Shown here: positions 1-64,000 of the stretch, piece after piece
How the letters are laid out: the number at the start of each line of letters is the position of its first letter
Position numbering within the stretch: the stretch's first letter is position 1
Assembly (NCBI GenBank): GCA_964574545.1
Contig: CAZNOC010000001.1
Coordinates: 3,245-67,244, forward strand
Direction of reading: 5' to 3'
Length of the DNA: 64,000 bases
DNA from: an uncultured Bifidobacteriaceae bacterium
Lineage (GTDB): Bacteria > Acidobacteriota > Vicinamibacteria > Vicinamibacterales > UBA2999
Translations under genes and position numbers: made by a program
Notes under the pieces: generated by a model
Databases searched by the model: none
Seen by the model: only the letters and a program-made list of their open reading frames with translations
What the model was told of the DNA's origin: nothing

Positions 1-63
1 GCGGGCACCGCACCTACCAGGTGTTGCGGCGGTCCGGGGGGCGTGCTACCATCCGGCCGCTTC

Positions 64-330
64 ATGGATCTCTTTCACGGCCTCTTCCAATTGATCACCG
101 GCACCGACGGCCAGCCGCGGCTGGCGCGGCCCGACGAGCCACCGACCACGCTTCCCGACCCGGCGACCGGCCGGCTGCTGCGGATCGCCACGGTCGAGTC
201 GCGCACGCGCGCCATCTGCCCGCGATGTGAGCACGCGGGCGAAGGCGGATACGTCTCGTTCGAGTCGGATCTGCGTCTGGCGTATGCCTGTCCGAGTTGC
301 CGGACGTTGGTCTGGCTCGCCGGCGCCTGA
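64..330 (+). CDS. small hypothetical protein with two CxxC pairs (zinc-ribbon-like)
   Basis: ORF track 43..330 (GTG at 43, first ATG at 64). CPRC and CPSC pairs are separated by 20 residues. Third codon positions are G/C-rich, as in the neighbouring genes. Confidence 0.4.
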   Translation: MDLFHGLFQLITGTDGQPRLARPDEPPTTLPDPATGRLLRIATVESRTRAICPRCEHAGEGGYVSFESDLRLAYACPSCRTLVWLAGA

Positions 331-349
331 GCGACGGCGCTCGCGGCGG

Positions 350-829
350 TCACCACTCGACGTTCGCACTCTCCGTCCACCACCAGACGACCAGCCCCAG
401 AGCCAGCAGCCCTGCCGACATGCTGTACACCGGCAGCTGGGGCGTGATCCGCTCGCCGGCCAACGAGACGGCCTCGCGCACGAGGCCGGCCATGTCGGCC
501 CCGACGACGACCAGGCCGCTGGTCCAGGCCAGACCGGCGACCCCCCCGGCGATCAGGATCAGCCCCGCGGCAATCGCGACGTTGAAGCCGGTATCGAGCG
601 CCTGCTCCGCGCGCCACCGGTCACGCCGCACCCGAGCCATGACGTCCGCGGTGAACGACGCCGGAGGAGACGCGACGGGCAGCGTCGGCAGCAGCCGGTC
701 GATGGCCTGCGCGAGGGCGAACCGCGACCGGCACCGCAGGCACGTCGAGACATGCGCGCTCTCGGCCATCGTCCAGGCGGTCCCGTCGGCCACTGCCTCG
801 AGTCGCGTGTCAAGGTCGTCGCACGTCAC
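350..829 (-). CDS. anti-sigma factor (zf-HC2 type), membrane-anchored
   Basis: N-terminal 'HVSTCLRC' fits the H-x3-C-x2-C zf-HC2 signature. The C-terminal half is hydrophobic. Its start overlaps the stop of the upstream ECF sigma gene (826-829). Confidence 0.7.
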   Translation of the reverse strand: MTCDDLDTRLEAVADGTAWTMAESAHVSTCLRCRSRFALAQAIDRLLPTLPVASPPASFTADVMARVRRDRWRAEQALDTGFNVAIAAGLILIAGGVAGLAWTSGLVVVGADMAGLVREAVSLAGERITPQLPVYSMSAGLLALGLVVWWWTESANVEW

Positions 830-1371
830 CGCCCACCTTCCTCTTCGAGCATTTCCCGCAGCAGGCGCTTGGCGCGGTGCAGATGTGTCTTCACCGTGCC
901 CATCGGCAGGTTCAGCGCCTCAGCCAGCTCCTCGTACTTCATCCCGCGCAGGTAGTGTCCGGCGACCAGTACCCGATAGCGGGCCGGCAGACGCCGGAGC
1001 GCCTTGTCCAGCCGGTCACGGAGTTCGACGTCCCCGTGCGCGGGGTCGGGCGCGCCCGGCTCACGCGCCGGGCGGTCAGGGTCTCCAGGATCGAGGGGCA
1101 CCTCGCGCACCCGCCGCTCCTCGGCGCACAGGTTGACGACGATCCGGTAGATCCACGTCGAGAGTCGGGCGTCGCCCCGGAAGTAAGGCAGCCCGCGGTA
1201 CACCTTGAGGAAGACCTCCTGCGCCAGTTCCTCGGCCCGGGAGCGGTCGCGCACCGTCCGCGCCACGAGCGCGAAGACCAGGCCCTTGTAGCGATCGACG
1301 AGTTCGCGAAACGCGAACTCGTCCCCTTGCCGGCACCGCGCGACGAGGGCCGATTCAGACGCGTCTGACAT
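826..1371 (-). CDS. ECF-family RNA polymerase sigma-70 factor
   Basis: Region 2-like 'FRELVDRYKGLVFALVAR...EELAQEVFLKVY' and region 4 HTH 'YEELAEALNLPMGTVKTHLHRAKRLL'. Size 181 aa. Followed by a coupled anti-sigma gene. Confidence 0.85.
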   Translation of the reverse strand: MSDASESALVARCRQGDEFAFRELVDRYKGLVFALVARTVRDRSRAEELAQEVFLKVYRGLPYFRGDARLSTWIYRIVVNLCAEERRVREVPLDPGDPDRPAREPGAPDPAHGDVELRDRLDKALRRLPARYRVLVAGHYLRGMKYEELAEALNLPMGTVKTHLHRAKRLLREMLEEEGGR

Positions 1372-1435
1372 CCGTCATGCCCACATTAGAATGGGCAGCC
1401 GTCCGGATTGTTTCACCGTCATGAGCCCGACGCCC

Positions 1436-1465
1436 TGAAACATTTGGCGCCCCCCCCCGGTCTAA
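1436..1465 (+). promoter_or_regulatory. possible ECF-type promoter (TGAAAC ... GTCTAA) with a C9 tract in the spacer
   Basis: TGAAAC at 1436-1441 and GTCTAA at 1460-1465, about 30 nt upstream of the 1496 start. A run of nine C (1450-1458) lies between them. Called by motif resemblance only. Confidence 0.3.
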
Positions 1466-1495
1466 GCTACGCATCGGAAAGGGGCCGGAGCTGCC

Positions 1496-1879
1496 ATGCA
1501 AGAGACTGCGATCTATCTGCTGCCCGCGCTCGCCATGGTTGGCGGGATCGCGATCGTGCTGTTCGCGATGGCGCAGCACTCGAAACGACGGGAGTTGGCG
1601 CACCGGGAGCGGATGGCGATGATCGAACGCGGGTTGATCCCGTCGCCCGAACAGGACCCCCAACGCTTCGAGGCCCTCGCACACGGAGGCGACGCCCCGC
1701 CCCGCCCCACCCGTTCGCTCTCTGCCGGCATCGTCGTGATTGGCCTGGGTCTTGGCCTCATGTTGCTCATCGGGGTCGCCGGGGAGTCACCAGCGGTCGG
1801 ACTTGGTGTCGGAGGCGCCATCGTCGTGACCGGGGCGGCCTTCGTCGTCAACGCGGTTGTCATGCGCCGGGCTGGCTGA
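1496..1879 (+). CDS. small integral membrane protein (function unknown), divergent from the ECF sigma operon
   Basis: 127 aa. N-terminal TM 'IYLLPALAMVGGIAIVLFAMA', a charged linker, then a Gly/Val-rich C-terminal double TM. GGAAAGGGG lies upstream of the ATG. Confidence 0.6.
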   Translation: MQETAIYLLPALAMVGGIAIVLFAMAQHSKRRELAHRERMAMIERGLIPSPEQDPQRFEALAHGGDAPPRPTRSLSAGIVVIGLGLGLMLLIGVAGESPAVGLGVGGAIVVTGAAFVVNAVVMRRAG

Positions 1880-2083
1880 CCCTCGTCCATCGACTCCCAC
1901 CACCACGCGGCCGCATGGGCTGCACGCAGTCGCCGGCGATGCCTGTCTCCCCGGCCACCTGCATCCGATAGATCTGACGGCGGCCCGTTCGTCGCACGGT
2001 GCCGCTTGTCCCGGGCGTGGCGCAACGGTCGCCATTGGGCATCAAGAACAAGAAGTCGCTCAGAGTTCCTGGATGTACCTGTG

Positions 2084-2099
2084 TGGCAAGCTTGTTGCA
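2084..2099 (+). promoter_or_regulatory. sigma-54 (-24/-12) type promoter candidate TGGCAA-N5-TTGCA
   Basis: TGGCAAGCTTGTTGCA has GG (2085-2086) and GC (2097-2098) at the canonical 12-nt register. It sits in the lower-GC intergenic region just upstream of the first gene of the polysaccharide operon. Confidence 0.45.
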
Positions 2100-2114
2100 A
2101 TAGAGTCTCTGTAA

Positions 2115-2753
2115 GTGAGAGGGCGAAGCTGTACCGTCGTGATTCTGGTGGCCAATCTCGCGGCCTGCGCGCCCGACCCGACGGCGCCGCACCCGTCGTA
2201 CGACCCTGTGACGCGCATGCTGGTCCGCCTCGATGTGGACCAGGACGGCGACGGACGCGTGGATGCGCGCACCTATCTCCTTGGCAACCGGCCGCTTCGC
2301 GCGGAACTCGACCTGGCAGGTACGGGGGTGATCGACCGGTGGGAGTACTTTGATGCGGCCGGAGCGCTGATCCTTGTGGGCACGTCCAGCTCTGGAGATG
2401 GCATCGAGGACACGTGGACGCACGCGGAGTCGCCGGAGGGCGACCGTCGCGTGGACCGATCCACCCTTCGCGACCGACGGATCGACCGCCGCGAGCACTA
2501 CAGGGATGGGGTGCTCATTCGCTCGGAGGAGGACGTCAACGGCGACGGATTGCTGGATAAGTGGGAGACGTTCGAAGGGGGAACACTTCGTGTGGCGGCG
2601 TTCGACACCACGTACGGCGCCGGCCGGCCGGACCGGCGCGTGATCTACGGCCCCGACGGGCAGTTCTCACGCGTTGAGGTGGACCTCGACGGCGACGGGG
2701 CGTTCGACTCCGTCGGCCAGGAGGCGGAACTCGAACCCGGACCCCGCCCATGA
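2115..2753 (+). CDS. lipoprotein with repeated DxDGDG-type (EF-hand/dockerin-like) putative Ca2+-binding loops
   Basis: Lipobox 'LAAC' after 'MRGRSCTVVILVAN'. Repeats are 'DQDGDGRVD', 'SSGDGIEDTW', 'DVNGDGLLDKWE' and 'DLDGDGAFD'. GTG start at 2115; its stop overlaps the next start (ATGA 2750-2753). Confidence 0.65.
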   Translation: MRGRSCTVVILVANLAACAPDPTAPHPSYDPVTRMLVRLDVDQDGDGRVDARTYLLGNRPLRAELDLAGTGVIDRWEYFDAAGALILVGTSSSGDGIEDTWTHAESPEGDRRVDRSTLRDRRIDRREHYRDGVLIRSEEDVNGDGLLDKWETFEGGTLRVAAFDTTYGAGRPDRRVIYGPDGQFSRVEVDLDGDGAFDSVGQEAELEPGPRP

Positions 2754-4027
2754 CCCTCTCCGCCTCGGAACTCGCCGCCATGACCGTGACCCCCTCGCCG
2801 ACCCGCTGGCGCGTTGCGGCCGTCCTGCTGCTGAGCGGCGCTCTGCTTGTCGCGCCCTCCGTCGTGCTCGCCCAGGGGCCGCTGACCGACGGGTTTGGTG
2901 ACTCCGAGTCGACGACGTTCGCTTTCCGGATCGGACCCTTGCTGGTGACGCCCGGACTGACGGTGAGGGAGATCGGCGTCGACACCAACGTCTTCGACGA
3001 GCCCGTGGATCCCAAGCGCGACTTCACGGCGACGGTGTCGCCCGACCTCCGGTTCTTCATGCGCGTGGGGCTGATCCGGTTCACGGCCTCGAGCGCGGCC
3101 GACTTCACGTACTACCGCGAGTACGCGGACGAGCGGGGGATCAGCCGGCAGCTCAGGGCGCGCACGGATCTGCTGCTCGGCCGCGTGCAGCCCTGGGTGG
3201 CGGCCGCGTTCGTTCAGACGCGGGATCGGCCCAACGCGGAACTCGACCGCCGGGCTCGCCGGCATGGGCTCGAGTACTCCGGCGGACTGAACCTCGAGAT
3301 TTCACCCAGGTCCAGCGTGTTCATCGCGACGGCCCGCACCGAGACGAAGTTCCGCGAGTTCGAGGTGTTCCAGGGCGTCGATCTCGCCACGGCCCTCAAC
3401 CGCGAGAGCGAGATCATTGACGGGGGACTGCGAACCAGTCTGACGCCCTTCACCACGCTCACGCTGAGGGGAGGCGTCCAGCGCGACCGCTTCGTCCACG
3501 CTCCCCTGCGGAACTCCGACAGCACCGTGGTGTCGGCACAACTCGATATCGCGCCCGATGCCATCATCCGCGGGCGCGCCCGGATCGGCTACCGCGAGTT
3601 CGACCCCGTGGATCCGTCGATGGAAGGCCATCGGGGCGTGGTCGGGCTCCTCAGCGTCGGCTTCAGCGCCCTCGGGGCGGCGCGGTTCGACGTGGCCGGG
3701 ACGCGCGATGTGGAGTACTCGTTCGAAGAGAGTGACGGGTATTTCGTCCAAACGGGCCTGGCTTTCACCTACACCCAGCGCCTCGGCGGTCCGTGGGACG
3801 TGCAGGGCCGCGCGGGGCGGAGCTGGCTCGACTATCGGTTGTCGGCGCGGTCTCCCGATGCCCGGAACGAACATGTGGACACGTATGCCGCTGGCGTTGG
3901 TTACAATTTGCAGGATCGGTCCCGTATCGGGCTGAGCTACGAGTACGCCGAACGGAGTGCGCCCACGCGGGCCGACCGCCGCTACGATCGGCGACGCATC
4001 TTCGGATCGTGGACCTACGAGTTCTGA
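2750..4027 (+). CDS. outer-membrane beta-barrel protein, candidate polysaccharide secretion porin (Wzp/EpsL-like)
   Basis: Signal peptide 'RWRVAAVLLLSGALLVAPSVVLAQG'. Alternating amphipathic strands throughout, with a C-terminal 'GSWTYEF' aromatic terminus typical of OMPs. Located immediately upstream of wza. Confidence 0.6.
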   Translation: MTLSASELAAMTVTPSPTRWRVAAVLLLSGALLVAPSVVLAQGPLTDGFGDSESTTFAFRIGPLLVTPGLTVREIGVDTNVFDEPVDPKRDFTATVSPDLRFFMRVGLIRFTASSAADFTYYREYADERGISRQLRARTDLLLGRVQPWVAAAFVQTRDRPNAELDRRARRHGLEYSGGLNLEISPRSSVFIATARTETKFREFEVFQGVDLATALNRESEIIDGGLRTSLTPFTTLTLRGGVQRDRFVHAPLRNSDSTVVSAQLDIAPDAIIRGRARIGYREFDPVDPSMEGHRGVVGLLSVGFSALGAARFDVAGTRDVEYSFEESDGYFVQTGLAFTYTQRLGGPWDVQGRAGRSWLDYRLSARSPDARNEHVDTYAAGVGYNLQDRSRIGLSYEYAERSAPTRADRRYDRRRIFGSWTYEF

Positions 4028-4055
4028 GGCGATTCCATTCGCCAGGCGAGAAAAC

Positions 4056-4913
4056 ATGACTAACCACCTGCTCGCCCTAGCGCTTGCTGGGGCCGTCGTC
4101 CAGGCGGCGGTCCCCCCACCGGTCCAGGTGCCCACGCCGCAACCGCCGGCGGCTGCGGAGGCCACCTACAAGATCGGCGCCCAGGACGTCGTGCGCGTCA
4201 CCGTGTACGACGAGCCCACGCTCAGCGGCTCGTTCCGGATCGATGCGGATGGCAGCATCAGCTACCCGATCCTGGGGCGGGTCGAGGTAGGAGGGTTGAC
4301 GGTCCGCGACGTCGAGGCGCGCCTCACCACCCTCCTGCAGGACGGGTACGTGCGCCGGCCCCAGGTGTCGGTCGAGATCGAGCAGTACCGCAGCCGCAGC
4401 ATCTTCATCATGGGGGAGGTGCGATCGCCCGGCAAGTACCCGCTCGCGGGCGAGGTCACGCTGCTCGAAGTCCTCGCCCTGGCCGGTTCCTTCACGGCCA
4501 CCGCGAGCAGCGACCTCATCGTGCTGCGCTCGCGCGATCCGGGACGCTCTGAGTCGCCCGCGCTGCCGGATGACGAATCGAGCGCCGAGATCCTGAGGAT
4601 CAACCGCGAGGATCTGCAGACGGGCCGTCTCTCCAGCAACCTGATCCTGCAGGACGGCGACACCATCTTCGTCCCCATCGTCGAGCGGTTCTACATCACC
4701 GGGCACGTGCGCACGCCGGGCTCGTACGTCCTCGAGAAGGGGATGACGGTGCAGCAGGCCATCGCCGTGGCCGGCGGTCTCACCGAGCGCGGGTCCAACC
4801 GGCGCATGAAGGTACGCCGCGAGATCAGGGGTGAGTTCAAGGAGGTGGGCATCGGGCTCACCGATCCGGTGCTGGCCGGGGACACGATCATGATCGCGCA
4901 GCGCTGGATCTGA
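4056..4913 (+). CDS. wza: polysaccharide export protein, OPX family (short Wza without C-terminal helix)
   Basis: The ATG at 4056 gives the signal peptide 'MTNHLLALALAGAVVQA'. Poly_export-like 'YKIGAQDVVRVTVYDEPTLSGSFRIDADGSISYPILGRVEVGGLTVRDVE' is followed by two SLBB-like segments. The protein ends right after 'GDTIMIAQRWI' (285 aa). Confidence 0.85.
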   Translation: MTNHLLALALAGAVVQAAVPPPVQVPTPQPPAAAEATYKIGAQDVVRVTVYDEPTLSGSFRIDADGSISYPILGRVEVGGLTVRDVEARLTTLLQDGYVRRPQVSVEIEQYRSRSIFIMGEVRSPGKYPLAGEVTLLEVLALAGSFTATASSDLIVLRSRDPGRSESPALPDDESSAEILRINREDLQTGRLSSNLILQDGDTIFVPIVERFYITGHVRTPGSYVLEKGMTVQQAIAVAGGLTERGSNRRMKVRREIRGEFKEVGIGLTDPVLAGDTIMIAQRWI

Positions 4914-4965
4914 CATCGGCGAAGCGTCCGCGCGGCGCCTTCCCACCCGTCCCGTTACCTTTCAA

Positions 4966-6834
4966 ATGTGCGGCATTGCCGGCGTCGTGCGCTTCGCGGC
5001 GCCGGCGATCGACGACGAACTGGCCCCACGGCTGCTGGCCGAGCTGGCGCATCGCGGCCCCGACGGCGCCGGCATCCACCGGGATCCGTCCGGCCTCGCG
5101 TGCCTCGTGCACCGTCGCCTCGCGATCATCGATCCCGGCGAGGGCGGCCGTCAGCCGATGTCGTCGGCCGACGGCCGGTACTGGCTGGTCTTCAACGGAG
5201 AGATCTACAACCACCGCGAGCTGCGAGCGGCGCTGGGCGTGGCTGGGCCGTGGCGCTCCGCGAGCGACACCGAAGTGCTGCTGACTCTCGTCGCCCGCGA
5301 AGGGCCGGCCGCGCTCTCGCAACTCCGCGGCATGTTCGCATTCGCGCTTTGGGACGAGGCAGAGCGCACCTTGCTCCTGGCCCGTGACCGCTTCGGGATC
5401 AAGCCGTTGTACTGGTCGGCAACGGACGGACGGGTCGCGTTTGCCTCCGAGGTCGGCGCGCTCGTCCGGTCGGGTCTGGTGGCGCGCCGCCCAAGCGCGG
5501 CGGGCGTCACAGCCTACGTGCGATGGGCCAGCATCCCGCCGCCCCTCACGTGGGTCGACGGCGTGGCGGCGCTCGTGCCGGGCACGTGGCGCCGGTGGGA
5601 TCGGAATGGACACGAGGCGTCAGGACGGTTTGCGGACGTGCGGGACGCCTGGGTCACCACCACGGCGGCCCGGTCGCAGGGCCCTGGCGAGGTGCGGGCC
5701 GGCGTTGAAGCCGGCCTGGTCGATGCCGTACGAGCGCACCTGGTGGCGGACGTGCCGGTCGGGGTCTTCCTCTCGGGAGGACTCGACTCGGCCGCGATTG
5801 TCAAGGCGTGCCGTGCCGCTGGACCGTCGGTCATCCGGACATTCACCGTGGTGACCGATGAGAACGCCTCGTCGGAGGCGGCGCAGGCCGGCGCGATCGC
5901 TCGCGCGTACGAGACCGACCACCAGGTGCTCCACGTGGACGCATCGCGGGTGATCGATGACTGGCCCCGGATTCTCCGGCACCTGGACCAGCCCACGGCC
6001 GACGGTGTGAACACCTTCGTCGTGGCGGGTGCGGTCGCCGGCGCCGGCCTGAAGTGCGTGCTCTCCGGCGTGGGCGGCGATGAACTGCTCGGCGGGTACC
6101 CGTCGTTCGCCCGGCTTCCGGCCGCCGCGGCGCTGACCCGCGTGGCACCGCGCCTCGCCGCCCGCGCGGGCGGGCTGCTTGCGGCGCTGGCGCCGGCGCA
6201 TCAGGCCGCGCGGTGGCGTCATGCCTCGAGCAGCGGGGGAGACCTGCCGGAGTTGTACCGCGCGAGCCGCGGGTTCTTCATGCCTGGTGAGCTGACGCGA
6301 ATCGCCGGCCCCGCGCTCCTCGACAGGCCCGAGGTGGCCGCCGAGGTTGCGGCGATCGAAGCCGACATGCTCGCCGCCGCCGGGCCGGAGCGTGCCACGG
6401 CGTCCGTGGCGCGTCTCGAAACCTGCGGCTACCTCCGGCAGCAGCTGCTCCGGGACGTCGATGTGATGTCGATGGCCCACGGGGTGGAGGTACGTACGCC
6501 GTTCGTGGATCACGCGCTGCTGGACGTCGCCTGGCCGGCCCTTGGCGCCCATCCGGGCCTCGTGCGCGACAAGCAGGTGCTGCGCAGATGGCTGTCGGCT
6601 GATCTGCCCGCCGTGTCGCGTCGGCCAAAGCAGGGCTTTCTGCTCCCGTTCGATCGCTGGATCGACGGCCCGCTGCGCGACCTCGTGCGCGGGGGGCTGG
6701 ACGATCTCGCGGCGGACGGCTGGGTGGCGCGCGGCGTGCCCGACACGATCTGGGCGGCATGGCAGGCCCGCCGCCTGCACTGGACTCGCCCGTGGGGCCT
6801 GGCGGTCCTCGGCCGCTTCCTTGGTCATGGCTGA
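4966..6834 (+). CDS. asparagine synthase (glutamine-hydrolysing) family amidotransferase
   Basis: Starts 'MCGIAGV' (Ntn Cys2 nucleophile). PP-loop 'FLSGGLDSAAI'. 622 aa. Confidence 0.85.
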   Translation: MCGIAGVVRFAAPAIDDELAPRLLAELAHRGPDGAGIHRDPSGLACLVHRRLAIIDPGEGGRQPMSSADGRYWLVFNGEIYNHRELRAALGVAGPWRSASDTEVLLTLVAREGPAALSQLRGMFAFALWDEAERTLLLARDRFGIKPLYWSATDGRVAFASEVGALVRSGLVARRPSAAGVTAYVRWASIPPPLTWVDGVAALVPGTWRRWDRNGHEASGRFADVRDAWVTTTAARSQGPGEVRAGVEAGLVDAVRAHLVADVPVGVFLSGGLDSAAIVKACRAAGPSVIRTFTVVTDENASSEAAQAGAIARAYETDHQVLHVDASRVIDDWPRILRHLDQPTADGVNTFVVAGAVAGAGLKCVLSGVGGDELLGGYPSFARLPAAAALTRVAPRLAARAGGLLAALAPAHQAARWRHASSSGGDLPELYRASRGFFMPGELTRIAGPALLDRPEVAAEVAAIEADMLAAAGPERATASVARLETCGYLRQQLLRDVDVMSMAHGVEVRTPFVDHALLDVAWPALGAHPGLVRDKQVLRRWLSADLPAVSRRPKQGFLLPFDRWIDGPLRDLVRGGLDDLAADGWVARGVPDTIWAAWQARRLHWTRPWGLAVLGRFLGHG

Positions 6835-7654
6835 TCCGATCGTCACGGTGATCGACGCGGGTGTCCGCCTGCGCTCCGCCGCCGGGCGGGAGATGTGGGC
6901 GTTTCGCGAACTGCTGTACTTCCTCGTCTGGCGCGACCTCAAGGTACGGTACAAGCAAACCGCCCTGGGCGCCGCCTGGGCGCTCATCCAGCCGTTCGCG
7001 ACGATGGTCGTCTTCTCGCTGTTCTTCGGCCGGCTTGCGGGCGTGCCGTCGGACGGCGTCCCGTACCCGGTGTTCTCGTACGCCGCCCTCGTGCCCTGGA
7101 CCTACTTCTCCTCGGCGCTGGCCGGCGGCGCCAACTCCCTCATCGGCAGCCAGCACCTGATCTCGAAGGTGTACTTCCCGCGACTGCTCGTCCCGATGGC
7201 CGCCATCGTCACCCCCCTGGTCGATGCCGTGATCGCGCTCGGGCTGCTCGTGGTGCTGATGGCGTGGTTCGGCGTCCCGGCCGGGCTGCCGCTGCTGTGG
7301 CTGCCGGGCTTCGCCATCATTGCTGTGCTGACGGCCACGGCGGCGGGGCTCTGGCTGGCGGCGCTCAACGTGAAGTACCGCGATGTGCGGTACGTGATGC
7401 CGTTCCTGCTGCAGTTGTGGATGTTCATTACACCGGTCGCCTACCCGACCTCAATCGTGCCCGAGGCGTGGCGCGGGGTGTACGGGCTGAACCCGATGGT
7501 CACGGTGATCGAAGGGTTCCGCTGGTCGCTCATCGGCACGCCCGCGCCATCCCTCCCTATGGTCGCAGCGTCTTCGGTGGCCGTTGTCCTGCTGCTCGCG
7601 GGTGGGGTGTGGTACTTCCGCCGGATGGAATCGACCTTCGCGGATGTCATCTGA
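6827..7654 (+). CDS. wzm: ABC-2 type polysaccharide transporter permease
   Basis: The ATG at 6827 overlaps the asnB end by 8 nt. 'FRELLYFLVWRDLKVRYKQTALGAAWALIQPF' is the characteristic ABC2_membrane N-terminus. Six hydrophobic segments. Confidence 0.85.
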   Translation: MADPIVTVIDAGVRLRSAAGREMWAFRELLYFLVWRDLKVRYKQTALGAAWALIQPFATMVVFSLFFGRLAGVPSDGVPYPVFSYAALVPWTYFSSALAGGANSLIGSQHLISKVYFPRLLVPMAAIVTPLVDAVIALGLLVVLMAWFGVPAGLPLLWLPGFAIIAVLTATAAGLWLAALNVKYRDVRYVMPFLLQLWMFITPVAYPTSIVPEAWRGVYGLNPMVTVIEGFRWSLIGTPAPSLPMVAASSVAVVLLLAGGVWYFRRMESTFADVI

Positions 7655-7666
7655 GGTGGTAACGCG

Positions 7667-8917
7667 ATGAGCGCCGCGGCGGTCGCCGTTCAGGGCCTCG
7701 GCAAGCGCTACACGCTGGGCGCGGCGGCGCCACAGGGGCATCTGCGCGAGCGCCTGACCAGCGGAATGCGGGGATGGGCGCGCCGCCTCGGCGGCCGCTC
7801 TGCCCCGCGTGCCGCCGCGCCGACGATCTGGGCGCTGCGCGACGTATCGTTCGACGTCGCGCCCGGCGAAGTCGTCGGCATCATCGGCGGGAACGGCGCC
7901 GGCAAGTCCACGTTGCTCAAGATCCTGTCGCGCATCACGACGCCGACCGAGGGGCGTGCGGAGATCCGCGGTCGCGTCGGCTCGCTGCTCGAAGTCGGCA
8001 CGGGCTTTCATCCGGAGCTGACCGGGCGCGAGAACGTGTTCCTGAACGGTGCCATTCTCGGGATGGGGCGCGCCGAGATCCACCGCAAGTTCGACGCCAT
8101 CGTCGAGTTCGCCGAAGTCCCCACCTTCATCGATACGCCCGTGAAGTACTACTCGAGCGGGATGTATGTGCGGCTGGCGTTCGCGGTCGCCGCGCACCTC
8201 GAGCCGGAGATCCTGATCGTGGACGAGGTGCTCGCCGTCGGTGACGCCAAGTTCCAGAAGAAGTGCCTCGGCAAGATCGGCGAGGTCGCGCGCGGCGGGC
8301 GCACCGTGCTCTTCGTGAGCCACAACATGGCGGCCGTACAGCGGCTCTGCACGACGGCGGCGCTCCTCGAGCGTGGGCGCCTGGTCTACCGAGGCAGCCC
8401 GCGGACGGCCGTGGGACGCTACCTGTCCGGCGACAGCCGGCCGCGGTACGTCGCCGAGTACCGGACCGACGGCCCGCAGGTACTGCGGGCGGAGCTCCTC
8501 TCCGCGGAGGGCCATGCCCTCGCGCGCGCCATGACATCGGAACCCATCGTCGTCGAGATCGAGTACGTCGTGCCCGCGGGGTACCCCGATACCGCGGTGG
8601 GCATTGGGGTGCTGTCGGCCGATGGCGTGCCGATCTTCACGAGCGACCCGCGCGACGTGGGGGTGTCGCCACCCGGTGACGCCGGCGGCCACGTGGCGCG
8701 CATCACGATTCCGGCGGACGCCCTGCTCAGCGGGGACTTCCTCCTGGCCACGTGTTTGTGGAACGCGGCCGAGGTCATCGAACTGCAGGAGCCCGCACTG
8801 TCGTTCACCGTGGATCAGGGCCCGTCTGCCGTCTACGACTCGGCGCTCGAGCGGAAGGGGTTCGTCCAGCAGCCCTGCCGCTGGGAGTTCGGCGCCGTGC
8901 CAAAGGAGGCCTCCTGA
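7667..8917 (+). CDS. wzt: polysaccharide ABC transporter ATP-binding protein with C-terminal extension (Wzt_C-like)
   Basis: Walker A 'GGNGAGKST', signature 'YSSGM', Walker B 'ILIVDE'. About 165 extra C-terminal residues look beta-rich ('IVVEIEYVVPAG...VARITIPADAL...LSFTV'). GAGGTGG RBS at 7653-7659. Confidence 0.85.
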   Translation: MSAAAVAVQGLGKRYTLGAAAPQGHLRERLTSGMRGWARRLGGRSAPRAAAPTIWALRDVSFDVAPGEVVGIIGGNGAGKSTLLKILSRITTPTEGRAEIRGRVGSLLEVGTGFHPELTGRENVFLNGAILGMGRAEIHRKFDAIVEFAEVPTFIDTPVKYYSSGMYVRLAFAVAAHLEPEILIVDEVLAVGDAKFQKKCLGKIGEVARGGRTVLFVSHNMAAVQRLCTTAALLERGRLVYRGSPRTAVGRYLSGDSRPRYVAEYRTDGPQVLRAELLSAEGHALARAMTSEPIVVEIEYVVPAGYPDTAVGIGVLSADGVPIFTSDPRDVGVSPPGDAGGHVARITIPADALLSGDFLLATCLWNAAEVIELQEPALSFTVDQGPSAVYDSALERKGFVQQPCRWEFGAVPKEAS

Positions 8918-9585
8918 CGCCGAATCAGACACTCGGCGCGCTCGTGCGACACCACGCCATCAGGCATGAGGCGTTCCGTCGGGCGTTCCGGTTCCTGCGC
9001 CACGAAGGCGTCGAGGGAGACGTGCTCGAATTCGGGACGTTCGCGGGCACCAGCCTCGCGCTCCTCTCCCATGCGTCGGCGTACATCGACGACCGTCCGC
9101 GCCGCGTGGCGGGCTTCGATTCGTTCGAGGGGCTGCCGGCCACGGCGGATCCGCACCCGGAGTGGGGGACCGGACGCTTTGCGCACAACGAATGGTGGCA
9201 CCCGACACTGGCCAGCGGCGCCCCCGTGACGCCGGACGCGGTGCGGCACCTCTTCACCGCGTGCGACCTCCCGGCACCGGTGCTCTATGCCGGGTGGTTC
9301 GAGGAGACGGTCCCACGCGCGGTGGCGGCGCATCCCCGCGTGGCCCTGCTCCACGTGGACTGCGATCTTCACGAACCGGCGGCGTACGTGCTCGGCGCCG
9401 TGGCGCCGGTCCTGCAAGATGGCGCCATCGTGCTCTTCGACGACTGGTTCCTCTATGGCGGCAATCCCGCGCGTGGCGAAGCGCGGGCCTGCGCCGAGTT
9501 CCTTGCGGGGCACCCGCACTGGGGTGCCACCGACTACGGAGCGTACGGGCCTTTCTCCAAGGCCTTCATCTTCTACCGACGATGA
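8914..9585 (+). CDS. TylF/MycF-like class I SAM-dependent methyltransferase (paralog 1)
   Basis: 'EGVEGDVLEFGTFAGTS', 'HVDCDLHEP' and 'LFDDW' motifs. The start is uncertain: a CTG at 8914 sits 4 nt after AAGGAGG (8903-8909) and overlaps the wzt stop, or GTG at 8944. The track's 8752 start would overlap wzt heavily. Confidence 0.7.
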   Translation: MTPNQTLGALVRHHAIRHEAFRRAFRFLRHEGVEGDVLEFGTFAGTSLALLSHASAYIDDRPRRVAGFDSFEGLPATADPHPEWGTGRFAHNEWWHPTLASGAPVTPDAVRHLFTACDLPAPVLYAGWFEETVPRAVAAHPRVALLHVDCDLHEPAAYVLGAVAPVLQDGAIVLFDDWFLYGGNPARGEARACAEFLAGHPHWGATDYGAYGPFSKAFIFYRR

Positions 9586-9589
9586 CCCC

Positions 9590-10321
9590 ATGACCATGCC
9601 CTTCCTGACGCCACGCCTGCGCGCCATCGGCCGCGCCGTCCTCGGCCCCCGCCCCCTGCCGTTGATCGACCGGCTGGCCAGGCGCGATCGCAGATGGGCG
9701 ACGATTGTCGACTCGCTGGAGTACGTGAACTTCGAAGGGGTGGAGGGCGACATCGTCGAATGCGGGGTGTTCGGAGGGCTGAGCCTCGCCCTGTTCGCGC
9801 GGGCCGCGACGTTCGACCCGAAGGGGGCCGGGCGCCGCATTGTCGGCGTCGACACCTTCGAGGGGCTGCCGGCGTCCGAAGAGGTCCACCCAGGCTGGAA
9901 GGAGGGGGACTGCGCGGAGGTGCACGGATGGCATCCGCTCGCGAAGGCGGGGGACCCCGTCACCGTCGACACGACGCGCACGCTCTTCGCGCAGTGCGGG
10001 CTCGCCGCGCCGGTCCTCCACGAGGGACGCTTCGATCAGGTGCTGCCGCGGATCGTGCCGGGCCTCCACTCGGCGGTGGCCCTGCTGCACATCGACTGCG
10101 ACCTCTACGAGAGCACTCGCGACGTGCTGGACGGGATGGCGCCGGCCCTGCAGGACGGGACTGTCCTGCTCTTCGACGACTGGTTCCACTACAAGGGGCA
10201 CCCCGGACGCGGCGAGGCGCGCGCCTTCCACGAGTTTCTCGCCGCGCATCCCGAGTGGCAGGCGGTGCACTGGCGCTCCTACGCCACGTTCTGCAACGCG
10301 TTCATCCTGGTGAAGCGGTGA
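9590..10321 (+). CDS. TylF/MycF-like class I SAM-dependent methyltransferase (paralog 2)
   Basis: ATG at 9590. 'EGVEGDIVECGVFGGLS', 'HIDCDLYEST' and 'LFDDWFHY'. Collinear with the preceding gene over its whole length. Confidence 0.75.
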   Translation: MTMPFLTPRLRAIGRAVLGPRPLPLIDRLARRDRRWATIVDSLEYVNFEGVEGDIVECGVFGGLSLALFARAATFDPKGAGRRIVGVDTFEGLPASEEVHPGWKEGDCAEVHGWHPLAKAGDPVTVDTTRTLFAQCGLAAPVLHEGRFDQVLPRIVPGLHSAVALLHIDCDLYESTRDVLDGMAPALQDGTVLLFDDWFHYKGHPGRGEARAFHEFLAAHPEWQAVHWRSYATFCNAFILVKR

Positions 10322-11583
10322 CGGTCGCGCACCTCGGGCCTCCGCTCGGGCGGACGGGAGGGCCTGGCGGGTACCTCGCGCAGCTGGCGGGCGCTATTGC
10401 GCATCACGGTGACGGCGGACACACGGTGCTCTTGCCCGCGCCGGCGCCGCCCCGTACCGCGGCGTCGGCCTCGCCGTTCGCGCCCGTGCGGCAGGCGGTG
10501 CGGCGGGTGAGACGCACGGTGCTCGGCGCGCCGTCCTACTACCGTCCCTCATCCTCGGAGCTTCTGCGATCGGACGGCGAGATCGGGCGCATGATCTCCC
10601 AGGCCTGGCGGGAAGTGGTGGCCGAAGTCGAACCCGCGCTGGTCCAGGCGATCGAGGCACACGCGGACGTGATCTTCGCGCACGACGCCCCGAGCGCGCA
10701 GGCCGCGCTCGAACGCCGCGCACCGGGGCAGCAGGTCTGGCTGATGCTGCACAACCCGATGCCTCTGGCGCTCTACCTGGCGTGGTGCTGGGGTGTGCCG
10801 GATCGCGCGTGGGACGAAGTGGCCTCGTACCCGGACGTCCAGCGGTGGACGGCGGACGAATGCGGCGTGATCGAGCGCGTGGACCGTGTCTTCATCCCCT
10901 GTGCCGAGGCCGTCGATGAACTTGTCCGAGCGGCGCCGTCGTTCGGCCGCGTGCTCTCGCGCGCCGAGTTCCTGCTGACAGGCGCCGCGGGTCCGGTCGC
11001 CCGCCGCGCCTTGGATGGCGGACGCCGGTCGTGGGGCCTGCCTGTGGACCGTCCCGTCGGACTGTTCCTGGGCAACGCGCAGCCGTATCGCGGGCTCGAC
11101 GTGTTGCTGGCGGGGCTCGAGCGTCTCCCTCAGCGCGGGACGCCCGCGGGCGTGGTGGCCGTCGCCGGGTGCCCCGTCGACCAGCTCCCGATCCGGCCAC
11201 GGCTGCGGGCGCTCGGCCACGTGGCCGATGTCGGAGGCCTGCTGGCGGCGGTGGACTTCGTCATCAACGTCAACCGCTTCAGCCTGTTCGACCTGTCCAC
11301 CATCGAGGCGCTCGAGGCCGGCCGTCCCTTGCTCCTGCACGAAACCGGCGGTAATCGGACGTTTGGGGCGCTCGGCGCGGGGGCCATGATGTTGCCGTCG
11401 CTCGACCCGCAGACCATCGCCACAGGCCTGATGGACATGTTCGTCCAGACACCCGAGGCGCTCGCGCGCCTTGGCGCCGAATCTCGCGCCTGCTACGAAC
11501 GCCATCTGACGCCGAGGCACCTGCACGACCGACACCTCGCCTTGTACAACTCGGCCGGCGCACGCGCGGAGGTCGGACGATGA
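10318..11583 (+). CDS. glycosyltransferase (GT-B fold, GT4-like)
   Basis: The GTG at 10318 overlaps the upstream stop (GTGA). N-terminal 'VAHLGPPLGRTGGPGGYL' and C-terminal 'GLFLGNAQPYRGLDVLL...STIEALEAGRPLL'. Confidence 0.6.
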   Translation: MTVAHLGPPLGRTGGPGGYLAQLAGAIAHHGDGGHTVLLPAPAPPRTAASASPFAPVRQAVRRVRRTVLGAPSYYRPSSSELLRSDGEIGRMISQAWREVVAEVEPALVQAIEAHADVIFAHDAPSAQAALERRAPGQQVWLMLHNPMPLALYLAWCWGVPDRAWDEVASYPDVQRWTADECGVIERVDRVFIPCAEAVDELVRAAPSFGRVLSRAEFLLTGAAGPVARRALDGGRRSWGLPVDRPVGLFLGNAQPYRGLDVLLAGLERLPQRGTPAGVVAVAGCPVDQLPIRPRLRALGHVADVGGLLAAVDFVINVNRFSLFDLSTIEALEAGRPLLLHETGGNRTFGALGAGAMMLPSLDPQTIATGLMDMFVQTPEALARLGAESRACYERHLTPRHLHDRHLALYNSAGARAEVGR

Positions 11584-13007
11584 GACACACGGATGTGCTC
11601 GTCGTCGGCCTTGGTCCTACGGGTCTCGGCGCCGCCTGGCGTCTCGACGCGCTCGGCCACGACGACTGGCTCGTGTACGAGGCGGAGAATGTGGCCGGTG
11701 GCCTTGCCGGATCCGTCGTTGACGAGCATGGCTTCACGTGGGACTTCGGGGGCCACGTCCAGTTCAGCCACTACGAGTACTTCGACCGCCTGATGGACGA
11801 CCTGCTCGGCATCGACGGCTGGTACCACCACGATCGGGAGTCATGGGTCTGGGTGCGCGACCGCTTCGTGCCGTATCCGTTTCAACTGAACGTGCACCGC
11901 CTGCCGGACGCCGACACGACGCGCGCCATCGCCGGGCTGGTGAGTGCCGCGCGCCGGGCGGCACACGGCGGACCGCCGCCCTCGGACTTCGGGGCCTGGA
12001 TCGACGCCGCTTTCGGCGCCGGCATCGCGGGGATCTTCATGCGGCCGTACAACACGAAGGTCTGGGCGCGTGAGCCCGAGCGCATGGCCTGGGACTGGAT
12101 CGGCGACCGCGTGGCGCTGGTCGATCTGCCGCGCGTCGTGGAGAACGTGCGGCTCAATCGAGACGATGTGTCGTGGGGGCCGAACAACCAATTCCGCTTT
12201 CCGCGTCGTGGCGGCACCGGTGCCATCTGGCGGGCCCTGTCAGACAGGCTCGCATCGAGGTGGCCGGACCGCCTGCTCTTCGGGCGCAGGCTGGTGTCCC
12301 TGGATACGGCGCGCAGGCGAGCGGTCTTCTCCGACGGGGAGGCGATCGGCTACGAGCGGCTGCTCAGCACGATCGCGATCGATGAACTCACACGGCTGAG
12401 CGACCTTGCCCCGAACCTGACCCCCGCGCTCGCCGACCTCGAGTACTCGTCCACGCACGTGGTTGGTGTCGGCCTGCGCGGACGGGCACCCGACACCCTG
12501 GCCGGCAAGTGCTGGATGTACTTCCCCGAGGACAACTGCCCGTTCTATCGCGTCACCCACTTCTCCCACTACTCGCCGCACAACGTGGCGGACCCGTCCA
12601 CGCAGTGGTCGCTGATGGCCGAGGTGTCAGAGTCACCGTACCGGCCGCTGCGGCGGCCGGACGTCGTGTCCGACACGCTGGACGGGATGCTCGCGACGGG
12701 GCTCGTCGCCGACCGTGCCGACATCCACCATACGTGGCACCGGCGTCTGGAGCGGGGCTACCCGGTGCCCTCGCTCAATCGCGACCGCGCGCTGGCCACG
12801 CTGCTGCCGGCCTTCGAAGCCCGCAGCGTCCTGTCGCGCGGCCGGTTCGGCGCGTGGAAGTACGAAGTGTCGAACCAGGACCACAGCTTCGCGCAGGGCG
12901 TCGAGGCCGTGGACGCGTGGCTGTCCGGCGCCGTCGAGGAAACCCTGCACCATCCGGAGCGCGTGAACGCCCGGCGACCTGCGCCCCCGAGGGCCGCACG
13001 CGTATGA
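11580..13007 (+). CDS. UDP-galactopyranose mutase, eukaryote-type long form (flavoenzyme)
   Basis: 'VVGLGPTGLGAA' FAD fingerprint. 'GGHVQFSHYEYFD', 'VPYPFQLN', 'FMRPYNTKVWA', 'FRFPRRGGTG', 'KCWMYFPEDNCPFYRVTHFSHYSP' and 'SRGRFGAWKYEVSNQDHSFAQGVEAVD' are collinear with my recollection of fungal/kinetoplastid UGM. Confidence 0.7.
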   Translation: MRHTDVLVVGLGPTGLGAAWRLDALGHDDWLVYEAENVAGGLAGSVVDEHGFTWDFGGHVQFSHYEYFDRLMDDLLGIDGWYHHDRESWVWVRDRFVPYPFQLNVHRLPDADTTRAIAGLVSAARRAAHGGPPPSDFGAWIDAAFGAGIAGIFMRPYNTKVWAREPERMAWDWIGDRVALVDLPRVVENVRLNRDDVSWGPNNQFRFPRRGGTGAIWRALSDRLASRWPDRLLFGRRLVSLDTARRRAVFSDGEAIGYERLLSTIAIDELTRLSDLAPNLTPALADLEYSSTHVVGVGLRGRAPDTLAGKCWMYFPEDNCPFYRVTHFSHYSPHNVADPSTQWSLMAEVSESPYRPLRRPDVVSDTLDGMLATGLVADRADIHHTWHRRLERGYPVPSLNRDRALATLLPAFEARSVLSRGRFGAWKYEVSNQDHSFAQGVEAVDAWLSGAVEETLHHPERVNARRPAPPRAARV

Positions 13008-13843
13008 GCGCGTGGCGCCTGCTGCGGTCGCTGGCCTCTCGCGCGAAGCGGCGCCTGCGCCCGACGCCCGCCGAGGCCGCCTGGCGGCAGATCGTCGCCG
13101 CCGGGGCGCGGGCCCCGCGGTACTCGGCCGGCCGGCTGTCGCTCTGCGGCCTCGACATCGAGTACCCCGATGCGCTCAGCCTGGCGCCGCAGTGGCACGA
13201 TCTGTTCGTCCGCCAGACGCTCGCCTTCACCTCCGCCACCGACGCGCCCCGTGTCCTCGACTGCGGCGCCAACGTCGGCCTGGCGACGCTCGCGGTGAAG
13301 CGCGCGTATCCGCGTGCCCGGGTCACGGCATTCGAGGCCGACCCGGCGATCGCGGCGGTCTGCGCACGGAACCTGGCGCGCAACGGCGCGGGCGACGTCC
13401 AGGTGGTCGCGGCGGCGGTCTGGCGCGAAGCCGGCGAGGTGGCCTTCCGGCAGGAGGGCTCCGACTCCGGCGCGATTGAAGGGGTCGCCGCCGACACCCG
13501 GGGGACGTCCGTGACGGTACCGGCCGTGCGCCTGCGTGACTTCGTGGTCCGCGAGCCCGTTGACCTCTTGAAGCTCGACGTCGAGGGCGCCGAGTGGGTG
13601 TTGCTCGAAGACCTCGAGGGCGCACTCGACCACGTGCGGGCGCTGCACGTCGAGGTGCACGACTTCGACCCGGCCACGCGCCTGCTGCCCCGGTGCCTGG
13701 CCTTGCTCGAGCGCGCGCGCTTCACGTACGCGCTCGACGACTTCGCGGTTGCCGGCTGGCGTCCCGAGGGGACCCGCCGCGGGCCGTTCCGTCTGGCAGT
13801 GCCATCCTGGATCGTCCTCGTGCGCGCGTGGCGGGACGCATGA
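13004..13843 (+). CDS. FkbM-family methyltransferase
   Basis: The ATG at 13004 overlaps the upstream stop (ATGA). 'VLDCGANVGLATL' and 'LLKLDVEGAEWVLL' are FkbM hallmarks. Confidence 0.8.
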   Translation: MSAWRLLRSLASRAKRRLRPTPAEAAWRQIVAAGARAPRYSAGRLSLCGLDIEYPDALSLAPQWHDLFVRQTLAFTSATDAPRVLDCGANVGLATLAVKRAYPRARVTAFEADPAIAAVCARNLARNGAGDVQVVAAAVWREAGEVAFRQEGSDSGAIEGVAADTRGTSVTVPAVRLRDFVVREPVDLLKLDVEGAEWVLLEDLEGALDHVRALHVEVHDFDPATRLLPRCLALLERARFTYALDDFAVAGWRPEGTRRGPFRLAVPSWIVLVRAWRDA

Positions 13844-15030
13844 CCGGCGCGGCGCCCAACGTCGTGTACGTCGTCCCCGACAAGATGGGCGGCATGCTCA
13901 ACATCGTGGCGTCGCTTGTCGCGCACCGCTCGGGGCCGATGCCGCACCACGTCATCCTCACCGACAACCGTCTCAGCACCGACACGCGGTGGGGGCTCCG
14001 GATGGTGGCAGACACGCAGCAGACCGTCCGGTATGCGCTGCCAGTCGAGAGCCTGCCAGCGGTCATGGCGCGACTCGCCCGCGCGGTGCCGCCGGGCGGC
14101 GGCGTGCTCGTGACGAGCGATCTTCTCGAGCTCGCCATGCTGCATCGCCACGATCCGGGCCGCATGGTCGCGCAGATCCTTCACGGCGATCACGACTACT
14201 ACTACGACCTCGCGGAGCGGCACCAGGCGGTCATCGACGTCTTCGTGGCCTACAGCCGCGTGATGTACGACACGCTGCGCCGCCGCCTCCCGCACCGGGC
14301 CGACGATGTCGTGCACCTGCCGTACGGAATCCCGCTGCCGTCCCGGATGCGCGCCGCCGCGCCCGGGCCGCTGCGGCTCGTCTTCGCGGGCCGGCTCGAG
14401 CATGGACAGAAGGGTGTCTTCGACCTGCCGGAGATCGACGCGGCCCTTGCCGGTGCCGGCGTGGACGTGCGCTGGACGATCATCGGCGGTGGTCCTGACG
14501 AAGACGAGCTGCGCCGGCGCTGGACGTCCGCGCGCGTGGAGTGGGCGGGCATCCTGCCGAACCAGACGCTGCTCGATCGCCTGGCGGACTTCGACGTGTT
14601 CGTCCTGCCCACGCGCGCCGAAGGATTTCCGGTCGGCCTTGTCGAGGCGATGGCGGCGGGTCTCGTGCCGGTGGTGAGCGACATCCCGAGCGGCGTGCCG
14701 GAAGTGGTGGACGAGGGCATCACGGGGCTTCGGCCGGCGGTGGGAGATGTGGCGGGCTTCGCTTCGGCCATCGGCGCGCTCGCCGGCGATCGCGCGACGC
14801 TCGAGACGATGAGCGGCGCCGCAAGGGTCGCCGTCGAGGCGCGCTTCGAGGCGCGGGCACGGACCGCCGGCTACGAGGCGCTGTATGCCGAGTGGCAGAC
14901 GCGGCGTCGCCCCCGTCCCGCGCGCGTGCCCCTGCCGTACGGCAGCCGGCTGGACCAGCCGTGGATTCCGAATCTCGTCGTCCGCGGCATCCGGACGATG
15001 GTGCGCACGTACCAGGGGAAGCCCGTATGA
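13840..15030 (+). CDS. glycosyltransferase family 4
   Basis: ATG at 13840 (ATGA overlap). E-x7-E motif 'AEGFPVGLVEAMAAG'. 'LRLVFAGRLEHGQKGV'. Confidence 0.8.
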   Translation: MTGAAPNVVYVVPDKMGGMLNIVASLVAHRSGPMPHHVILTDNRLSTDTRWGLRMVADTQQTVRYALPVESLPAVMARLARAVPPGGGVLVTSDLLELAMLHRHDPGRMVAQILHGDHDYYYDLAERHQAVIDVFVAYSRVMYDTLRRRLPHRADDVVHLPYGIPLPSRMRAAAPGPLRLVFAGRLEHGQKGVFDLPEIDAALAGAGVDVRWTIIGGGPDEDELRRRWTSARVEWAGILPNQTLLDRLADFDVFVLPTRAEGFPVGLVEAMAAGLVPVVSDIPSGVPEVVDEGITGLRPAVGDVAGFASAIGALAGDRATLETMSGAARVAVEARFEARARTAGYEALYAEWQTRRRPRPARVPLPYGSRLDQPWIPNLVVRGIRTMVRTYQGKPV

Positions 15031-15986
15031 GCGCCATGCCGATTGTCAGCGTGCTGATGACCGCCCACAACCGGGAGCGCTACATCGGCACCGCCATCGA
15101 GAGCGTGCTCACCCAGCGCTTCGCGGAGTTCGAACTCGTCATCGTGGATGACGTCTCGACCGATCGGTCGGTCGAGATCGCCAGGCAATTCGCCGAGCGC
15201 GATTCCCGCGTGCGCGTGCTGGTGAACGACCGCAACCTGGGCCAGTTCGGCAATCGCAACCGAGCGGCCGCGCTGGCGCGTGGGCGCTACCTGAAGTTCC
15301 ACGACTCCGACGATCTGATGTACCCGCACTGCCTCGAGCAGATGGTGTCGCACCTCGAGGCCGAGCCCCGCGCGGGGTTCGCCCTGTCGACGTCCTGGGC
15401 CTGGCCCGGCGGGCCGATGCCCATGCTGCTCAGCCCGCGGCAATGCTACGAGCGCGAGTACCTCGGGTTCGGCCTCTTCATGTGCGGCCCGGCTTGCGGG
15501 TTGTTCCGGGCGGACGTGTTCCGCGCGCTCGGCGGGTTCGACGAGGAAGGCGTGCACGGAGATCACCTGTTCTGGCTGCGTGCGTGCGCACGGCATTCCG
15601 TGCTGTTGCTGCCGGCCGACCTGTTCTGGTACCGCACGCACGCCGGACAGGAACTGCAGTCCACGAAGGCCGCGCGGGACTACGCGCGGCTGCCCGGCCG
15701 CGTGTGGGACGCCCTGTCGAACGTCGAGTGCCCCCTCGACGGCGAGAGCCTCGAACAGGCCCGCCGGAACCATGCGTGGGGCGTGGCGAAGTACACCTGG
15801 CGCGACGTCCGCGCCGGCCGCCTCGGCCTGGCCGTGTACCGCCTCCGCCAGTCCCGGATGAGCCTGCTCGACGTGGCGCGATACGTGCGCCGGCCGCGCC
15901 GCCACGAGATGGCGGGCGTGCCGCTCGACGCGAACGGCGACCCGCCGACCCCCGGGTGGGTGCGGATGCCGCCGCGGGAACCGTAG
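15027..15986 (+). CDS. glycosyltransferase family 2
   Basis: ATG at 15027 (ATGA overlap). 'VSVLMTAHNRERYIGTAIESVLTQ...ELVIVDDVSTDRS' and 'FHDSDDLMYPH' (DxD). Confidence 0.85.
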   Translation: MSAMPIVSVLMTAHNRERYIGTAIESVLTQRFAEFELVIVDDVSTDRSVEIARQFAERDSRVRVLVNDRNLGQFGNRNRAAALARGRYLKFHDSDDLMYPHCLEQMVSHLEAEPRAGFALSTSWAWPGGPMPMLLSPRQCYEREYLGFGLFMCGPACGLFRADVFRALGGFDEEGVHGDHLFWLRACARHSVLLLPADLFWYRTHAGQELQSTKAARDYARLPGRVWDALSNVECPLDGESLEQARRNHAWGVAKYTWRDVRAGRLGLAVYRLRQSRMSLLDVARYVRRPRRHEMAGVPLDANGDPPTPGWVRMPPREP

Positions 15987-15991
15987 GCCGC

Positions 15992-17332
15992 GTGCGTGTC
16001 GTGCAGGCGGTGGGCTGGTACCTCCCCGAGTCGCTCGGGGGTACGGAGTTGTACGTGGCGGCCCTTGCGGCCTGGCTGCAGCGCGCCGGCCATGACGTGC
16101 ACATCGCCGTGCCCGATGCGGCGCAGGCCAGCGAGCGTCGCTACGAGCACGCGGGCGTGCCGGTCTATCGCTACCCGATCCCGTCGCGCGTGACGCGGGA
16201 CGAGGCCCGGGGCCGCGCGTCCGTCCGCGGCGCCGAGCGCTTCCATCGCTGGCTCGACGGGCTGAAGCCGGACGTGGTGCACGTGCACACGTTCGTCACC
16301 GGCCTCGGCCTGGCGGAGGTCGAGGCGGCGCAGGCGGCCGGCGCCCGCGTGATCGTGACGTCGCACTCGGCCAGCCTCGGGTTCGTGTGCGAACGCGGCA
16401 CGATGCTGCGCCTCGGGCGCGCTCTGTGTGACGGGCTGATGGAGCCCGTGAAGTGCGCGGCGTGCGCACTCGACGCGCGCCGCGTTCCGGAGGCGCTGGC
16501 AGGCGCGCTGGCCCGGATCCCGATGCCGCTCTCGCGCGCGGCGCGCGGGTGGCCCGGGGCCGCCGGCACGGCGCTCGCGATGCGCGCCTTCATCGCGGAC
16601 AACATCGACCGGCAGCGGCGGCTCTTCGCGCACGCGGACGCCGTCGTCGTCCTCAGCGACTGGGCGGCCGCCGTGCTCCGCGCCAACGGCGCGCCCGCGG
16701 ACCGCGTCGTGGTGAATCGCCTGGGTACTGATGCCGCCCGCCCGGCCGCCTCCGCGAGAAAGCCCGGGCCGGACACGCGGCCGACAGAGACGCCCGTGGC
16801 GATCGGGTTCGTGGGCCGTGCCGAGGCCATCAAGGGACTCGATGATGCGGTGCGGGCCGTCGTGAGCTTGCCGGCGGAGGTGCCGCTCCGGTTCCGCGCC
16901 GTTGTCGTGGCCTCCACCGGCGCCGATCGCGCGGAACTCGAACGCTGCCGGCATCTGGCCTCGCGCGATCCGCGCATCGTCTTCGAGCCTGCAGTGTCGC
17001 CCGAGCAGGTGCCGACCCTGCTGACGTCGCTCGACCTGCTCGTCTGCCCCTCGCGCGCGGTGGAGGGCGGACCGACCGTGGCGCTCGAGGCACACGCCGT
17101 TGGCACGCCGGTGGTGGGGACGGCGATGCCGGCGCTGACGGAGATCGTGACCGAGGGGGTCAACGGCCGCCTCGTGCCTCCGGGCGACTGGCAGGCCCTC
17201 ACGCGCGTCCTCTTCGACGCGGCGTCCAACCCGTCGGCGACGATCGATCGCTGGCGCGCGGCCCTGCCCGTGCCCCGGACCACCGACGCGATCGCGCGCG
17301 AATACCTCGAGCTCTACACGCGTGTCGGATGA
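15992..17332 (+). CDS. glycosyltransferase family 4
   Basis: GTG at 15992, 5 nt after the upstream TAG. 'GGTELYVAALAAWL' N-terminal domain. E-x7-E 'VEGGPTVALEAHAVG'. Confidence 0.75.
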   Translation: MRVVQAVGWYLPESLGGTELYVAALAAWLQRAGHDVHIAVPDAAQASERRYEHAGVPVYRYPIPSRVTRDEARGRASVRGAERFHRWLDGLKPDVVHVHTFVTGLGLAEVEAAQAAGARVIVTSHSASLGFVCERGTMLRLGRALCDGLMEPVKCAACALDARRVPEALAGALARIPMPLSRAARGWPGAAGTALAMRAFIADNIDRQRRLFAHADAVVVLSDWAAAVLRANGAPADRVVVNRLGTDAARPAASARKPGPDTRPTETPVAIGFVGRAEAIKGLDDAVRAVVSLPAEVPLRFRAVVVASTGADRAELERCRHLASRDPRIVFEPAVSPEQVPTLLTSLDLLVCPSRAVEGGPTVALEAHAVGTPVVGTAMPALTEIVTEGVNGRLVPPGDWQALTRVLFDAASNPSATIDRWRAALPVPRTTDAIAREYLELYTRVG

Positions 17333-18398
17333 ACGCCCCTCGATCGAGTGGATGGCCGGGTGGCCTGTCCTCGACCATGCCCCGTTGTGGGAGGAGTGGG
17401 AGGCGGTGCGCGCGCGCGCCGTGGTGTCCCAGGTGTTTCATCGCGCGGACGTGCTGCGCGCCTGGTACGACACAGTGGCACGCGCGCAGCGGCACGAGCC
17501 GGTCATGATCCGCTATACCGCCCCGGCGGGCGCGCGCGTGTACCTGGCGGCCAGCGTCGTGCCGTACGAGGGACGCTGGGCGGGCCGGCGTGTCCTAGAG
17601 CCCGCGGGCCAGGATCTCTTCGGCTCTCACGATCCGCTGGTGGACGGTGATGCGGAGGCCGTCGACTGGGACGCCTTCTGGGACGCCGTGCGTGACGCAG
17701 CGGCGGGCGTCGACCAGGCGCTGTTCCGGTTCGTGCATCCGCGGATGAGCGGCCGCGCGCGGGCGGAGCCCGCGGGTGACGAGAGCCCGGTCCTCTCATT
17801 CGAGGGCGTACCGTCCCTCGACGCCATGCTGGCGCGGTGCTCGGCCAACCATCGCGGCGACGTGCGGCGGCGCATTCGCCGGGCGCAGGAACGCGGCGCT
17901 CTCGAGCTGCAGGTGTTCGAGACGACGGGAGCAGCGCAGGCGATGGGGGAGTTCGACGCGCGCTTCTGGCCTGTGTGGTCGGCCGCGAGTGCGCAGCATG
18001 GGTGGCGGCTGCACACGCGTCCGGGGTTCGCCGCGTTCTGTCAGCGTGTGGTGCGTGAAGGCGTGGCCGGCGGGTGGGCGCACTTCGCGGTCCTTCGCAT
18101 CGCCGACACACCCGTGGCCTGGCACCTGGGGCTGGCGGACGCCGGCCGGGTGTACTGGTGGCTGCCGGTGCATGACCCGGCACACGACGCGCTCGCGCCG
18201 GGTAAGCTGCTCCTGGCCCTCCTCGTCGCGCGCCTCATCGACGACCGGTGGCGCGAGCTGCACTTCCAGACGGGGGCGCAGGCCTACAAGCTGGCATGGC
18301 AGCCCACCTGGCCGCCGCTCATGGCCGTTCGCTGGCACGCCCCGTCGGCGCGCGGCCGCGTGCTCGCCCTGCACGACCGCCTCCGGAGGCACGGATGA
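17322..18398 (+). CDS. CelD/BioF2-like GNAT-fold acyltransferase (Acetyltransf_6-like)
   Basis: 'AHFAVLRIADTPVAWHLGLADAGRVYWWLPVHDPAHDALAPGKLLLALLVARLIDDRWRELHFQTGAQAYKLAW' matches the CelD-like C-terminal core. GTG at 17322 (alternative ATG at 17352). Confidence 0.65.
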   Translation: MSDERPSIEWMAGWPVLDHAPLWEEWEAVRARAVVSQVFHRADVLRAWYDTVARAQRHEPVMIRYTAPAGARVYLAASVVPYEGRWAGRRVLEPAGQDLFGSHDPLVDGDAEAVDWDAFWDAVRDAAAGVDQALFRFVHPRMSGRARAEPAGDESPVLSFEGVPSLDAMLARCSANHRGDVRRRIRRAQERGALELQVFETTGAAQAMGEFDARFWPVWSAASAQHGWRLHTRPGFAAFCQRVVREGVAGGWAHFAVLRIADTPVAWHLGLADAGRVYWWLPVHDPAHDALAPGKLLLALLVARLIDDRWRELHFQTGAQAYKLAWQPTWPPLMAVRWHAPSARGRVLALHDRLRRHG

Positions 18399-19138
18399 CG
18401 ACGGGGCCCGCGTCGGTCACGTCCGCCAACCTCGCCAACTACGACTCGCCGTGGAGCGTGGCGGCCTACGGCGCGAACCTGCGTGGGCTGTTCCCGGCGG
18501 AGCGAGCGCTCATCGACGAGTACTTTCCGCCGCCCCCCTCGACAGTCCTCGACCTCGGCTGCGGCGCCGGACGCACGACGGTCGCCCTTCACGAGGCGGG
18601 CTACCGCGTCACCGGGATCGACCTGTCGCAGGCTCTCGTGGCGGAGGCCAGGCGCCTCTATCCCGCCATCGACGTGCGGCTCATGGACGCGACAGCGCTC
18701 GAGGTACCCGACGGCAGCGTCGACATCGCGTTCTTCAGCTACAACGGCATCGACTGCCTGTATCCGGTGTCCGCGCGGGAGCGGTGCTTCGCCGAGGTGT
18801 ACCGCGTCCTTCGCTCCGGCGGGATGTTCCTGCTGAGCAGCCACAACGCGGTCGGCGCCGTCTTCAGCGGCGGCTACTTCTATCCGCGTGGCTACCTCAA
18901 CGCGATCGCCTCGCTCTGGCGGCAGCGCGGAAATCCGTACCTGCGCGAGTGGTACTGGCGCTACGACGATCCCGGCGGGGCACAGCACCTCTTCAGCGCG
19001 CCGCCGTCCCGAACGATGGCACAGGCGCGCGCCGCGGGGTTCGAGGTGCTCGAGGTACGCGGCGCGACGGGCGAGCGCGACCCCGGCCGGATCACCCGCC
19101 GGCAACAGCACGTGTACTTCGTGCTGCGACGTCCGTGA
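18395..19138 (+). CDS. class I SAM-dependent methyltransferase
   Basis: ATG at 18395 (ATGA overlap). Motif I 'VLDLGCGAGRTT', then 'VDIAFFSYNGIDCL...LRSGGMFLLS'. Confidence 0.8.
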   Translation: MTTGPASVTSANLANYDSPWSVAAYGANLRGLFPAERALIDEYFPPPPSTVLDLGCGAGRTTVALHEAGYRVTGIDLSQALVAEARRLYPAIDVRLMDATALEVPDGSVDIAFFSYNGIDCLYPVSARERCFAEVYRVLRSGGMFLLSSHNAVGAVFSGGYFYPRGYLNAIASLWRQRGNPYLREWYWRYDDPGGAQHLFSAPPSRTMAQARAAGFEVLEVRGATGERDPGRITRRQQHVYFVLRRP

Positions 19139-20052
19139 CAGGCGTGATCCGCGCGGGGCTCCGCCGCCTGGCGGTGGCGTCGGGATGGCCCGCGCGACGG
19201 ATCCGCGCACGCCGGTGGCCCGGCGTTCTCGTCCTGAGCTACCACGCGATCAAACCCGCGGGGCCCGGCGCGGCGTCGATGGCGTTCGCCGGCCTGCACG
19301 TCACGGCCGCGCAGTTCGACGCGCACTGCCGCGTGCTCGCGACGCTGTGTCAGCCGGTGTCGCTCGCCGACTGGCGCGCGCATCACGACACAGGACGGCG
19401 GTTGCCGGCGCGTCCCGTGCTGGTGACCTTCGACGACGGGTACCGCAGTGTCCTGACCGAGGCGCTGCCGGTGCTCGAACGATACGGCGTGCCCGCAGCG
19501 GTCTTCGCGTGTACCGGCCCCATCGCCGCAGGGGAGCGGTTCTGGTACGACGCGGTCGCCGCGAGGGACGGAGAGGCCGCCGTGGAGCGGCTCAAGGACG
19601 ACAGTCATGCGGCGTGGCAGGCGGCGACGGACGCGTCGCGGGTGCGTGCGGACGACCGAGACCCGCACGCGCCGCTCTCGGTCGAGGAGTTGCGGCGGCT
19701 CGCCGCGCATCCGCTGATCGAGATCGGCGCGCACTCCGTCCATCATCCGATCCTCGCGCGCACGTCGAGTGATGTGCAGCGCTCCGAGATTCGCGACAGC
19801 CAGGCCGCGATCGCGTCGTGGACTGGCCGGCCCGTCACGGCATTCGCCTACCCGAATGGCCGTGAGGGCGTGGATTTCGATGCGGTCGCGATGCGGCATC
19901 TGTCGGAGGCCGGCATCACCGATGCGTTCACGACGACGCCGTCGCTGGCGGCGCGGCATGGCGACCGGCTGCGCATCCCGCGGCTGGTGGTGGTGGACGG
20001 CTGGACGGAGGACGCGCTCGTGTGGCGGCTGCTCCGCCTGACGGCGGCCTGA
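19135..20052 (+). CDS. polysaccharide deacetylase (NodB/CE4 family)
   Basis: The GTG at 19135 overlaps the upstream stop. 'VLVTFDDGYRS' (NodB motif 1), 'IGAHSVHHP' and 'FAYPNG'. Confidence 0.8.
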   Translation: MTGVIRAGLRRLAVASGWPARRIRARRWPGVLVLSYHAIKPAGPGAASMAFAGLHVTAAQFDAHCRVLATLCQPVSLADWRAHHDTGRRLPARPVLVTFDDGYRSVLTEALPVLERYGVPAAVFACTGPIAAGERFWYDAVAARDGEAAVERLKDDSHAAWQAATDASRVRADDRDPHAPLSVEELRRLAAHPLIEIGAHSVHHPILARTSSDVQRSEIRDSQAAIASWTGRPVTAFAYPNGREGVDFDAVAMRHLSEAGITDAFTTTPSLAARHGDRLRIPRLVVVDGWTEDALVWRLLRLTAA

Positions 20053-20068
20053 CGACAGGGCTCCGCAC

Positions 20069-21295
20069 ATGGCGCGCATCACGGTCGTCACGGCGGGGCA
20101 TCTCAGCACATGTCCGCGCATGGTCAAGGCGGCCGATGCGCTGGCCGGGGCCGGGCACGACGTGCACGTGGTCAGCACGCGGTCGGTCGCGTGGGCGACG
20201 GACGCGGATGCCGACCTGCGGGCCACACGCCACTGGGCGTGGACCTGTCTCGACCACACGCCGGGGACGGCGCTCGGTCGGCGCCGCGGCCTGCGGTCCC
20301 GGATGGCCACGGCCGTCGTTGAGACCGTCGGCGCGGCGCGGGCGCCCTGGGCCGCCGTCGTGCGCGCGTACGCCCCGCTCCACCCGGAACTCGTCCGTGC
20401 GGCACGCGCGGTGCCGGCGGACCTCGTCTACGGCGGCACGACGGGTGCGCTGGCGGCCGTCGCGGAAGCGGCCGGCCGCATGGGCGCGCCGTACGCGCTC
20501 GATCTCGAGGACCTGCACACGGCGGAGAGCACGGAGCCGGATGCCCGTCGGCAGCATGCGCTGGCCGCGCGTGTCGAACGCGGGGTCCTTACAGGCGCGA
20601 CGTTCCTTACGACGAGCAGCGACGCGATTGGCGACGTGTACCGCGAGCGCTACACCGCGCCGGTGTCTACGATCCACAACGTGGTTCCGCGTCCGGCGTC
20701 GGTGCCGGAGATCGTGGGGCACCAGGGACCGCTGCGGCTCTACTGGGTGGGTCAGGCGATTGGCGCCGGGCGGGGCCTGGAGGACGTGATCGCGGCCATC
20801 AGCCAGACGGAGATCCCGGCCGTGCTGCACATGCGCGGTCGCGTGACGCCCTTTGCGACCGGACTCGTCCGACACGCGGCCGGGCGGGCGAACGACCTCG
20901 TGCTGGAGGTGCTGCCCCCGGTGGCCCCCGACGCGCTCATCGGCAGTTGCGAGGGGTACGATATCGGCGTGGCCGCGGAGCCGCTCACGATCGAGAACCG
21001 GCGCCGCTGCATCAGCAACAAGCTGTTCACGTACCTGCCGGCCGGCCTGGCCGTGATCCTGACGGAGTCGCCAGGGCACGCACCGCTTGTCGCCGACCTC
21101 GGTCCGGCCGCCTGCACCTACGCTCCGGGGGACATCGCGACGCTGGCGCGCGGCCTGCAACGATGGCACGCGGATCGGGGCGCGTTGCTCGCCTCGCGCC
21201 GCGCGGCAGCGCAGGCGGCGGCGCGACGCTGGCACTGGGAGCACGAGGACGAACGCGGCCGGCTGCTCTCGCTCGTGTCTCAGGTGGCCCGGTGA
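20069..21295 (+). CDS. glycosyltransferase (GT-B fold, family uncertain)
   Basis: N-terminal 'ITVVTAGHLSTCPRMVKAADALAGAGHDVHVV', then 'LRLYWVGQAIGAGRGLEDV' and 'NKLFTYLPAGLAVI'. 408 aa. Confidence 0.55.
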   Translation: MARITVVTAGHLSTCPRMVKAADALAGAGHDVHVVSTRSVAWATDADADLRATRHWAWTCLDHTPGTALGRRRGLRSRMATAVVETVGAARAPWAAVVRAYAPLHPELVRAARAVPADLVYGGTTGALAAVAEAAGRMGAPYALDLEDLHTAESTEPDARRQHALAARVERGVLTGATFLTTSSDAIGDVYRERYTAPVSTIHNVVPRPASVPEIVGHQGPLRLYWVGQAIGAGRGLEDVIAAISQTEIPAVLHMRGRVTPFATGLVRHAAGRANDLVLEVLPPVAPDALIGSCEGYDIGVAAEPLTIENRRRCISNKLFTYLPAGLAVILTESPGHAPLVADLGPAACTYAPGDIATLARGLQRWHADRGALLASRRAAAQAAARRWHWEHEDERGRLLSLVSQVAR

Positions 21296-21299
21296 GCCC

Positions 21300-22349
21300 A
21301 TGCGTCTGCTGATCACCGCCGATCCGTACCTGCCGGTGCCGCCGACCTACTACGGAGGCATCGAGCGGGTGATTGCCCTCCTCGTGGATGGCCTCGTCGC
21401 GCGTGGACACGAGGTGACGCTGCTGGCGCACCCGGACAGCTGCACGACGGCGGAGCTCATCCCCTACGGCATCCCGCCGCATCAGGGCGCCATGGCGCGT
21501 GCCGGCGAGCTCGCCCAGACGGGCACTGCAGCGTGGGCGGCGCGCCACGCCGTGGATCTCGTGCACAGCTTCGGACGTCTCGCCGCGCTCGCGCCGATCC
21601 TGCCGCTTCGCCGGCTGCCCAAGGTGCAGAGCTACCAGCGCGCCGTGCCGTGGCGTGGCGTCACGCGCGCGGTGCGGCTGGCCGGATCCTCCCTCCACTT
21701 CACCGCGTGCTCCTCGGCGATGTACGCCGCGCGACCCGCGGGCACCGGCGACTGGCACACGGTCCACAACGCCGTGGACCTCACGCGGTATCCCGCGGCG
21801 CTCGCCGCCGAGCCGGACGCGCCGCTCATGTTCCTCGGACGCCTCGAACGCATCAAGGGCGTCCACCACGCGATCGCCATCGCCCGCGGCGCCGGCCGAC
21901 GGCTCGTCATCGCGGGCAACCGCGTGGCCACACCCGCCGCGGAGGCCTACTTCGCCGGCGAGATCGCCCCGCACGTGGATGGTGATGCCGTGGCCTATGT
22001 GGGCGAAGTGGACGACGAGGCGAAAGCGCGGTGGCTCGGCGGCGCGGCGGCGCTGCTGATGCCGATCGAGTGGGACGAGCCGTTCGGGATCGTGATGGCC
22101 GAAGCGCTCGCCTGCGGTACGCCCGTCATCGGCTTCGCACGGGGTTCGGTGCCCGAGGTCGTGGTGGACGCCCGCACGGGTTTTCTCTGCCGTACGCCCG
22201 GCGAGGCCATCGCCGCCGTGGCCCGCCTCGCCGAAATCGACCGCGCGGCGTGTCGCGACGATGCATCGCGGCGCTTCAGTGCCACGGCGCTCGTCGATGC
22301 GTACGAGCGCGTCTACGCCATGGCGCTCGGCCAGGAGCACGCCGCGTGA
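21300..22349 (+). CDS. glycosyltransferase family 4
   Basis: ATG at 21300. 'MRLLITADPYLPVPPTYYGGIERVI'. E-x7-E 'DEPFGIVMAEALACG'. Confidence 0.8.
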   Translation: MRLLITADPYLPVPPTYYGGIERVIALLVDGLVARGHEVTLLAHPDSCTTAELIPYGIPPHQGAMARAGELAQTGTAAWAARHAVDLVHSFGRLAALAPILPLRRLPKVQSYQRAVPWRGVTRAVRLAGSSLHFTACSSAMYAARPAGTGDWHTVHNAVDLTRYPAALAAEPDAPLMFLGRLERIKGVHHAIAIARGAGRRLVIAGNRVATPAAEAYFAGEIAPHVDGDAVAYVGEVDDEAKARWLGGAAALLMPIEWDEPFGIVMAEALACGTPVIGFARGSVPEVVVDARTGFLCRTPGEAIAAVARLAEIDRAACRDDASRRFSATALVDAYERVYAMALGQEHAA

Positions 22350-23092
22350 GGCTCGGGGCACTCGCGAACGCGCTGCTCGGCCGCGCAGGCCTCGTCGTCC
22401 GGCGGGCCCGGATGGAACACCGGTTCGACGCCATGCCGCAGGTGCTGCGCGGGCTGGCGGGCGCGGGCTTCGCGCCCACGGTGGTCGTGGACGTCGGGGC
22501 CAACGCCGGGCAGTGGGCGCGCCTCGCCCGCACGGTGTTTCCCGAGGCGCATCTGCATCTGGTGGAGCCGCAGCGGGGGCTCCACGACCGGCTCACGCAG
22601 TGGGCGGCCCAGTCGCCGCCGGCGACGCTGCACGCCGTCGCGGCGACCGGTCCCGGCGTGACGTCGGTGCGCCTGGCGGGTGGCGGCGCCTGGGACTCGA
22701 CGGGCGCCTGGGTGGCAGGCGCCGCCCACATGGGGCCCGCCGACGTCGTGCGTGCGTGCACCCTGGACGAACTGATCCTGCCCCGACTGATCGATGCCGA
22801 TGTGGTCCTGCTGAAGCTCGATGTGGAAGGCCACGAACTCGAGGCGCTCGGTGGCGCCGGCGCGCTGCTGGCGCGCACGGCCGTCGCGATCTGTGAGGTG
22901 ACGTTCTACGACGTGGAGCACCACGGCCATCCGCTCGCCAAGGACCTCGTGGCGGCCCTTGATGCGTCGGGCTTCGATCTCTTCGACCTCGCGGCGCTGG
23001 CGGGCCGTCCCCGGGACGGGCGACTGCGGTCGGGGGATGCCGTGTTCGTGGCGCGGTCGCATGCGCTGGCACAGGACGTCGGGTGGGCGTAG
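22346..23092 (+). CDS. FkbM-family methyltransferase
   Basis: GTG at 22346 (GTGA overlap). 'VVDVGANAGQW' and 'LLKLDVEGHELEAL'. Confidence 0.75.
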   Translation: MRLGALANALLGRAGLVVRRARMEHRFDAMPQVLRGLAGAGFAPTVVVDVGANAGQWARLARTVFPEAHLHLVEPQRGLHDRLTQWAAQSPPATLHAVAATGPGVTSVRLAGGGAWDSTGAWVAGAAHMGPADVVRACTLDELILPRLIDADVVLLKLDVEGHELEALGGAGALLARTAVAICEVTFYDVEHHGHPLAKDLVAALDASGFDLFDLAALAGRPRDGRLRSGDAVFVARSHALAQDVGWA

Positions 23093-24417
23093 GCGCCGTC
23101 GTGCGGTCGCTGCTCGTCATCAGCCCGCACTTCCCGCCGGACGCCACGGCTGGCGCCCACCGGGTGCGGGTGCTCGCGCCGTACCTCGAGGCGCACGGGT
23201 GGCGGCCGACCGTGCTCACGGTGGATCCACGGGACTACGAGGGCACACTCGACGAGGAACTGGCCGCGCGCGTCCCGGCGTCGCTCGACGTCGTGCGGTG
23301 TCGCGCCTGGTCGCCGCGAGGGACGCGGCGTCTGGGACTCGGCGATCTCGGACTGCGCGCGCTCCACGGCCTGTGGCGGGAGAGCCGTGCGCAGGCGGCG
23401 CGCCACCGTGTTGATGCGGTCTACATCACGACGTATCCCATTTATCCGGCGCTCATCGGTCCGCGGTTCGCACGGCGGTTCGGCGTGCCCTTCGTGCTGG
23501 ATCTGCAGGACCCGTGGGTCGGCGCGTGGGGCGCGACGGTCGGCGGCGGGGGAGGCGGCGAGGTCGATCTCAAGAGCCGGGTCAGCCGTGAAGTGGCGAC
23601 GCGGCTCGAGCGGTACGTCGTGCCGCGCGCGTCGGGGCTGACGGGGGTCTCGACCGTCCTGCTCGATGAGCTCGTCACGCGCTATCCGGCGATGACCGCG
23701 AAGCCCAGAGCCGTGCTGCCCATCGGCATCGACCCCGGCGACATGGCCTGGGCGCGCACTCATGAGAAGCTCGCGCCGTGGCTGCCCCCTCGCGACGGGC
23801 GGCTGCACGTCTGCTACGTCGGGACCGCCCTGCCCCTTGGACGGGACGTGCTGGCCGCGGTTTTCGCCGCGGTGGCGCATATGCGCGCCACCGACCCGGC
23901 ACGCGCCGACCGGATTCGCCTGCACTTCATCGGCACCAGCAATGAAGCGCGCCCCGACGCCGCGCCGCGCGTGACGGCCCTCGCCACCCGGGCCGGCATT
24001 GCCGATCTCGTCCGCGAGCACGCGCCGCGCGTCCCGTTCTTCGATGCCCTGCGGGTGCTCGACCGCGCCAGCGTGGTCCTGCTGGCCGGCACCAGTGAAG
24101 CACGCTACACGGCGAGCAAGCTGCACGGTGCGCTCGCCGCCGGCCGTCCGCTGCTCGCCGTGTTCCACGCGTCGAGTGACGTGGCCCGGACCCTGGCGCC
24201 TCTCGCCGCCGGCGCGCCGGGCGTACGCCTGCTGACCTACGACGAGGGGCAACCCGTCGAGACGCTCGTGGACGCGATTGCGGCCACGCTGACCCAGTGG
24301 ATGGATGCCCCGCCCGCGGCACCCGCCGGACTTGCCGATCTGGACGCCGCGCTGGCGCCGAAGCTTGCGGGCCGGCTCGCACACCTGCTCAACCGGGTTG
24401 TGGAGGCGCGTGGCTGA
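23083..24417 (+). CDS. glycosyltransferase (GT4-like N-terminal domain)
   Basis: GTG at 23083 (alternative 23101). 'LLVISPHFPPDATAGAHRVRVLAPYLEAHGW'. GT-B-like length (444 aa). The C-terminal motif is atypical. Confidence 0.55.
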   Translation: MGVGAVVRSLLVISPHFPPDATAGAHRVRVLAPYLEAHGWRPTVLTVDPRDYEGTLDEELAARVPASLDVVRCRAWSPRGTRRLGLGDLGLRALHGLWRESRAQAARHRVDAVYITTYPIYPALIGPRFARRFGVPFVLDLQDPWVGAWGATVGGGGGGEVDLKSRVSREVATRLERYVVPRASGLTGVSTVLLDELVTRYPAMTAKPRAVLPIGIDPGDMAWARTHEKLAPWLPPRDGRLHVCYVGTALPLGRDVLAAVFAAVAHMRATDPARADRIRLHFIGTSNEARPDAAPRVTALATRAGIADLVREHAPRVPFFDALRVLDRASVVLLAGTSEARYTASKLHGALAAGRPLLAVFHASSDVARTLAPLAAGAPGVRLLTYDEGQPVETLVDAIAATLTQWMDAPPAAPAGLADLDAALAPKLAGRLAHLLNRVVEARG

Positions 24418-26833
24418 GCGCGTCCACCGCGTCACGTTCGTCCTGACCCACCCGGCGCAGTACATGGCGCCGTGGTTCCGTCACATGGCTGCGATGCGTG
24501 ACGATGTCGCGGTGCACGTGCTCTACGGGACGCGTCCCACGCCGGCCGCGCAGGCCGCGGGGTTTGGCGGCGCGTTCGAATGGGACGTACCTCTCCTCGA
24601 CGGGTACACCTCCACGGTGCTGGCGCCGGAGCTGGCGGAGGCCGACCTCGGAGCCGAACGGTTCTCGCGCATGGACGTGCCGCACCTGGACGAGGCGATC
24701 CGCGAGACGCGTCCGGACGCGGTGGTGGTACCGGGGTGGCACGCGGCGTTGTATCTCCACGCGATCGACGTGTGCCGCGCGCGCGGAATCCCCGCGATCT
24801 ATCGCGGTGACTCGACCCTCGGCTCTGGACCGCGCGGCTGGCGCAGGCCCTTCTGGCGGTGGCACACGCGCCGCCGGCTCGCCCGCTACGACGCCTGGCT
24901 CGCGGTGGGCACGCGCGCCCGAGACTACCTCGCGGGTTTCGGCGTGCCCGATCCCCTCGTCTTCGCGTCCCCGCACGCCGTTGACAACGAGCGGTTCCGG
25001 GAAGCGGCGGCGCGTGCGCGCCGCCCGGAACACCGCGCACGCCTCCGCGCGGCGTTCGGCATCCCGGAGGGAGCGCGTGTCGCGCTGTTCGCCGGCAAGC
25101 TCAGCCCGCACAAACGCCCTCAGGATCTGATTCTCGCCGCGGCGCAGGCGGCCCGCCCGATCCACCTCCTCTTTGCTGGCGCCGGGCCAGACGAGCAGGC
25201 GTGCCGCGTGCTGGTGGCGGCCACCGGCGTCCCGGCATCCTTCGCCGGCTTCCTCAACCAGTCGCGCATGCCCGAGGCGTTTGCGGCGGCCGACTGCCTG
25301 GTGCTGCCGAGCGAAAGCGAGACCTGGGGCCTCGTCGTCAACGAGGCGCTGGCGTCCGGCGTGCCGTGCGTCGTGTCCGACGGCGTTGGCTGCGCGCCGG
25401 ACCTCGTCGACGGCCGCCTGACCGGCCGCGTCGTCCCGCGTGGAGACATCGAGGCGCTGGCGCGCGCGCTCGACGCGACGATCGACCGCGGCGTCCCGGG
25501 CTCCGCCACCGCGGAGGCGTGCCGGACGCGTGCCGCCAGTCACTCGTTCGGCCAGGCCACTGGCGGTCTCGTGGCGGCGTGCGCCAGGCTGCGACTGCGC
25601 GCCGAGCACGCGGGACGGAGCCTGCAGCGCCGGCCGCGCATCATCGCCTGCTGCGGCAACATGGTGATTCCGGGCGGTCTCGAGCGCATGACGTTCAAGG
25701 TACTGGAGACCTGCCATGCGCATGGGGCAGCCGTCCACGCCATCGTCAACGGATGGGAGAGCACCCGCATCGTCGGCCTGGCCGAGGAGGCCGGGGCCTC
25801 GTGGACCACCGGCCGCTACTGGCAGCCGTTTCGTCGTCCCGCGTCGGCGGCGGCCCTTGTCGCCATGGCCATCGACGTCGCGCGCACGAGTGGGGGCCTG
25901 CTCCGCGACGCCCGCCACTTCCGTCCGACCCATGTGCTCGTTCCTGACTGGGTCGCGGTCCTGCGCAACCTGCCAGCGCTCGCGTGGCTGCGTCTTCGTG
26001 GCCGCCTGGTCGTGATGCGGCTGGGCAACGCCCCTGGCGAGGGCCGGCTCCACGCTGCGCTGTGGCGGTGGGGTGTGGCGCCTGTGGTGGACCGGTTCGT
26101 CGCCAATTCGCGGTTCATCGCCGCCCAGGTGGCGGGGACGGGCATCGACGCCTCGCGTATCGACGTCGTCCACAACGCCCCCTCGCGCGCGGCGCTGGAC
26201 GCACCTCAGGGTCCCGCGGACCGGACGCGCGTCGTCTTCGTCGGCCAGGTCATTCCGCAGAAGGGTGTCGACCTGCTGCTCGAAGCGGTGGCGCTCGTGG
26301 CGGCGCGCGGCATCGCGGTGACGCTCGAGATCATCGGCGATATGGACGGCTGGGAGTCGCCGTCCTACGGCGGGCATCGCGCGGGGCTCCGTGCGCGGGC
26401 GGGGGCGCCGGACCTGGCGGGGCGCGTCGTCTTCGCCGGCTATCGCGAGGACGTGATCGCGCGGCTGTCGGCCGCGGCCGTGCACGCGTGTCCCTCCCGG
26501 CCGGAACAGCGCGAAGGGCTGGCCGGCACGGTGCTGGAAGCGAAGCTGGCGGGCGTGCCCTCGGTCGTCACCGCGACGGGGTCGTTGCCGGAACTCATCA
26601 CACACGGTATCGACGGCTGGATCGCGCCAGACGCCACGGCGGAGGCCATCGCCGACGGGCTGGCCCACTTCCTGTCCGACCCGGCCGTGCGGGATCGAGC
26701 CGGCGCGGAGGCCAGCCGCTCGCTGGATCGCTTCAGCCCCGCGCGCTTCGCCGCCGAGTGGCTGCGGGTCTTCGGGGTGAAGGCGGAATCGCCCGCGGCG
26801 GCGTCCGCGACGCCGCGGGAGCGGGTGTCGTGA
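24410..26833 (+). CDS. bimodular glycosyltransferase (two GT4-type modules in one polypeptide)
   Basis: The GTG at 24410 overlaps the upstream end by 8 nt. It has two independent E-x7-E cores, 'SETWGLVVNEALASG' (first half) and 'REGLAGTVLEAKLAG' (second half). Each follows a 'FAGKL/FVGQV...KG(V/ )D' donor-binding segment. 807 aa. Confidence 0.75.
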   Translation: MAERVHRVTFVLTHPAQYMAPWFRHMAAMRDDVAVHVLYGTRPTPAAQAAGFGGAFEWDVPLLDGYTSTVLAPELAEADLGAERFSRMDVPHLDEAIRETRPDAVVVPGWHAALYLHAIDVCRARGIPAIYRGDSTLGSGPRGWRRPFWRWHTRRRLARYDAWLAVGTRARDYLAGFGVPDPLVFASPHAVDNERFREAAARARRPEHRARLRAAFGIPEGARVALFAGKLSPHKRPQDLILAAAQAARPIHLLFAGAGPDEQACRVLVAATGVPASFAGFLNQSRMPEAFAAADCLVLPSESETWGLVVNEALASGVPCVVSDGVGCAPDLVDGRLTGRVVPRGDIEALARALDATIDRGVPGSATAEACRTRAASHSFGQATGGLVAACARLRLRAEHAGRSLQRRPRIIACCGNMVIPGGLERMTFKVLETCHAHGAAVHAIVNGWESTRIVGLAEEAGASWTTGRYWQPFRRPASAAALVAMAIDVARTSGGLLRDARHFRPTHVLVPDWVAVLRNLPALAWLRLRGRLVVMRLGNAPGEGRLHAALWRWGVAPVVDRFVANSRFIAAQVAGTGIDASRIDVVHNAPSRAALDAPQGPADRTRVVFVGQVIPQKGVDLLLEAVALVAARGIAVTLEIIGDMDGWESPSYGGHRAGLRARAGAPDLAGRVVFAGYREDVIARLSAAAVHACPSRPEQREGLAGTVLEAKLAGVPSVVTATGSLPELITHGIDGWIAPDATAEAIADGLAHFLSDPAVRDRAGAEASRSLDRFSPARFAAEWLRVFGVKAESPAAASATPRERVS

Positions 26834-28677
26834 CGGGCCTGTTCGGGTGGCTGCCGCGCGACGCGTCCGACCCGACCGGTGTCGTGTCGGCCATGGCCTG
26901 CGCCCTGGCGGCTCATCCGGGTGAGGCGTGGGCGGTGCACACCGGCCACGGCTACGGCATGGGCGTGATTGACGGGGTAGCGCCGGCCCGCGTCGCCGAG
27001 TGGGCGGCGCCTGTGTGCTCGCCGAACGGCCGCCACTCCTTGTGGTTCGCCGGCGAGATCTTCGACGCCCCCGGGCTCTCCCTCGAGGCGCCGCAGGACG
27101 CTCCCGCATCGGCGAGTCGCGCGTGGCTGCTGCAGCGGCTCATCGACGAGGGCCCGTCCTCTCTCCGCGCGGTGGACGGCGAGTATCAGATCGCATGGTG
27201 GGACGCCGCCGGCCAGACGCTCACGCTCCTGTCGGATCGGTTCGGGGGCCTCTCCTGGTACTGGGCGCGCACGCCGGGGGGCGTCGCGTTCGCCTCGGGT
27301 GTGCGCGGCGTGCTGATGGCGCCCGGCATGTCGTGCGAGCCGGACGTCGAAGCACTCCGCGACGTCACGACGTTCGGCGGCTACCGGCTCGGGGCGCACA
27401 CGAACGTCGATGCCGTACGGATGTTCCCGTGCGCGCTGCACGCCACGCTCACCGCCTCCGACGTCCGGGTGGCACGCTACTGGTCGTGGAGCGAGGTCGT
27501 CGAGCGGCCGCACGCCTCGCTCGACGAGGCGGCGGAGACGGCGGCCGGTCTGTGGCGGGCGTCGATGACGCGCCGGCTGCGCGGCGCCGCGCGGCCGGGT
27601 CAAACGCTGAGCGGCGGTCTCGACAGCCGGGCCATTCTGGCCGAGGCCGCCGCCCAGGGCGTGCCGTGGACCGCCATCACCTATGGACTGCCCGGGTGCG
27701 ACGATGCGCGCTTCGCGAAGCGCGCGGCAGAGCAGGCCAACGCGTCGTGGCGGTTCGAGCCGCTCTACGCGGATGACTGGCTGGCCCGGCGCACCGCCCA
27801 TGTCCAGCACACCGATGGCCTCATCCAGTTGGGCGACCTGATGCATCTCGAGGTCCTGCCCCTGCAGGTGGCGCACCTGGACGTCCACCTCTCCGGCTAC
27901 ATCGGCGACGTGGTGGCCGGCGCCACCGACGGCCAGGCCCAGACGCGCGAAACCGCCATGCTGGCGCTCCCGTACTACGAGACGCCCATCAGCCGGGGCT
28001 GGCACGGAGCCATGGCCCGCGTCGAGGCGGTGACGGAGAACCCCGCGTGGCTCGACACGCGCTTCCTTCTCTTCGAGCACAAGCGGCCGCAGGCCACCAA
28101 CCGCTGGAGCCATGCGTGGCGCCCCTGGTTGCGCGTGCGCAAGCCGTTCCTCGACTACGCGTTCTTCGATTTCTGCCAGTCCCTGCCCTGGGATCTCCGC
28201 GGGCGACAGCGCGTGTACGAAGTCTGGCTGCGCCGCCACTACCCGGCGTTCTTCGCGCGAATTCCAAACCACCGTACCGGCGCTCCCATTCTGTCGGCGC
28301 CCTGGCGCCTGCAGGCAGCACGGGCGTCGCGGGTGGCGCGTCGCGCGTGGCTGAGGGTCGCCGGGGGGCTGGGGCTCCCGCACCAACCGTGGCACCGAAA
28401 CTATTCTGACGACCAGACGTACTGGTCGATGCCCGACACCCGGCGCTCGATCACCGAGACCGTGCTCAGGCCGGGGTCGGTCGCGTGTACGGTGCTGGGG
28501 CGGGCAGCCGTGGCCCAGCTGCTCGACGAGTGGTTCACGCGCGGCGCCGCACCCGCGCAGGTGGTCGGGGGGCTGTACGTGTTCGAGCGGTATCATCAGG
28601 ACCTCGGGGCGCACCTCGGCTCGGCCCGCCAGGCCGCCGCGCGCGGAGGTGTGGAGGGGGGAGTGAGCGGGTCATGA
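26830..28677 (+). CDS. asparagine-synthase-family protein lacking the N-terminal Cys nucleophile
   Basis: GTG at 26830 (GTGA overlap) gives 'TGLFGW...' instead of 'CGI'. PP-loop 'LSGGLDSRAI' is present. The in-frame upstream residues ('GVV') contain no Cys. Confidence 0.7.
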   Translation: MTGLFGWLPRDASDPTGVVSAMACALAAHPGEAWAVHTGHGYGMGVIDGVAPARVAEWAAPVCSPNGRHSLWFAGEIFDAPGLSLEAPQDAPASASRAWLLQRLIDEGPSSLRAVDGEYQIAWWDAAGQTLTLLSDRFGGLSWYWARTPGGVAFASGVRGVLMAPGMSCEPDVEALRDVTTFGGYRLGAHTNVDAVRMFPCALHATLTASDVRVARYWSWSEVVERPHASLDEAAETAAGLWRASMTRRLRGAARPGQTLSGGLDSRAILAEAAAQGVPWTAITYGLPGCDDARFAKRAAEQANASWRFEPLYADDWLARRTAHVQHTDGLIQLGDLMHLEVLPLQVAHLDVHLSGYIGDVVAGATDGQAQTRETAMLALPYYETPISRGWHGAMARVEAVTENPAWLDTRFLLFEHKRPQATNRWSHAWRPWLRVRKPFLDYAFFDFCQSLPWDLRGRQRVYEVWLRRHYPAFFARIPNHRTGAPILSAPWRLQAARASRVARRAWLRVAGGLGLPHQPWHRNYSDDQTYWSMPDTRRSITETVLRPGSVACTVLGRAAVAQLLDEWFTRGAAPAQVVGGLYVFERYHQDLGAHLGSARQAAARGGVEGGVSGS

Positions 28678-30092
28678 GCGCATTCCTTGTGGCGCTCGTG
28701 GTGTCGGGCGGCATCCTCGTCGGTGACTGGATCGGCAGCGCGGCGGTGGCCGCCCTGATCGCGGCGTGGTGGCTGGTGCGTGGAGCGGATGGTCCGCCGG
28801 TGCTCTTCTTCGCACTTGCCTTCCAGTGGGTGCAGGTCTCGATCGGCATCTTCTACGTCGCCGTTTCCGGCCGCACGCTCGCCGCAACGACCGCGTCCGA
28901 CTACCGACCCATGCTGCTCATCGGGCTTGGCTGCATCCTGTCGCTGGCCGCCGGCCTGCGGGTCGGCATGCGCCTCGTCGCGTCAAGGACCACGCCGCGT
29001 CCGATCAACGACCCCCTCATGGGGCTCAAGTCGCTCGTCCTGATCTACGCGGGACTCGTGGTCACTGCCGGGGGGGTGCAGCAGCTCGCGTGGCAGTACC
29101 CCGTGTTCACGCAGGCCATCCTGGCGATCAGCTTCATCCGGCTCGGGCTCGTGTACCTGATCCTGCGGCGGCTCACCCTTCCCTCGCCGGACTTCCCGAA
29201 GATCGGCGCGCTCCTGCTCGTCGAAGTGGTGCTCGGGCTGACCGGGTTCTTCGCCGGCTTCCGCGAGCCGCTCATCCTGGCCGCGATCGCGCTGTCGGAG
29301 GTGTTCGATCGGCGGCGGGCCAGCCACTGGGCGACCGCCAGCGGAGTCGTCGGGACGATCGTCCTCGTCGGCGCGTTCTGGGCCGGCGTGCGCGGCGAGT
29401 ACCGCCAGGACTTCTACGAGGTCGAGGCGTTCGCGGAATCACGAGCGATGCGTCTCGAGCGCATCAACGTGCTCGCCGGACAGTGGACGCGCCGCGACGC
29501 GCAGGAGCTGCTCTGGGACATCGATTTCCTGGTCGATCGATTGTGGGCCATCTACTATCCGTCGCTCGCCGTCGAGCGCGTGCCGAGGGTCGTACCGCAC
29601 ACCGATGGCACCATCCTCGGGGGCGCGCTGCGGCACATCGTGACGCCGCGCGTCTTCTTCCCCGACAAGCCGACGCTGCCGTCCGACAGCGAGATGGTCC
29701 GCACCTACTCCGGTGTGCTCGTCGCGGGTGCCGAAGAGGACACCAGCATCGCCTTCGGCTATGCCGCGGAAGGCTACGTGGATTTCGGGGTGCCCCTCAT
29801 GTTCGTCCCCGTGCTCATCTGGGGCCTGTTCCTGGGCGCGGCTTACCAGACGCTGCTCGTCGTGATCCGGCATCGCGAGCTCGCCATCCCGCTGATTGCC
29901 GTGGTCTTCTGGCTCTCGGTGTACCTGTTCGAGCGATCGTGGATCAAGTGGATGGGCTCGACCGGCACGCTCTTGATCTATGTCGGCGGGCTCACCTACC
30001 TGATCGACTGGTGGTTCCGGCAGCGGGTGCCTGACGGAGACGCGCACGGCGATCCCGCCCCGTCATGGACGCATCCCATCGGCCGGCGATGA
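28674..30092 (+). CDS. polytopic membrane protein of unknown family (candidate polymerase/flippase/other)
   Basis: ATG at 28674 (ATGA overlap). Many hydrophobic segments at the N-terminus, a hydrophilic central region ('EYRQDFYEVEAFAESRAMRLERINVLAGQW...FFPDKPTLPSDSEM') and further TM segments at the C-terminus. 472 aa. Confidence 0.6.
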   Translation: MSAFLVALVVSGGILVGDWIGSAAVAALIAAWWLVRGADGPPVLFFALAFQWVQVSIGIFYVAVSGRTLAATTASDYRPMLLIGLGCILSLAAGLRVGMRLVASRTTPRPINDPLMGLKSLVLIYAGLVVTAGGVQQLAWQYPVFTQAILAISFIRLGLVYLILRRLTLPSPDFPKIGALLLVEVVLGLTGFFAGFREPLILAAIALSEVFDRRRASHWATASGVVGTIVLVGAFWAGVRGEYRQDFYEVEAFAESRAMRLERINVLAGQWTRRDAQELLWDIDFLVDRLWAIYYPSLAVERVPRVVPHTDGTILGGALRHIVTPRVFFPDKPTLPSDSEMVRTYSGVLVAGAEEDTSIAFGYAAEGYVDFGVPLMFVPVLIWGLFLGAAYQTLLVVIRHRELAIPLIAVVFWLSVYLFERSWIKWMGSTGTLLIYVGGLTYLIDWWFRQRVPDGDAHGDPAPSWTHPIGRR

Positions 30093-30102
30093 CGCCGCTT
30101 TC

Positions 30103-30747
30103 ATGACCAGCAGCCTCGTCTACTGGACGCTCCATGCCCTGCACCTCCGCGCGGCGGCCACGCAGACGACCGCGGCCGAGCGCGCGTGCCTGGCAAGACA
30201 CGCCAAGGGTCGGGTGGCGATCGTGGAGCTTGGGGTGATGCACGGCGCCACCACGCGGCTGTTGTCTGAGGCGGCCGCCTCCAACGGGCGTGTGACCGCC
30301 GTTGATCCCTTTCCCCCGGGGAGGCTCGGCGTGAGCTTCGAGTACGCGATCTCCCGCCGCGAGGCGCCGCGTGGCGCCGGCGCGCCATGCCGGTTTCTCC
30401 GGCAGACGAGCGATGCCGCGCTCCTGGACTGGCGCGATCCGATTGACTTCCTCTTCATCGACGCCGATCACTCGTGGGCGGCGATCGAGCGCGACTGGCA
30501 CGGGTGGACGCCGTTCGTGGTCGAAGGCGGCCTCGTCGCCCTCCACGACAGTCGTCCACTGGCAGGGAGGCCGATCTACGACTCCGTGCGCTTCACCGAG
30601 ACGGTCGTGTTGCCCGACCCCGCGTTTTCGGTCGTGGAGACCGCGGACTCGCTGACCGTGGTGCGCCGGATCGCGCCCGCGCTCCGCCCGGATCCGCCGC
30701 CCGCCGCCGGCGTGGTGCGCCCGTCGAACGCCAGTGGCCGGGGATGA
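30103..30747 (+). CDS. class I SAM-dependent methyltransferase (Methyltransf_24-like)
   Basis: 'VAIVELGVMHGATTRLL' and 'FLFIDADHSWAAIERDW...GGLVALHD'. Confidence 0.7.
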   Translation: MTSSLVYWTLHALHLRAAATQTTAAERACLARHAKGRVAIVELGVMHGATTRLLSEAAASNGRVTAVDPFPPGRLGVSFEYAISRREAPRGAGAPCRFLRQTSDAALLDWRDPIDFLFIDADHSWAAIERDWHGWTPFVVEGGLVALHDSRPLAGRPIYDSVRFTETVVLPDPAFSVVETADSLTVVRRIAPALRPDPPPAAGVVRPSNASGRG

Positions 30748-31898
30748 AGGTCGTGCACGTCTCGGCGTACTTCGCTCCGGCGTTCGGATTCGGCGGCCCG
30801 CCGCGCAGCCTCCTCGCGCTGTGCCGCGCCCAGCAGGACGCGGGGCTCGACGTCGAGGTCTTCACGACGACGGCCAACCGTGGTGCCGAGCTGCCGGCAC
30901 GACCCGACGGCGAGCTGGTCGAGGGCATTCCCGTCCGTCGCTTCCCGCTCGGCTGGCCCCGGGCGTGGCTGGGCGGCCGGTCCATGGCCGGGCCGCTCGC
31001 GTCGAGCGCGCACGCGGCCGACGTGGTGCATCTGCATGGGCTCTTCAACCGGACGATCTGGATGGCCGGGAGCGTGATGCGCGGCGCGAGCGTCCCCTAT
31101 GTCCTGTCGCCCCGCGGCATGCTGGAACCGCCGGCGCTTGCGCACCACCGATGGCGGAAGCATGCCGCCTTCCTGGCGCGCGACCGCGGGATCCTTGCGC
31201 GAGCGGCCCGCTGGCACGCGACGTCGCCCGGCGAGGCCGAGACCCTGCGCGCGCGGAGCGGCGCGCGGCCGGTCGTGGAGATCCCGAACAGCGTCGAGAT
31301 CAGTGATGCCGGCGGGGAGGCCCGACGCTCGGCGCGGCTGGCCGCGGGCGGCGGCGACGGGCGGCCGTTCATTCTCTTTCTCGGCCGCATTCATCCGATC
31401 AAGCGCCTCGACCTCCTCGCAGACGCCTTCCGCCGCGTGGCAGAGATGCGGCCCGATCTGGACCTCGTGATCGCGGGCCCCGACGAATCCGGGCACCGTG
31501 CGCGGCTCGCGCCACGGTTCGCGCCGCTCGGTACCCGCGTGCACTGGGTGGGGAGCGTCGACGGCATGGTGAAGGCCGGGCTGCTCGCCGAAGCGCGCGC
31601 ACTGGTCCTCTGTTCGGACTCCGAGAGCTTCGGCATGAGCGTCGCGGAAGCCCTCGCCGCCGGGACGCCCGCCGTCGTGACCCGCACGTGTCCCTGGCCG
31701 TCGATCGCGCAGGCGGGGGCCGGATTCTGGGTCGAGCAGGACGGGGCGGCCATCGCCGATGCGTTACGGCAGCTCGTTGCCGACGAGACGCTCGCCGCGG
31801 CCATGGGCCGGCAGGGCCGGGCGCTCGTGGCAGCGGAGTTCAGCGCGACGGCGGTGGCGCGCCGCTGGGTCAGCCTCTACGCAAGCCTGAACGGATGA
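30744..31898 (+). CDS. glycosyltransferase family 4
   Basis: ATG at 30744 (ATGA overlap). 'MKVVHVSAYFAPAFGFGGPPRS'. E-x7-E 'SESFGMSVAEALAAG'. Confidence 0.8.
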   Translation: MKVVHVSAYFAPAFGFGGPPRSLLALCRAQQDAGLDVEVFTTTANRGAELPARPDGELVEGIPVRRFPLGWPRAWLGGRSMAGPLASSAHAADVVHLHGLFNRTIWMAGSVMRGASVPYVLSPRGMLEPPALAHHRWRKHAAFLARDRGILARAARWHATSPGEAETLRARSGARPVVEIPNSVEISDAGGEARRSARLAAGGGDGRPFILFLGRIHPIKRLDLLADAFRRVAEMRPDLDLVIAGPDESGHRARLAPRFAPLGTRVHWVGSVDGMVKAGLLAEARALVLCSDSESFGMSVAEALAAGTPAVVTRTCPWPSIAQAGAGFWVEQDGAAIADALRQLVADETLAAAMGRQGRALVAAEFSATAVARRWVSLYASLNG

Positions 31899-33007
31899 AC
31901 TCACCTCCACGGCGCGCCGTTCTGCTGACGCCAACCGTGACGGGCGCCGACGGGATCTCGTGCCTCGCGAGACAGGTGGCGGGCGCCCTCGTCGAGATGA
32001 CCCCGGACGGTCAGGTGGAGGTCTGGACGCTGTCGGAACCGGATGTGCGCGCCGGCGTCCTCGGACCGCGCATCGCCGTGCACGCGTCGGGCGGGCGTAG
32101 GGTGCAATACGTGGCGCGGGCGCTGGCCGCGTCCCGCCACGACTGGGACGGTGCGATCGTGGTCGTCCTGCACGTGCATCTCCTGCCGGTGGCATGGCCG
32201 CTCGTCGCCCGGGGCGCCTGTCTCGTTCCCGTGCTGGTCGGGATTGAATCCTGGCGCGCGCTGGGTCCCCTGAGGCGCCGCATGCTCGCGCGCGTGCCAC
32301 GCGCGGTGGCCATCTCCGCGCATACGGCTCGCGAGTTCGTGCGCGCCAACCCGGACCTGGCGGCGCTCCCGGTCGATGTGTGCCACCCGGCCGTGCCACC
32401 GCTGATCTCCCCGGGCCGGTCACCCGTCGATCCGGACCCGCCGTTCGCCCTGATCGTCGGACGGATGTCACAGAACGAACGCTACAAGGGACACGACCTG
32501 TTGATCGACATCTGGCCGGAGGTCCGCGCACGTGCGCGCAACGCGCGGCTGGTCGTGGCCGGCGGCGGTGACGACCTGGCCAGGTTGGCCGAGCGCGCGT
32601 CACGCGCGGGGCTTGGCGGGGCGATCACCTTCACGGGGCCGGTACCGGACGACGCGCTTGCGGCGCTCTATCGGGATTGCGCGTTCTTCGTCCTGCCCAG
32701 CCTTCACGAGGGATTCGGCCTCGTGCTGCTCGAGGCCATGAGCCGCGGCAAGGCCTGCATCGGGGGCGTGGGCGCCGCCTCGGAGATCATCGACCACGGG
32801 ACGACAGGCTTCATCGTCACTCCCGCTCGTCCCCAGGAGGTGACCGACGCGCTCGTCACCCTGTTCGCCGACGAGCCGGGGCGCGCCCGCCTGGGCGCTG
32901 CGGGCCTGGCACGCGCGCGGACGGACTTCGCGGCCGCACGCTTCGCGCGCGATCTTGCGGCCTCAATTCAGCGCGCCTGCCCGGTGGCGTCGTCCGCATC
33001 ATGTTAA
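31895..33007 (+). CDS. glycosyltransferase family 4
   Basis: ATG at 31895 (ATGA overlap). 'ERYKGHDLLI' and E-x7-E 'HEGFGLVLLEAMSRG'. Confidence 0.8.
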   Translation: MNSPPRRAVLLTPTVTGADGISCLARQVAGALVEMTPDGQVEVWTLSEPDVRAGVLGPRIAVHASGGRRVQYVARALAASRHDWDGAIVVVLHVHLLPVAWPLVARGACLVPVLVGIESWRALGPLRRRMLARVPRAVAISAHTAREFVRANPDLAALPVDVCHPAVPPLISPGRSPVDPDPPFALIVGRMSQNERYKGHDLLIDIWPEVRARARNARLVVAGGGDDLARLAERASRAGLGGAITFTGPVPDDALAALYRDCAFFVLPSLHEGFGLVLLEAMSRGKACIGGVGAASEIIDHGTTGFIVTPARPQEVTDALVTLFADEPGRARLGAAGLARARTDFAAARFARDLAASIQRACPVASSASC

Positions 33008-34761
33008 TCCTCGGACTCAACGCGTATCACGGCGACGTGTCGGCCGTGCTGCTTCGCGACGGCGATCTCGTGGCTGCCGTCGAAGAGGAGCGATTCAGGC
33101 GGATCAAGCACTGCGCCGGCGTGCCAGCGCTCGCCATTCAGGCCTGCCTGCGGATGGCCGGCGCGAGCTCCGGCGACGTGGACTGGTTCGCCGTTCCCCG
33201 GCTGCCTCGCGCCCATCTGTGGCGCAAAGCGCGGTTCGCCCTGACCCATCGCCCCGGCCGCACCCTGGCGCGCGCGTACCGCCGGAGCCAGGCTCGCCAT
33301 GGCGACCTCGCGGGGGTGCTGGAGTCGGTCCTGGGTCTGCCGGCCGGCCATGCACGTGAGCGGATGCGGTTCGTCGAGCATCACCCGGCACACCTGGCCA
33401 GCGCCTTCTACGCGAGCGGGTTCGACGAGGCCGCGGTGTGCGCCATCGACGGGTTCGGCGATTTCGTCAGCACGTCGGTCGGGCACGGCCGCGGTTCCGC
33501 GATCGACGTTCGCCATCGCACGTTCTTCCCGCATTCGCTCGGGCTGCTCTACCTCGCTCTGACGCAGTACCTCGGGTTCACGCACTACGGCGACGAGTAC
33601 AAGGTCATGGGGCTGGCGCCGTACGGGACACCGCGTCACGCGGATCGCGTTGCCCGCCTGGTGCACCTGTTGCCCGACGGCAGGTTCTCGCTCGCCCTCG
33701 AGTACTTCCGGCACTGGTCCGAGGACGTGGCGATGCAGTGGGACGACGGGGCCCCCGTGGTCGACCGTGTCTGGACACCCGAGCTCGAGGCGTTGCTGGG
33801 GCCGGCGCGCCGGCCCGAGGATCCCGTCACCTCCCGCCACGAGGATCTCGCCGCCTCCCTGCAGGTGTGTTTCGAGGAGTCGGCGTTCCACGTCCTGCGT
33901 GGCGCGCACGCGCGCGTGCCGCTCGACAGGCTGTGCCTTGCCGGCGGCTGTGCGATGAACAGCGTGGCGAACGGCAAGATTCGACACGAAACGCCCTTTG
34001 CGGAGGTCTACGTTCAGCCGGCGGCCGGCGACAACGGCACGGCGCTCGGCGCGGCGCTCGCCGTCTGGCACGATCAGCTGGCCCAGCCGCGTGCCGGGCG
34101 CATGGAGCACGCCTACTGGGGCACGGCGTACGACGAACCCGAACTGCGGAGCGCGCTCGAGACGAGCGGGCTGCTCGATCCTGGCCGCTCGGTTCACCGG
34201 TTCGTCGAGGACGAGGCGGAACTCTGCGATCTCGTGGCGCGTCATCTCGCGGCCGGTGCGGTCGTCGGGTGGTTCCAGGGGCGCATGGAGTGGGGCGCGC
34301 GCGCGCTCGGCAACCGCAGTATCCTCGCCGATCCGAGGCGCGCCGACATGCGCGAGATCATCAACACGAAGATCAAGTTTCGCGAGCGATTCCGTCCCTT
34401 CGCGCCGTCAATCGTGGAGGAAGCGCTCGACGACTACTTCGTGGGCGCCGTGCCGGATCCGTTCATGGCCCAGGTCTACCCTGTACGCGAGGACAAACGC
34501 GACGTCATCCCCGCGGTGACCCACGTGGACGGATCGGGCCGCCTGCAGGCCGTGAGCCGGCGCTCGAACCCCCGCTACTGGACGCTGATTCGCGCGTTCG
34601 AGGCGCACACCGGCGTGCCCGTGCTCCTCAACACCTCCTTCAACGAGAACGAACCCATCGTGGAGCACCCGCGGCAGGCGATCGACTGCTTCCTTCGCAC
34701 GGACATGGACGTCCTCGTGCTCGGTGCGCACGTGCTGAGGCGGAGGAGGGCGGACGAATGA
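33001..34761 (+). CDS. carbamoyltransferase (NodU/CmcH family)
   Basis: ATG at 33001. 'MLILGLNAYHGDVSAVLLRDGDLVAAVEEERFRRIKH', 'FVEHHPAHLASAF', 'GGCAMNSVANG' and 'VLLNTSFNENEPIV'. Confidence 0.9.
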   Translation: MLILGLNAYHGDVSAVLLRDGDLVAAVEEERFRRIKHCAGVPALAIQACLRMAGASSGDVDWFAVPRLPRAHLWRKARFALTHRPGRTLARAYRRSQARHGDLAGVLESVLGLPAGHARERMRFVEHHPAHLASAFYASGFDEAAVCAIDGFGDFVSTSVGHGRGSAIDVRHRTFFPHSLGLLYLALTQYLGFTHYGDEYKVMGLAPYGTPRHADRVARLVHLLPDGRFSLALEYFRHWSEDVAMQWDDGAPVVDRVWTPELEALLGPARRPEDPVTSRHEDLAASLQVCFEESAFHVLRGAHARVPLDRLCLAGGCAMNSVANGKIRHETPFAEVYVQPAAGDNGTALGAALAVWHDQLAQPRAGRMEHAYWGTAYDEPELRSALETSGLLDPGRSVHRFVEDEAELCDLVARHLAAGAVVGWFQGRMEWGARALGNRSILADPRRADMREIINTKIKFRERFRPFAPSIVEEALDDYFVGAVPDPFMAQVYPVREDKRDVIPAVTHVDGSGRLQAVSRRSNPRYWTLIRAFEAHTGVPVLLNTSFNENEPIVEHPRQAIDCFLRTDMDVLVLGAHVLRRRRADE

Positions 34762-35516
34762 CGGCCGGTGGATCCACGGACGCCCGCTTCGCGAAATACG
34801 ACGAGATGGGCGCCTACCACTGGCGCGAGACCGGCAGGCACTGGGTCTGGCACCACGCGTTCACCGCGGAGCGGTACCGGCTGACGGCGCGCCTGGCCGG
34901 CGTGCTGGCCGGCAAGCGCGTGCTCGACTACGGCTGCGGGGACGGCGCGCTCCTGGGCTGGCTCGCGAAGCGCGAGCCCGCCGCCGTGCTGCACGGCTGC
35001 GATCCGAGTCCGACAGGCCTGGCCCTGGCCAGGCGGATGCTCGCGCATCGCGGCATCGGCGCCCGGCTGGCGGCGGACGCAGACGAGTTCGGCGTGGCGT
35101 CCATGGACGTCGTGCTCTGTACCGAGGTCATCGAGCACGTCCACGCCCCCCTGCACCTGCTGTCGGCCATCGACCGCGTGCTGGCGCCAGGCGGCGTCGC
35201 GGTCCTGACGACGCCCGTGCGCCTGACCGAGCGCCCCGAGGATCCCAATCATCAGCAGGAGTGGTTTCCGGGGGAGTTTCGCGGCCTGCTCGAGTCCGGC
35301 CCGCTGCGTGTCAGGGAGCACCGGTTGGCCATCCCTGCGGCGGCCGCGGAGATCTACTTCTGGCGTCCTCGCTTCCTGCTCAGGGCGCCGATCTTCCGCA
35401 TCGCGTGCAACCTGCTGTCGATCTACCTCGACGTGGATGCGCTGACCGCGCTCCACCCGCGCCCCCGGCTGCACATGCTGCAGGCGGCGGTGCTCGTGAA
35501 GGGCGAAACCGGCTGA
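34758..35516 (+). CDS. class I SAM-dependent methyltransferase
   Basis: ATG at 34758 (ATGA overlap). Motif I 'VLDYGCGDGAL' and 'VVLCTEVIEHVHAPLHLL...LAPGGVAVLTTP'. Confidence 0.8.
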   Translation: MTAGGSTDARFAKYDEMGAYHWRETGRHWVWHHAFTAERYRLTARLAGVLAGKRVLDYGCGDGALLGWLAKREPAAVLHGCDPSPTGLALARRMLAHRGIGARLAADADEFGVASMDVVLCTEVIEHVHAPLHLLSAIDRVLAPGGVAVLTTPVRLTERPEDPNHQQEWFPGEFRGLLESGPLRVREHRLAIPAAAAEIYFWRPRFLLRAPIFRIACNLLSIYLDVDALTALHPRPRLHMLQAAVLVKGETG

Positions 35517-36718
35517 TGCGGGTCTGCTTCTTCAATCGATCCTACTGGCCGGACACGGGCGCGACCGGCCAGCTGCTTACCGAACTCGCGGAGGACCTGG
35601 CCGCGCACCACGGCATGGAGGTCACGGTGGTGACCGGCCGTCCCGTCGGCGTCCCCCGCGGCCAGCTGCCGGCACGCGACCGCCGTCGAGGGGTGACCAT
35701 CGTCCGCGCCGCCGGCACCGCCCGTCCACCTGCGCGCTTCGCGTGGCGGGCGATCAACTACGTCACCTACTTCCTGTCGGCCACGCTGGCGGGACGGCGC
35801 CTTCCCCCGCAGGACGTCGTCGTCGCGCTGACCGATCCCCCGATCATCGGGGTCGCGGCGCTCGCGTCACGGCGGCGGGGCGGGTTCGTGTTCTACTGCC
35901 AGGACATCTTCCCCGAAGTCGCCACGCTTCTCGACGACTTCAGGAGCGACGTGGTGAACGGTGTGCTCGAGCGCCTGAACCGCCTGCTCGTCGCGCGCGC
36001 GGATCGCATCGTCGCGCTCGGTGACACGATGAAGGCGCGCCTCGTGGAGGGTAAGGGCGCCGATCCTGCCAAGGTGGTCGTCATTCACAACTGGGCCGAT
36101 CCCGACGCCGTCACGCCGGGTCCGAAGCGCAACCGGTTCTCCGATGCCCACGGACTCGCGGAGCGGTTCGTCGTGCTCCATGCCGGCAACATCGGGCAGT
36201 CGCAGAACCTCGACGTGGCCATCGACGCGGCTGCGCGCCTCTCGCATCGAGACGATCTGGTGTGGCTGTTCATCGGGGATGGCACGAGGCGGGCACGCCT
36301 CGAAGCGATGGTGGCCGAGCGGGGTTTGCGCCATGTGCGCTTCCTGCCGTACCAGCCGCGCGAAGACCTGCGATGGACGTACGCGACGGCCGACGTGTGC
36401 CTGCTGTCGCTCAAGCCCGGCCTGGCCGGGTACATCGTTCCGAGCAAGCTCTATACGATTCTCGCGGCCGGCCGGCCGTATGTCGCCGCGGTGGAGGAGT
36501 CGTCCGAGGCCGCGGCCATCACGCGCGCTCATGCGTGCGGCATCCTGGTGCCGCCCGGGGACGGCGTGGCGCTGGCCGCCGCCGTCGAGGCCCTCGCGTC
36601 AGACCCGGCCGAGCGTGCCGCGATGGGCCGGCGCGCCCGCGAGGCCGCGTCGCAGTACGCCCGCGCGACCCAGGTGGCCAGGCACGCGGCCGTGATTCGC
36701 GAGGCCGCGCAGCGCTGA
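35516..36718 (+). CDS. glycosyltransferase family 4 (WcaI/WbuB-like)
   Basis: ATG at 35516 (TGATG). 'MRVCFFNRSYWPDTGATGQLLTELAEDL' and 'YIVPSKLYTILAAGRPYVA'. Confidence 0.8.
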   Translation: MRVCFFNRSYWPDTGATGQLLTELAEDLAAHHGMEVTVVTGRPVGVPRGQLPARDRRRGVTIVRAAGTARPPARFAWRAINYVTYFLSATLAGRRLPPQDVVVALTDPPIIGVAALASRRRGGFVFYCQDIFPEVATLLDDFRSDVVNGVLERLNRLLVARADRIVALGDTMKARLVEGKGADPAKVVVIHNWADPDAVTPGPKRNRFSDAHGLAERFVVLHAGNIGQSQNLDVAIDAAARLSHRDDLVWLFIGDGTRRARLEAMVAERGLRHVRFLPYQPREDLRWTYATADVCLLSLKPGLAGYIVPSKLYTILAAGRPYVAAVEESSEAAAITRAHACGILVPPGDGVALAAAVEALASDPAERAAMGRRAREAASQYARATQVARHAAVIREAAQR

Positions 36719-37317
36719 TGCTGAAGCGCGCCTTCGACATCGCACTGTCGTCGATCGGGATTCTGGCGTCCTCGCCGTTGTGGGTCGTGTTCGCCGCCGC
36801 CATCAAGCTCGAAGATGGCGGCCCCGTCTTCTTTCCACAGGAGCGGGTGGGACGCGGCGGCCGCGTGTTCCTGGCCTGGAAGTTCCGGTCGATGATCCCG
36901 GACGCCGAGCGGCTGACCGGAGCCGTGCAGGCGACGTCGAACGACCCGCGTGTGACGCGAATCGGCCGCTTCCTGAGAGCCACAGCCATGGATGAGCTGC
37001 CGCAGCTCTGGAACATCCTCCGAGGGGACATGAGCTTCGTCGGCCCGAGGCCGCTGCGTCCCGCTGAGCGGGACCGGACGGCCGACGGGGCGTGGCTTGC
37101 GCTGGACGAGATTCCGGGATACGAAGAGCGGCACCGTGTCCGGCCTGGCCTCACGGGCCTTGCGCAGGTCTACGCCCCTCGCGACGCCCCTCGCACGGAG
37201 AAGTTCGTGCTGGATCTCGAGTACGTGCGCCGCGCCGGCCTGGCACTGGACTTTCGCCTGGTCCTCAAGTCCGTCTGGATCACGCTGCGAGGGCGGTGGG
37301 AATCGACGGAGAAATAG
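36718..37317 (+). CDS. small monotopic phosphoglycosyl transferase (bacterial sugar transferase, PglC/WbaP C-terminal type)
   Basis: ATG at 36718 (TGATG). 'KRAFDIALSSIGILASSPLWVVFAAAIKLEDGGPVFF...WKFRSM...MDELPQLWNILRGDMSFVGPRP'. Confidence 0.9.
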   Translation: MLKRAFDIALSSIGILASSPLWVVFAAAIKLEDGGPVFFPQERVGRGGRVFLAWKFRSMIPDAERLTGAVQATSNDPRVTRIGRFLRATAMDELPQLWNILRGDMSFVGPRPLRPAERDRTADGAWLALDEIPGYEERHRVRPGLTGLAQVYAPRDAPRTEKFVLDLEYVRRAGLALDFRLVLKSVWITLRGRWESTEK

Positions 37318-37356
37318 GTGGCGCACGAACGCACGTGTCGGGCGGACATCGGTGGC

Positions 37357-37362
37357 TATAAT
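37357..37362 (+). promoter_or_regulatory. perfect TATAAT -10 hexamer upstream of the reductase gene
   Basis: TATAAT at 37357-37362 lies in the 79-nt gap after the sugar transferase gene, 35 nt before the ATG at 37397. No convincing -35 was seen. Confidence 0.3.
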
Positions 37363-37396
37363 GTGCGGGTTGCCGACCGTGCCTGAGACCTCATCG

Positions 37397-38563
37397 ATGC
37401 CGGATGTGCTCGTCGTCGGCGGCGGGCCCGCGGGGCTGTCGGCCGCGCGGGCGCTCGCCGACGGTGGCCGGCGCGTCGTGCTGGCCGAGGAGCACGGGGC
37501 TGTCGGAGAGCCGGTCCATTGCACCGGAGTGCTGGCGCGAGAGGCCTTTGCCGAACTCGGCCTGCCGGCGCACGTCATCCTCAACGAGCTGCTGACCGTG
37601 CGCTTTCACGCGCCGGGCGGGGCGTGTGTCGAGCACGAGACGCCGGACGTCGAGGCGGTGGTGATCGACCGCCGCGCGCTCGATGCCGCGCTTGCCGATC
37701 GCGCGCGCGCGGCGGGAGTGGATCTTCGCACGAGTTGCCGGGTCACCCACATCGAGCCGCACGCGCACGGCGTGACGGCCACCTTCGCCGGCGGCGCGAC
37801 GATCGAATCCCGAGCGATCGTGCTGGCGGCCGGCGCGAACTACACGTTGCAGCGCCGGCTCGGCCTGGGGCTGCCATCCGTCTTTCTGCAGTCGGCACAG
37901 CGCGAGTGGCCCGCCGCTCGCGGGGGAGACGTCGAGGTGTTCTTCGGCAACACCGTCGCTCCCAAGGGATTCGGGTGGATCGTGCCGGTCGCACGGCCGG
38001 AGGGCCCCCACGTTCGCGTGGGCGTCATGGTGGAACACGATCCTGAGCGGTACTTCACGGCGCTCGTGGCGCGCGCGCGGGACTCGTGGGGGATCGTCTC
38101 CGACGGCGAGCCACCGCGTCGCAAGATGCTGCCGCTCGGCTGCCTCACGCGCACCTACGCCGATCGGGTGCTCGTGGTCGGCGACGCGGCCGGCCTCGTC
38201 AAGCCCACGACCGGGGGCGGGATCTACTACGGGGTGGTGACCGGGCGGCTGGCGGCGGAGGTCCTCCTTCAAGGTCTCGAGTCGGACGCCCTGGGCGCAG
38301 GGGATCTGTCGGCCTACCAGCGGCAATGGCGGCGCCGTTTCCGTGCGGAGTTTGGCGCGCAGATGGCCCTCCGGATGCTCTCGCACCGGCTGACCGACGC
38401 CGACATCGACGGGTTGTTCGAACTCGCCCTGACCGACGGCGTGATGCCAATCGTGCGTCGCACCGCGCGGTTCAACCAGCACAAGCGGTTCATCCTGGAA
38501 CTGCTCAAGCACCCGCCCGCGCGCCAGGTCCTCTTCCGGCGGCTGACCTCGTCGGTGCTCTGA
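37397..38563 (+). CDS. geranylgeranyl reductase family FAD-dependent oxidoreductase
   Basis: 'DVLVVGGGPAGLSAARAL' dinucleotide fold, 'GDAAGLVKPTTGGGIYYG' (characteristic GGR motif) and 'PKGFGWIVP'. The start is ATG 37397 (alternative 37361). Confidence 0.75.
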   Translation: MPDVLVVGGGPAGLSAARALADGGRRVVLAEEHGAVGEPVHCTGVLAREAFAELGLPAHVILNELLTVRFHAPGGACVEHETPDVEAVVIDRRALDAALADRARAAGVDLRTSCRVTHIEPHAHGVTATFAGGATIESRAIVLAAGANYTLQRRLGLGLPSVFLQSAQREWPAARGGDVEVFFGNTVAPKGFGWIVPVARPEGPHVRVGVMVEHDPERYFTALVARARDSWGIVSDGEPPRRKMLPLGCLTRTYADRVLVVGDAAGLVKPTTGGGIYYGVVTGRLAAEVLLQGLESDALGAGDLSAYQRQWRRRFRAEFGAQMALRMLSHRLTDADIDGLFELALTDGVMPIVRRTARFNQHKRFILELLKHPPARQVLFRRLTSSVL

Positions 38564-38586
38564 CGCGCCTTCCGGTCGCGTCTTTC
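38562..38586 (+). terminator. hairpin plus T-rich tail after the reductase gene
   Basis: GACGCG (38562-38567) pairs with CGCGTC (38577-38582), with a 9-nt loop, followed by TTTC. It overlaps the TGA stop. Confidence 0.35.
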
Positions 38587-38632
38587 AACCCTTCGTTCTG
38601 GCGGTGCTGACGAGGGCGGAGCCCCGCGTGTC

Positions 38633-40015
38633 TCAGCGTTCTGCCGCGCGGCGGTAGGTGACAATCGCCGCGAGCGCGACGGCGAGCAGGGCATTGGCCG
38701 GCATCGTGAGCGGGATCTCCCACACGCTCAGCACGGCGAGCGCGACAAGGCCGCCGAAGGCCCCGAGGCGGAGCCAGAGCAGCTCGCCGCGTTCCTCGCG
38801 CATCCGCCGTGTCGCGAGTCGAAGGAAGGCGGCCATCGTTGCCAGCGCCGGCACGACCAGCAGGAGCCCGCCCTCGGCCGCGAGGTGAAGGTAGTGGTTG
38901 TGGGCGTGGTTGAAGTGAATCCGGCTGTCCAGGTGCGGCGCGAACGGGAGCGTCTCCTGGTAGGCGACCATCGCCATGCCGTAGGTGCCGGCGCCGGTGC
39001 CGGTGAGCCAGAAGTCTCTGATGAGCGGAAGCGTCTCCTGCCAGATGACCGCCCGTCCGCTCTCCATGCGATCGAAGCTTCCGAGGAACCGATCCGCCAT
39101 GGCAGGAACGTCGGCGACAACGGCGACGAAGATGAGGCCCCCTGCCACGAGGAGCCCAAACACGGCGGCCATTCTCGGATGCCACGCCCGCTTGCCGCCA
39201 CCCCACCACAACACGAGCACGGGGACCGCCAGGCCGATCACGCCCGATCGCGAGCGTGACAGGACCACGGCGGTGGCCATCATCGTCCAGGCGGCGGCCA
39301 TGGTCGGCGCTCCTGATTCCTGCACCCGTCGAAGCAGGTAGCGCCACGGGGCCGCCACGATGGGCCCGTCGAGTCGCGTTCGGAGCCGCGCCACCAGATA
39401 GCCGGCCACGAGCGCGGAGACCAGGACGAACCACGCCACCAGGTGGTTGCGGTTGACCACCGGGCCGAACGGCTGCGCCCCCCGTGCCTCCGCCGCCCAG
39501 AACCCGTAGATCAGCGACGGCGAGACGGCACGCTGAACGGCGGCCGCGACTGCGATGACGACGCCTGCCAGCGCGAGGACACGAGTCATGTGCCTCACGC
39601 CGCCCCTCGCAAAGACCGCGAGGGCCGCCTGATAGGTGAAGGCTGCGGCGACGAGCAGCGCCAGCGCGCGACCTGTGGCGCCCGCATCGAGCGACAGTGC
39701 CACGGCCGCTGATGGGCCGCGGACGAGGGCATCGGGACGCAGGAACATCTCCACATCCGCGGCCGAGGGTGTGAGAAGGGCGCGCAGCCCGGTCGGGAGC
39801 GGCACGCACTGCACGGCGACCGCCCCGACGAGGAGACCGAACGACAGGCGAAGCGGCCACTGGTCCGCGGAGTGCTGCCGGGAAGGCCGGTCTCCCAGGA
39901 GCCACACCCCTCCCGCGGCGCCGACGATGAAGGGGAGTGCCCAGGGATAGGCCCCGCCGAACGCCGCCAGCGTACCGATCAGGAGGACGCTCAGGGCGGG
40001 TCGCTGAAGGGCCAC
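38633..40015 (-). CDS. O-antigen ligase / Wzy_C family membrane protein (ligase or polymerase)
   Basis: About 11 hydrophobic segments. 'PVVNRNHLVAW', 'SRSRSGVIGL', 'LTGTGAGTY' and 'HAHNHYLHLAAEGG' are motifs typical of the Wzy_C family. Confidence 0.75.
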   Translation of the reverse strand: MALQRPALSVLLIGTLAAFGGAYPWALPFIVGAAGGVWLLGDRPSRQHSADQWPLRLSFGLLVGAVAVQCVPLPTGLRALLTPSAADVEMFLRPDALVRGPSAAVALSLDAGATGRALALLVAAAFTYQAALAVFARGGVRHMTRVLALAGVVIAVAAAVQRAVSPSLIYGFWAAEARGAQPFGPVVNRNHLVAWFVLVSALVAGYLVARLRTRLDGPIVAAPWRYLLRRVQESGAPTMAAAWTMMATAVVLSRSRSGVIGLAVPVLVLWWGGGKRAWHPRMAAVFGLLVAGGLIFVAVVADVPAMADRFLGSFDRMESGRAVIWQETLPLIRDFWLTGTGAGTYGMAMVAYQETLPFAPHLDSRIHFNHAHNHYLHLAAEGGLLLVVPALATMAAFLRLATRRMREERGELLWLRLGAFGGLVALAVLSVWEIPLTMPANALLAVALAAIVTYRRAAER

Positions 40016-40021
40016 GAGGCG

Positions 40022-42286
40022 TCAGGCCGCAGGAGCCTCGGCGTAGTAGCTCTTGTACTGGTGGCCGTAGTAGCGCGAGTAGTAGTAGCGGTTGCGTGCG
40101 AAGTCGACCTTGTTCAGCACGGCCACGATGGCCCGCGGGTTGCCGGACGCGAGCGTCTGCACGGCCCGCTCGGCGAGCTGCCACCGTGTCATCTCCGAGC
40201 CGATGACGAAGACGACGCCGGCCACCAGGGGCGCGACGATGACGGCGTCGGTGACGGCGAGCACCGGCGGCGTGTCGATGATGACCCAGTCGAACGGCCC
40301 GTTCTCGAGGCCCGTGACCAGCGCTCTCATCCGGTCTGCCGACAGCAGCTCCGAGGGGTTGGACGGCGTGCGGCCGGCCGTGATGACGAGCAGATTGGGG
40401 TCGTGCGTCCGCTGGACCACCTCGCGCATGCGAGCTTGGCCGGCGAGCAGTTGTGACAGCCCCCGATCGTTGGCCATGCGCAGCGCCTTGTGGACGCTGG
40501 GCCGCCGCATGTCGGCGTCCACCAGCAGCACCCGCGCCCCGCCCACCGCGAGCGCCATCGCCATATTGACGGCCGTCGTTGTCTTGCCCTCGAGCGGCTG
40601 TGCGCTCGTGACCGAGATCACCTTGGGGCCATCCCCGGTCGCCTGCGAGACGAGCGCCGTCCGCAGTGCGCGGAACGCTTCTCCGAAGTCGTGCGGCACG
40701 GGACCGGAGAGCAGCGGGTGGCGGTCCCCCCTCACCGACGGGACCAGGCCGAGGAAGCGCAGCTTCAGGCGCCGGCTGATATCTTCCGGCGTCTTCACGG
40801 TGTCGTCCATGTAGTCGAGGCCGAAGGCCACGGCGCAGCCGAACAGCGTCGCGAAGAAGAGGGCCATCATCCAGTCGCGCCGGTGGTTTGGCGTGAACGG
40901 TCCGCCGGGCACCTCGGCGCGATCGATGATGCGCACGTTGTTGGCGCGGCTGTTGGCGATGACCTGCAGTTCCTTCTCGCGCTGAAGCAGCGAGTTGTAC
41001 AGTTCCCGATTCGTGTCCGCCTCCCGCTCGATCACCGTGTAGTCGATGCGCTTGGAGTTCAGGTCCATCGCCGCGGCCTTCTGCTCGTCGAGCGCACGCG
41101 TCAACTCCCGCTCCTGCGCGGCCGCCGCCTCGTACTCGCTGCGGATGGTCTGCACGGCCCGGTCGATCTCGGCGGACAGCTGCCGCTCGGCGTTCGCGAT
41201 GCCGACGCGAATGGCTTCCATTTCCGGATGCCGCTCGCCGTACCGCTCGGCCAGACGCGTGCGGTCGCGTTCGAGATCGTTCAGCCGCCCCTTCAGCGTC
41301 TGGATGAACGGGTTCTGCACGATCGAAGAGATCGAGTCGCGGTCGTCGCCCGCCCGCTGAACCTGGCGCCAGAGCGTCTCTTTCTGGACGCGCTCGGTGC
41401 GGGCACGCACCGCCGAATCGTTGAGCTGATTCAGGCGCGAGACGACGATGTTCTGGTTGCTGTCGAGGGACAGTGCATTCTGCTGTTCCCGGTACTCCGC
41501 CAGCGCCCGCTCGCTCGCCTGCACCACCGCCTGCTGCCGCTGCCGTTCCTGGGCCAGGTATTCCAGGCTCTTCTGAACCTCCTGGACCTTGAACTCGAGG
41601 TTCTGGGTGACGTATTCCTCGGCGAGCGCGTTCACGGCGCGCGCCGCAAACACGGGGTCGGCGGCCTGAAACGAGATGTCCACAAGCCGGCTGCCCCGCA
41701 CGGGCTCCACGCCAATCCGGCCGAGAAGACCATCCACGTAGGCGCGTTCGGTGGCTGATTCGTCCTGCGCGGGCGGTTCCGCGGGCACACCGGTCTCGGC
41801 AGACGCAAACCACCGGAGCGGGGACGTCAGCGCCCGCTTGACCGACGTGATGCCCACGGCGAGCGGCGTGGGTTGTGCGCCCTGCCCGTTGAACTCGGGA
41901 ACGTTCTCCAGTTCCAGCGTCCGCGAGACCCGTCGCGCCAGCTCGCGGCCCCGGAGGATGCGGTACTGCGTCTGGAAGTAGATCTCGGGATCCTGCCAGA
42001 AGAGCGCCTGTGCCATGTCGCCGGCCGCGGCGGCGGCGAGGCCGGCAGACTCCTCTTCGATCATCAGGCGCGCCTGCGACCGGTACTGGGGGATCGTGGT
42101 GTAGCTGTCCACCATGAACCACGCCAGCACCAAGAGAAATACCGCCGCCACCGGCCGCCGGTGCTTGTGCACCACCGTGAGGCGATCGAGCAGGTGCGCC
42201 TCGCGGGGCTGCCCAACCGCAAAGGACTGGTGCGAGCCGGTACCCGGGGTGGTGCCCGACGGTGGGTGCGATGGGCCGTGGTTCAT
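40022..42286 (-). CDS. wzc: polysaccharide co-polymerase / tyrosine autokinase (PCP-2a, Wzc/GumC/EpsG-like)
   Basis: The ATG at 42286 overlaps the upstream stop. It has an N-terminal TM, a Wzz-like region and long coiled-coil stretches. Walker A 'EGKTTTAVNMA', 'VLLVDADMRRP' and Walker B 'DWVIIDTPPV' are present. The C-terminal 'NRYYYSRYYGHQYKSYYAEAPAA' has 8 Tyr in the last 23 aa. Confidence 0.9.
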   Translation of the reverse strand: MNHGPSHPPSGTTPGTGSHQSFAVGQPREAHLLDRLTVVHKHRRPVAAVFLLVLAWFMVDSYTTIPQYRSQARLMIEEESAGLAAAAAGDMAQALFWQDPEIYFQTQYRILRGRELARRVSRTLELENVPEFNGQGAQPTPLAVGITSVKRALTSPLRWFASAETGVPAEPPAQDESATERAYVDGLLGRIGVEPVRGSRLVDISFQAADPVFAARAVNALAEEYVTQNLEFKVQEVQKSLEYLAQERQRQQAVVQASERALAEYREQQNALSLDSNQNIVVSRLNQLNDSAVRARTERVQKETLWRQVQRAGDDRDSISSIVQNPFIQTLKGRLNDLERDRTRLAERYGERHPEMEAIRVGIANAERQLSAEIDRAVQTIRSEYEAAAAQERELTRALDEQKAAAMDLNSKRIDYTVIEREADTNRELYNSLLQREKELQVIANSRANNVRIIDRAEVPGGPFTPNHRRDWMMALFFATLFGCAVAFGLDYMDDTVKTPEDISRRLKLRFLGLVPSVRGDRHPLLSGPVPHDFGEAFRALRTALVSQATGDGPKVISVTSAQPLEGKTTTAVNMAMALAVGGARVLLVDADMRRPSVHKALRMANDRGLSQLLAGQARMREVVQRTHDPNLLVITAGRTPSNPSELLSADRMRALVTGLENGPFDWVIIDTPPVLAVTDAVIVAPLVAGVVFVIGSEMTRWQLAERAVQTLASGNPRAIVAVLNKVDFARNRYYYSRYYGHQYKSYYAEAPAA

Positions 42287-42804
42287 GAGACGGGACTGGC
42301 CGGTGCGCCCGGTTCCACGGAGAGAATGCCGAGACTCGCGGCGGAGCTGAGCGCGCTCGAGGTCGTGCTGCCAAGCCACCACCCGAACGTGCGGGTCCGG
42401 TCCGTCGACTGCACCAGCGTCTCGATGACCTCATTGGCGCCGATGGTCACGGCCTCGCTCAACGCCAGCACCGTGTCGTCGGCCCCCATCAACTCGACGA
42501 CGTAGGTCCCGGGCTCGACCGACCGGAACGCAAACCGTCCGTCGCCGTCGGCGAGCAGGCGCCGCACGACCTCGCCGGCGCGAAGGCTTCGCAGCTGAAG
42601 TCGCCCCTCCGGAAGCGGGGCCCGGTCGGGCCCGCGCGCTTCGCCGACGATGGCATTGGCGGTCGTCCCGTAGGCGGCGTTGGCGTCAAGACCCGCGGAC
42701 AAGCCGGGGCGCTCGCTTCGGACGAGGCCGGTCTGCTGCGCCAGGCCAGGCGCGGCCACGGTCAGCGCCACAGAGAGCCCAAGGAAGAGTGTTCGGAACA
42801 CCAT
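42283..42804 (-). CDS. small secreted protein with carboxypeptidase-regulatory-like (Ig-like) domain
   Basis: Signal peptide 'MVFRTLFLGLSVALTVAAPGLAQQ'. 'GRLQLRSLRAGEVVRRLLADGDGRFAFRSVEPGTYVVEL' resembles CarboxypepD_reg. Ser/Ala-rich tail. Translationally coupled to wzc. Confidence 0.6.
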   Translation of the reverse strand: MVFRTLFLGLSVALTVAAPGLAQQTGLVRSERPGLSAGLDANAAYGTTANAIVGEARGPDRAPLPEGRLQLRSLRAGEVVRRLLADGDGRFAFRSVEPGTYVVELMGADDTVLALSEAVTIGANEVIETLVQSTDRTRTFGWWLGSTTSSALSSAASLGILSVEPGAPASPVS

Positions 42805-42975
42805 ACTGACTACGTAGATTAGACTATCCCGTTAACAATGCAAGCAAGACTTGATCCGCCGCTATCGAGATAACTTAATATGACAAAATAGCCACATAAT
42901 GAAGCATCGTCGCACGTTGGCCTCGTCCTGTCAATGACGCCTAAGTGATTCTGTGCAATGTGATTACGTGATGAT
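42805..42975. promoter_or_regulatory. AT-rich divergent control region between the wzc operon and the PQQ-propeller operon
   Basis: I counted 39 G+C in the 100 nt at 42808-42907, against a far more GC-rich background. It contains TTGACA on the minus strand (42929-42934) and several A/T runs. No convincing ORF. Confidence 0.55.
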
Positions 42976-43214
42976 CGCCTGCCCGCTGAGTGCGCCGCGG
43001 AGCGACTGACGAGATTCTGCACGACTGCCACCGTTTGTAAGCGGCCGCGAGGCAGCATGGCCACCGTTGGGCGCGGGAGAGAGCTTGCGGGTAAACGTCC
43101 ATCGCCGGCCCTCCGTAACCCATTCATCCCCGGTCGCTTGACGATGGTCCGCTGAAGTCGCTATCGTCGCGGGATGGGGTCCTTCGACGCGCTTCCGACC
43201 TGTGTGAACCTACC

Positions 43215-45452
43215 ATGATGATGCTCACTCTACGACGCGGTGCCGTGGGGGCTCTGATCCTCGCTGGCTTCGTCATCGGGCTTTCGCGGAGCCCGGAGAC
43301 GGCCGCGCTGGCCGTCGCCGACGCGGAGAGCTGGCCCGAGTGGCGTGGGCCGTCACGCGACGGGCGCTCGACCGAGACGAACCTGCCGTCGGCGTGGTCC
43401 CCAGACGGGGAGAATCTGGCGTGGCGCATCCCGTACGGGGGGCGTTCGGCCCCAGTGGCGTTCGGTGACCGTTTGTATCTGCTGACCGCGGTTGGGGATC
43501 CGGCCTCGACGCAGGAGCAGCTGGTGGCGATCGAGGCCCAGACGGGCAAGGTGGTGTGGGAGCGCCGGTTCAGCGTGTACCTGAGCGACGTGCCGCAGCA
43601 CCGGGCCGCATGGGCGTCGCCAGCTGTGGATCCCGAGACCGGGACCATCTACGTATTTACGGTTGGCGCCGAGCTCATCGCGCTGTCGCCCTCCGGAGAC
43701 GTCCTCTGGCGCCGATCGATGCCCGAAGAACACGGCGCCGTCACGACGCACGGGGGCCGCACCACCTCGCCGATCATCGAGGGCGACCTGGTCATCCTGA
43801 ACGCGCTCATCCTCGCGTGGGGCGATCTCAGCCGTCCCGGCAACCGGTACTTCGCCTTCAACAAGCGCACGGGCGAGACCGTCTGGATCACCTCGCCGCA
43901 GGTGCGCCACTACGACACCAACTACTCGATGCCGATCGTCGTGGATCAGGACGGCGAGCGCCTGCTGATCGTCGGCGGCACGGACGGCGCCTTCCACGCC
44001 ATCCGGGTCCACACGGGCACGCCCGTCTGGCGGTTCGACGTCAGCAAGCGCGCGATCCTGAACAGCGCCCTCTACCGCGACGGCGTCGCCTACATCACGC
44101 ACGGCGAGGAGAACCTGGGCACCACGCAGATGGGCATGGTGGCGGCGGTCGATGCCCGCCGCACCGGCGACCTGACGCCCGAGGACTTCAAGTGGCGCAC
44201 GCTGGGCTTCATGCCGACGTTCTCCTCGCCCGTCATGGACGACGAGCGCCTGTATTCGGTGGACAACGGCGCCGTGCTCGGGGCCTTCGACCTGAAGACG
44301 GGCAAGGAACTCTGGAATCGCAGCCTCGGCACTCTGCAGAAGGGGTCGCCTGTGCTTGCCGACGGCAAGCTGTACGTCGGCACCGAGAACGGGCGCGTGT
44401 TCATCCTGCGCCCCTCGGCGAGCGGCGTCGAGGTACTCAGCGAGCAGATGCTGGGAGACCCGGCGAATCCCGAGCCCATTGTCGCCTCACCCATCGTGGT
44501 CGATGGCCGTCTCTACATCACGTCCATGTACGCGATGTACGCCATCGGCGAACGGCGTCCGTCCGCGTCTCCCGCGCCTCGTCCCGCCGCGCGTGCGCCG
44601 CACGCCGGCGACGGCGTGGTGGCGCACGTGCAGGTGTTCCCCTACGAGGCGTTACTTTCTCCCGGCGCCACGCAGGCGTTCACGCTGAGGCTCTACGACG
44701 CCAAGGGCAACCTCATTCGGGAGGAGGCCGCGGACAAGGCCACCTGGACGGTCGATCAACTGGATGGCACGGTGGCGGCCGGGACCTACACCGCCCCGGC
44801 GTCGGGTCCGTCGGCCGGGTTCGTGAAGGCGGCCGTCGGTGGTGTCACCGGTCAGGCCCGCGTCCGCGTGGTGCCGCCCCTGCCGTGGACGTTCGACTTC
44901 GAGAGTCCCGCCAGCGAGCAGCCGCCTTCGTGGTGGGTGGGTGCCGCGGGCAAGGTACAGCAGCGCGCGGTCGAGGGCGTCGGCAACGTCCTCCTTCGTC
45001 CGCGTGACGATACCGTGGGCCGCCGCGCGAAGATCCTGATGGGCATGCCGGACTGGAGCGGGTATACCGTCCAGGCCGACGTCCGCGGGCGCGAGCAGCG
45101 CCGGCAGCGCGGCGACGCCGGCCTGATCAACCAGCGGTATGCGCTCGTGCTCTTCGGCAACGGCCAGAAGCTCGAGCTGCACCCGTGGCAGGCGGCCGAC
45201 GAGATGACCGTGCTGGTGCCGTTTGCCTGGGACGCCGACACCTGGTACCGGATGAAGCTGCGGGTCGACAATCAGGCGGATGGCACGACGCTCGTGCGCG
45301 GCAAGGTCTGGCCGGCGGATTCGACGGAGCCCGAAGCCTGGACGATTGAGAAGGTCGATCGCATTCCGCATGTCGAAGGCGCACCCGGCCTCTATGCCGA
45401 TGGCATCTCCGACATGTACTTCGACAACTTGCAGGTCACTCCGAACCGGTAA
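43215..45452 (+). CDS. secreted PQQ-like beta-propeller protein with C-terminal Ig-like (Big_2-like) and concanavalin/DUF1080-like domains
   Basis: N-terminal signal/anchor. 'WPEWRGPSRDG' and repeated 'G..V.A.D..TG..(L/V)W' propeller blades. 'VQVFPYEALLSPGATQAFTLRLYD...GTYTAPASG' is Ig-like. The C-terminus ends '...GISDMYFDNLQVTPNR'. Confidence 0.7.
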   Translation: MMMLTLRRGAVGALILAGFVIGLSRSPETAALAVADAESWPEWRGPSRDGRSTETNLPSAWSPDGENLAWRIPYGGRSAPVAFGDRLYLLTAVGDPASTQEQLVAIEAQTGKVVWERRFSVYLSDVPQHRAAWASPAVDPETGTIYVFTVGAELIALSPSGDVLWRRSMPEEHGAVTTHGGRTTSPIIEGDLVILNALILAWGDLSRPGNRYFAFNKRTGETVWITSPQVRHYDTNYSMPIVVDQDGERLLIVGGTDGAFHAIRVHTGTPVWRFDVSKRAILNSALYRDGVAYITHGEENLGTTQMGMVAAVDARRTGDLTPEDFKWRTLGFMPTFSSPVMDDERLYSVDNGAVLGAFDLKTGKELWNRSLGTLQKGSPVLADGKLYVGTENGRVFILRPSASGVEVLSEQMLGDPANPEPIVASPIVVDGRLYITSMYAMYAIGERRPSASPAPRPAARAPHAGDGVVAHVQVFPYEALLSPGATQAFTLRLYDAKGNLIREEAADKATWTVDQLDGTVAAGTYTAPASGPSAGFVKAAVGGVTGQARVRVVPPLPWTFDFESPASEQPPSWWVGAAGKVQQRAVEGVGNVLLRPRDDTVGRRAKILMGMPDWSGYTVQADVRGREQRRQRGDAGLINQRYALVLFGNGQKLELHPWQAADEMTVLVPFAWDADTWYRMKLRVDNQADGTTLVRGKVWPADSTEPEAWTIEKVDRIPHVEGAPGLYADGISDMYFDNLQVTPNR

Positions 45453-45459
45453 TCGAATT

Positions 45460-46908
45460 ATGACGCGTGTGCTGCTCGCCCTTGCCCTTGCCGCCGCCAC
45501 CATCCTCCCGGCTGGGACCGCCTCGGACGGCGACTGGCCGATGTGGGGGGGTACCCCCGACCGGAACATGGTCTCCCCGATGACGGGGCTGCCGACGGAG
45601 TGGGATGTCAGGACGGGTACGAACGTGAAGTGGGTGGCGGAGCTCGGCTCCCAGTCCTACGGCAATCCCGTCGTCGCCGGCGGCGTGGTGCTCGTCGGGA
45701 CGAATAACGAAGCGCTGCGGGACCCGAAGCAGGCGGGCGACCGCGGCGTCCTGAAGGCGTTCCGCGAGTCCGACGGCGAGTTCCTCTGGCAGGCCACCCA
45801 CGAGAAGCTGGCGTCGGGCCGCGCGAACGACTGGCCGTTCCAGGGGATCGCGAGCTCCCCGCTCATCATCGGGAACGTGGCCTACTACGTGTCGAACCGG
45901 GCCGAGGTGATCGCGATCGACATCCACGGGTTCCGCGACGGGGAGAACACCGGCCCCTTCACGGACGAAACGCTGACGGGGCCGAACGATCCTGACTTCA
46001 TCTGGATCTACGACATGATGGAGGAGGTCGGGGCCTTCCCGCACAACCTCGCCAACTCGTCGCCGGTCGCGCACGGCGACCTGATCTTCCTGAGCACCTC
46101 GAACGGACAGGACGAGAGCCACGTGAACGTGCCGTCGCCAAAGGCGCCGTCCATCATCGCCCTCAATCGGCTGACCGGCGAGCTCGTCTGGGAGGACAAC
46201 TCCGTCGAGGACCGCATCCTGCACGGGCAGTGGTCCGCCCCCGCCCTCGGGATGATCGGCGGCGTGATGCAGGTCGTCCACGCGCAGGGAGACGGCTGGA
46301 TCCGCGGCTACGTGGCCGAGACCGGCGAGAAGCTGTGGGAGTTCGACACGAACCCCAAGGACTCGGTGTGGCCGAAGACCCGGAACGAAGTCATCAGCAC
46401 CCCGGTCGTCTACGACAACGTGGTCTACATCTCGAACGGGCAGGATCCCGAGCACGGCGAAGGGGTCGCGCACGCGTATGCGATCGATGGCACGAAGCGG
46501 GGCGACATCACCGACACGGGCCGGATCTGGCACTACCAGAAGATCCGCCGTTCGATCTCGACGCCCGCCATCAAGGATGGCCTGATCTACATGGCGGATT
46601 TCAGCGGCTTCCTGCACTGCCTCGACCTGAAGACCGGCGAGCCGCTCTGGGTTCACGACATGTTCGCGGCGATCTGGGGATCACCTATCATCATCGACGA
46701 CAAGGTCTATCTCGGCGACGAGGACGGCGATATCACGGTCCTGGCGCACGGGAGGGAACTGAAGGTGCTGAGCGAGCAGAACATGGGGAGTTCGGTCTAC
46801 GCGACGCCCGTGCCCGCCAACGGCGCGTTGCTCATCATGAATCGGAATCAGCTGTACTCGCTGGCCGAGGGAGCCACGCTCAAGCCGGCCACCTCCGGCG
46901 GGCGCTGA
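45460..46908 (+). CDS. secreted PQQ-like beta-propeller protein
   Basis: The ATG at 45460 gives the signal peptide 'MTRVLLALALAAATILPAGTA'. 'DWPMWGGTPDRN', 'LNRLTGELVWE', 'ETGEKLWEF' and 'LKTGEPLWVH' are blade motifs. Confidence 0.75.
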   Translation: MTRVLLALALAAATILPAGTASDGDWPMWGGTPDRNMVSPMTGLPTEWDVRTGTNVKWVAELGSQSYGNPVVAGGVVLVGTNNEALRDPKQAGDRGVLKAFRESDGEFLWQATHEKLASGRANDWPFQGIASSPLIIGNVAYYVSNRAEVIAIDIHGFRDGENTGPFTDETLTGPNDPDFIWIYDMMEEVGAFPHNLANSSPVAHGDLIFLSTSNGQDESHVNVPSPKAPSIIALNRLTGELVWEDNSVEDRILHGQWSAPALGMIGGVMQVVHAQGDGWIRGYVAETGEKLWEFDTNPKDSVWPKTRNEVISTPVVYDNVVYISNGQDPEHGEGVAHAYAIDGTKRGDITDTGRIWHYQKIRRSISTPAIKDGLIYMADFSGFLHCLDLKTGEPLWVHDMFAAIWGSPIIIDDKVYLGDEDGDITVLAHGRELKVLSEQNMGSSVYATPVPANGALLIMNRNQLYSLAEGATLKPATSGGR

Positions 46909-48047
46909 TGCGGCGTCGCGAGTTCCTGGCGGCCCTGGCGGCGACCGGCCTCTCGTTGCACCCGGGCGTGCGGGTGTGGGCCCAGTCCGGGGCGCCCCTG
47001 TCGGCCCCCGCCGATCGCTGGCCGCAGTTTCGTGGCACCGCCGGGCTGACCGGCGTGAGCGCATCGCCGGTGCCGGCACAAATCGGCCTGCGCTGGACCT
47101 GGGAGGCGCCGGAGCCCATCGACTCCTCAGCCGCGATCGTGGACGGCACGGTGTTCGTTGGGGCCGGCACGGGCGAACTCGTCGCCCTGACCCTGGCCGA
47201 GGGCACGCTCCGCTGGCGCTACAAGGCAGGGGAGTCCATCGGGGAGTCGTCGCCGACGGTCGCCGATGGGCGGGTGTTCATCGGCGATCTTGACGGCCTG
47301 TGCCACGCGGTACGCGCGACCGACGGCACGCGGATCTGGACGTTCAAGACTCCCGCCGAGATCAAGTCCTCGCCCGTCGTCGTGGGCGATACCGTGGTCA
47401 TCGGTTCGTACGACGGCGTGTTGTACGGCCTCGGCGCGGCGGACGGGAAGCAGCGGTGGGCCGTCTCGACCGACAACTACGTGCACGGCACGCCGGCCAT
47501 CGTGGACGGCGTCGCCTACTTCGCGGGGTGCGACGAGATCTTCCACGCCGTGCGTGTCAGTGACGGTCGCAAGCTGTACGAAACGTCGGCGACCGCCTAT
47601 ACCGGTGCGTCGGTGGCGATCGCCGGGGGCGTGGCCTACTACGGCACGTTCGACAATCAGGTGGTCGCGCTCGACCTCGCCACACGGCGGATCCGCTGGC
47701 AGTACGAGCATCCCGACCGGAAGTTCCCGTACTATTCCTCGGCGGCCGTCGTCGACGGGAAGGTCATTCTCGGCGGGCGTGACCGGTTCGTGAAGGCGCT
47801 CGATGCGGCGACGGGCAAGGAAGTCTGGGCCCACATGACCCGGGCGCGCGTGGAGTCGTCGCCGGCCGTCGCGGGCGGGCGGGTGTTCATCGGCGGCAAC
47901 GACGGGCGCTTCTACGTGCTCGACTTCGCGTCTGGAAAGGTCCTGTGGGAGCACGAAGAGGGCGCCCCGCTGCAGGCCTCCCCCGCCGTCGCCTCCGGAC
48001 GCATCGTGATCGGGTCCTCCGACGGCCGCCTGCTCTGCTTCGGCTGA
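46908..48047 (+). CDS. PQQ-like beta-propeller protein with twin-arginine signal
   Basis: ATG at 46908 (TGATG). 'MRRREFLAALAATGLSL' is Tat-like. 'RWPQFRGTAGLTG'. It has eight-fold 'DG.V(F/Y)(I/V)G..DG.(L/F)(Y/H)A(L/V)...G...W' repeats. Confidence 0.8.
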   Translation: MRRREFLAALAATGLSLHPGVRVWAQSGAPLSAPADRWPQFRGTAGLTGVSASPVPAQIGLRWTWEAPEPIDSSAAIVDGTVFVGAGTGELVALTLAEGTLRWRYKAGESIGESSPTVADGRVFIGDLDGLCHAVRATDGTRIWTFKTPAEIKSSPVVVGDTVVIGSYDGVLYGLGAADGKQRWAVSTDNYVHGTPAIVDGVAYFAGCDEIFHAVRVSDGRKLYETSATAYTGASVAIAGGVAYYGTFDNQVVALDLATRRIRWQYEHPDRKFPYYSSAAVVDGKVILGGRDRFVKALDAATGKEVWAHMTRARVESSPAVAGGRVFIGGNDGRFYVLDFASGKVLWEHEEGAPLQASPAVASGRIVIGSSDGRLLCFG

Positions 48048-48090
48048 CACGCCGACACCACAAACGCGAAGCTCACGACAGCGACGTCGT

Positions 48091-48105
48091 GAAGGGAAGC
48101 CCTTC
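48091..48105. terminator. short hairpin between convergent genes
   Basis: GAAGGG-aag-CCCTTC (6-bp stem, 3-nt loop) in the 72-nt gap between the 48047 (+) and 48120 (-) gene ends. No clear U-tract. Confidence 0.25.
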
Positions 48106-48119
48106 GTGCTTGGACGAAA

Positions 48120-48935
48120 TCAGCGGAACTCGATCGTGACAACCGGGTCGTTGAACTTCAGACCCTTCAGCCCCTTCAGGTAAGGCCGCATCTCCGCGAT
48201 GGAGGCGCCCGGGCCGATCTTGCCCTCCATCGCCTTCAGCGCCGCCTCGTCCTCGAAGAGGGCTCCGAGGTCCATCTCGAGCAGCGTCACCCTCGGCCCC
48301 GCCACATGGTCGGCGTTGGTCTTGAGCAGCGTCCCTGCCACCTCGAGATCGATGGACACGCGGAAGCCCTCGAACATGCTCTTGATCATCTGGAGCATCT
48401 GCGGATCCGCCAGCCCGCCCGGCGGCATCATCCCGCCGGCGTCCTCCCCCGCAGCCGTGGGCGAGACGGACGGCTCGTCGATGGTCACGGTCAGCACCGA
48501 GGAGCCGCCGGGCTGCCGGGTCATCGCAAACCTGACCGGCGACGTCTTCTGCTCCGTCGAGGGCATCATCCCGCTCCCGGCACCCGGGTCCTGATCGATG
48601 CGCAATTCGTTGATGTCGTCGAACGCGAAGATCGCCTTGGCGCCCTCGAAGCCGCCGGCCTTGACCGGCTCCGTCGAGACGACGCGCACGCCCTTGCCCA
48701 TGCGTTCGGCGGCGCGTTTCAGGTCGGCCTCGCTCGCCATGCCTGACGAGGACGAAGAGGTCTGCTCGCCGCCGAGGCTCGACATCATCATCTTCATGGC
48801 CTGGAGATTCGCCATCATCGTCTGTTCGACCGTGCCGCTGCCGTCCGGCTGAACCTTGATGAGGGTGGTGCTCGAGATGCAGCCTGTCGTGAGCAGGGCC
48901 GCCACGGCGACGGGAGCGAGTCGATACAGGACCAT
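48120..48935 (-). CDS. Met-rich lipoprotein of unknown function
   Basis: The ATG at 48935 is preceded by GGAGG (5-nt spacing). Lipobox 'LLTTGC'. 20 Met in 271 aa, clustered in 'TMMANLQAMKMMMSS', 'GSGMMPS', 'GGMMPPGG' and 'PQMLQMIKSMF'. Confidence 0.7.
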   Translation of the reverse strand: MVLYRLAPVAVAALLTTGCISSTTLIKVQPDGSGTVEQTMMANLQAMKMMMSSLGGEQTSSSSSGMASEADLKRAAERMGKGVRVVSTEPVKAGGFEGAKAIFAFDDINELRIDQDPGAGSGMMPSTEQKTSPVRFAMTRQPGGSSVLTVTIDEPSVSPTAAGEDAGGMMPPGGLADPQMLQMIKSMFEGFRVSIDLEVAGTLLKTNADHVAGPRVTLLEMDLGALFEDEAALKAMEGKIGPGASIAEMRPYLKGLKGLKFNDPVVTIEFR

Positions 48936-48976
48936 GGGTTCCTCCGGTTGACGCCCATCATACCTATACTGGACGT

Positions 48977-49786
48977 ATGGAGCGCGAAGGCGGCGGGCGC
49001 ACGGCACTGGTCACCGGCGCCTCGGCGGGTATCGGCGCCGGGTTCGCGCGGCACCTCGCCGGGCTCGGGTACGGCCTCATCCTGACGTCGAGGCGCGCCG
49101 ACCGCCTCGAGCACCTCGGGGCTGAGCTGGCGGCGGCGCACGAGGTTCCCGTCATCGTCATTCCGGCCGACCTGGCCGACCCCTCGACTCCCGGCCGGCT
49201 GCTGGCGGAGATCGGTGCTCGCGGGTGGCGAGTGGACGTGCTGATCAACAACGCCGGCTACGGTGTGCCGGGCACGTTTCTGCGGGCGTCGTGGGAGACG
49301 CATGCCGCGTTCCTGCAGGTGATGGTCATGGCCATGTGCGAACTGGCATATCTCACGCTCCCCGGCATGCAGGCCCGCGGCTGGGGTCGCATCGTCAACG
49401 TCGCGTCGTTTGCGGCGCTCGTGCCCGGCGTGGCCGGCCATACGCAGTACGCCGCGTCCAAGGCCTTCCTCGTCCGCTTCTCCGAGTCGCTCGCGCTCGA
49501 GACCGCCCCCCACGGCGTCCACGTCACGGCGGCGTGCCCGGGCTTCACCTACACCGAGTTCCACGACGTCATGGGCACCCGCGCACAGGTGAGTCAGCTC
49601 CCCCGGTGGATGTGGCTGGACGCCAGGACGGTCGTCGAGGAAAGCTGGGCCGCCGTCAACGCGGGCCGGCCGGTCGTGACGAACGGCCGCGTCTACCGGG
49701 CACTCGCCGTCCTCGTGCGCCTGCTGCCACAGCGCTTCGTCCTGGCGGCCATGCGAAGAAACGCCTCCAAGTTTCGGAAGACCTGA
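48977..49786 (+). CDS. SDR family oxidoreductase
   Basis: 'TGASAGIG' cofactor motif, 'NNAG' and catalytic 'YAASK'. Confidence 0.85.
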   Translation: MEREGGGRTALVTGASAGIGAGFARHLAGLGYGLILTSRRADRLEHLGAELAAAHEVPVIVIPADLADPSTPGRLLAEIGARGWRVDVLINNAGYGVPGTFLRASWETHAAFLQVMVMAMCELAYLTLPGMQARGWGRIVNVASFAALVPGVAGHTQYAASKAFLVRFSESLALETAPHGVHVTAACPGFTYTEFHDVMGTRAQVSQLPRWMWLDARTVVEESWAAVNAGRPVVTNGRVYRALAVLVRLLPQRFVLAAMRRNASKFRKT

Positions 49787-49896
49787 CCCGCCCCGGCGAT
49801 CGCGCCGGGCCCGTGCGGGAACTCCAGCGCCGCCTCTCCGTATCTGTTCCCTGACAGCCAAGTGGCCCGGACGACGGGTGGCTCACGGGGGACGGG

Positions 49897-52386
49897 ATGA
49901 TCGAGGCGCTCGGCAAGGACATCAGGTACGCGGTCCGCTGGCTGCGGCGCAGCCCGGGCTTTTCCCTCGTGGCGATCCTGTCGCTGGGGCTCGGTATCGG
50001 CTTCAACAGCGCCATTTTCGCCGTCGTCGATCGGCTGCTGCTGCGGCCGCTGCCGGTCGAGGCGCCGGACCGGCTCGTCGAGATCTACACCGACAGCCCC
50101 GGTGGGAATCCGTACGCGACCTCCTCGGTGCTCGACTACCGGGACCTCGCCGAGCGGACCACGGTGTTCGAGGCCATGACGGCCTACTCGCCGATGTTCG
50201 CGGCGGTCAACCTCGGGGAACGCGCGCGCCTCCAGTTCGGCGAGGTGGTCACCGGCACCTACTTCGACGTGCTTGGCCTCGACGCCGTCATCGGCCGCAC
50301 GCTGCAGCCGACCGACGATCGACCCGGCGCCCCCCGCGTGGTCGTGCTTTCGTACGCGTTCTGGCAGCGCGCGTTCGGTGGGGATCCGGCGGTGCTCGGG
50401 CGGACCCTCAAGATCCGTGGCCAGGTGTACGACATCATCGGCGTCGCGCCCCGCGGCTACACGGGGATGGTGCAGATGCTGTCGCCGGACGTGTTCATCA
50501 CCGTGGCGAACGTCGAGGACGTGGAGCCCGCCGGCATGCAGACGGCGGTGCCCTCGCCGACGGGCACGAGCCGCCTCGATCGCCGCGGCCAGCGCTGGCT
50601 GTTCCTCAAGGGCCGGCTGAAGCCGGGCGTGACCGCCGCCGAGGCGCAGGCCAACCTCGATGTGGTGTCGGCGCAGCTGCGCGCCGAGCATCCGGTCACC
50701 AACGTGGATCGGCGCGCGATCGTGGTGCCTACCACCGACGTGCGTGTCCACCCGGAAGCGGACGGTGCGATCACCTGGGCCGTCACGGGGACGATGGCGG
50801 CCGTCGGCCTGGTGCTGCTCATCGCGTGCGCGAACGTCGCCGGGATGCTGCTGGCGCGTGCCTCAGCGCGCCAGAAGGAGATCAGCATCCGGATGGCGGT
50901 CGGCGCGAGCCGCCGGCGGCTGGTGCAGCAGCTGTTGACGGAGAGCCTTGTTCTGGCCGCGCTCGGGGCCTCGACGGGCGTCGCGTTTGCGTGGTGGCTG
51001 ACTCGGGCGATCAGCGGCCTGAGCCTGCCCATTCCCGTACCGTTGGCCCTCGACGTCTCACTCGACTGGCGCGTCCTCGCCTTCACGAGCCTCGCCGCCG
51101 GGGTCACCGGCGTCGTGGCCGGGCTGGTGCCAGCGGTCCGCGCGTCGCGGCAGGAGCTCGTGCCGGACCTGAAGGGCGAAGTCGTGGGAGGGCGCGTGGC
51201 CGGCCGCCGGATCGCGTTGCGCGACGTGCTCGTGGTGGGGCAGGTCGCGGTGACGGGGCTGCTGCTCGTCAGCGCGGGGCTGCTGCTGCGCAGCGTGAGC
51301 GCCGCCGACCAGGCGGGCGTCGGATTCCGCGCCGATGGACTGGCCGTCGTCGGACTCGATCTCGGGATGCTGCGCTACGACGAGGCGCGGGCGGAGCAGT
51401 TCTTCGAGGAGGCGGACCGGCGCCTGCGCGAGATCCCTGGCGTCGTGTCGGCGGCACGCGCGTCACGGTTGCCGTTCTCGCTGAACTACAACCAGAGCAA
51501 CATCGCCGTGCCCGGGCACCAGCAGGCACCGGAGGAGATGGGGCCCGCGATCGATTCGGCCGTCGTGTCGCCCTCCTTCTTCGAGACGTTGGAAATCCCG
51601 ATCCTCGAAGGGCGGGCCCTGACGGCACTCGACACGCTGGATGCCCCGCGCGTCGCCGTCATCAACGAGACGATGGCCCGTCGGTACTGGCCTGGAGCCC
51701 GTGCGGTGGGCCAGGTGTTCTATGAGCGCACGCTCTCGAGCGGCCGCCCCGTCGAGATCGTCGGCGTGGTGGGCGACCATCGACTGCGCACGGTGGGCGA
51801 GGGCGACCTGCCCGCGATCTACCGGCCGACCACGCAGGACCGGAATGCGTACGGCGTGCTCGTGGCACGCACACGCGGCGACGAGACGGCGCTGCTCGCG
51901 GAGATGCGCCGGGTGCTGCTGGCCATGGAGCCCGACGTGCTCTTCCTGGACAACCAGACGATGCGGCAGCAGATGTCGGCGACGCTGTTCCCGGTGCGCG
52001 CGGCGGCGACGCTCGTGACCGCGTTTGGTGGCGTGGGCCTGCTGCTGGCCGCCATCGGGCTCTACGGGGTCATCGCGTTCTCCGTGTCGAGGCGCACCCG
52101 TGAGATCGGCATCCGGATGGCGATCGGGGCGCGGCCGTCGGACGTGCTCTCCCTGGTGCTCCGCCAGGGCGCGGTGATCGCCGGCGTCGGCCTGGCGGCT
52201 GGCTTCGCGTTGGCGGCGGCAGCCACGCAGGTCGTGGCCGGGGCGCTTTATGGGGTGGGCGTCGCCGACCCGGTCGCCTGGGGTGGGGCGGCCGCGGTGC
52301 TCGTCGCCGCGACCGCGCTCGCCAACGTCCTGCCCGCGCGCCGCGCGATGCAGGTGAATCCCGTGCAGGCCCTGCGCGCCGACTGA
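49897..52386 (+). CDS. duplicated MacB/FtsX-type ABC transporter permease (ADOP family)
   Basis: 'LGKDIRYAVRWLRRSPGFSLVAILSLGLGIGFNSAIFAVVDRLLLRPLP' is the typical ADOP N-terminus. The 829-aa protein has two FtsX-like 4-TM modules. Confidence 0.85.
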   Translation: MIEALGKDIRYAVRWLRRSPGFSLVAILSLGLGIGFNSAIFAVVDRLLLRPLPVEAPDRLVEIYTDSPGGNPYATSSVLDYRDLAERTTVFEAMTAYSPMFAAVNLGERARLQFGEVVTGTYFDVLGLDAVIGRTLQPTDDRPGAPRVVVLSYAFWQRAFGGDPAVLGRTLKIRGQVYDIIGVAPRGYTGMVQMLSPDVFITVANVEDVEPAGMQTAVPSPTGTSRLDRRGQRWLFLKGRLKPGVTAAEAQANLDVVSAQLRAEHPVTNVDRRAIVVPTTDVRVHPEADGAITWAVTGTMAAVGLVLLIACANVAGMLLARASARQKEISIRMAVGASRRRLVQQLLTESLVLAALGASTGVAFAWWLTRAISGLSLPIPVPLALDVSLDWRVLAFTSLAAGVTGVVAGLVPAVRASRQELVPDLKGEVVGGRVAGRRIALRDVLVVGQVAVTGLLLVSAGLLLRSVSAADQAGVGFRADGLAVVGLDLGMLRYDEARAEQFFEEADRRLREIPGVVSAARASRLPFSLNYNQSNIAVPGHQQAPEEMGPAIDSAVVSPSFFETLEIPILEGRALTALDTLDAPRVAVINETMARRYWPGARAVGQVFYERTLSSGRPVEIVGVVGDHRLRTVGEGDLPAIYRPTTQDRNAYGVLVARTRGDETALLAEMRRVLLAMEPDVLFLDNQTMRQQMSATLFPVRAAATLVTAFGGVGLLLAAIGLYGVIAFSVSRRTREIGIRMAIGARPSDVLSLVLRQGAVIAGVGLAAGFALAAAATQVVAGALYGVGVADPVAWGGAAAVLVAATALANVLPARRAMQVNPVQALRAD

Positions 52387-52543
52387 CGCGAGGGGTTCCC
52401 CGTTGATGACAAACAGTGACATCTCGGCCGCCTGAGCCGGCGCGCCGTCATGGCGTTGCCTCCAATGGGCGGGCCCATTTCGGAGGCGCCCTGATATGAT
52501 GTCGAGTCACGCCCGCACATTGCTGGCGTAAGCGGGAGGCACG

Positions 52544-54157
52544 ATGCAGGGAAGACTCTTCAAGAAGGCGTTGGTCGTTGCGGGCGCGGTCGCGGCGGTG
52601 TTGACCATGACGGTGGCCGCGCAGCAGATGCAGCCCACGCCCAACCGCCAGTCGGGCGAAGGCGAGGGCCCGTTCGACCGGATGGTCATCCGTGGTGTCA
52701 CCGTCATTGATGGCACCGGCGCGCAGCCGCGTGGTCCGATGGACGTCGTGGTGTCACAGGGCGTGATCCGGGAAGTGCGGAGCGTGGGGTACCCCCACGT
52801 GCCGATTCCCGAGCGCGGGCGTCCAGACAAGGGCACCAAGGAGATCGACGGCACCGGGATGTACCTGATGCCCGGCTTCGTGGACGCTCACGTCCACTGC
52901 GGCGGCGGCCAGGCGAACATCCCCGAGTACGTCTACAAGCTGTGGCTGGCGCACGGGGTGACCACCGTCCGCGGCGTGCCGTGCGGCGGAATGGACTGGA
53001 ACCTCCAGCAGCGCGATCTGAGCGCCAAGAACCAGATCGTCGCCCCGCGCATCTTTGCGTACCACCGCCCCTTCAGCGGCGACGGCTGGGACACGAGCAA
53101 GGCGTGGACCCCCGACACCGCCCGCGAGTGGGTGCAGTGGGCCAAGGGCAAGGGCATCGACGGGCTGAAACTCGGCGCGTTCGACCCCGAGATCATGGCG
53201 GCGCTGCTCGACGAGGCCAAGAAACAGAACCTCGGATCGACCGCGCACCTCGATCAGATGGGCGTCGTCCGCATGACGGCGCGCGACGCCTCGCGCCTCG
53301 GCCTCGGCTCGATGACGCACTACTACGGCCTGTTCGAGTCGCTGCTCAAGGACTCGAGCATCCAGAACTTCCCCGTGGACCAGAACTACAACGACGAGCA
53401 GCACCGCTTCGGCCAGGTGGCGCGCCTCTACGACAAGATCCACCCGCGCGGCAGCGACGAGTGGAACGCCCTCATCAAGGAGTGGGTGGACGCGAAGTTC
53501 ATCATCGATCCAACGATGACGATCTACTCCGCGGGGCGTGACGTGATGCGGATGCGCAACGCCGAGTGGCACGAGACGTACACGGTGCCGTCCCTCTGGA
53601 ACTTCTTCCAGCCGAACCGCGTCGCGCACGGCGCGTACTGGTTCGACTGGACGACCGAGGACGAGGTGCAGTGGAGACGCTTCTACCAGGTGTGGATGTC
53701 GTTCCTGCAGGACTTCAAGAACGCCGGAGGCCGCGTCGTCACCGGGTCGGACTCGGGCTTCATCTACCAGACGTACGGCTTCGGCTACATCATCGAACTC
53801 GAGATGCTGCAGGAAGCCGGGTTCCACCCGCTCGAGGTGATCCGCGCCGCGACGCTGCACGGGGCCGAGGCGATGCACGAGCCCATGGGCAAGCCGATTG
53901 AGTTCGGCATCATCCGGCCGGGTCTGAAGGCCGACATGATCCTCATCGACGAGAACCCGCTGCAGAACCTGAAGGTGCTGTACGGCACCGGCGCCGTGCG
54001 CCTGAACAACGAGAAGAACGCGGCCGAGCGCGTCGGTGGCATCAACTTCGTCATCAAGGACGGCATCGTCTACGACGCGAAGAAGCTGCTGGCCGATGCT
54101 GCGGCGATCGTCGAGCGTGAGAAGCGGCAGAAGCCGTCCACGAGCGCGCAGCAGTAG
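52544..54157 (+). CDS. secreted metal-dependent amidohydrolase family protein
   Basis: Signal peptide 'KKALVVAGAVAAVLTMTVAAQQ'. 'VIDGTG', 'PGFVDAHVHC' (HxH metal motif) and C-terminal 'GLKADMILIDENPL'. Confidence 0.8.
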   Translation: MQGRLFKKALVVAGAVAAVLTMTVAAQQMQPTPNRQSGEGEGPFDRMVIRGVTVIDGTGAQPRGPMDVVVSQGVIREVRSVGYPHVPIPERGRPDKGTKEIDGTGMYLMPGFVDAHVHCGGGQANIPEYVYKLWLAHGVTTVRGVPCGGMDWNLQQRDLSAKNQIVAPRIFAYHRPFSGDGWDTSKAWTPDTAREWVQWAKGKGIDGLKLGAFDPEIMAALLDEAKKQNLGSTAHLDQMGVVRMTARDASRLGLGSMTHYYGLFESLLKDSSIQNFPVDQNYNDEQHRFGQVARLYDKIHPRGSDEWNALIKEWVDAKFIIDPTMTIYSAGRDVMRMRNAEWHETYTVPSLWNFFQPNRVAHGAYWFDWTTEDEVQWRRFYQVWMSFLQDFKNAGGRVVTGSDSGFIYQTYGFGYIIELEMLQEAGFHPLEVIRAATLHGAEAMHEPMGKPIEFGIIRPGLKADMILIDENPLQNLKVLYGTGAVRLNNEKNAAERVGGINFVIKDGIVYDAKKLLADAAAIVEREKRQKPSTSAQQ

Positions 54158-54163
54158 GGGCAG

Positions 54164-54194
54164 GCGGGGGCGGCGCTGCGCGCGCCGCCCCCGC
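54164..54194 (+). terminator. strong GC hairpin after the amidohydrolase gene (a second, weaker hairpin with a T-tract lies at 54204-54238)
   Basis: GCGGGGGCGGCG (54164-54175) pairs perfectly with CGCCGCCCCCGC (54183-54194). AGAACCG (54204-54210) pairs with CGGTTCT (54229-54235), followed by TTC. Confidence 0.35.
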
Positions 54195-54259
54195 TGCCAG
54201 TTGAGAACCGAAAGCTGACCGCTGATCGCGGTTCTTTCGTCGCCTGGGAGTCCCCGCCC

Positions 54260-55228
54260 ATGACGCGTCTCGTCCGATGGTTCCTGGGTTTCCTTGCGCT
54301 CGTGGTAGCCCTTGCGGGCGCCGGAGTCGCCTACCTCTTCATCGCCTACCCTGACATCCCCCCGGCCGAAGACGTCACGATTGCCGTGACACCGGAGAAG
54401 CTGGCCCGAGGGGCGTACCTCGCCAACTACGTGTCGGGATGCGTCGAGTGCCACGGCACCCGTGACTGGTCGAAGTACGCCGCGCCGCTCATGCCAGGCA
54501 CCGAGGGCCGTGGCGGTGACTTCTTCGGGGAAGCGGGATCGCCCGTGCAGCTCTGGGCGCCGAACATCACGCCGGCCGCGCTCGGCGACTGGACTGACGG
54601 CGAGATCATCCGCGCCGTCACCGCCGGCGTCGCCAAGGATGGCCGCGCGCTCTTCCCGATCATGCCGTACCTGAACTACGGGAAGATGGCACGCGAGGAT
54701 ATCGAGGCGATCGTCGCCTACATCCGCACGCTGCCGCCCATCGAGTTCACCGTGCCCGAGCGTCAGCTCGGCTTTCCCCTGCCCCTCGTCGTGCGCACCA
54801 TGCCGCAGCCGCCGACGCCACGCCCCATCCCGCCGAAGTCCGACACGGTCGCCTACGGCGAGTACATGACCACAGCCGCCGTGTGCGTGGACTGCCACAC
54901 GCCACAGGGAGACCAGGGGCCAGTCCCCGGCATGGAGTTCGCCGGCGGCATGGAGTTCCCCCTCAGGAACGGGAAACGCATTCGGACGCCGAACATCACC
55001 CCGGATGCCGACACCGGCATCGGGACCTGGACCGAGCAGCAGTTCGTCGAGAAGTTCAAGGCGTTCGACGGCGCGCCGCATCGCACGATGAGCGACGCCG
55101 AGCAGGGCGAGAACACCTACATGCCCTGGTACCTCTACGCGCAGATGGACGCCGAGGACCTGGCCGCGATCTATGCCTACCTTCGGACGCTGAAGCCAGT
55201 GGTGAACCGCGTCACGGTTCGACCCTGA
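54260..55228 (+). CDS. membrane-anchored dihaem c-type cytochrome
   Basis: N-terminal TM 'WFLGFLALVVALAGAGVAYLFIA'. Two CxxCH motifs ('CVECH', 'CVDCH'). Confidence 0.85.
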   Translation: MTRLVRWFLGFLALVVALAGAGVAYLFIAYPDIPPAEDVTIAVTPEKLARGAYLANYVSGCVECHGTRDWSKYAAPLMPGTEGRGGDFFGEAGSPVQLWAPNITPAALGDWTDGEIIRAVTAGVAKDGRALFPIMPYLNYGKMAREDIEAIVAYIRTLPPIEFTVPERQLGFPLPLVVRTMPQPPTPRPIPPKSDTVAYGEYMTTAAVCVDCHTPQGDQGPVPGMEFAGGMEFPLRNGKRIRTPNITPDADTGIGTWTEQQFVEKFKAFDGAPHRTMSDAEQGENTYMPWYLYAQMDAEDLAAIYAYLRTLKPVVNRVTVRP

Positions 55229-55284
55229 CCCCGCCCACCGAAGCTCGCGCACACGTCACAGGCGAGAGAAGGCGGGAACAGCGA

Positions 55285-56103
55285 ATGGCGAATCGCGAAC
55301 CCGCGAAGAGCGACATGGTACTGAACCTCAAAGGGAAGCGCGCGATCGTGATGGCGGCCAGCCGCGGGCTCGGCTTCGCCTGTGCGGAGGGCCTCGCTCG
55401 CGAGGGGGTCGATCTCGTCATCTGCAGCCGCGACGAGGCGCGCATCCAGGATGCGGCCGCGCGACTGCGGCGGGAGACAGGTGCCCGCGTGCACGCAGTC
55501 GCCGCCGACGTGAGCAGCCCGGGCGAAGCTGCGCGCCTCGTGGGGCTGGCCGTGGAGCACTACGGCGGCCTCGACATCGTCGTGCACAACGCCGGCGGCC
55601 CCCCGGCGGGCGACTTCCAGGCCGTCGGCGAGCCGCAGTGGGCCAAGGCCATCGAGCAGAACCTGATGAGCCTCGTCCGCATCGTCGCGGCGGCCGTGCC
55701 GGAGATGCGGAAGGCAGGCGGCGGCCGTCTCCTCACCATCGCCTCGTCGTCCATCAAACAGCCGATTCCGAACCTCGTGCTGTCAAACGCCACCCGCGCG
55801 GGCGTGTGGGGCCTGGCCAAGTCGCTGTCACGCGAGCTTGCGCCGGACGGCATTCTGGTCAACGTCATCGCGCCCGGCCGCGTGCAGACCGAGCGCATCG
55901 ACGAACTCGACCGCGCGAACGCGGAGAAGAGCGGGCAGCCGCTCGACGCCGTCAAAGCCGCGTCGGTGGCTTCGGTCCCACTCGGACGGCTCGGCCGCCC
56001 TGCCGAGCTGGCGAACCTCGTCGTGTTCCTCGCCTCCGATGCGGCCAGCTACATCTCCGGCCAGGCGATCATGGTCGATGGCGCCGCCGGCAACGCGCTC
56101 TGA
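55285..56103 (+). CDS. SDR family oxidoreductase (FabG-like)
   Basis: ATG at 55285 (alternative 55315). 'AIVMAASRGLGFA', 'HNAGG' and 'GRPAELANLVVFLASDAASYISGQAIMVDG'. The usual YxxxK Tyr is not obvious ('SNATRAGVWGLAK'). Confidence 0.7.
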   Translation: MANREPAKSDMVLNLKGKRAIVMAASRGLGFACAEGLAREGVDLVICSRDEARIQDAAARLRRETGARVHAVAADVSSPGEAARLVGLAVEHYGGLDIVVHNAGGPPAGDFQAVGEPQWAKAIEQNLMSLVRIVAAAVPEMRKAGGGRLLTIASSSIKQPIPNLVLSNATRAGVWGLAKSLSRELAPDGILVNVIAPGRVQTERIDELDRANAEKSGQPLDAVKAASVASVPLGRLGRPAELANLVVFLASDAASYISGQAIMVDGAAGNAL

Positions 56104-56105
56104 GC

Positions 56106-56168
56106 GGTGGACGGTGCACGGTGATCGGTGGACGGTGATCGGTGGACGGTGGACGGTCGACAGTGAGC
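56106..56168. repeat. tandem heptanucleotide repeat GGTG(G/C/A)(A/T)C, 8 copies plus one degenerate
   Basis: ggtggac ggtgcac ggtgatc ggtggac ggtgatc ggtggac ggtggac ggtcgac agtgagc. It starts 3 nt after the SDR stop and lies upstream of mltB. Confidence 0.9.
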
Positions 56169-56252
56169 GCCTCCGCGGCCGCCGGCTGCTTCGGCGAGAT
56201 CCGCCATCCCAGCCGGGTGAAGGCGGCACTGCGAAGTGTCGTACCATGTGGC

Positions 56253-57269
56253 ATGCGTGCGGTGGGAATTGCGTTGGTGCTTGGTGTGGCAGCGGTCGCC
56301 TGGCCGTCTGCGCAACCAGCCGGGGATGGACCTGACGACGAGCGGTTTGCCGCGTTTCTCGGCGAGGTGCGTGACGAGGCAATCGCGCGCGGCATTGCGC
56401 CCGAGACCATCGCGCGCGCGTTCGAGGGCCTCAGGCCGGAGGCGACGGTCGTCGAGCGCGATCGCACGCAGGCCGAGGTCGTGGAGGCTCCCGACGACTA
56501 CATCCGCCGGCGCGTGACGACGGGGATGGTGCGGACGGGCCGCACCCGCGCGGCGCCGCATCGCGCGCTGCTCGCGAAGGTGGCGGCGCACTACGGGGTG
56601 CAGTCGCGGTACATCGTGGCCGTCTGGGGCATGGAGTCCAACTACGGCCGATTCAGCGGGGTCCGGCCCACCGTGCAGGCGCTCGCCACGCTCGCGTGGG
56701 AGGGACGCCGTGGTCCCTTCTTCAAGGGCGAGTTGCTGGACGCGCTCGAGATTCTCGACCGAGGCTACATCGACCTGCCGTCGATGCGGGGGTCCTGGGC
56801 CGGCGCGATGGGGCAGCCCCAGTTCATGCCGTCCAGCTACCTGAAGTTCGCGCAGGACTTCGACGGCGATGGCGCACGTGACATCTGGGCCTCCCACGCC
56901 GACATCTTCGCCTCGGTGGCCAACTATCTGAAGCACCACGGCTGGGATGGGACACAGACGTGGGGCCGTGAAGTGCAGGTGCCGCCGGTCGTCGCGAAGC
57001 GGGCCGGGGGGCTCGGAACGCTTGACGGAGGCTGCCGCGCGCGACGGACCATGTCGGTTCGGCTTCCGCTCCTCGACTGGCAGGCGATGGGCGTCCGATC
57101 GGCCGGCGGCGGCGCGTTGCCCGCCGTGGACCGCGACGCGTCGCTCGTCAGCGCGGGCCGGCGGTGGTTCCTCGTCTACGGCAACTACGAGGCCCTCCTG
57201 GCGTACAACTGCGCGCATCCGTACGCCCTCAGCGTCGGCCTGCTCGGCGACGCGATCGGCCGGCCGTAG
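56253..57269 (+). CDS. mltB: lytic murein transglycosylase (MltB/SLT_2 family)
   Basis: The ATG at 56253 gives a signal peptide. 'YIVAVWGMESNYG' (catalytic Glu motif), 'GAMGQPQFMPSSY', 'DFDGDG' and 'YNCAHPYALSVGLL'. Confidence 0.85.
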   Translation: MRAVGIALVLGVAAVAWPSAQPAGDGPDDERFAAFLGEVRDEAIARGIAPETIARAFEGLRPEATVVERDRTQAEVVEAPDDYIRRRVTTGMVRTGRTRAAPHRALLAKVAAHYGVQSRYIVAVWGMESNYGRFSGVRPTVQALATLAWEGRRGPFFKGELLDALEILDRGYIDLPSMRGSWAGAMGQPQFMPSSYLKFAQDFDGDGARDIWASHADIFASVANYLKHHGWDGTQTWGREVQVPPVVAKRAGGLGTLDGGCRARRTMSVRLPLLDWQAMGVRSAGGGALPAVDRDASLVSAGRRWFLVYGNYEALLAYNCAHPYALSVGLLGDAIGRP

Positions 57270-57294
57270 CGGCAGGCTCCCGCCTCGTCGTAAG

Positions 57295-57480
57295 ATGGGG
57301 AGCGTGAACAAGCCTTCCGGATGGGCCGTCGCGTTGTGCTTCGTGGCGGCGGCCGCGTCGATGGGTGGCGCGCTCTACTTCGCCGGCCAGGACAGGACGC
57401 CGATCGCGCTCGTGGGCACCGTGCTCTTCGTGATGCTCGGCGGCTACGGCTTCGAGCTGGCGCGGCGCCGTTCCGCATGA
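57295..57480 (+). CDS. small two-TM membrane protein
   Basis: 61 aa: 'WAVALCFVAAAASMGGALYF' and 'IALVGTVLFVMLGGYGF'. ATG at 57295 (alternative GTG 57304). Its stop overlaps the next start. Confidence 0.45.
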   Translation: MGSVNKPSGWAVALCFVAAAASMGGALYFAGQDRTPIALVGTVLFVMLGGYGFELARRRSA

Positions 57481-57701
57481 CGGCTGCCACGATGCGGAAT
57501 CCGGGAACCTCGGCGGTGTTGAGCTTCCTGATTCCGGGTCTGGGACAGGTCTACAACGGCGATTTCCTCCGCGGCCTGTTCTGGGTAGTGATCACGACCG
57601 GGTCCTGGATTCTGACCGCGGGCCTGTTCGGCTGGCCCTTTCACCTGTTGTCCGCCTTCACCGCCTACCGCCGGGCGGAACGGAAGAACCAAGAGCGATG
57701 A
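57477..57701 (+). CDS. small membrane protein with 'PGLGQVYNG' motif
   Basis: 74 aa. ATG at 57477 (ATGA overlap). 'SAVLSFLIPGLGQVYNGDFLRGLFWVVITTGSWIL'. Its stop overlaps the ferritin start. Confidence 0.55.
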   Translation: MTAATMRNPGTSAVLSFLIPGLGQVYNGDFLRGLFWVVITTGSWILTAGLFGWPFHLLSAFTAYRRAERKNQER

Positions 57702-58219
57702 ACCCCGAACTGCTACACGGCCTCAACGAACACCTCACCCTTGAGTTCCGCGCGTCGCACGAGTACCTCGCGATGTCGGTGTGGCTGTCCATGCACGACA
57801 TGCCTGGCTTCGCGCAGTGGATGCGTCAGCAGTCCACCGATGAACTGATGCACGCGCAGAAGATCATTGATCATCTCGTCGAACGCGACCAGCAGGTCGT
57901 GCTGCCGGGCGTGGCCGCGCCGCCGTCCGACTGGCCCTCGGCGGAGGCCCTGTGCGCGCACGTGCTCGAAAACGAACGCGAGGTCACCGCCTCGATCAAC
58001 GACCTCTGCGCCATGGCGGAGAAGGCCAAGGATCGGCCCGCGGCCGTGATGCTGCAGTGGTTCGTCAACGAGCAGATGGAGGAGGAGGCCGCCGCTCGCG
58101 CGGTGCTCGGCCGCATCAAGCTTGCCGGCAATACCGGCATCGGTCTGCTCATGGTCGACCAGGAACTGGCGTCCGGGAAGGTTCCCGGGATGCCGGCATC
58201 GCCGACGACGGCGGGGTAG
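57698..58219 (+). CDS. ftn: ferritin (non-haem, Ftn-like)
   Basis: 'LNEHLTLEFRASHEYLAMSVWL', 'DELMHAQKIIDHL', 'ENEREVTASINDL' and 'QWFVNEQMEEE' (di-iron ligand pattern). Confidence 0.85.
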   Translation: MNPELLHGLNEHLTLEFRASHEYLAMSVWLSMHDMPGFAQWMRQQSTDELMHAQKIIDHLVERDQQVVLPGVAAPPSDWPSAEALCAHVLENEREVTASINDLCAMAEKAKDRPAAVMLQWFVNEQMEEEAAARAVLGRIKLAGNTGIGLLMVDQELASGKVPGMPASPTTAG

Positions 58220-58236
58220 GGACGGAAGTTCAAAGT

Positions 58237-59098
58237 TCAAAGTTGCCGTAGCGGCGCGGCCATCAAGGCCAGGGTGGTGAAGAGGGGCGCGGCCAGGAAC
58301 GCGTCTCCGGCCACCGTCGCGCGGCGTGCGGCTTCGTCGGGGGGCAGCATCTTGTAGAACAGCCGCCACGCCGTCGTGGCGTCCATGGTGACCACCGCTG
58401 CCGGGGCGTCCGACGTCCCCTGGTGGAGCTCCCAGCCCGCGTCCCGGCGCACCAGACGCCAGGCCGCGCCCGCAGGACCAGTGACGATGAGCGCGACCGT
58501 CGTGCCCGCGGGCGCAGGGACCGCTCGGTAGCCGTGAGGCAGCGCACACACGGCGGCCTCGAGGATCGGCCGTACCCACCGCGGCTCGTCGAGCAGGGGC
58601 GCCCCTGGCCGTCTCGCGAATCTGCATCCAGTGGTGCCACCGTTCGGTGTACTCCCGCGCGATGTCGAACCAGTGTGCTGACGCGCGCTCTCCGGCCCAG
58701 GCCACCGGAAACAGTGCGGGACCCTCCGGTTCGAGCGTCGAGAGGTACGCCGCTAGCTCTGACGCCGTTCGTTCCACCAGGTCGGTCAACTGCCGCGGGC
58801 TCATCCGGGCCATGGCGGCGACCCAGCCGGCATTCAGTTCATCGAGCCATGCTGTCAGCGCGGCCTGGGAGGTAGTGTGACGCGGGGGAGGCGGAGGCGC
58901 CATACCGTCTCGCCCGAACGACAACCGGCGTACCGCCCCGTCGGCGAGGTGCGCCACGACCTCCCGCACGCGCCAGCCGCCGGCGTTGGCCGGCCGCAGC
59001 CAGTCGCCGGGCCCGAGCGTCCGGAGCAGCGCGATGCCGGTTCGGTCCAGTTCCTCGATGAGCGCCACCAGACGCGCGTGGTCTGCCGGGGTCAGCAT
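58237..59098 (-). pseudogene. DinB/MDMPI-like (maleylpyruvate isomerase family) gene split by a 1-nt frameshift
   Basis: The N-terminal domain ('WRVREVVAHLADG...YTERWHHWMQIRETARG') is in one frame (59098 down to about 58600). A sensible C-terminal continuation ('APLLDEPRWVRPILEAAVCALPHGY...') is in another frame, down to 58237. The junction lies at the GGGGCGCCCC run (58596-58605). Confidence 0.6.
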
Positions 59099-59285
59099 GC
59101 GCCAGTATACGGGCTGACGGATCCGGCGAGTGAGGCCGCAAGCGTCGGGCCGCGCCAGTCATCCATGCGGCTTCGTCCATTCGACCGCGGGGGCCGGCAG
59201 GAGGAACGCTGTGGTATCGTGGCGACGCTCGCCGCAACCGCCCAGTCCTGGAGGAGGGTCCCGAGGCGCAGCGCGAGGCACACGC

Positions 59286-60626
59286 ATGAGCACAGCACCG
59301 GGTTCCGACGGTCGCGGAATGAAGCTCCACAACAGGATCCTGCTCGGCCTTGCCGCCGGGGGCGTCGCCGGTGTGGTGGCCAACCTCACGGTCGGCGACT
59401 CGCATCCGGTGGTCGAATGGATCAATTACTACCTCGCGATCCCCATCGGTCAGATCTTCCTCCGGATGCTCTTCATGGTGGTGATCCCGCTGGTGTTTGC
59501 CTCGATCACGCTGGGCGTGGCCGGCATGGGCGACATCAGGAAGGTGGGCCGCGTGGGCGGCAAGGCGCTGGCCTACTTCTTCGTCACGACGGCGCTCGCC
59601 GCCACGCTCGGCCTCCTCGTGGTCAACATCACGCAGCCGTGGGAGCGCGTGACGCCTGAGACCCGCGCCGAGCTGATGGAGCGGTTCGCCGGAGACGCGT
59701 CCGCCCGCGTGGAGACGGCGGCCACGACCGAGTTCGGCATCAACACCTTCGTCAACATCATCCCGCGCAATCCCGTGCAGGCGGCCGCGTCCACCGATCT
59801 GCTCGGCATCATCTTCTTCGGCCTGGTCTTCGGTGCCGCACTCACGCTGCTGCCCGCCGCGAAGGCGCAGCCGATGATCGACGTGCTGGAGGCGCTCAAC
59901 GAGGTGGTCATCAAGATCATCCAGTTCGCGATGATCATCGCGCCGTACGGGGTCGCCGGGCTGATCTTCACTGTCGCCTCGACCTTCGGGTTCGACCTGC
60001 TCGCGGCGGTCGCGGCCTACGTCGGCACCGTCCTCCTCGGCCTGGCCCTGCACGTCCTGATCACGCTGTCGTTCATCGTCCACTTCCTGATCGGCGTGAG
60101 CCCGCCGCGCTTCTTCCTGCGCATCAAGGCCGCGCTCATCACGGCCTTCTCGACCAGTTCGAGCAGCGCGACGCTGCCGACCTCGATGGAGGTCGCCGAC
60201 ACGCAACTCGGCGTGCCGCGCCGGATCTACGGCTTCACGCTCCCGCTGGGCGCCACGATGTGCATGAACGGCACGGCGATCTTCGAGGGCATCACCGTCA
60301 TCTTCCTCGCGCAGATCTTCGGCGTCTCCCTGACGCTCCCGCAGATGGGCATCGTGGTCGTCATGGCGGTGGTGACGGCGATCGGTGCCGCGGGCGTGCC
60401 TGGGGGCTCCATTCCGCTGATGGTGGGGATTCTGACGATGTTCGGCGTCCCGGGCGAGGGCATCGCCATCATCCTTGGCATCGACCGTATCCTCGACATG
60501 TCCCGCACGACCGTGAACGTCTGGACCGACCTCACCGCGGCCGCCTGGCTGGCAAAGACCGAAGGCCTCTGGACGCCGGCAGACATGCCGGCCGACCCTG
60601 GAGCCGGCGCCGCGACGCCTGGATGA
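59286..60626 (+). CDS. dicarboxylate/amino acid:cation symporter (DAACS family)
   Basis: 'AFSTSSSSATLP' and 'NGTAIFEGITVIFLAQ', 'AAGVPGGS' and 'DRILDMSRTTVNVWTD' motifs. ATG at 59286 (alternative 59319). Confidence 0.85.
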   Translation: MSTAPGSDGRGMKLHNRILLGLAAGGVAGVVANLTVGDSHPVVEWINYYLAIPIGQIFLRMLFMVVIPLVFASITLGVAGMGDIRKVGRVGGKALAYFFVTTALAATLGLLVVNITQPWERVTPETRAELMERFAGDASARVETAATTEFGINTFVNIIPRNPVQAAASTDLLGIIFFGLVFGAALTLLPAAKAQPMIDVLEALNEVVIKIIQFAMIIAPYGVAGLIFTVASTFGFDLLAAVAAYVGTVLLGLALHVLITLSFIVHFLIGVSPPRFFLRIKAALITAFSTSSSSATLPTSMEVADTQLGVPRRIYGFTLPLGATMCMNGTAIFEGITVIFLAQIFGVSLTLPQMGIVVVMAVVTAIGAAGVPGGSIPLMVGILTMFGVPGEGIAIILGIDRILDMSRTTVNVWTDLTAAAWLAKTEGLWTPADMPADPGAGAATPG

Positions 60627-60723
60627 CGGCCCACCCTCCGACACCGATCCCCTGAGGTGACGGCCGTAACCACTCCCGGCGGCGAGGCGTAGTGACAGGA
60701 CGAGGGGACGGAACGGCCGGCGC

Positions 60724-61281
60724 ATGACCCCGGAGCACGAAGCGGACCTCGGACACCTGATGGTCCGGGCGCAGGACGGCGACCGCCAGGCCTACGAGGA
60801 CCTGCTGTTGCGCGTGGCTTCGCTCGTCACGGGATACGTGCGCCGTCGTGTCGGTGATGTGGCGTGGGCCGACGACGTGGTCCAGGAGTGCCTGATAGCG
60901 GTTCACCGCGCCCGGCACACGTACGACCCGGCGCGGCCCTTTCCCCCCTGGCTCTACGCGATCGCACAGAACCGGCTGATCGACGCGCTTCGCCGCAAGA
61001 AGCGGCTCCTGCTTCGCGAGGTCCAGCCTGGAGCCGACTGGATGGAGGCCGGCACCCGCCCCCGGCAGGAGCGCGACCTGATCCTGCAGGATGTGCGCCG
61101 GGCGGTGGCCGGCCTGCCCGCGAACCAGCGGCAGGTGATCGAGCTGCTGAAGTTCGAGGACAAGAGCGTGCGGGACGTGGCCGCGGCGCTTGGCATGAGC
61201 GAGTCGAACGTAAAGGTGACCGCGCATCGCGGGTATCGGGCGCTCAGGCGCCGAATCGAGGAGTGGGGTCGTGCGGACTGA
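60724..61281 (+). CDS. ECF-family RNA polymerase sigma factor
   Basis: 'DDVVQECLIAVHRARHTYDPARPFPPWLYAIAQNRLIDALRR' (region 2) and 'VRDVAAALGMSESNVKVTAHRGYRALR' (region 4). Confidence 0.85.
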   Translation: MTPEHEADLGHLMVRAQDGDRQAYEDLLLRVASLVTGYVRRRVGDVAWADDVVQECLIAVHRARHTYDPARPFPPWLYAIAQNRLIDALRRKKRLLLREVQPGADWMEAGTRPRQERDLILQDVRRAVAGLPANQRQVIELLKFEDKSVRDVAAALGMSESNVKVTAHRGYRALRRRIEEWGRAD

Positions 61282-61930
61282 CGATCTCGTGCGCAAGCTC
61301 GCCGCAGACGCGACGCCCGTGTCGCGACTTGCCCCGGTGCCGGTGCGGCTGGCCGTGTGGACGGCGGTCACCCTGGCGTCGGCCGTGACGGCCGTCTGGT
61401 GGCTTGGCACGCGCGGAGACCTCGTTGCGGTTGTGTGGGCGCCCGGGTTCCAGGTGAAGAGCGCCCTGCTGATCGTGACCGCGATCACCGCGGCCGCCGG
61501 CGCGCTCCTCGTCGCCGTGCCGGGCGCGGAGCGAACTGGCGCGTTCCGCTGGCTGCCGATCGCCGCGATTACGGCCTTGCTCTTGTGGATCGCCGGCGAG
61601 CTTGTGGCGGCTGCGGCGGCTGGGACCGTCAGCTGGCGAATCGGGGCGGCGTGGGGGTGTGCGGCGCAGGTGATGGCCGTGGGGCTCGTTCCCGGTGCCG
61701 TGCTGTTCGTCATGGTGCGGCGCGCAGCGCCCTTGCGCGGCATGTGGGCCGGCGTCCTGGCGCTCGTCGCCATGGGCGCGGTCGGAGCGCTCGGGACGTC
61801 GGCCATCTGTCCTGCGGATCGGTCGATGCACGTCCTCGTGTGGCACGTGCTGCCGCTCATCGCCATCGGCGCCATCGGTGCCGCGGCCGGGTACGTGTTC
61901 CTGGGGTGGATCCGGCACCTGCGGGCGTAG
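61271..61930 (+). CDS. nrsF: NrsF-family (DUF1109) membrane anti-sigma factor
   Basis: GTG at 61271 overlaps the sigma gene by 11 nt. 'TDDLVRKLAADATPVSRL', then six hydrophobic segments. Size is typical of NrsF. Confidence 0.7.
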   Translation: MRTDDLVRKLAADATPVSRLAPVPVRLAVWTAVTLASAVTAVWWLGTRGDLVAVVWAPGFQVKSALLIVTAITAAAGALLVAVPGAERTGAFRWLPIAAITALLLWIAGELVAAAAAGTVSWRIGAAWGCAAQVMAVGLVPGAVLFVMVRRAAPLRGMWAGVLALVAMGAVGALGTSAICPADRSMHVLVWHVLPLIAIGAIGAAAGYVFLGWIRHLRA

Positions 61931-61961
61931 CGGCCACCGCAACGTCCAGGACGCCCGAGGG

Positions 61962-64000
61962 CTATCGACGCGTTGCGGACACCACGACCCCTGGCCGCTC
62001 CCCGGTGGGCCGTTCCCGCAACCAGACCGGCGCGCCATTGACGAACACCGTGTGAATCCCCTGGGACAGGCGCCGCGGTTCCTCGAACGTGGCGTGGTCG
62101 ATGACCGTCGCCGGGTCGAACAACACCAGGTCCGCCTTCATGCCCTCGCGGACGATCCCCCGATCCGTGAGGCCGAGGCGGGCGGCCGGCAGCGACGTCA
62201 TCTTGCGGATGGCCTCCGGCAGCGGCATCCACTGCTCCTCGCGCACGAAGCGCCCGAGCACCCGTGGAAACGTGCCCGCGCCGCGGGGGTGACTGGTTCC
62301 GATTCCACCATCGCTCGCGACCATCACCCACGGCTGCTGGTAGAACACCCGGAGATCCGGCTCCGACATCGTGTGGCCGATCACGCCTGCTTCGTCATCC
62401 GCGACGATCCGGATGTAGAAGTCCACCTCGCTGAGTCCTTCGTCGCCCGCAGCCTGGCTGAGCCGCTTGCCGACGTGGCCGGGGAACGTCGGCAGGCGGG
62501 TGATCTGGATGTTCACCCCTCCTCCCACGTCCGACAGGGCCTTGGCCACGCTCGCGGGATCGGTCCACTGCCGGTTGGGCACCAGCACCTTCAGGTTCGA
62601 GCTCCACGCGAGGTACGGGTAGGCGTCCGCCACGACATCGACGCCGCGGCGGCGGGCCGCCTCGATGAGCGCGACCACCTCGGCCGCCTTGCCCCAGACA
62701 CCGACCGTGCCGAGCTTGATGTGCGTGATCTGCACCGGCAGCCGGGCCCGCTCGCCGACGAGGATGGCCTCACGGACCGCTTCGAGCGTCCGGTCGGCCT
62801 CATCCCGGATGTGAGAGATGTAGAAGCCGCCGTGCTTCGCCGCGACGCGCGCGATCGCGATCACCTCCTCGGTGGATGCATAGCTGCCGACCTCGTACTC
62901 GAGGCCCGAGGAGAGCCCGGCGGCGCCGGCGCGCATCTCCTGGTCGACGAGCGCCTCCATCCGCCGGATCTCCTCCCGTGTGGCCCCGCGCCGGAAGTCG
63001 TCGCCTATGACCTGGCGCCGGATGGTCGCATGCCCGACGAGCACCGCCACGTTCACCGCGGGCGCCGTCGCACGTCGCCGTTCCAGGTACTCGTCGATGG
63101 GATACGGGGAGGTGCCGTCCTGCCCCAGGACCATGGTGGTGATGCCCTGGGAGATCTGCGTGACGGCGCCAGGCTCCCGCTCGAGCCCCTCCGTGGAGTG
63201 GTTGTGCATGTCGATGAATCCGGGAGCGAGCACGAGGCCCGTGCCGTCGATCACGCGATCCCTCGGCGACGGCGTCACCTCACCCACAGCCACGATGCGG
63301 TCACCCTCGATGCGGACGTCCGCGCGCCGCAGCGGCGCGCCGGTGCCGTCAGCGAGATCGGCGCCCACGATCGTCCACGTGTCGCGCTCGCGAAGGGCCG
63401 GGATCAGGTGCGCGGCGATGGCGTCGCTGATCCGCGCCGGGCGGGCCTCGGCCAGGTTGGCCAGGACGACGATCGTCAGATCGTCGCCGAGGTACCGCGC
63501 GAGGTGGGTTTGAAATCCCTGCCACGACCCGCCGTGGCGGTGCACGTCCTGGCCGGCGATCCGGTCCACCTCCCAACCGAATCCGTACGGATGGCGCCGG
63601 CCGCTCGCCAGCCGGACAGGCTCGAACATCGCCGTCCAGCTGCTGGCGGCCAGCAGCGAGCGGGACCGGAGGGACTGGTCCCAGGCGAGGTAGTCTCGCA
63701 ACGAGAGGTAAAGCGACCCGTCCGCCGTCGTGTTCAGCACGGGCGACACCCATGTCTGGTTCTGCCACTCGCCGTCCACGAGACGATAGCCCGCGGCACG
63801 ATGGGGCACGAGGTCGGCCTCGGTGATCACCCGTGCGGTCGCCATGCCCGCGGGCTCGAACACGCGGGCACGCAGGAAGTCACCGTAGTGGGCGCCCGTG
63901 ACCCGCTGCACGATGGCGCCAAGCAGCACGTATCCGGTGTTGCTGTAGCGCCACTGGCTGCCGGGCGCAAAGTCGAGGGGCAGGTCGAAGGCCAGCCGCG
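61962..64000 (-). CDS. beta-lactamase-family serine hydrolase fused to D-aminoacylase (N-acyl-D-amino-acid deacylase); 5' end outside the window
   Basis: The frame stays open to the window edge. Upstream of the track's GTG it reads '...FAPGSQWRYSNTGYVLLGAIV', a beta-lactamase/transpeptidase motif. From about 63383 downstream come 'IVGADLADGTGAPLRRADVRIEGDRIVAVG' and 'PGFIDMHNHS', then '...GMKADLVLFDP' (D-aminoacylase). Confidence 0.75.
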   Translation of the reverse strand, partial: RLAFDLPLDFAPGSQWRYSNTGYVLLGAIVQRVTGAHYGDFLRARVFEPAGMATARVITEADLVPHRAAGYRLVDGEWQNQTWVSPVLNTTADGSLYLSLRDYLAWDQSLRSRSLLAASSWTAMFEPVRLASGRRHPYGFGWEVDRIAGQDVHRHGGSWQGFQTHLARYLGDDLTIVVLANLAEARPARISDAIAAHLIPALRERDTWTIVGADLADGTGAPLRRADVRIEGDRIVAVGEVTPSPRDRVIDGTGLVLAPGFIDMHNHSTEGLEREPGAVTQISQGITTMVLGQDGTSPYPIDEYLERRRATAPAVNVAVLVGHATIRRQVIGDDFRRGATREEIRRMEALVDQEMRAGAAGLSSGLEYEVGSYASTEEVIAIARVAAKHGGFYISHIRDEADRTLEAVREAILVGERARLPVQITHIKLGTVGVWGKAAEVVALIEAARRRGVDVVADAYPYLAWSSNLKVLVPNRQWTDPASVAKALSDVGGGVNIQITRLPTFPGHVGKRLSQAAGDEGLSEVDFYIRIVADDEAGVIGHTMSEPDLRVFYQQPWVMVASDGGIGTSHPRGAGTFPRVLGRFVREEQWMPLPEAIRKMTSLPAARLGLTDRGIVREGMKADLVLFDPATVIDHATFEEPRRLSQGIHTVFVNGAPVWLRERPTGERPGVVVSATRR

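Follow-up and report, generated by a model that had tools for sequence, protein, structure and literature searches.

We tentatively propose that, in a glycan locus of an uncultured, Vicinamibacterales-like soil acidobacterium, wzm and the genes following it form a transport-and-termination core, in which a pair of TylF-class sugar O-methyltransferases (MT1 and MT2) would write a terminal methyl cap that is read by the C-terminal binding domain of Wzt. The locus is of the ABC-transporter-dependent type and spans ~40 kb of the window, i.e., the whole stretch of 64,000 nucleotides that was analyzed. The features relevant here are as follows.

6827..7654, + strand: wzm, ABC-2 type permease of the glycan exporter, 275 aa (PF01061 ABC2_membrane, E 2.9e-21)
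7667-8917, + strand: wzt, whole gene, 416 aa, with wzm upstream and the TylF-class pair downstream
7667..8422, + strand: wzt nucleotide-binding domain, residues 1-252 (PF00005, E 2.9e-22; A. aeolicus Wzt alignment)
8423..8917, + strand: predicted wzt C-terminal carbohydrate-binding domain, residues 253-416 and stop codon (AF2/Foldseek; Wzt_C sub-threshold)
8944..9585, + strand: MT1, predicted accessory TylF-class sugar O-methyltransferase, 213 aa (PF05711, 57.7 bits)
9590..10321, + strand: MT2, predicted core TylF-class sugar O-methyltransferase, 243 aa (PF05711, 65.0 bits)
10318..11583, + strand: GT_a, GT4-like glycosyltransferase, 421 aa (PF13692, E 1.9e-7)
11580..13007, + strand: FAD/NAD-binding amine-oxidase-like protein, conserved, role not assigned (PF01593 and PF13450)
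13004..13843, + strand: FkbM-family methyltransferase, alternative cap-enzyme candidate (PF05050, E 8.8e-15)
24305-26833: dual-GT protein, found in the ORF scan

MT1 and MT2 are separated by 4 nt, and the MT2 stop codon overlaps the start of GT_a; in relatives, the wzt stop is overlapped by the methyltransferase start. Across related loci, wzm is kept upstream of wzt, GT_a lies directly 3' of the methyltransferase(s) in most cases, and the amine-oxidase-like gene is found downstream in nearly all. Wza-, Wzc- and EpsL-like export genes are also present in the locus. It should be noted that wzm, the product of which has weak NCBIfam matches to Wzm/KpsM permeases, lies within the range covered by the preliminary description of this DNA but was not mentioned there.

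Residues 53-252 of Wzt align with the A. aeolicus Wzt (6amx, 6m96, 7k2t and 8dku; E about 1e-63, 5e-64), and 164 residues extend beyond the end of the ATPase alignment at residue 252, in agreement with the earlier estimate of about 165. The match of this tail to Pfam Wzt_C is sub-threshold (22.9 bits vs. a cut-off of 30.4, E 9.3e-5), and a profile of its family found no match among PDB sequences; most Wzt homologs at 58-73% identity carry PF14524. The AF2 model of the tail (pLDDT 85.5) is all-beta and forms a beta-sandwich, and the 17 best PDB matches of this model in Foldseek are all Wzt binding domains, the best one being 8dky, the A. aeolicus domain with bound 3-O-methyl-mannose (E 1.9e-6, TM 0.74, rmsd 1.8 A). 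The predicted fold and the homologs thus support the earlier proposal that the tail is a Wzt_C-type carbohydrate-binding domain.

The two genes downstream of wzt had been described as paralogs of the TylF/MycF type, and this description stands. Their products align collinearly over 202 residues with 50% identity (BLASTP E 7e-67), each of the motifs EGVEGD(V/I)(L/V)E(F/C)G, H(V/I)DCDL and LFDDWF is found in both, and both score well above the PF05711 gathering cut-off of 23 bits. The SAM-binding glycine loop and the D-x-D...DD motifs are intact and align with those of CalS11, SpnH and MycF; following the NovP/MycF literature, we take the Asp motifs to be metal-binding and catalytic residues. 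Among proteins of solved structure, the closest to either of them in sequence is the TDP-rhamnose 3'-O-methyltransferase CalS11 (E 6e-12 for MT1 and 5e-13 for MT2), whereas the top Foldseek matches of the MT2 model (pLDDT 92) are SpnH, NovP, MycF, CalS11 and MeT1, all of them sugar O-methyltransferases; among these nearest folds, M. hassiacum MeT1 acts on a polysaccharide, which it methylates at the 1-OH of the reducing end. Both genes are subject to purifying selection. Motifs and predicted fold therefore support the assignment of both enzymes to the TylF/MycF/NovP-type sugar O-methyltransferases. These are stand-alone proteins of 213-243 aa, in which no coiled coil or kinase was found.

The suggestion that the duplication could be dated within this genome was not borne out, because MT1 and MT2 fall in two distinct subfamilies, which other genomes also carry in this order; judged from the sequences, the pair is not the product of a recent local duplication. 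MT2 represents the core subfamily, which directly follows Wzt genes of this subfamily both in Vicinamibacterales and elsewhere in the Acidobacteriota; it is 72-75% identical to the lone methyltransferase of L002, L003 and L010 and, on this comparison, is the ortholog of the single copy found in most related loci. The gene inserted between Wzt and MT2, MT1, is a member of an older and small accessory subfamily, which forms a clade of 7 members (78% identity to P0242, 61% to P0243 and 59% to P0244). Other genomes have a second accessory subfamily, distinct from that of MT1 and inserted downstream of the core gene.

It is uncertain where MT1 begins. GTG 8944 (213 aa) is favored by the N-termini of homologs; it is in frame and agrees with the N-terminus of P0247. 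Orthologs start at a position that overlaps the wzt stop; the corresponding codon in the window is CTG 8914, which would give a 223-aa protein. The public gene call P0241 (GTG 9022, 187 aa) is probably too short, because its start falls inside the conserved EGVEGD/glycine-loop motif. The CTG codon, the shortened public call and the sequence DCDLHE in place of DCDLYE could be taken to mean that MT1, as an extra copy, is decaying or not expressed and that MT2 alone is functional, but this is very improbable: the frame is intact (GC3 0.85), dN/dS is low (0.11 vs. L009 and 0.23 vs. L008), none of the Asp motifs is lost and the glycine loop is kept, a start that fits the P0247 N-terminus is available, and the subfamily is held at the same position in at least 4 other contigs.

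We picked 63 related loci through the Wzt binding domain alone and counted the TylF genes downstream: 17 loci have none, 37 have one and 9 have two. Thus, at least one TylF gene lies directly downstream in 46 of the 63 loci, and 27% (17/63) with a related binding domain have none, so that the binding domain does not, in general, need a TylF product. In close-family loci from reference genomes, this Wzt is directly upstream of the methyltransferase in 19 of 22 cases, whereas distant TylF relatives in other phyla have a Wzt neighbor in 2 of 57 loci. For the co-variation test, the gene count of each of 46 dereplicated loci was predicted from its nearest neighbor. The nearest neighbor by binding domain predicts the TylF count (0.76 vs. 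0.44 by chance, p about 3e-4), whereas, in the same loci, the nearest neighbor by the ATPase half does not (0.52 vs. 0.43 by chance, p 0.16). Given the ATPase half, binding domain and methyltransferase show a partial correlation of 0.62, and the reverse is 0.44. The comparison of sequences thus supports a functional link of the methyltransferases with the binding domain. The same co-variation may, however, result from a recombination boundary inside wzt combined with physical adjacency, rather than from function. A further point against the proposal is that L003, a locus with one methyltransferase, has a binding domain 70% identical to that of the window.

Cap writing by the TylF-class pair is plausible but unproven, because a quarter of the loci are TylF-less, the cluster encodes five further methyltransferases (two FkbM, two Methyltransf_11/23 and one Methyltransf_24), and there is no coiled-coil ruler. 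In a somewhat less likely reading, the TylF enzymes provide a variable, serotype-like decoration of internal repeat residues, and the cap is made by FkbM, another modifying enzyme or a terminating GT. The polymorphic copy number agrees with such a role, as do the two accessory subfamilies with different insertion points, typical of variable decoration cassettes, and the persistence of the binding domain in TylF-less loci of otherwise identical architecture (L092). The cluster is also full of modifying enzymes (seven methyltransferases, a carbamoyltransferase, an acetyltransferase and a deacetylase), and FkbM is retained in 8 of 8 TylF-less glycan loci. Decoration does not readily account for the strongly conserved, translationally coupled position right after the binding-domain end of wzt, nor for a methyltransferase number that follows the type of binding domain and not that of the ATPase; FkbM, as the cap enzyme, is missing from 11 TylF-bearing loci within the sequence available downstream of the binding domain (at least 4.4 kb each).

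CalS11 works on a nucleotide sugar and not on a polymer end, which speaks against methylation of a finished chain. Accordingly, the cap might be an added methylated residue: the TylF enzymes would act on the nucleotide sugar, and GT_a would add the NDP-O-methyl (or di-O-methyl) sugar once, as a chain terminator. GT_a is an invariable neighbor overlapping the MT2 stop, and the homologous clusters L003 and L004 contain rmlABCD. We nevertheless regard this scheme as unlikely: the other close structural relatives (SpnH, MycF, NovP and MeT1) methylate already attached sugars, no rml genes were seen among the ORFs scanned across most of the window's first 47 kb, and GT_a directly follows wzt in L092, L168 and L172, which have no TylF gene.

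Under the preferred reading, i.e., cap writing by the TylF pair, Wzm/Wzt would export a lipid-linked polysaccharide finished in the cytoplasm, and the Wzt C-terminal domain most likely licenses export by binding the modified non-reducing end. MT1 and MT2, whose genes are in translational coupling with wzt, would be stand-alone, metal-dependent enzymes, MT2 being the putative core enzyme of this locus type and MT1 an accessory paralog from an older, separate subfamily. Their most likely target is the terminal sugar, probably a residue of 6-deoxyhexose or mannose type, on which one or two hydroxyls would be O-methylated. An end carrying one or two O-methyl groups would block elongation and serve as the epitope of the co-varying binding domain; elongation and capping would thus compete, and the outcome would determine chain length. 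Chain-length measurement in the manner of WbdD is not indicated, because MT1 and MT2 are small, have no kinase and lack the coiled-coil ruler that characterized terminators carry (PMC11231755).

In A. aeolicus WzmWzt, the binding domain specifically binds 3-O-methyl-Man/Rha caps (PMC9445017; PDB 8dky, 6o14, 7k2t and 8dku). The window shares with this system the ATPase-domain family (E about 1e-63) and, according to the model, a C-terminal domain of the same fold, and an O-methyl group on a Man or Rha end is chemistry within reach of a TylF-class enzyme. The binding domains, however, share only about 16% sequence identity, and the likeness to the A. aeolicus domain, with its pocket of Leu300, Thr346, Ala348 and Trp362 (PMC9445017), is at the level of fold. 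Apparently, no capping enzyme is assigned in that paper, the word "methyltransferase" being absent from the accessible part of its text. In the system of E. coli O8/O9a (K. pneumoniae O5/O3), the Wzt binding domain recognizes a non-reducing end that is capped with methyl or methyl-phosphate. There, the gene for the terminator is found in linkage with wzm-wzt and with a multi-domain polymerase GT, to which the dual-GT protein of the window can be compared. WbdD is a large enzyme of another methyltransferase class, with or without a kinase, the coiled-coil ruler of which sets chain length (PMC3482155, PMC11231755), unlike the small TylF-class candidates of the window.

The gene order follows the same logic of transport, termination and elongation as the "TET" operon of P. 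syringae (wzm-wzt-methyltransferase-GT; PMC7820976), where the variable region likewise starts at wzt; the window family shows mosaicism between the ATPase and the binding domain. The P. syringae enzyme is annotated only as a SAM-dependent methyltransferase, with the wbdD name given by analogy (PMC7820976). In the P. aeruginosa CPA cluster, PA5457 and PA5459, for which a similarity to WbdD of E. coli O8 is described, are two small, ruler-less and partly redundant methyltransferases, the double knockout of which abolishes the polymer (PMC3560663). None of these enzymes is described as TylF-class, whereas those of the window are; moreover, the host belongs to a different phylum, Acidobacteriota, and the locus adds the Wza-, Wzc- and EpsL-like genes. 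With TylF, MycF, NovP, SpnH, CalS11 and the mycobacterial MeT1, MT1 and MT2 share PF05711, the SAM glycine loop, the D-x-D...DD motifs and the predicted fold, although at only 20-26% identity and, compared to the natural-product enzymes, in a glycan export locus instead of a polyketide or aminocoumarin cluster. In natural-product sugar pathways, paralogous TylF-class enzymes methylate different hydroxyls of one deoxysugar. Cap-reading export control is an already known quality-control scheme, and the window does not represent a new kind of system.

The wzm-wzt genes, which encode a glycan export ABC transporter, lie in a long and tightly packed run of polysaccharide genes on the + strand (G+C of the window, about 70%), and are followed by two methyltransferase genes, designated here MT1 and MT2:

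6827-7654, + strand: wzm, ABC-2 permease (PF01061 ABC2_membrane, E 2.9e-21), directly upstream of wzt
7667-8917, + strand: wzt, 416 aa, with an ATPase domain and a 164-residue tail
Ambiguous start to 9585, + strand: MT1, TylF family (PF05711, 57.7 bits)
9590-10321, + strand: MT2, ATG start, TylF family (PF05711, 65.0 bits)

The order wzm-wzt-MT1-MT2-GT_a, where GT_a is a GT4-like glycosyltransferase gene, has overlapping or 4-nt junctions, and this arrangement is kept in relatives. The closest relatives with a name are metagenome-assembled Vicinamibacterales/Acidobacteriota genomes, and proteins identical to those of the window are recorded for a 115-kb NCBI/ENA/Logan contig and for run SRR3310977. 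Orthologs of MT1 start at a GTG or ATG that overlaps the TGA stop of wzt; the window codon at this place is CTG (8914), with AAGGAGG ahead of it at 8903-8909. The first in-frame start after it, GTG 8944, agrees with the N-terminus of the homologous protein P0247, and the public call at GTG 9022 (187 aa, P0241) removes part of the conserved EGVEGD/glycine-loop motif.

The cluster spans approximately 2.7 to 42.4 kb of the window and includes at least a dozen glycosyltransferases (among them a dual-glycosyltransferase protein, 24305-26833), two AsnB-like amidotransferases, a carbamoyltransferase, an acetyltransferase and a deacetylase. Its envelope and export genes encode an EpsL-like outer-membrane barrel, a Wza-like exporter, a polytopic membrane protein, a Wzy_C (WaaL-like) protein and a Wzc-like tyrosine kinase/chain-length determinant. 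The barrel, the exporter, the kinase and the Wzy_C protein are encoded on either side of the ABC locus, at 2750-4913 and 38633-42382, by genes of a kind usual in Wzy-dependent or PEP-CTERM-type exopolysaccharide systems; all NCBIfam PEP-CTERM/Xrt-system matches of the flanking proteins were sub-threshold. In nearly every related locus, GT_a is followed by a gene for a 475-aa FAD/NAD-binding amine-oxidase-like protein (11580-13007 in the window; PRK07208-like "hypothetical"), which is better conserved than the neighbouring glycosyltransferase. It should be noted that the longest ORFs overlap in this high-GC sequence at 25984-28677 (second AsnB-like protein and dual glycosyltransferase) and 32677-35516 (carbamoyltransferase and Methyltransf_11 protein), where the true starts are well downstream of the first listed start codon. 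A related genome, L090 (contig_5648, 764 kb), has the flanks of window positions 826-46908, i.e., an ECF sigma factor, DUF6249, wzm and wzt, and then PQQ_2 beta-propeller genes, with a single 2OG-Fe(II) oxygenase gene after wzt in place of the glycan block of about 33 kb. Thus, the block behaves like one large insertion/deletion with conserved genes on both sides, and L090 keeps an orphan Wzm/Wzt with the binding domain.

Cap-dependent export, in which a Wzt with a C-terminal binding domain recognizes a modification at the non-reducing end of the glycan, is understood in a few Proteobacteria and in Aquifex. The preliminary description counted about 165 residues past the ABC domain of the window Wzt, in agreement with the 164 residues that follow the segment aligned with A. 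aeolicus Wzt (residues 53-252, E 5e-64). The Wzt_C profile PF14524 matched residues 265-384 below threshold (22.9 bits against a cut-off of 30.4, E 9.3e-5); the same family is listed for most full-length homologs (58-73% identity), with the label "weak" or "faint" in every case where one is given. A profile of the binding-domain family had no match among PDB sequences, so that the connection to known binding domains runs only through fold comparison and the weak Pfam match. Residues 250-416 were modelled with AlphaFold2 from 22 homologs; the model is confident (pLDDT 85.5) and all-beta, and in a Foldseek search of the PDB ranks 1-17 were all Wzt carbohydrate-binding domains (E 2e-6 to 5e-5), including 2r5o (E. 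coli O9a), 5hno and 5hnp (Raoultella O12), 6o14, 7k2t and 8dl0. The top match was 8dky, the A. aeolicus domain bound to 3-O-methyl-D-mannose (E 1.9e-6, TM 0.74, rmsd 1.8 A), and the match following rank 17 had E 1e-3, a 20-fold gap. The modelled tail thus has the Wzt_C-type fold, a beta-sandwich as had been anticipated. In the monomer model, a low-confidence linker (residues 143-149) precedes a terminal strand (156-161), an arrangement compatible with C-terminal strand swapping. Two tryptophans, W116 and W157, are invariant or almost so across the binding-domain family.

The reading of the two downstream genes as collinear paralogs of the TylF type that share the motifs EGVEGD(V/I)(L/V)E(F/C)G, H(V/I)DCDL and LFDDWF also held: a collinear alignment of 202 residues shows MT1 and MT2 to be 50% identical (E 7e-67), and the TylF scores of both lie above the Pfam threshold of 23 bits. 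Neither protein has an NCBIfam model. The motifs LEFGTFAG, HVDCDL and FDDW of MT1 and VECGVFGG, HIDCDL and FDDW of MT2 align with CalS11, SpnH and MycF which, together with NovP, are the best solved sequence relatives; CalS11 is a TDP-rhamnose 3'-O-methyltransferase. Residues E57, G59, G63, D169, D171, D196 and D197 are invariant across 30 family members; we take the D-x-D and DD acidic motifs to be metal and catalytic residues, and the glycine loop to bind SAM. The MT2 model (pLDDT 92) has SpnH, NovP, MycF and CalS11 as top PDB matches (E 2e-12 to 5e-9), and also matches M. hassiacum MeT1, an enzyme that transfers methyl to the 1-OH at the reducing end of a polysaccharide (PMC9883506). The dN/dS ratios, 0.11-0.23 for MT1 and 0.15-0.21 for MT2, are approximate, with dS near saturation, and are indicative of purifying selection. 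Taken together, the motifs, the relatives, the MT2 fold and the purifying selection predict that both proteins are very probably active sugar O-methyltransferases.

The pair had been described as a duplication; a recent and local one was not borne out by comparison with other loci. The closest syntenic relatives (L002, L003, L004 and L006) share a block of AsnB-like, wzm, wzt, TylF methyltransferase, glycosyltransferase, FAD protein, FkbM methyltransferase and GT4 genes, in which the single TylF gene has a start overlapping the wzt stop. MT2 is the ortholog of this single-copy gene (72-75% identity). MT1 has nearer relatives than MT2, at 78%, 61% and 59%, in genes that likewise stand first in L008, L009, a 6.25-kb contig and the reference genome L013; in a neighbour-joining tree, this type branches basally in the acidobacterial family as a distinct clade of 7 members. 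A recent tandem duplication was rejected because MT1 groups with the first-copy genes of other contigs rather than with MT2. Clustering of the 93 TylF copies from all fetched loci gave three subfamilies: (i) the core subfamily, with 76 copies that stand alone, second in pairs of the window type, or first in the other kind of pair; (ii) the MT1 subfamily, found in 4 loci before the core gene; and (iii) a third subfamily of 11 copies, located after the core gene in 10 loci. With two accessory subfamilies on opposite sides of the core gene, a second TylF gene was thus gained at least twice.

The binding domain and the methyltransferase genes appear to be tied. Among GTDB species genomes with readable upstream sequence, 19 of 22 close-family TylF loci had this Wzt with its binding domain directly upstream, compared to only 2 of 57 distant TylF relatives with any Wzt within 7 kb. 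This comparison, starting from the methyltransferase, is biased by the choice of loci; therefore, a second test was begun from the binding domain, using a metagenome scan with binding-domain-specific patterns and three Wzt look-ups. Downstream sequence of 900 nt or more was available for 63 loci, of which 17 had no TylF gene after the binding domain, 37 had one and 9 had two; in L092, L168 and L172, GT_a directly follows wzt. In a nearest-neighbour permutation test on 46 dereplicated loci with complete Wzt, the nearest neighbour by binding domain had the same TylF count in 76% of cases, compared to 44% under permutation (p ~3e-4), whereas for the ATPase half of the same proteins the values were 52% and 43% (p 0.16). 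Pairwise identities of the two halves differ as well: the ATPase half of the window Wzt is 91% identical to that of L010 and 87% to that of L002, but its binding domain only 45-48% to both (45% for L010). The corresponding values for L003 are 73% and 70%. This Wzt is thus a mosaic, which implies a recombination boundary between its ATPase and binding-domain parts. The TylF count is tracked by the binding domain but not by the ATPase half; therefore, the binding domain moves with the methyltransferase complement as a cassette, with a boundary inside wzt.

The association between binding domain and TylF count is visible only across many loci. A single clade for the binding domains of two-methyltransferase loci was rejected: the window domain is 75% identical to that of a tandem locus (L009) and nearly as close to that of single-copy L003, and the domains of L008 and L013 fall among single-copy loci. 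Mirror-tree correlations were all high and, being confounded by shared ancestry and adjacency, are weak evidence. An FkbM gene was present in all 8 glycan loci that lack TylF, and 0 of 50 glycan loci lacked both; with approximately 1.8 expected by chance, this is not significant, and TylF/FkbM complementarity was rejected.

We tentatively favour, at somewhat less than even probability, a function in which MT2, aided by the accessory MT1, would O-methylate the terminal sugar, the mono- or di-O-methyl end would be recognized by the co-varying Wzt binding domain, and chain length would be fixed kinetically, with no ruler. The cassette pattern is predicted by such functional coupling; adjacency combined with a recombination hotspot would also produce it. 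The cluster holds five further methyltransferases (two FkbM, two Methyltransf_11/23 and one Methyltransf_24), so that the TylF genes are far from the sole cap candidates, and it is quite possible, if doubtful, that they decorate internal residues and another enzyme makes the cap.

Methylation at the level of the nucleotide sugar, after which the conserved adjacent glycosyltransferase would add the methylated sugar, is improbable in our view, although CalS11 acts on a TDP-sugar; no rml genes were seen in the scanned ORFs, which span most of the window's first 47 kb. Full rmlABCD-like sets (dTDP-rhamnose pathway) are inserted after the first GT4 gene in L003 (15426-18692) and L004 (14025-17279), which hints at the use of rhamnose-type sugars in this family of loci. 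That MT1 is non-functional is very unlikely, considering the purifying selection on this gene, even with its ambiguous start.

If the TylF enzymes write the cap, a new enzyme family would join the chain terminators, a testable candidate class would be available for methyl-capped glycans that have no known capping enzyme, and soil Acidobacteriota would diversify their surface glycans by exchanging a cassette of binding domain and methyltransferase. A binding domain that tracks gene content, with an ATPase half that does not, is a concrete and checkable signature of such a cassette. If their targets are internal residues alone, the TylF enzymes belong to an ordinary polysaccharide cluster with heavy modification. 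It is rather unlikely, though conceivable, that acidobacterial Wzt binding domains and stand-alone TylF cassettes (0, 1 or 2 genes from three subfamilies) constitute a ruler-less, modular "methyl code", in which co-exchanged binding-domain variants match the O-methyl pattern of the terminal sugar. New, mutually exclusive export specificities would then arise whenever a binding domain and its methyltransferase genes are swapped together, and TylF-family enzymes would be a previously unrecognized class of O-polysaccharide chain terminators. To our knowledge, the known terminators are large coiled-coil proteins, and for A. aeolicus apparently none has been assigned. The literature searchable here (TylF with O-antigen and methyltransferase, and broader queries) contained no link of the TylF family to O-polysaccharide capping. 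The scheme of termination-coupled ABC export is already known; the new parts are an under-studied phylum and the TylF family, and nothing is categorically new.

Compared to WbdD, the terminator of E. coli O8/O9a, the window has the same linkage to wzm-wzt with a binding domain and to polymerising glycosyltransferases, but both the coiled-coil spacer and the WbdD-class methyltransferase are absent from MT1 and MT2. A coiled-coil ruler is described as characteristic of chain terminators (PMC11231755). At 213-243 aa, taken up by the methyltransferase fold, MT1 and MT2 leave no room for one, and no candidate came out of a heptad scan of these and all other cluster proteins; the scan was crude, home-made and unvalidated, and its negative outcome is therefore weak evidence. 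A profile search found no WbdD-class methyltransferase or kinase domain, the only families matched being TylF and Methyltransf_24. Given the small size of the two proteins and the outcome of the cluster scan, length measurement in the manner of WbdD is not supported. The cassette of the window resembles the variable region in the TET operon of P. syringae (PMC7820976). A better functional analogy for MT1 and MT2 than WbdD is provided by P. aeruginosa CPA, where two small methyltransferases that lack a ruler are partly redundant, and polymer production depends on them jointly (PMC3560663).
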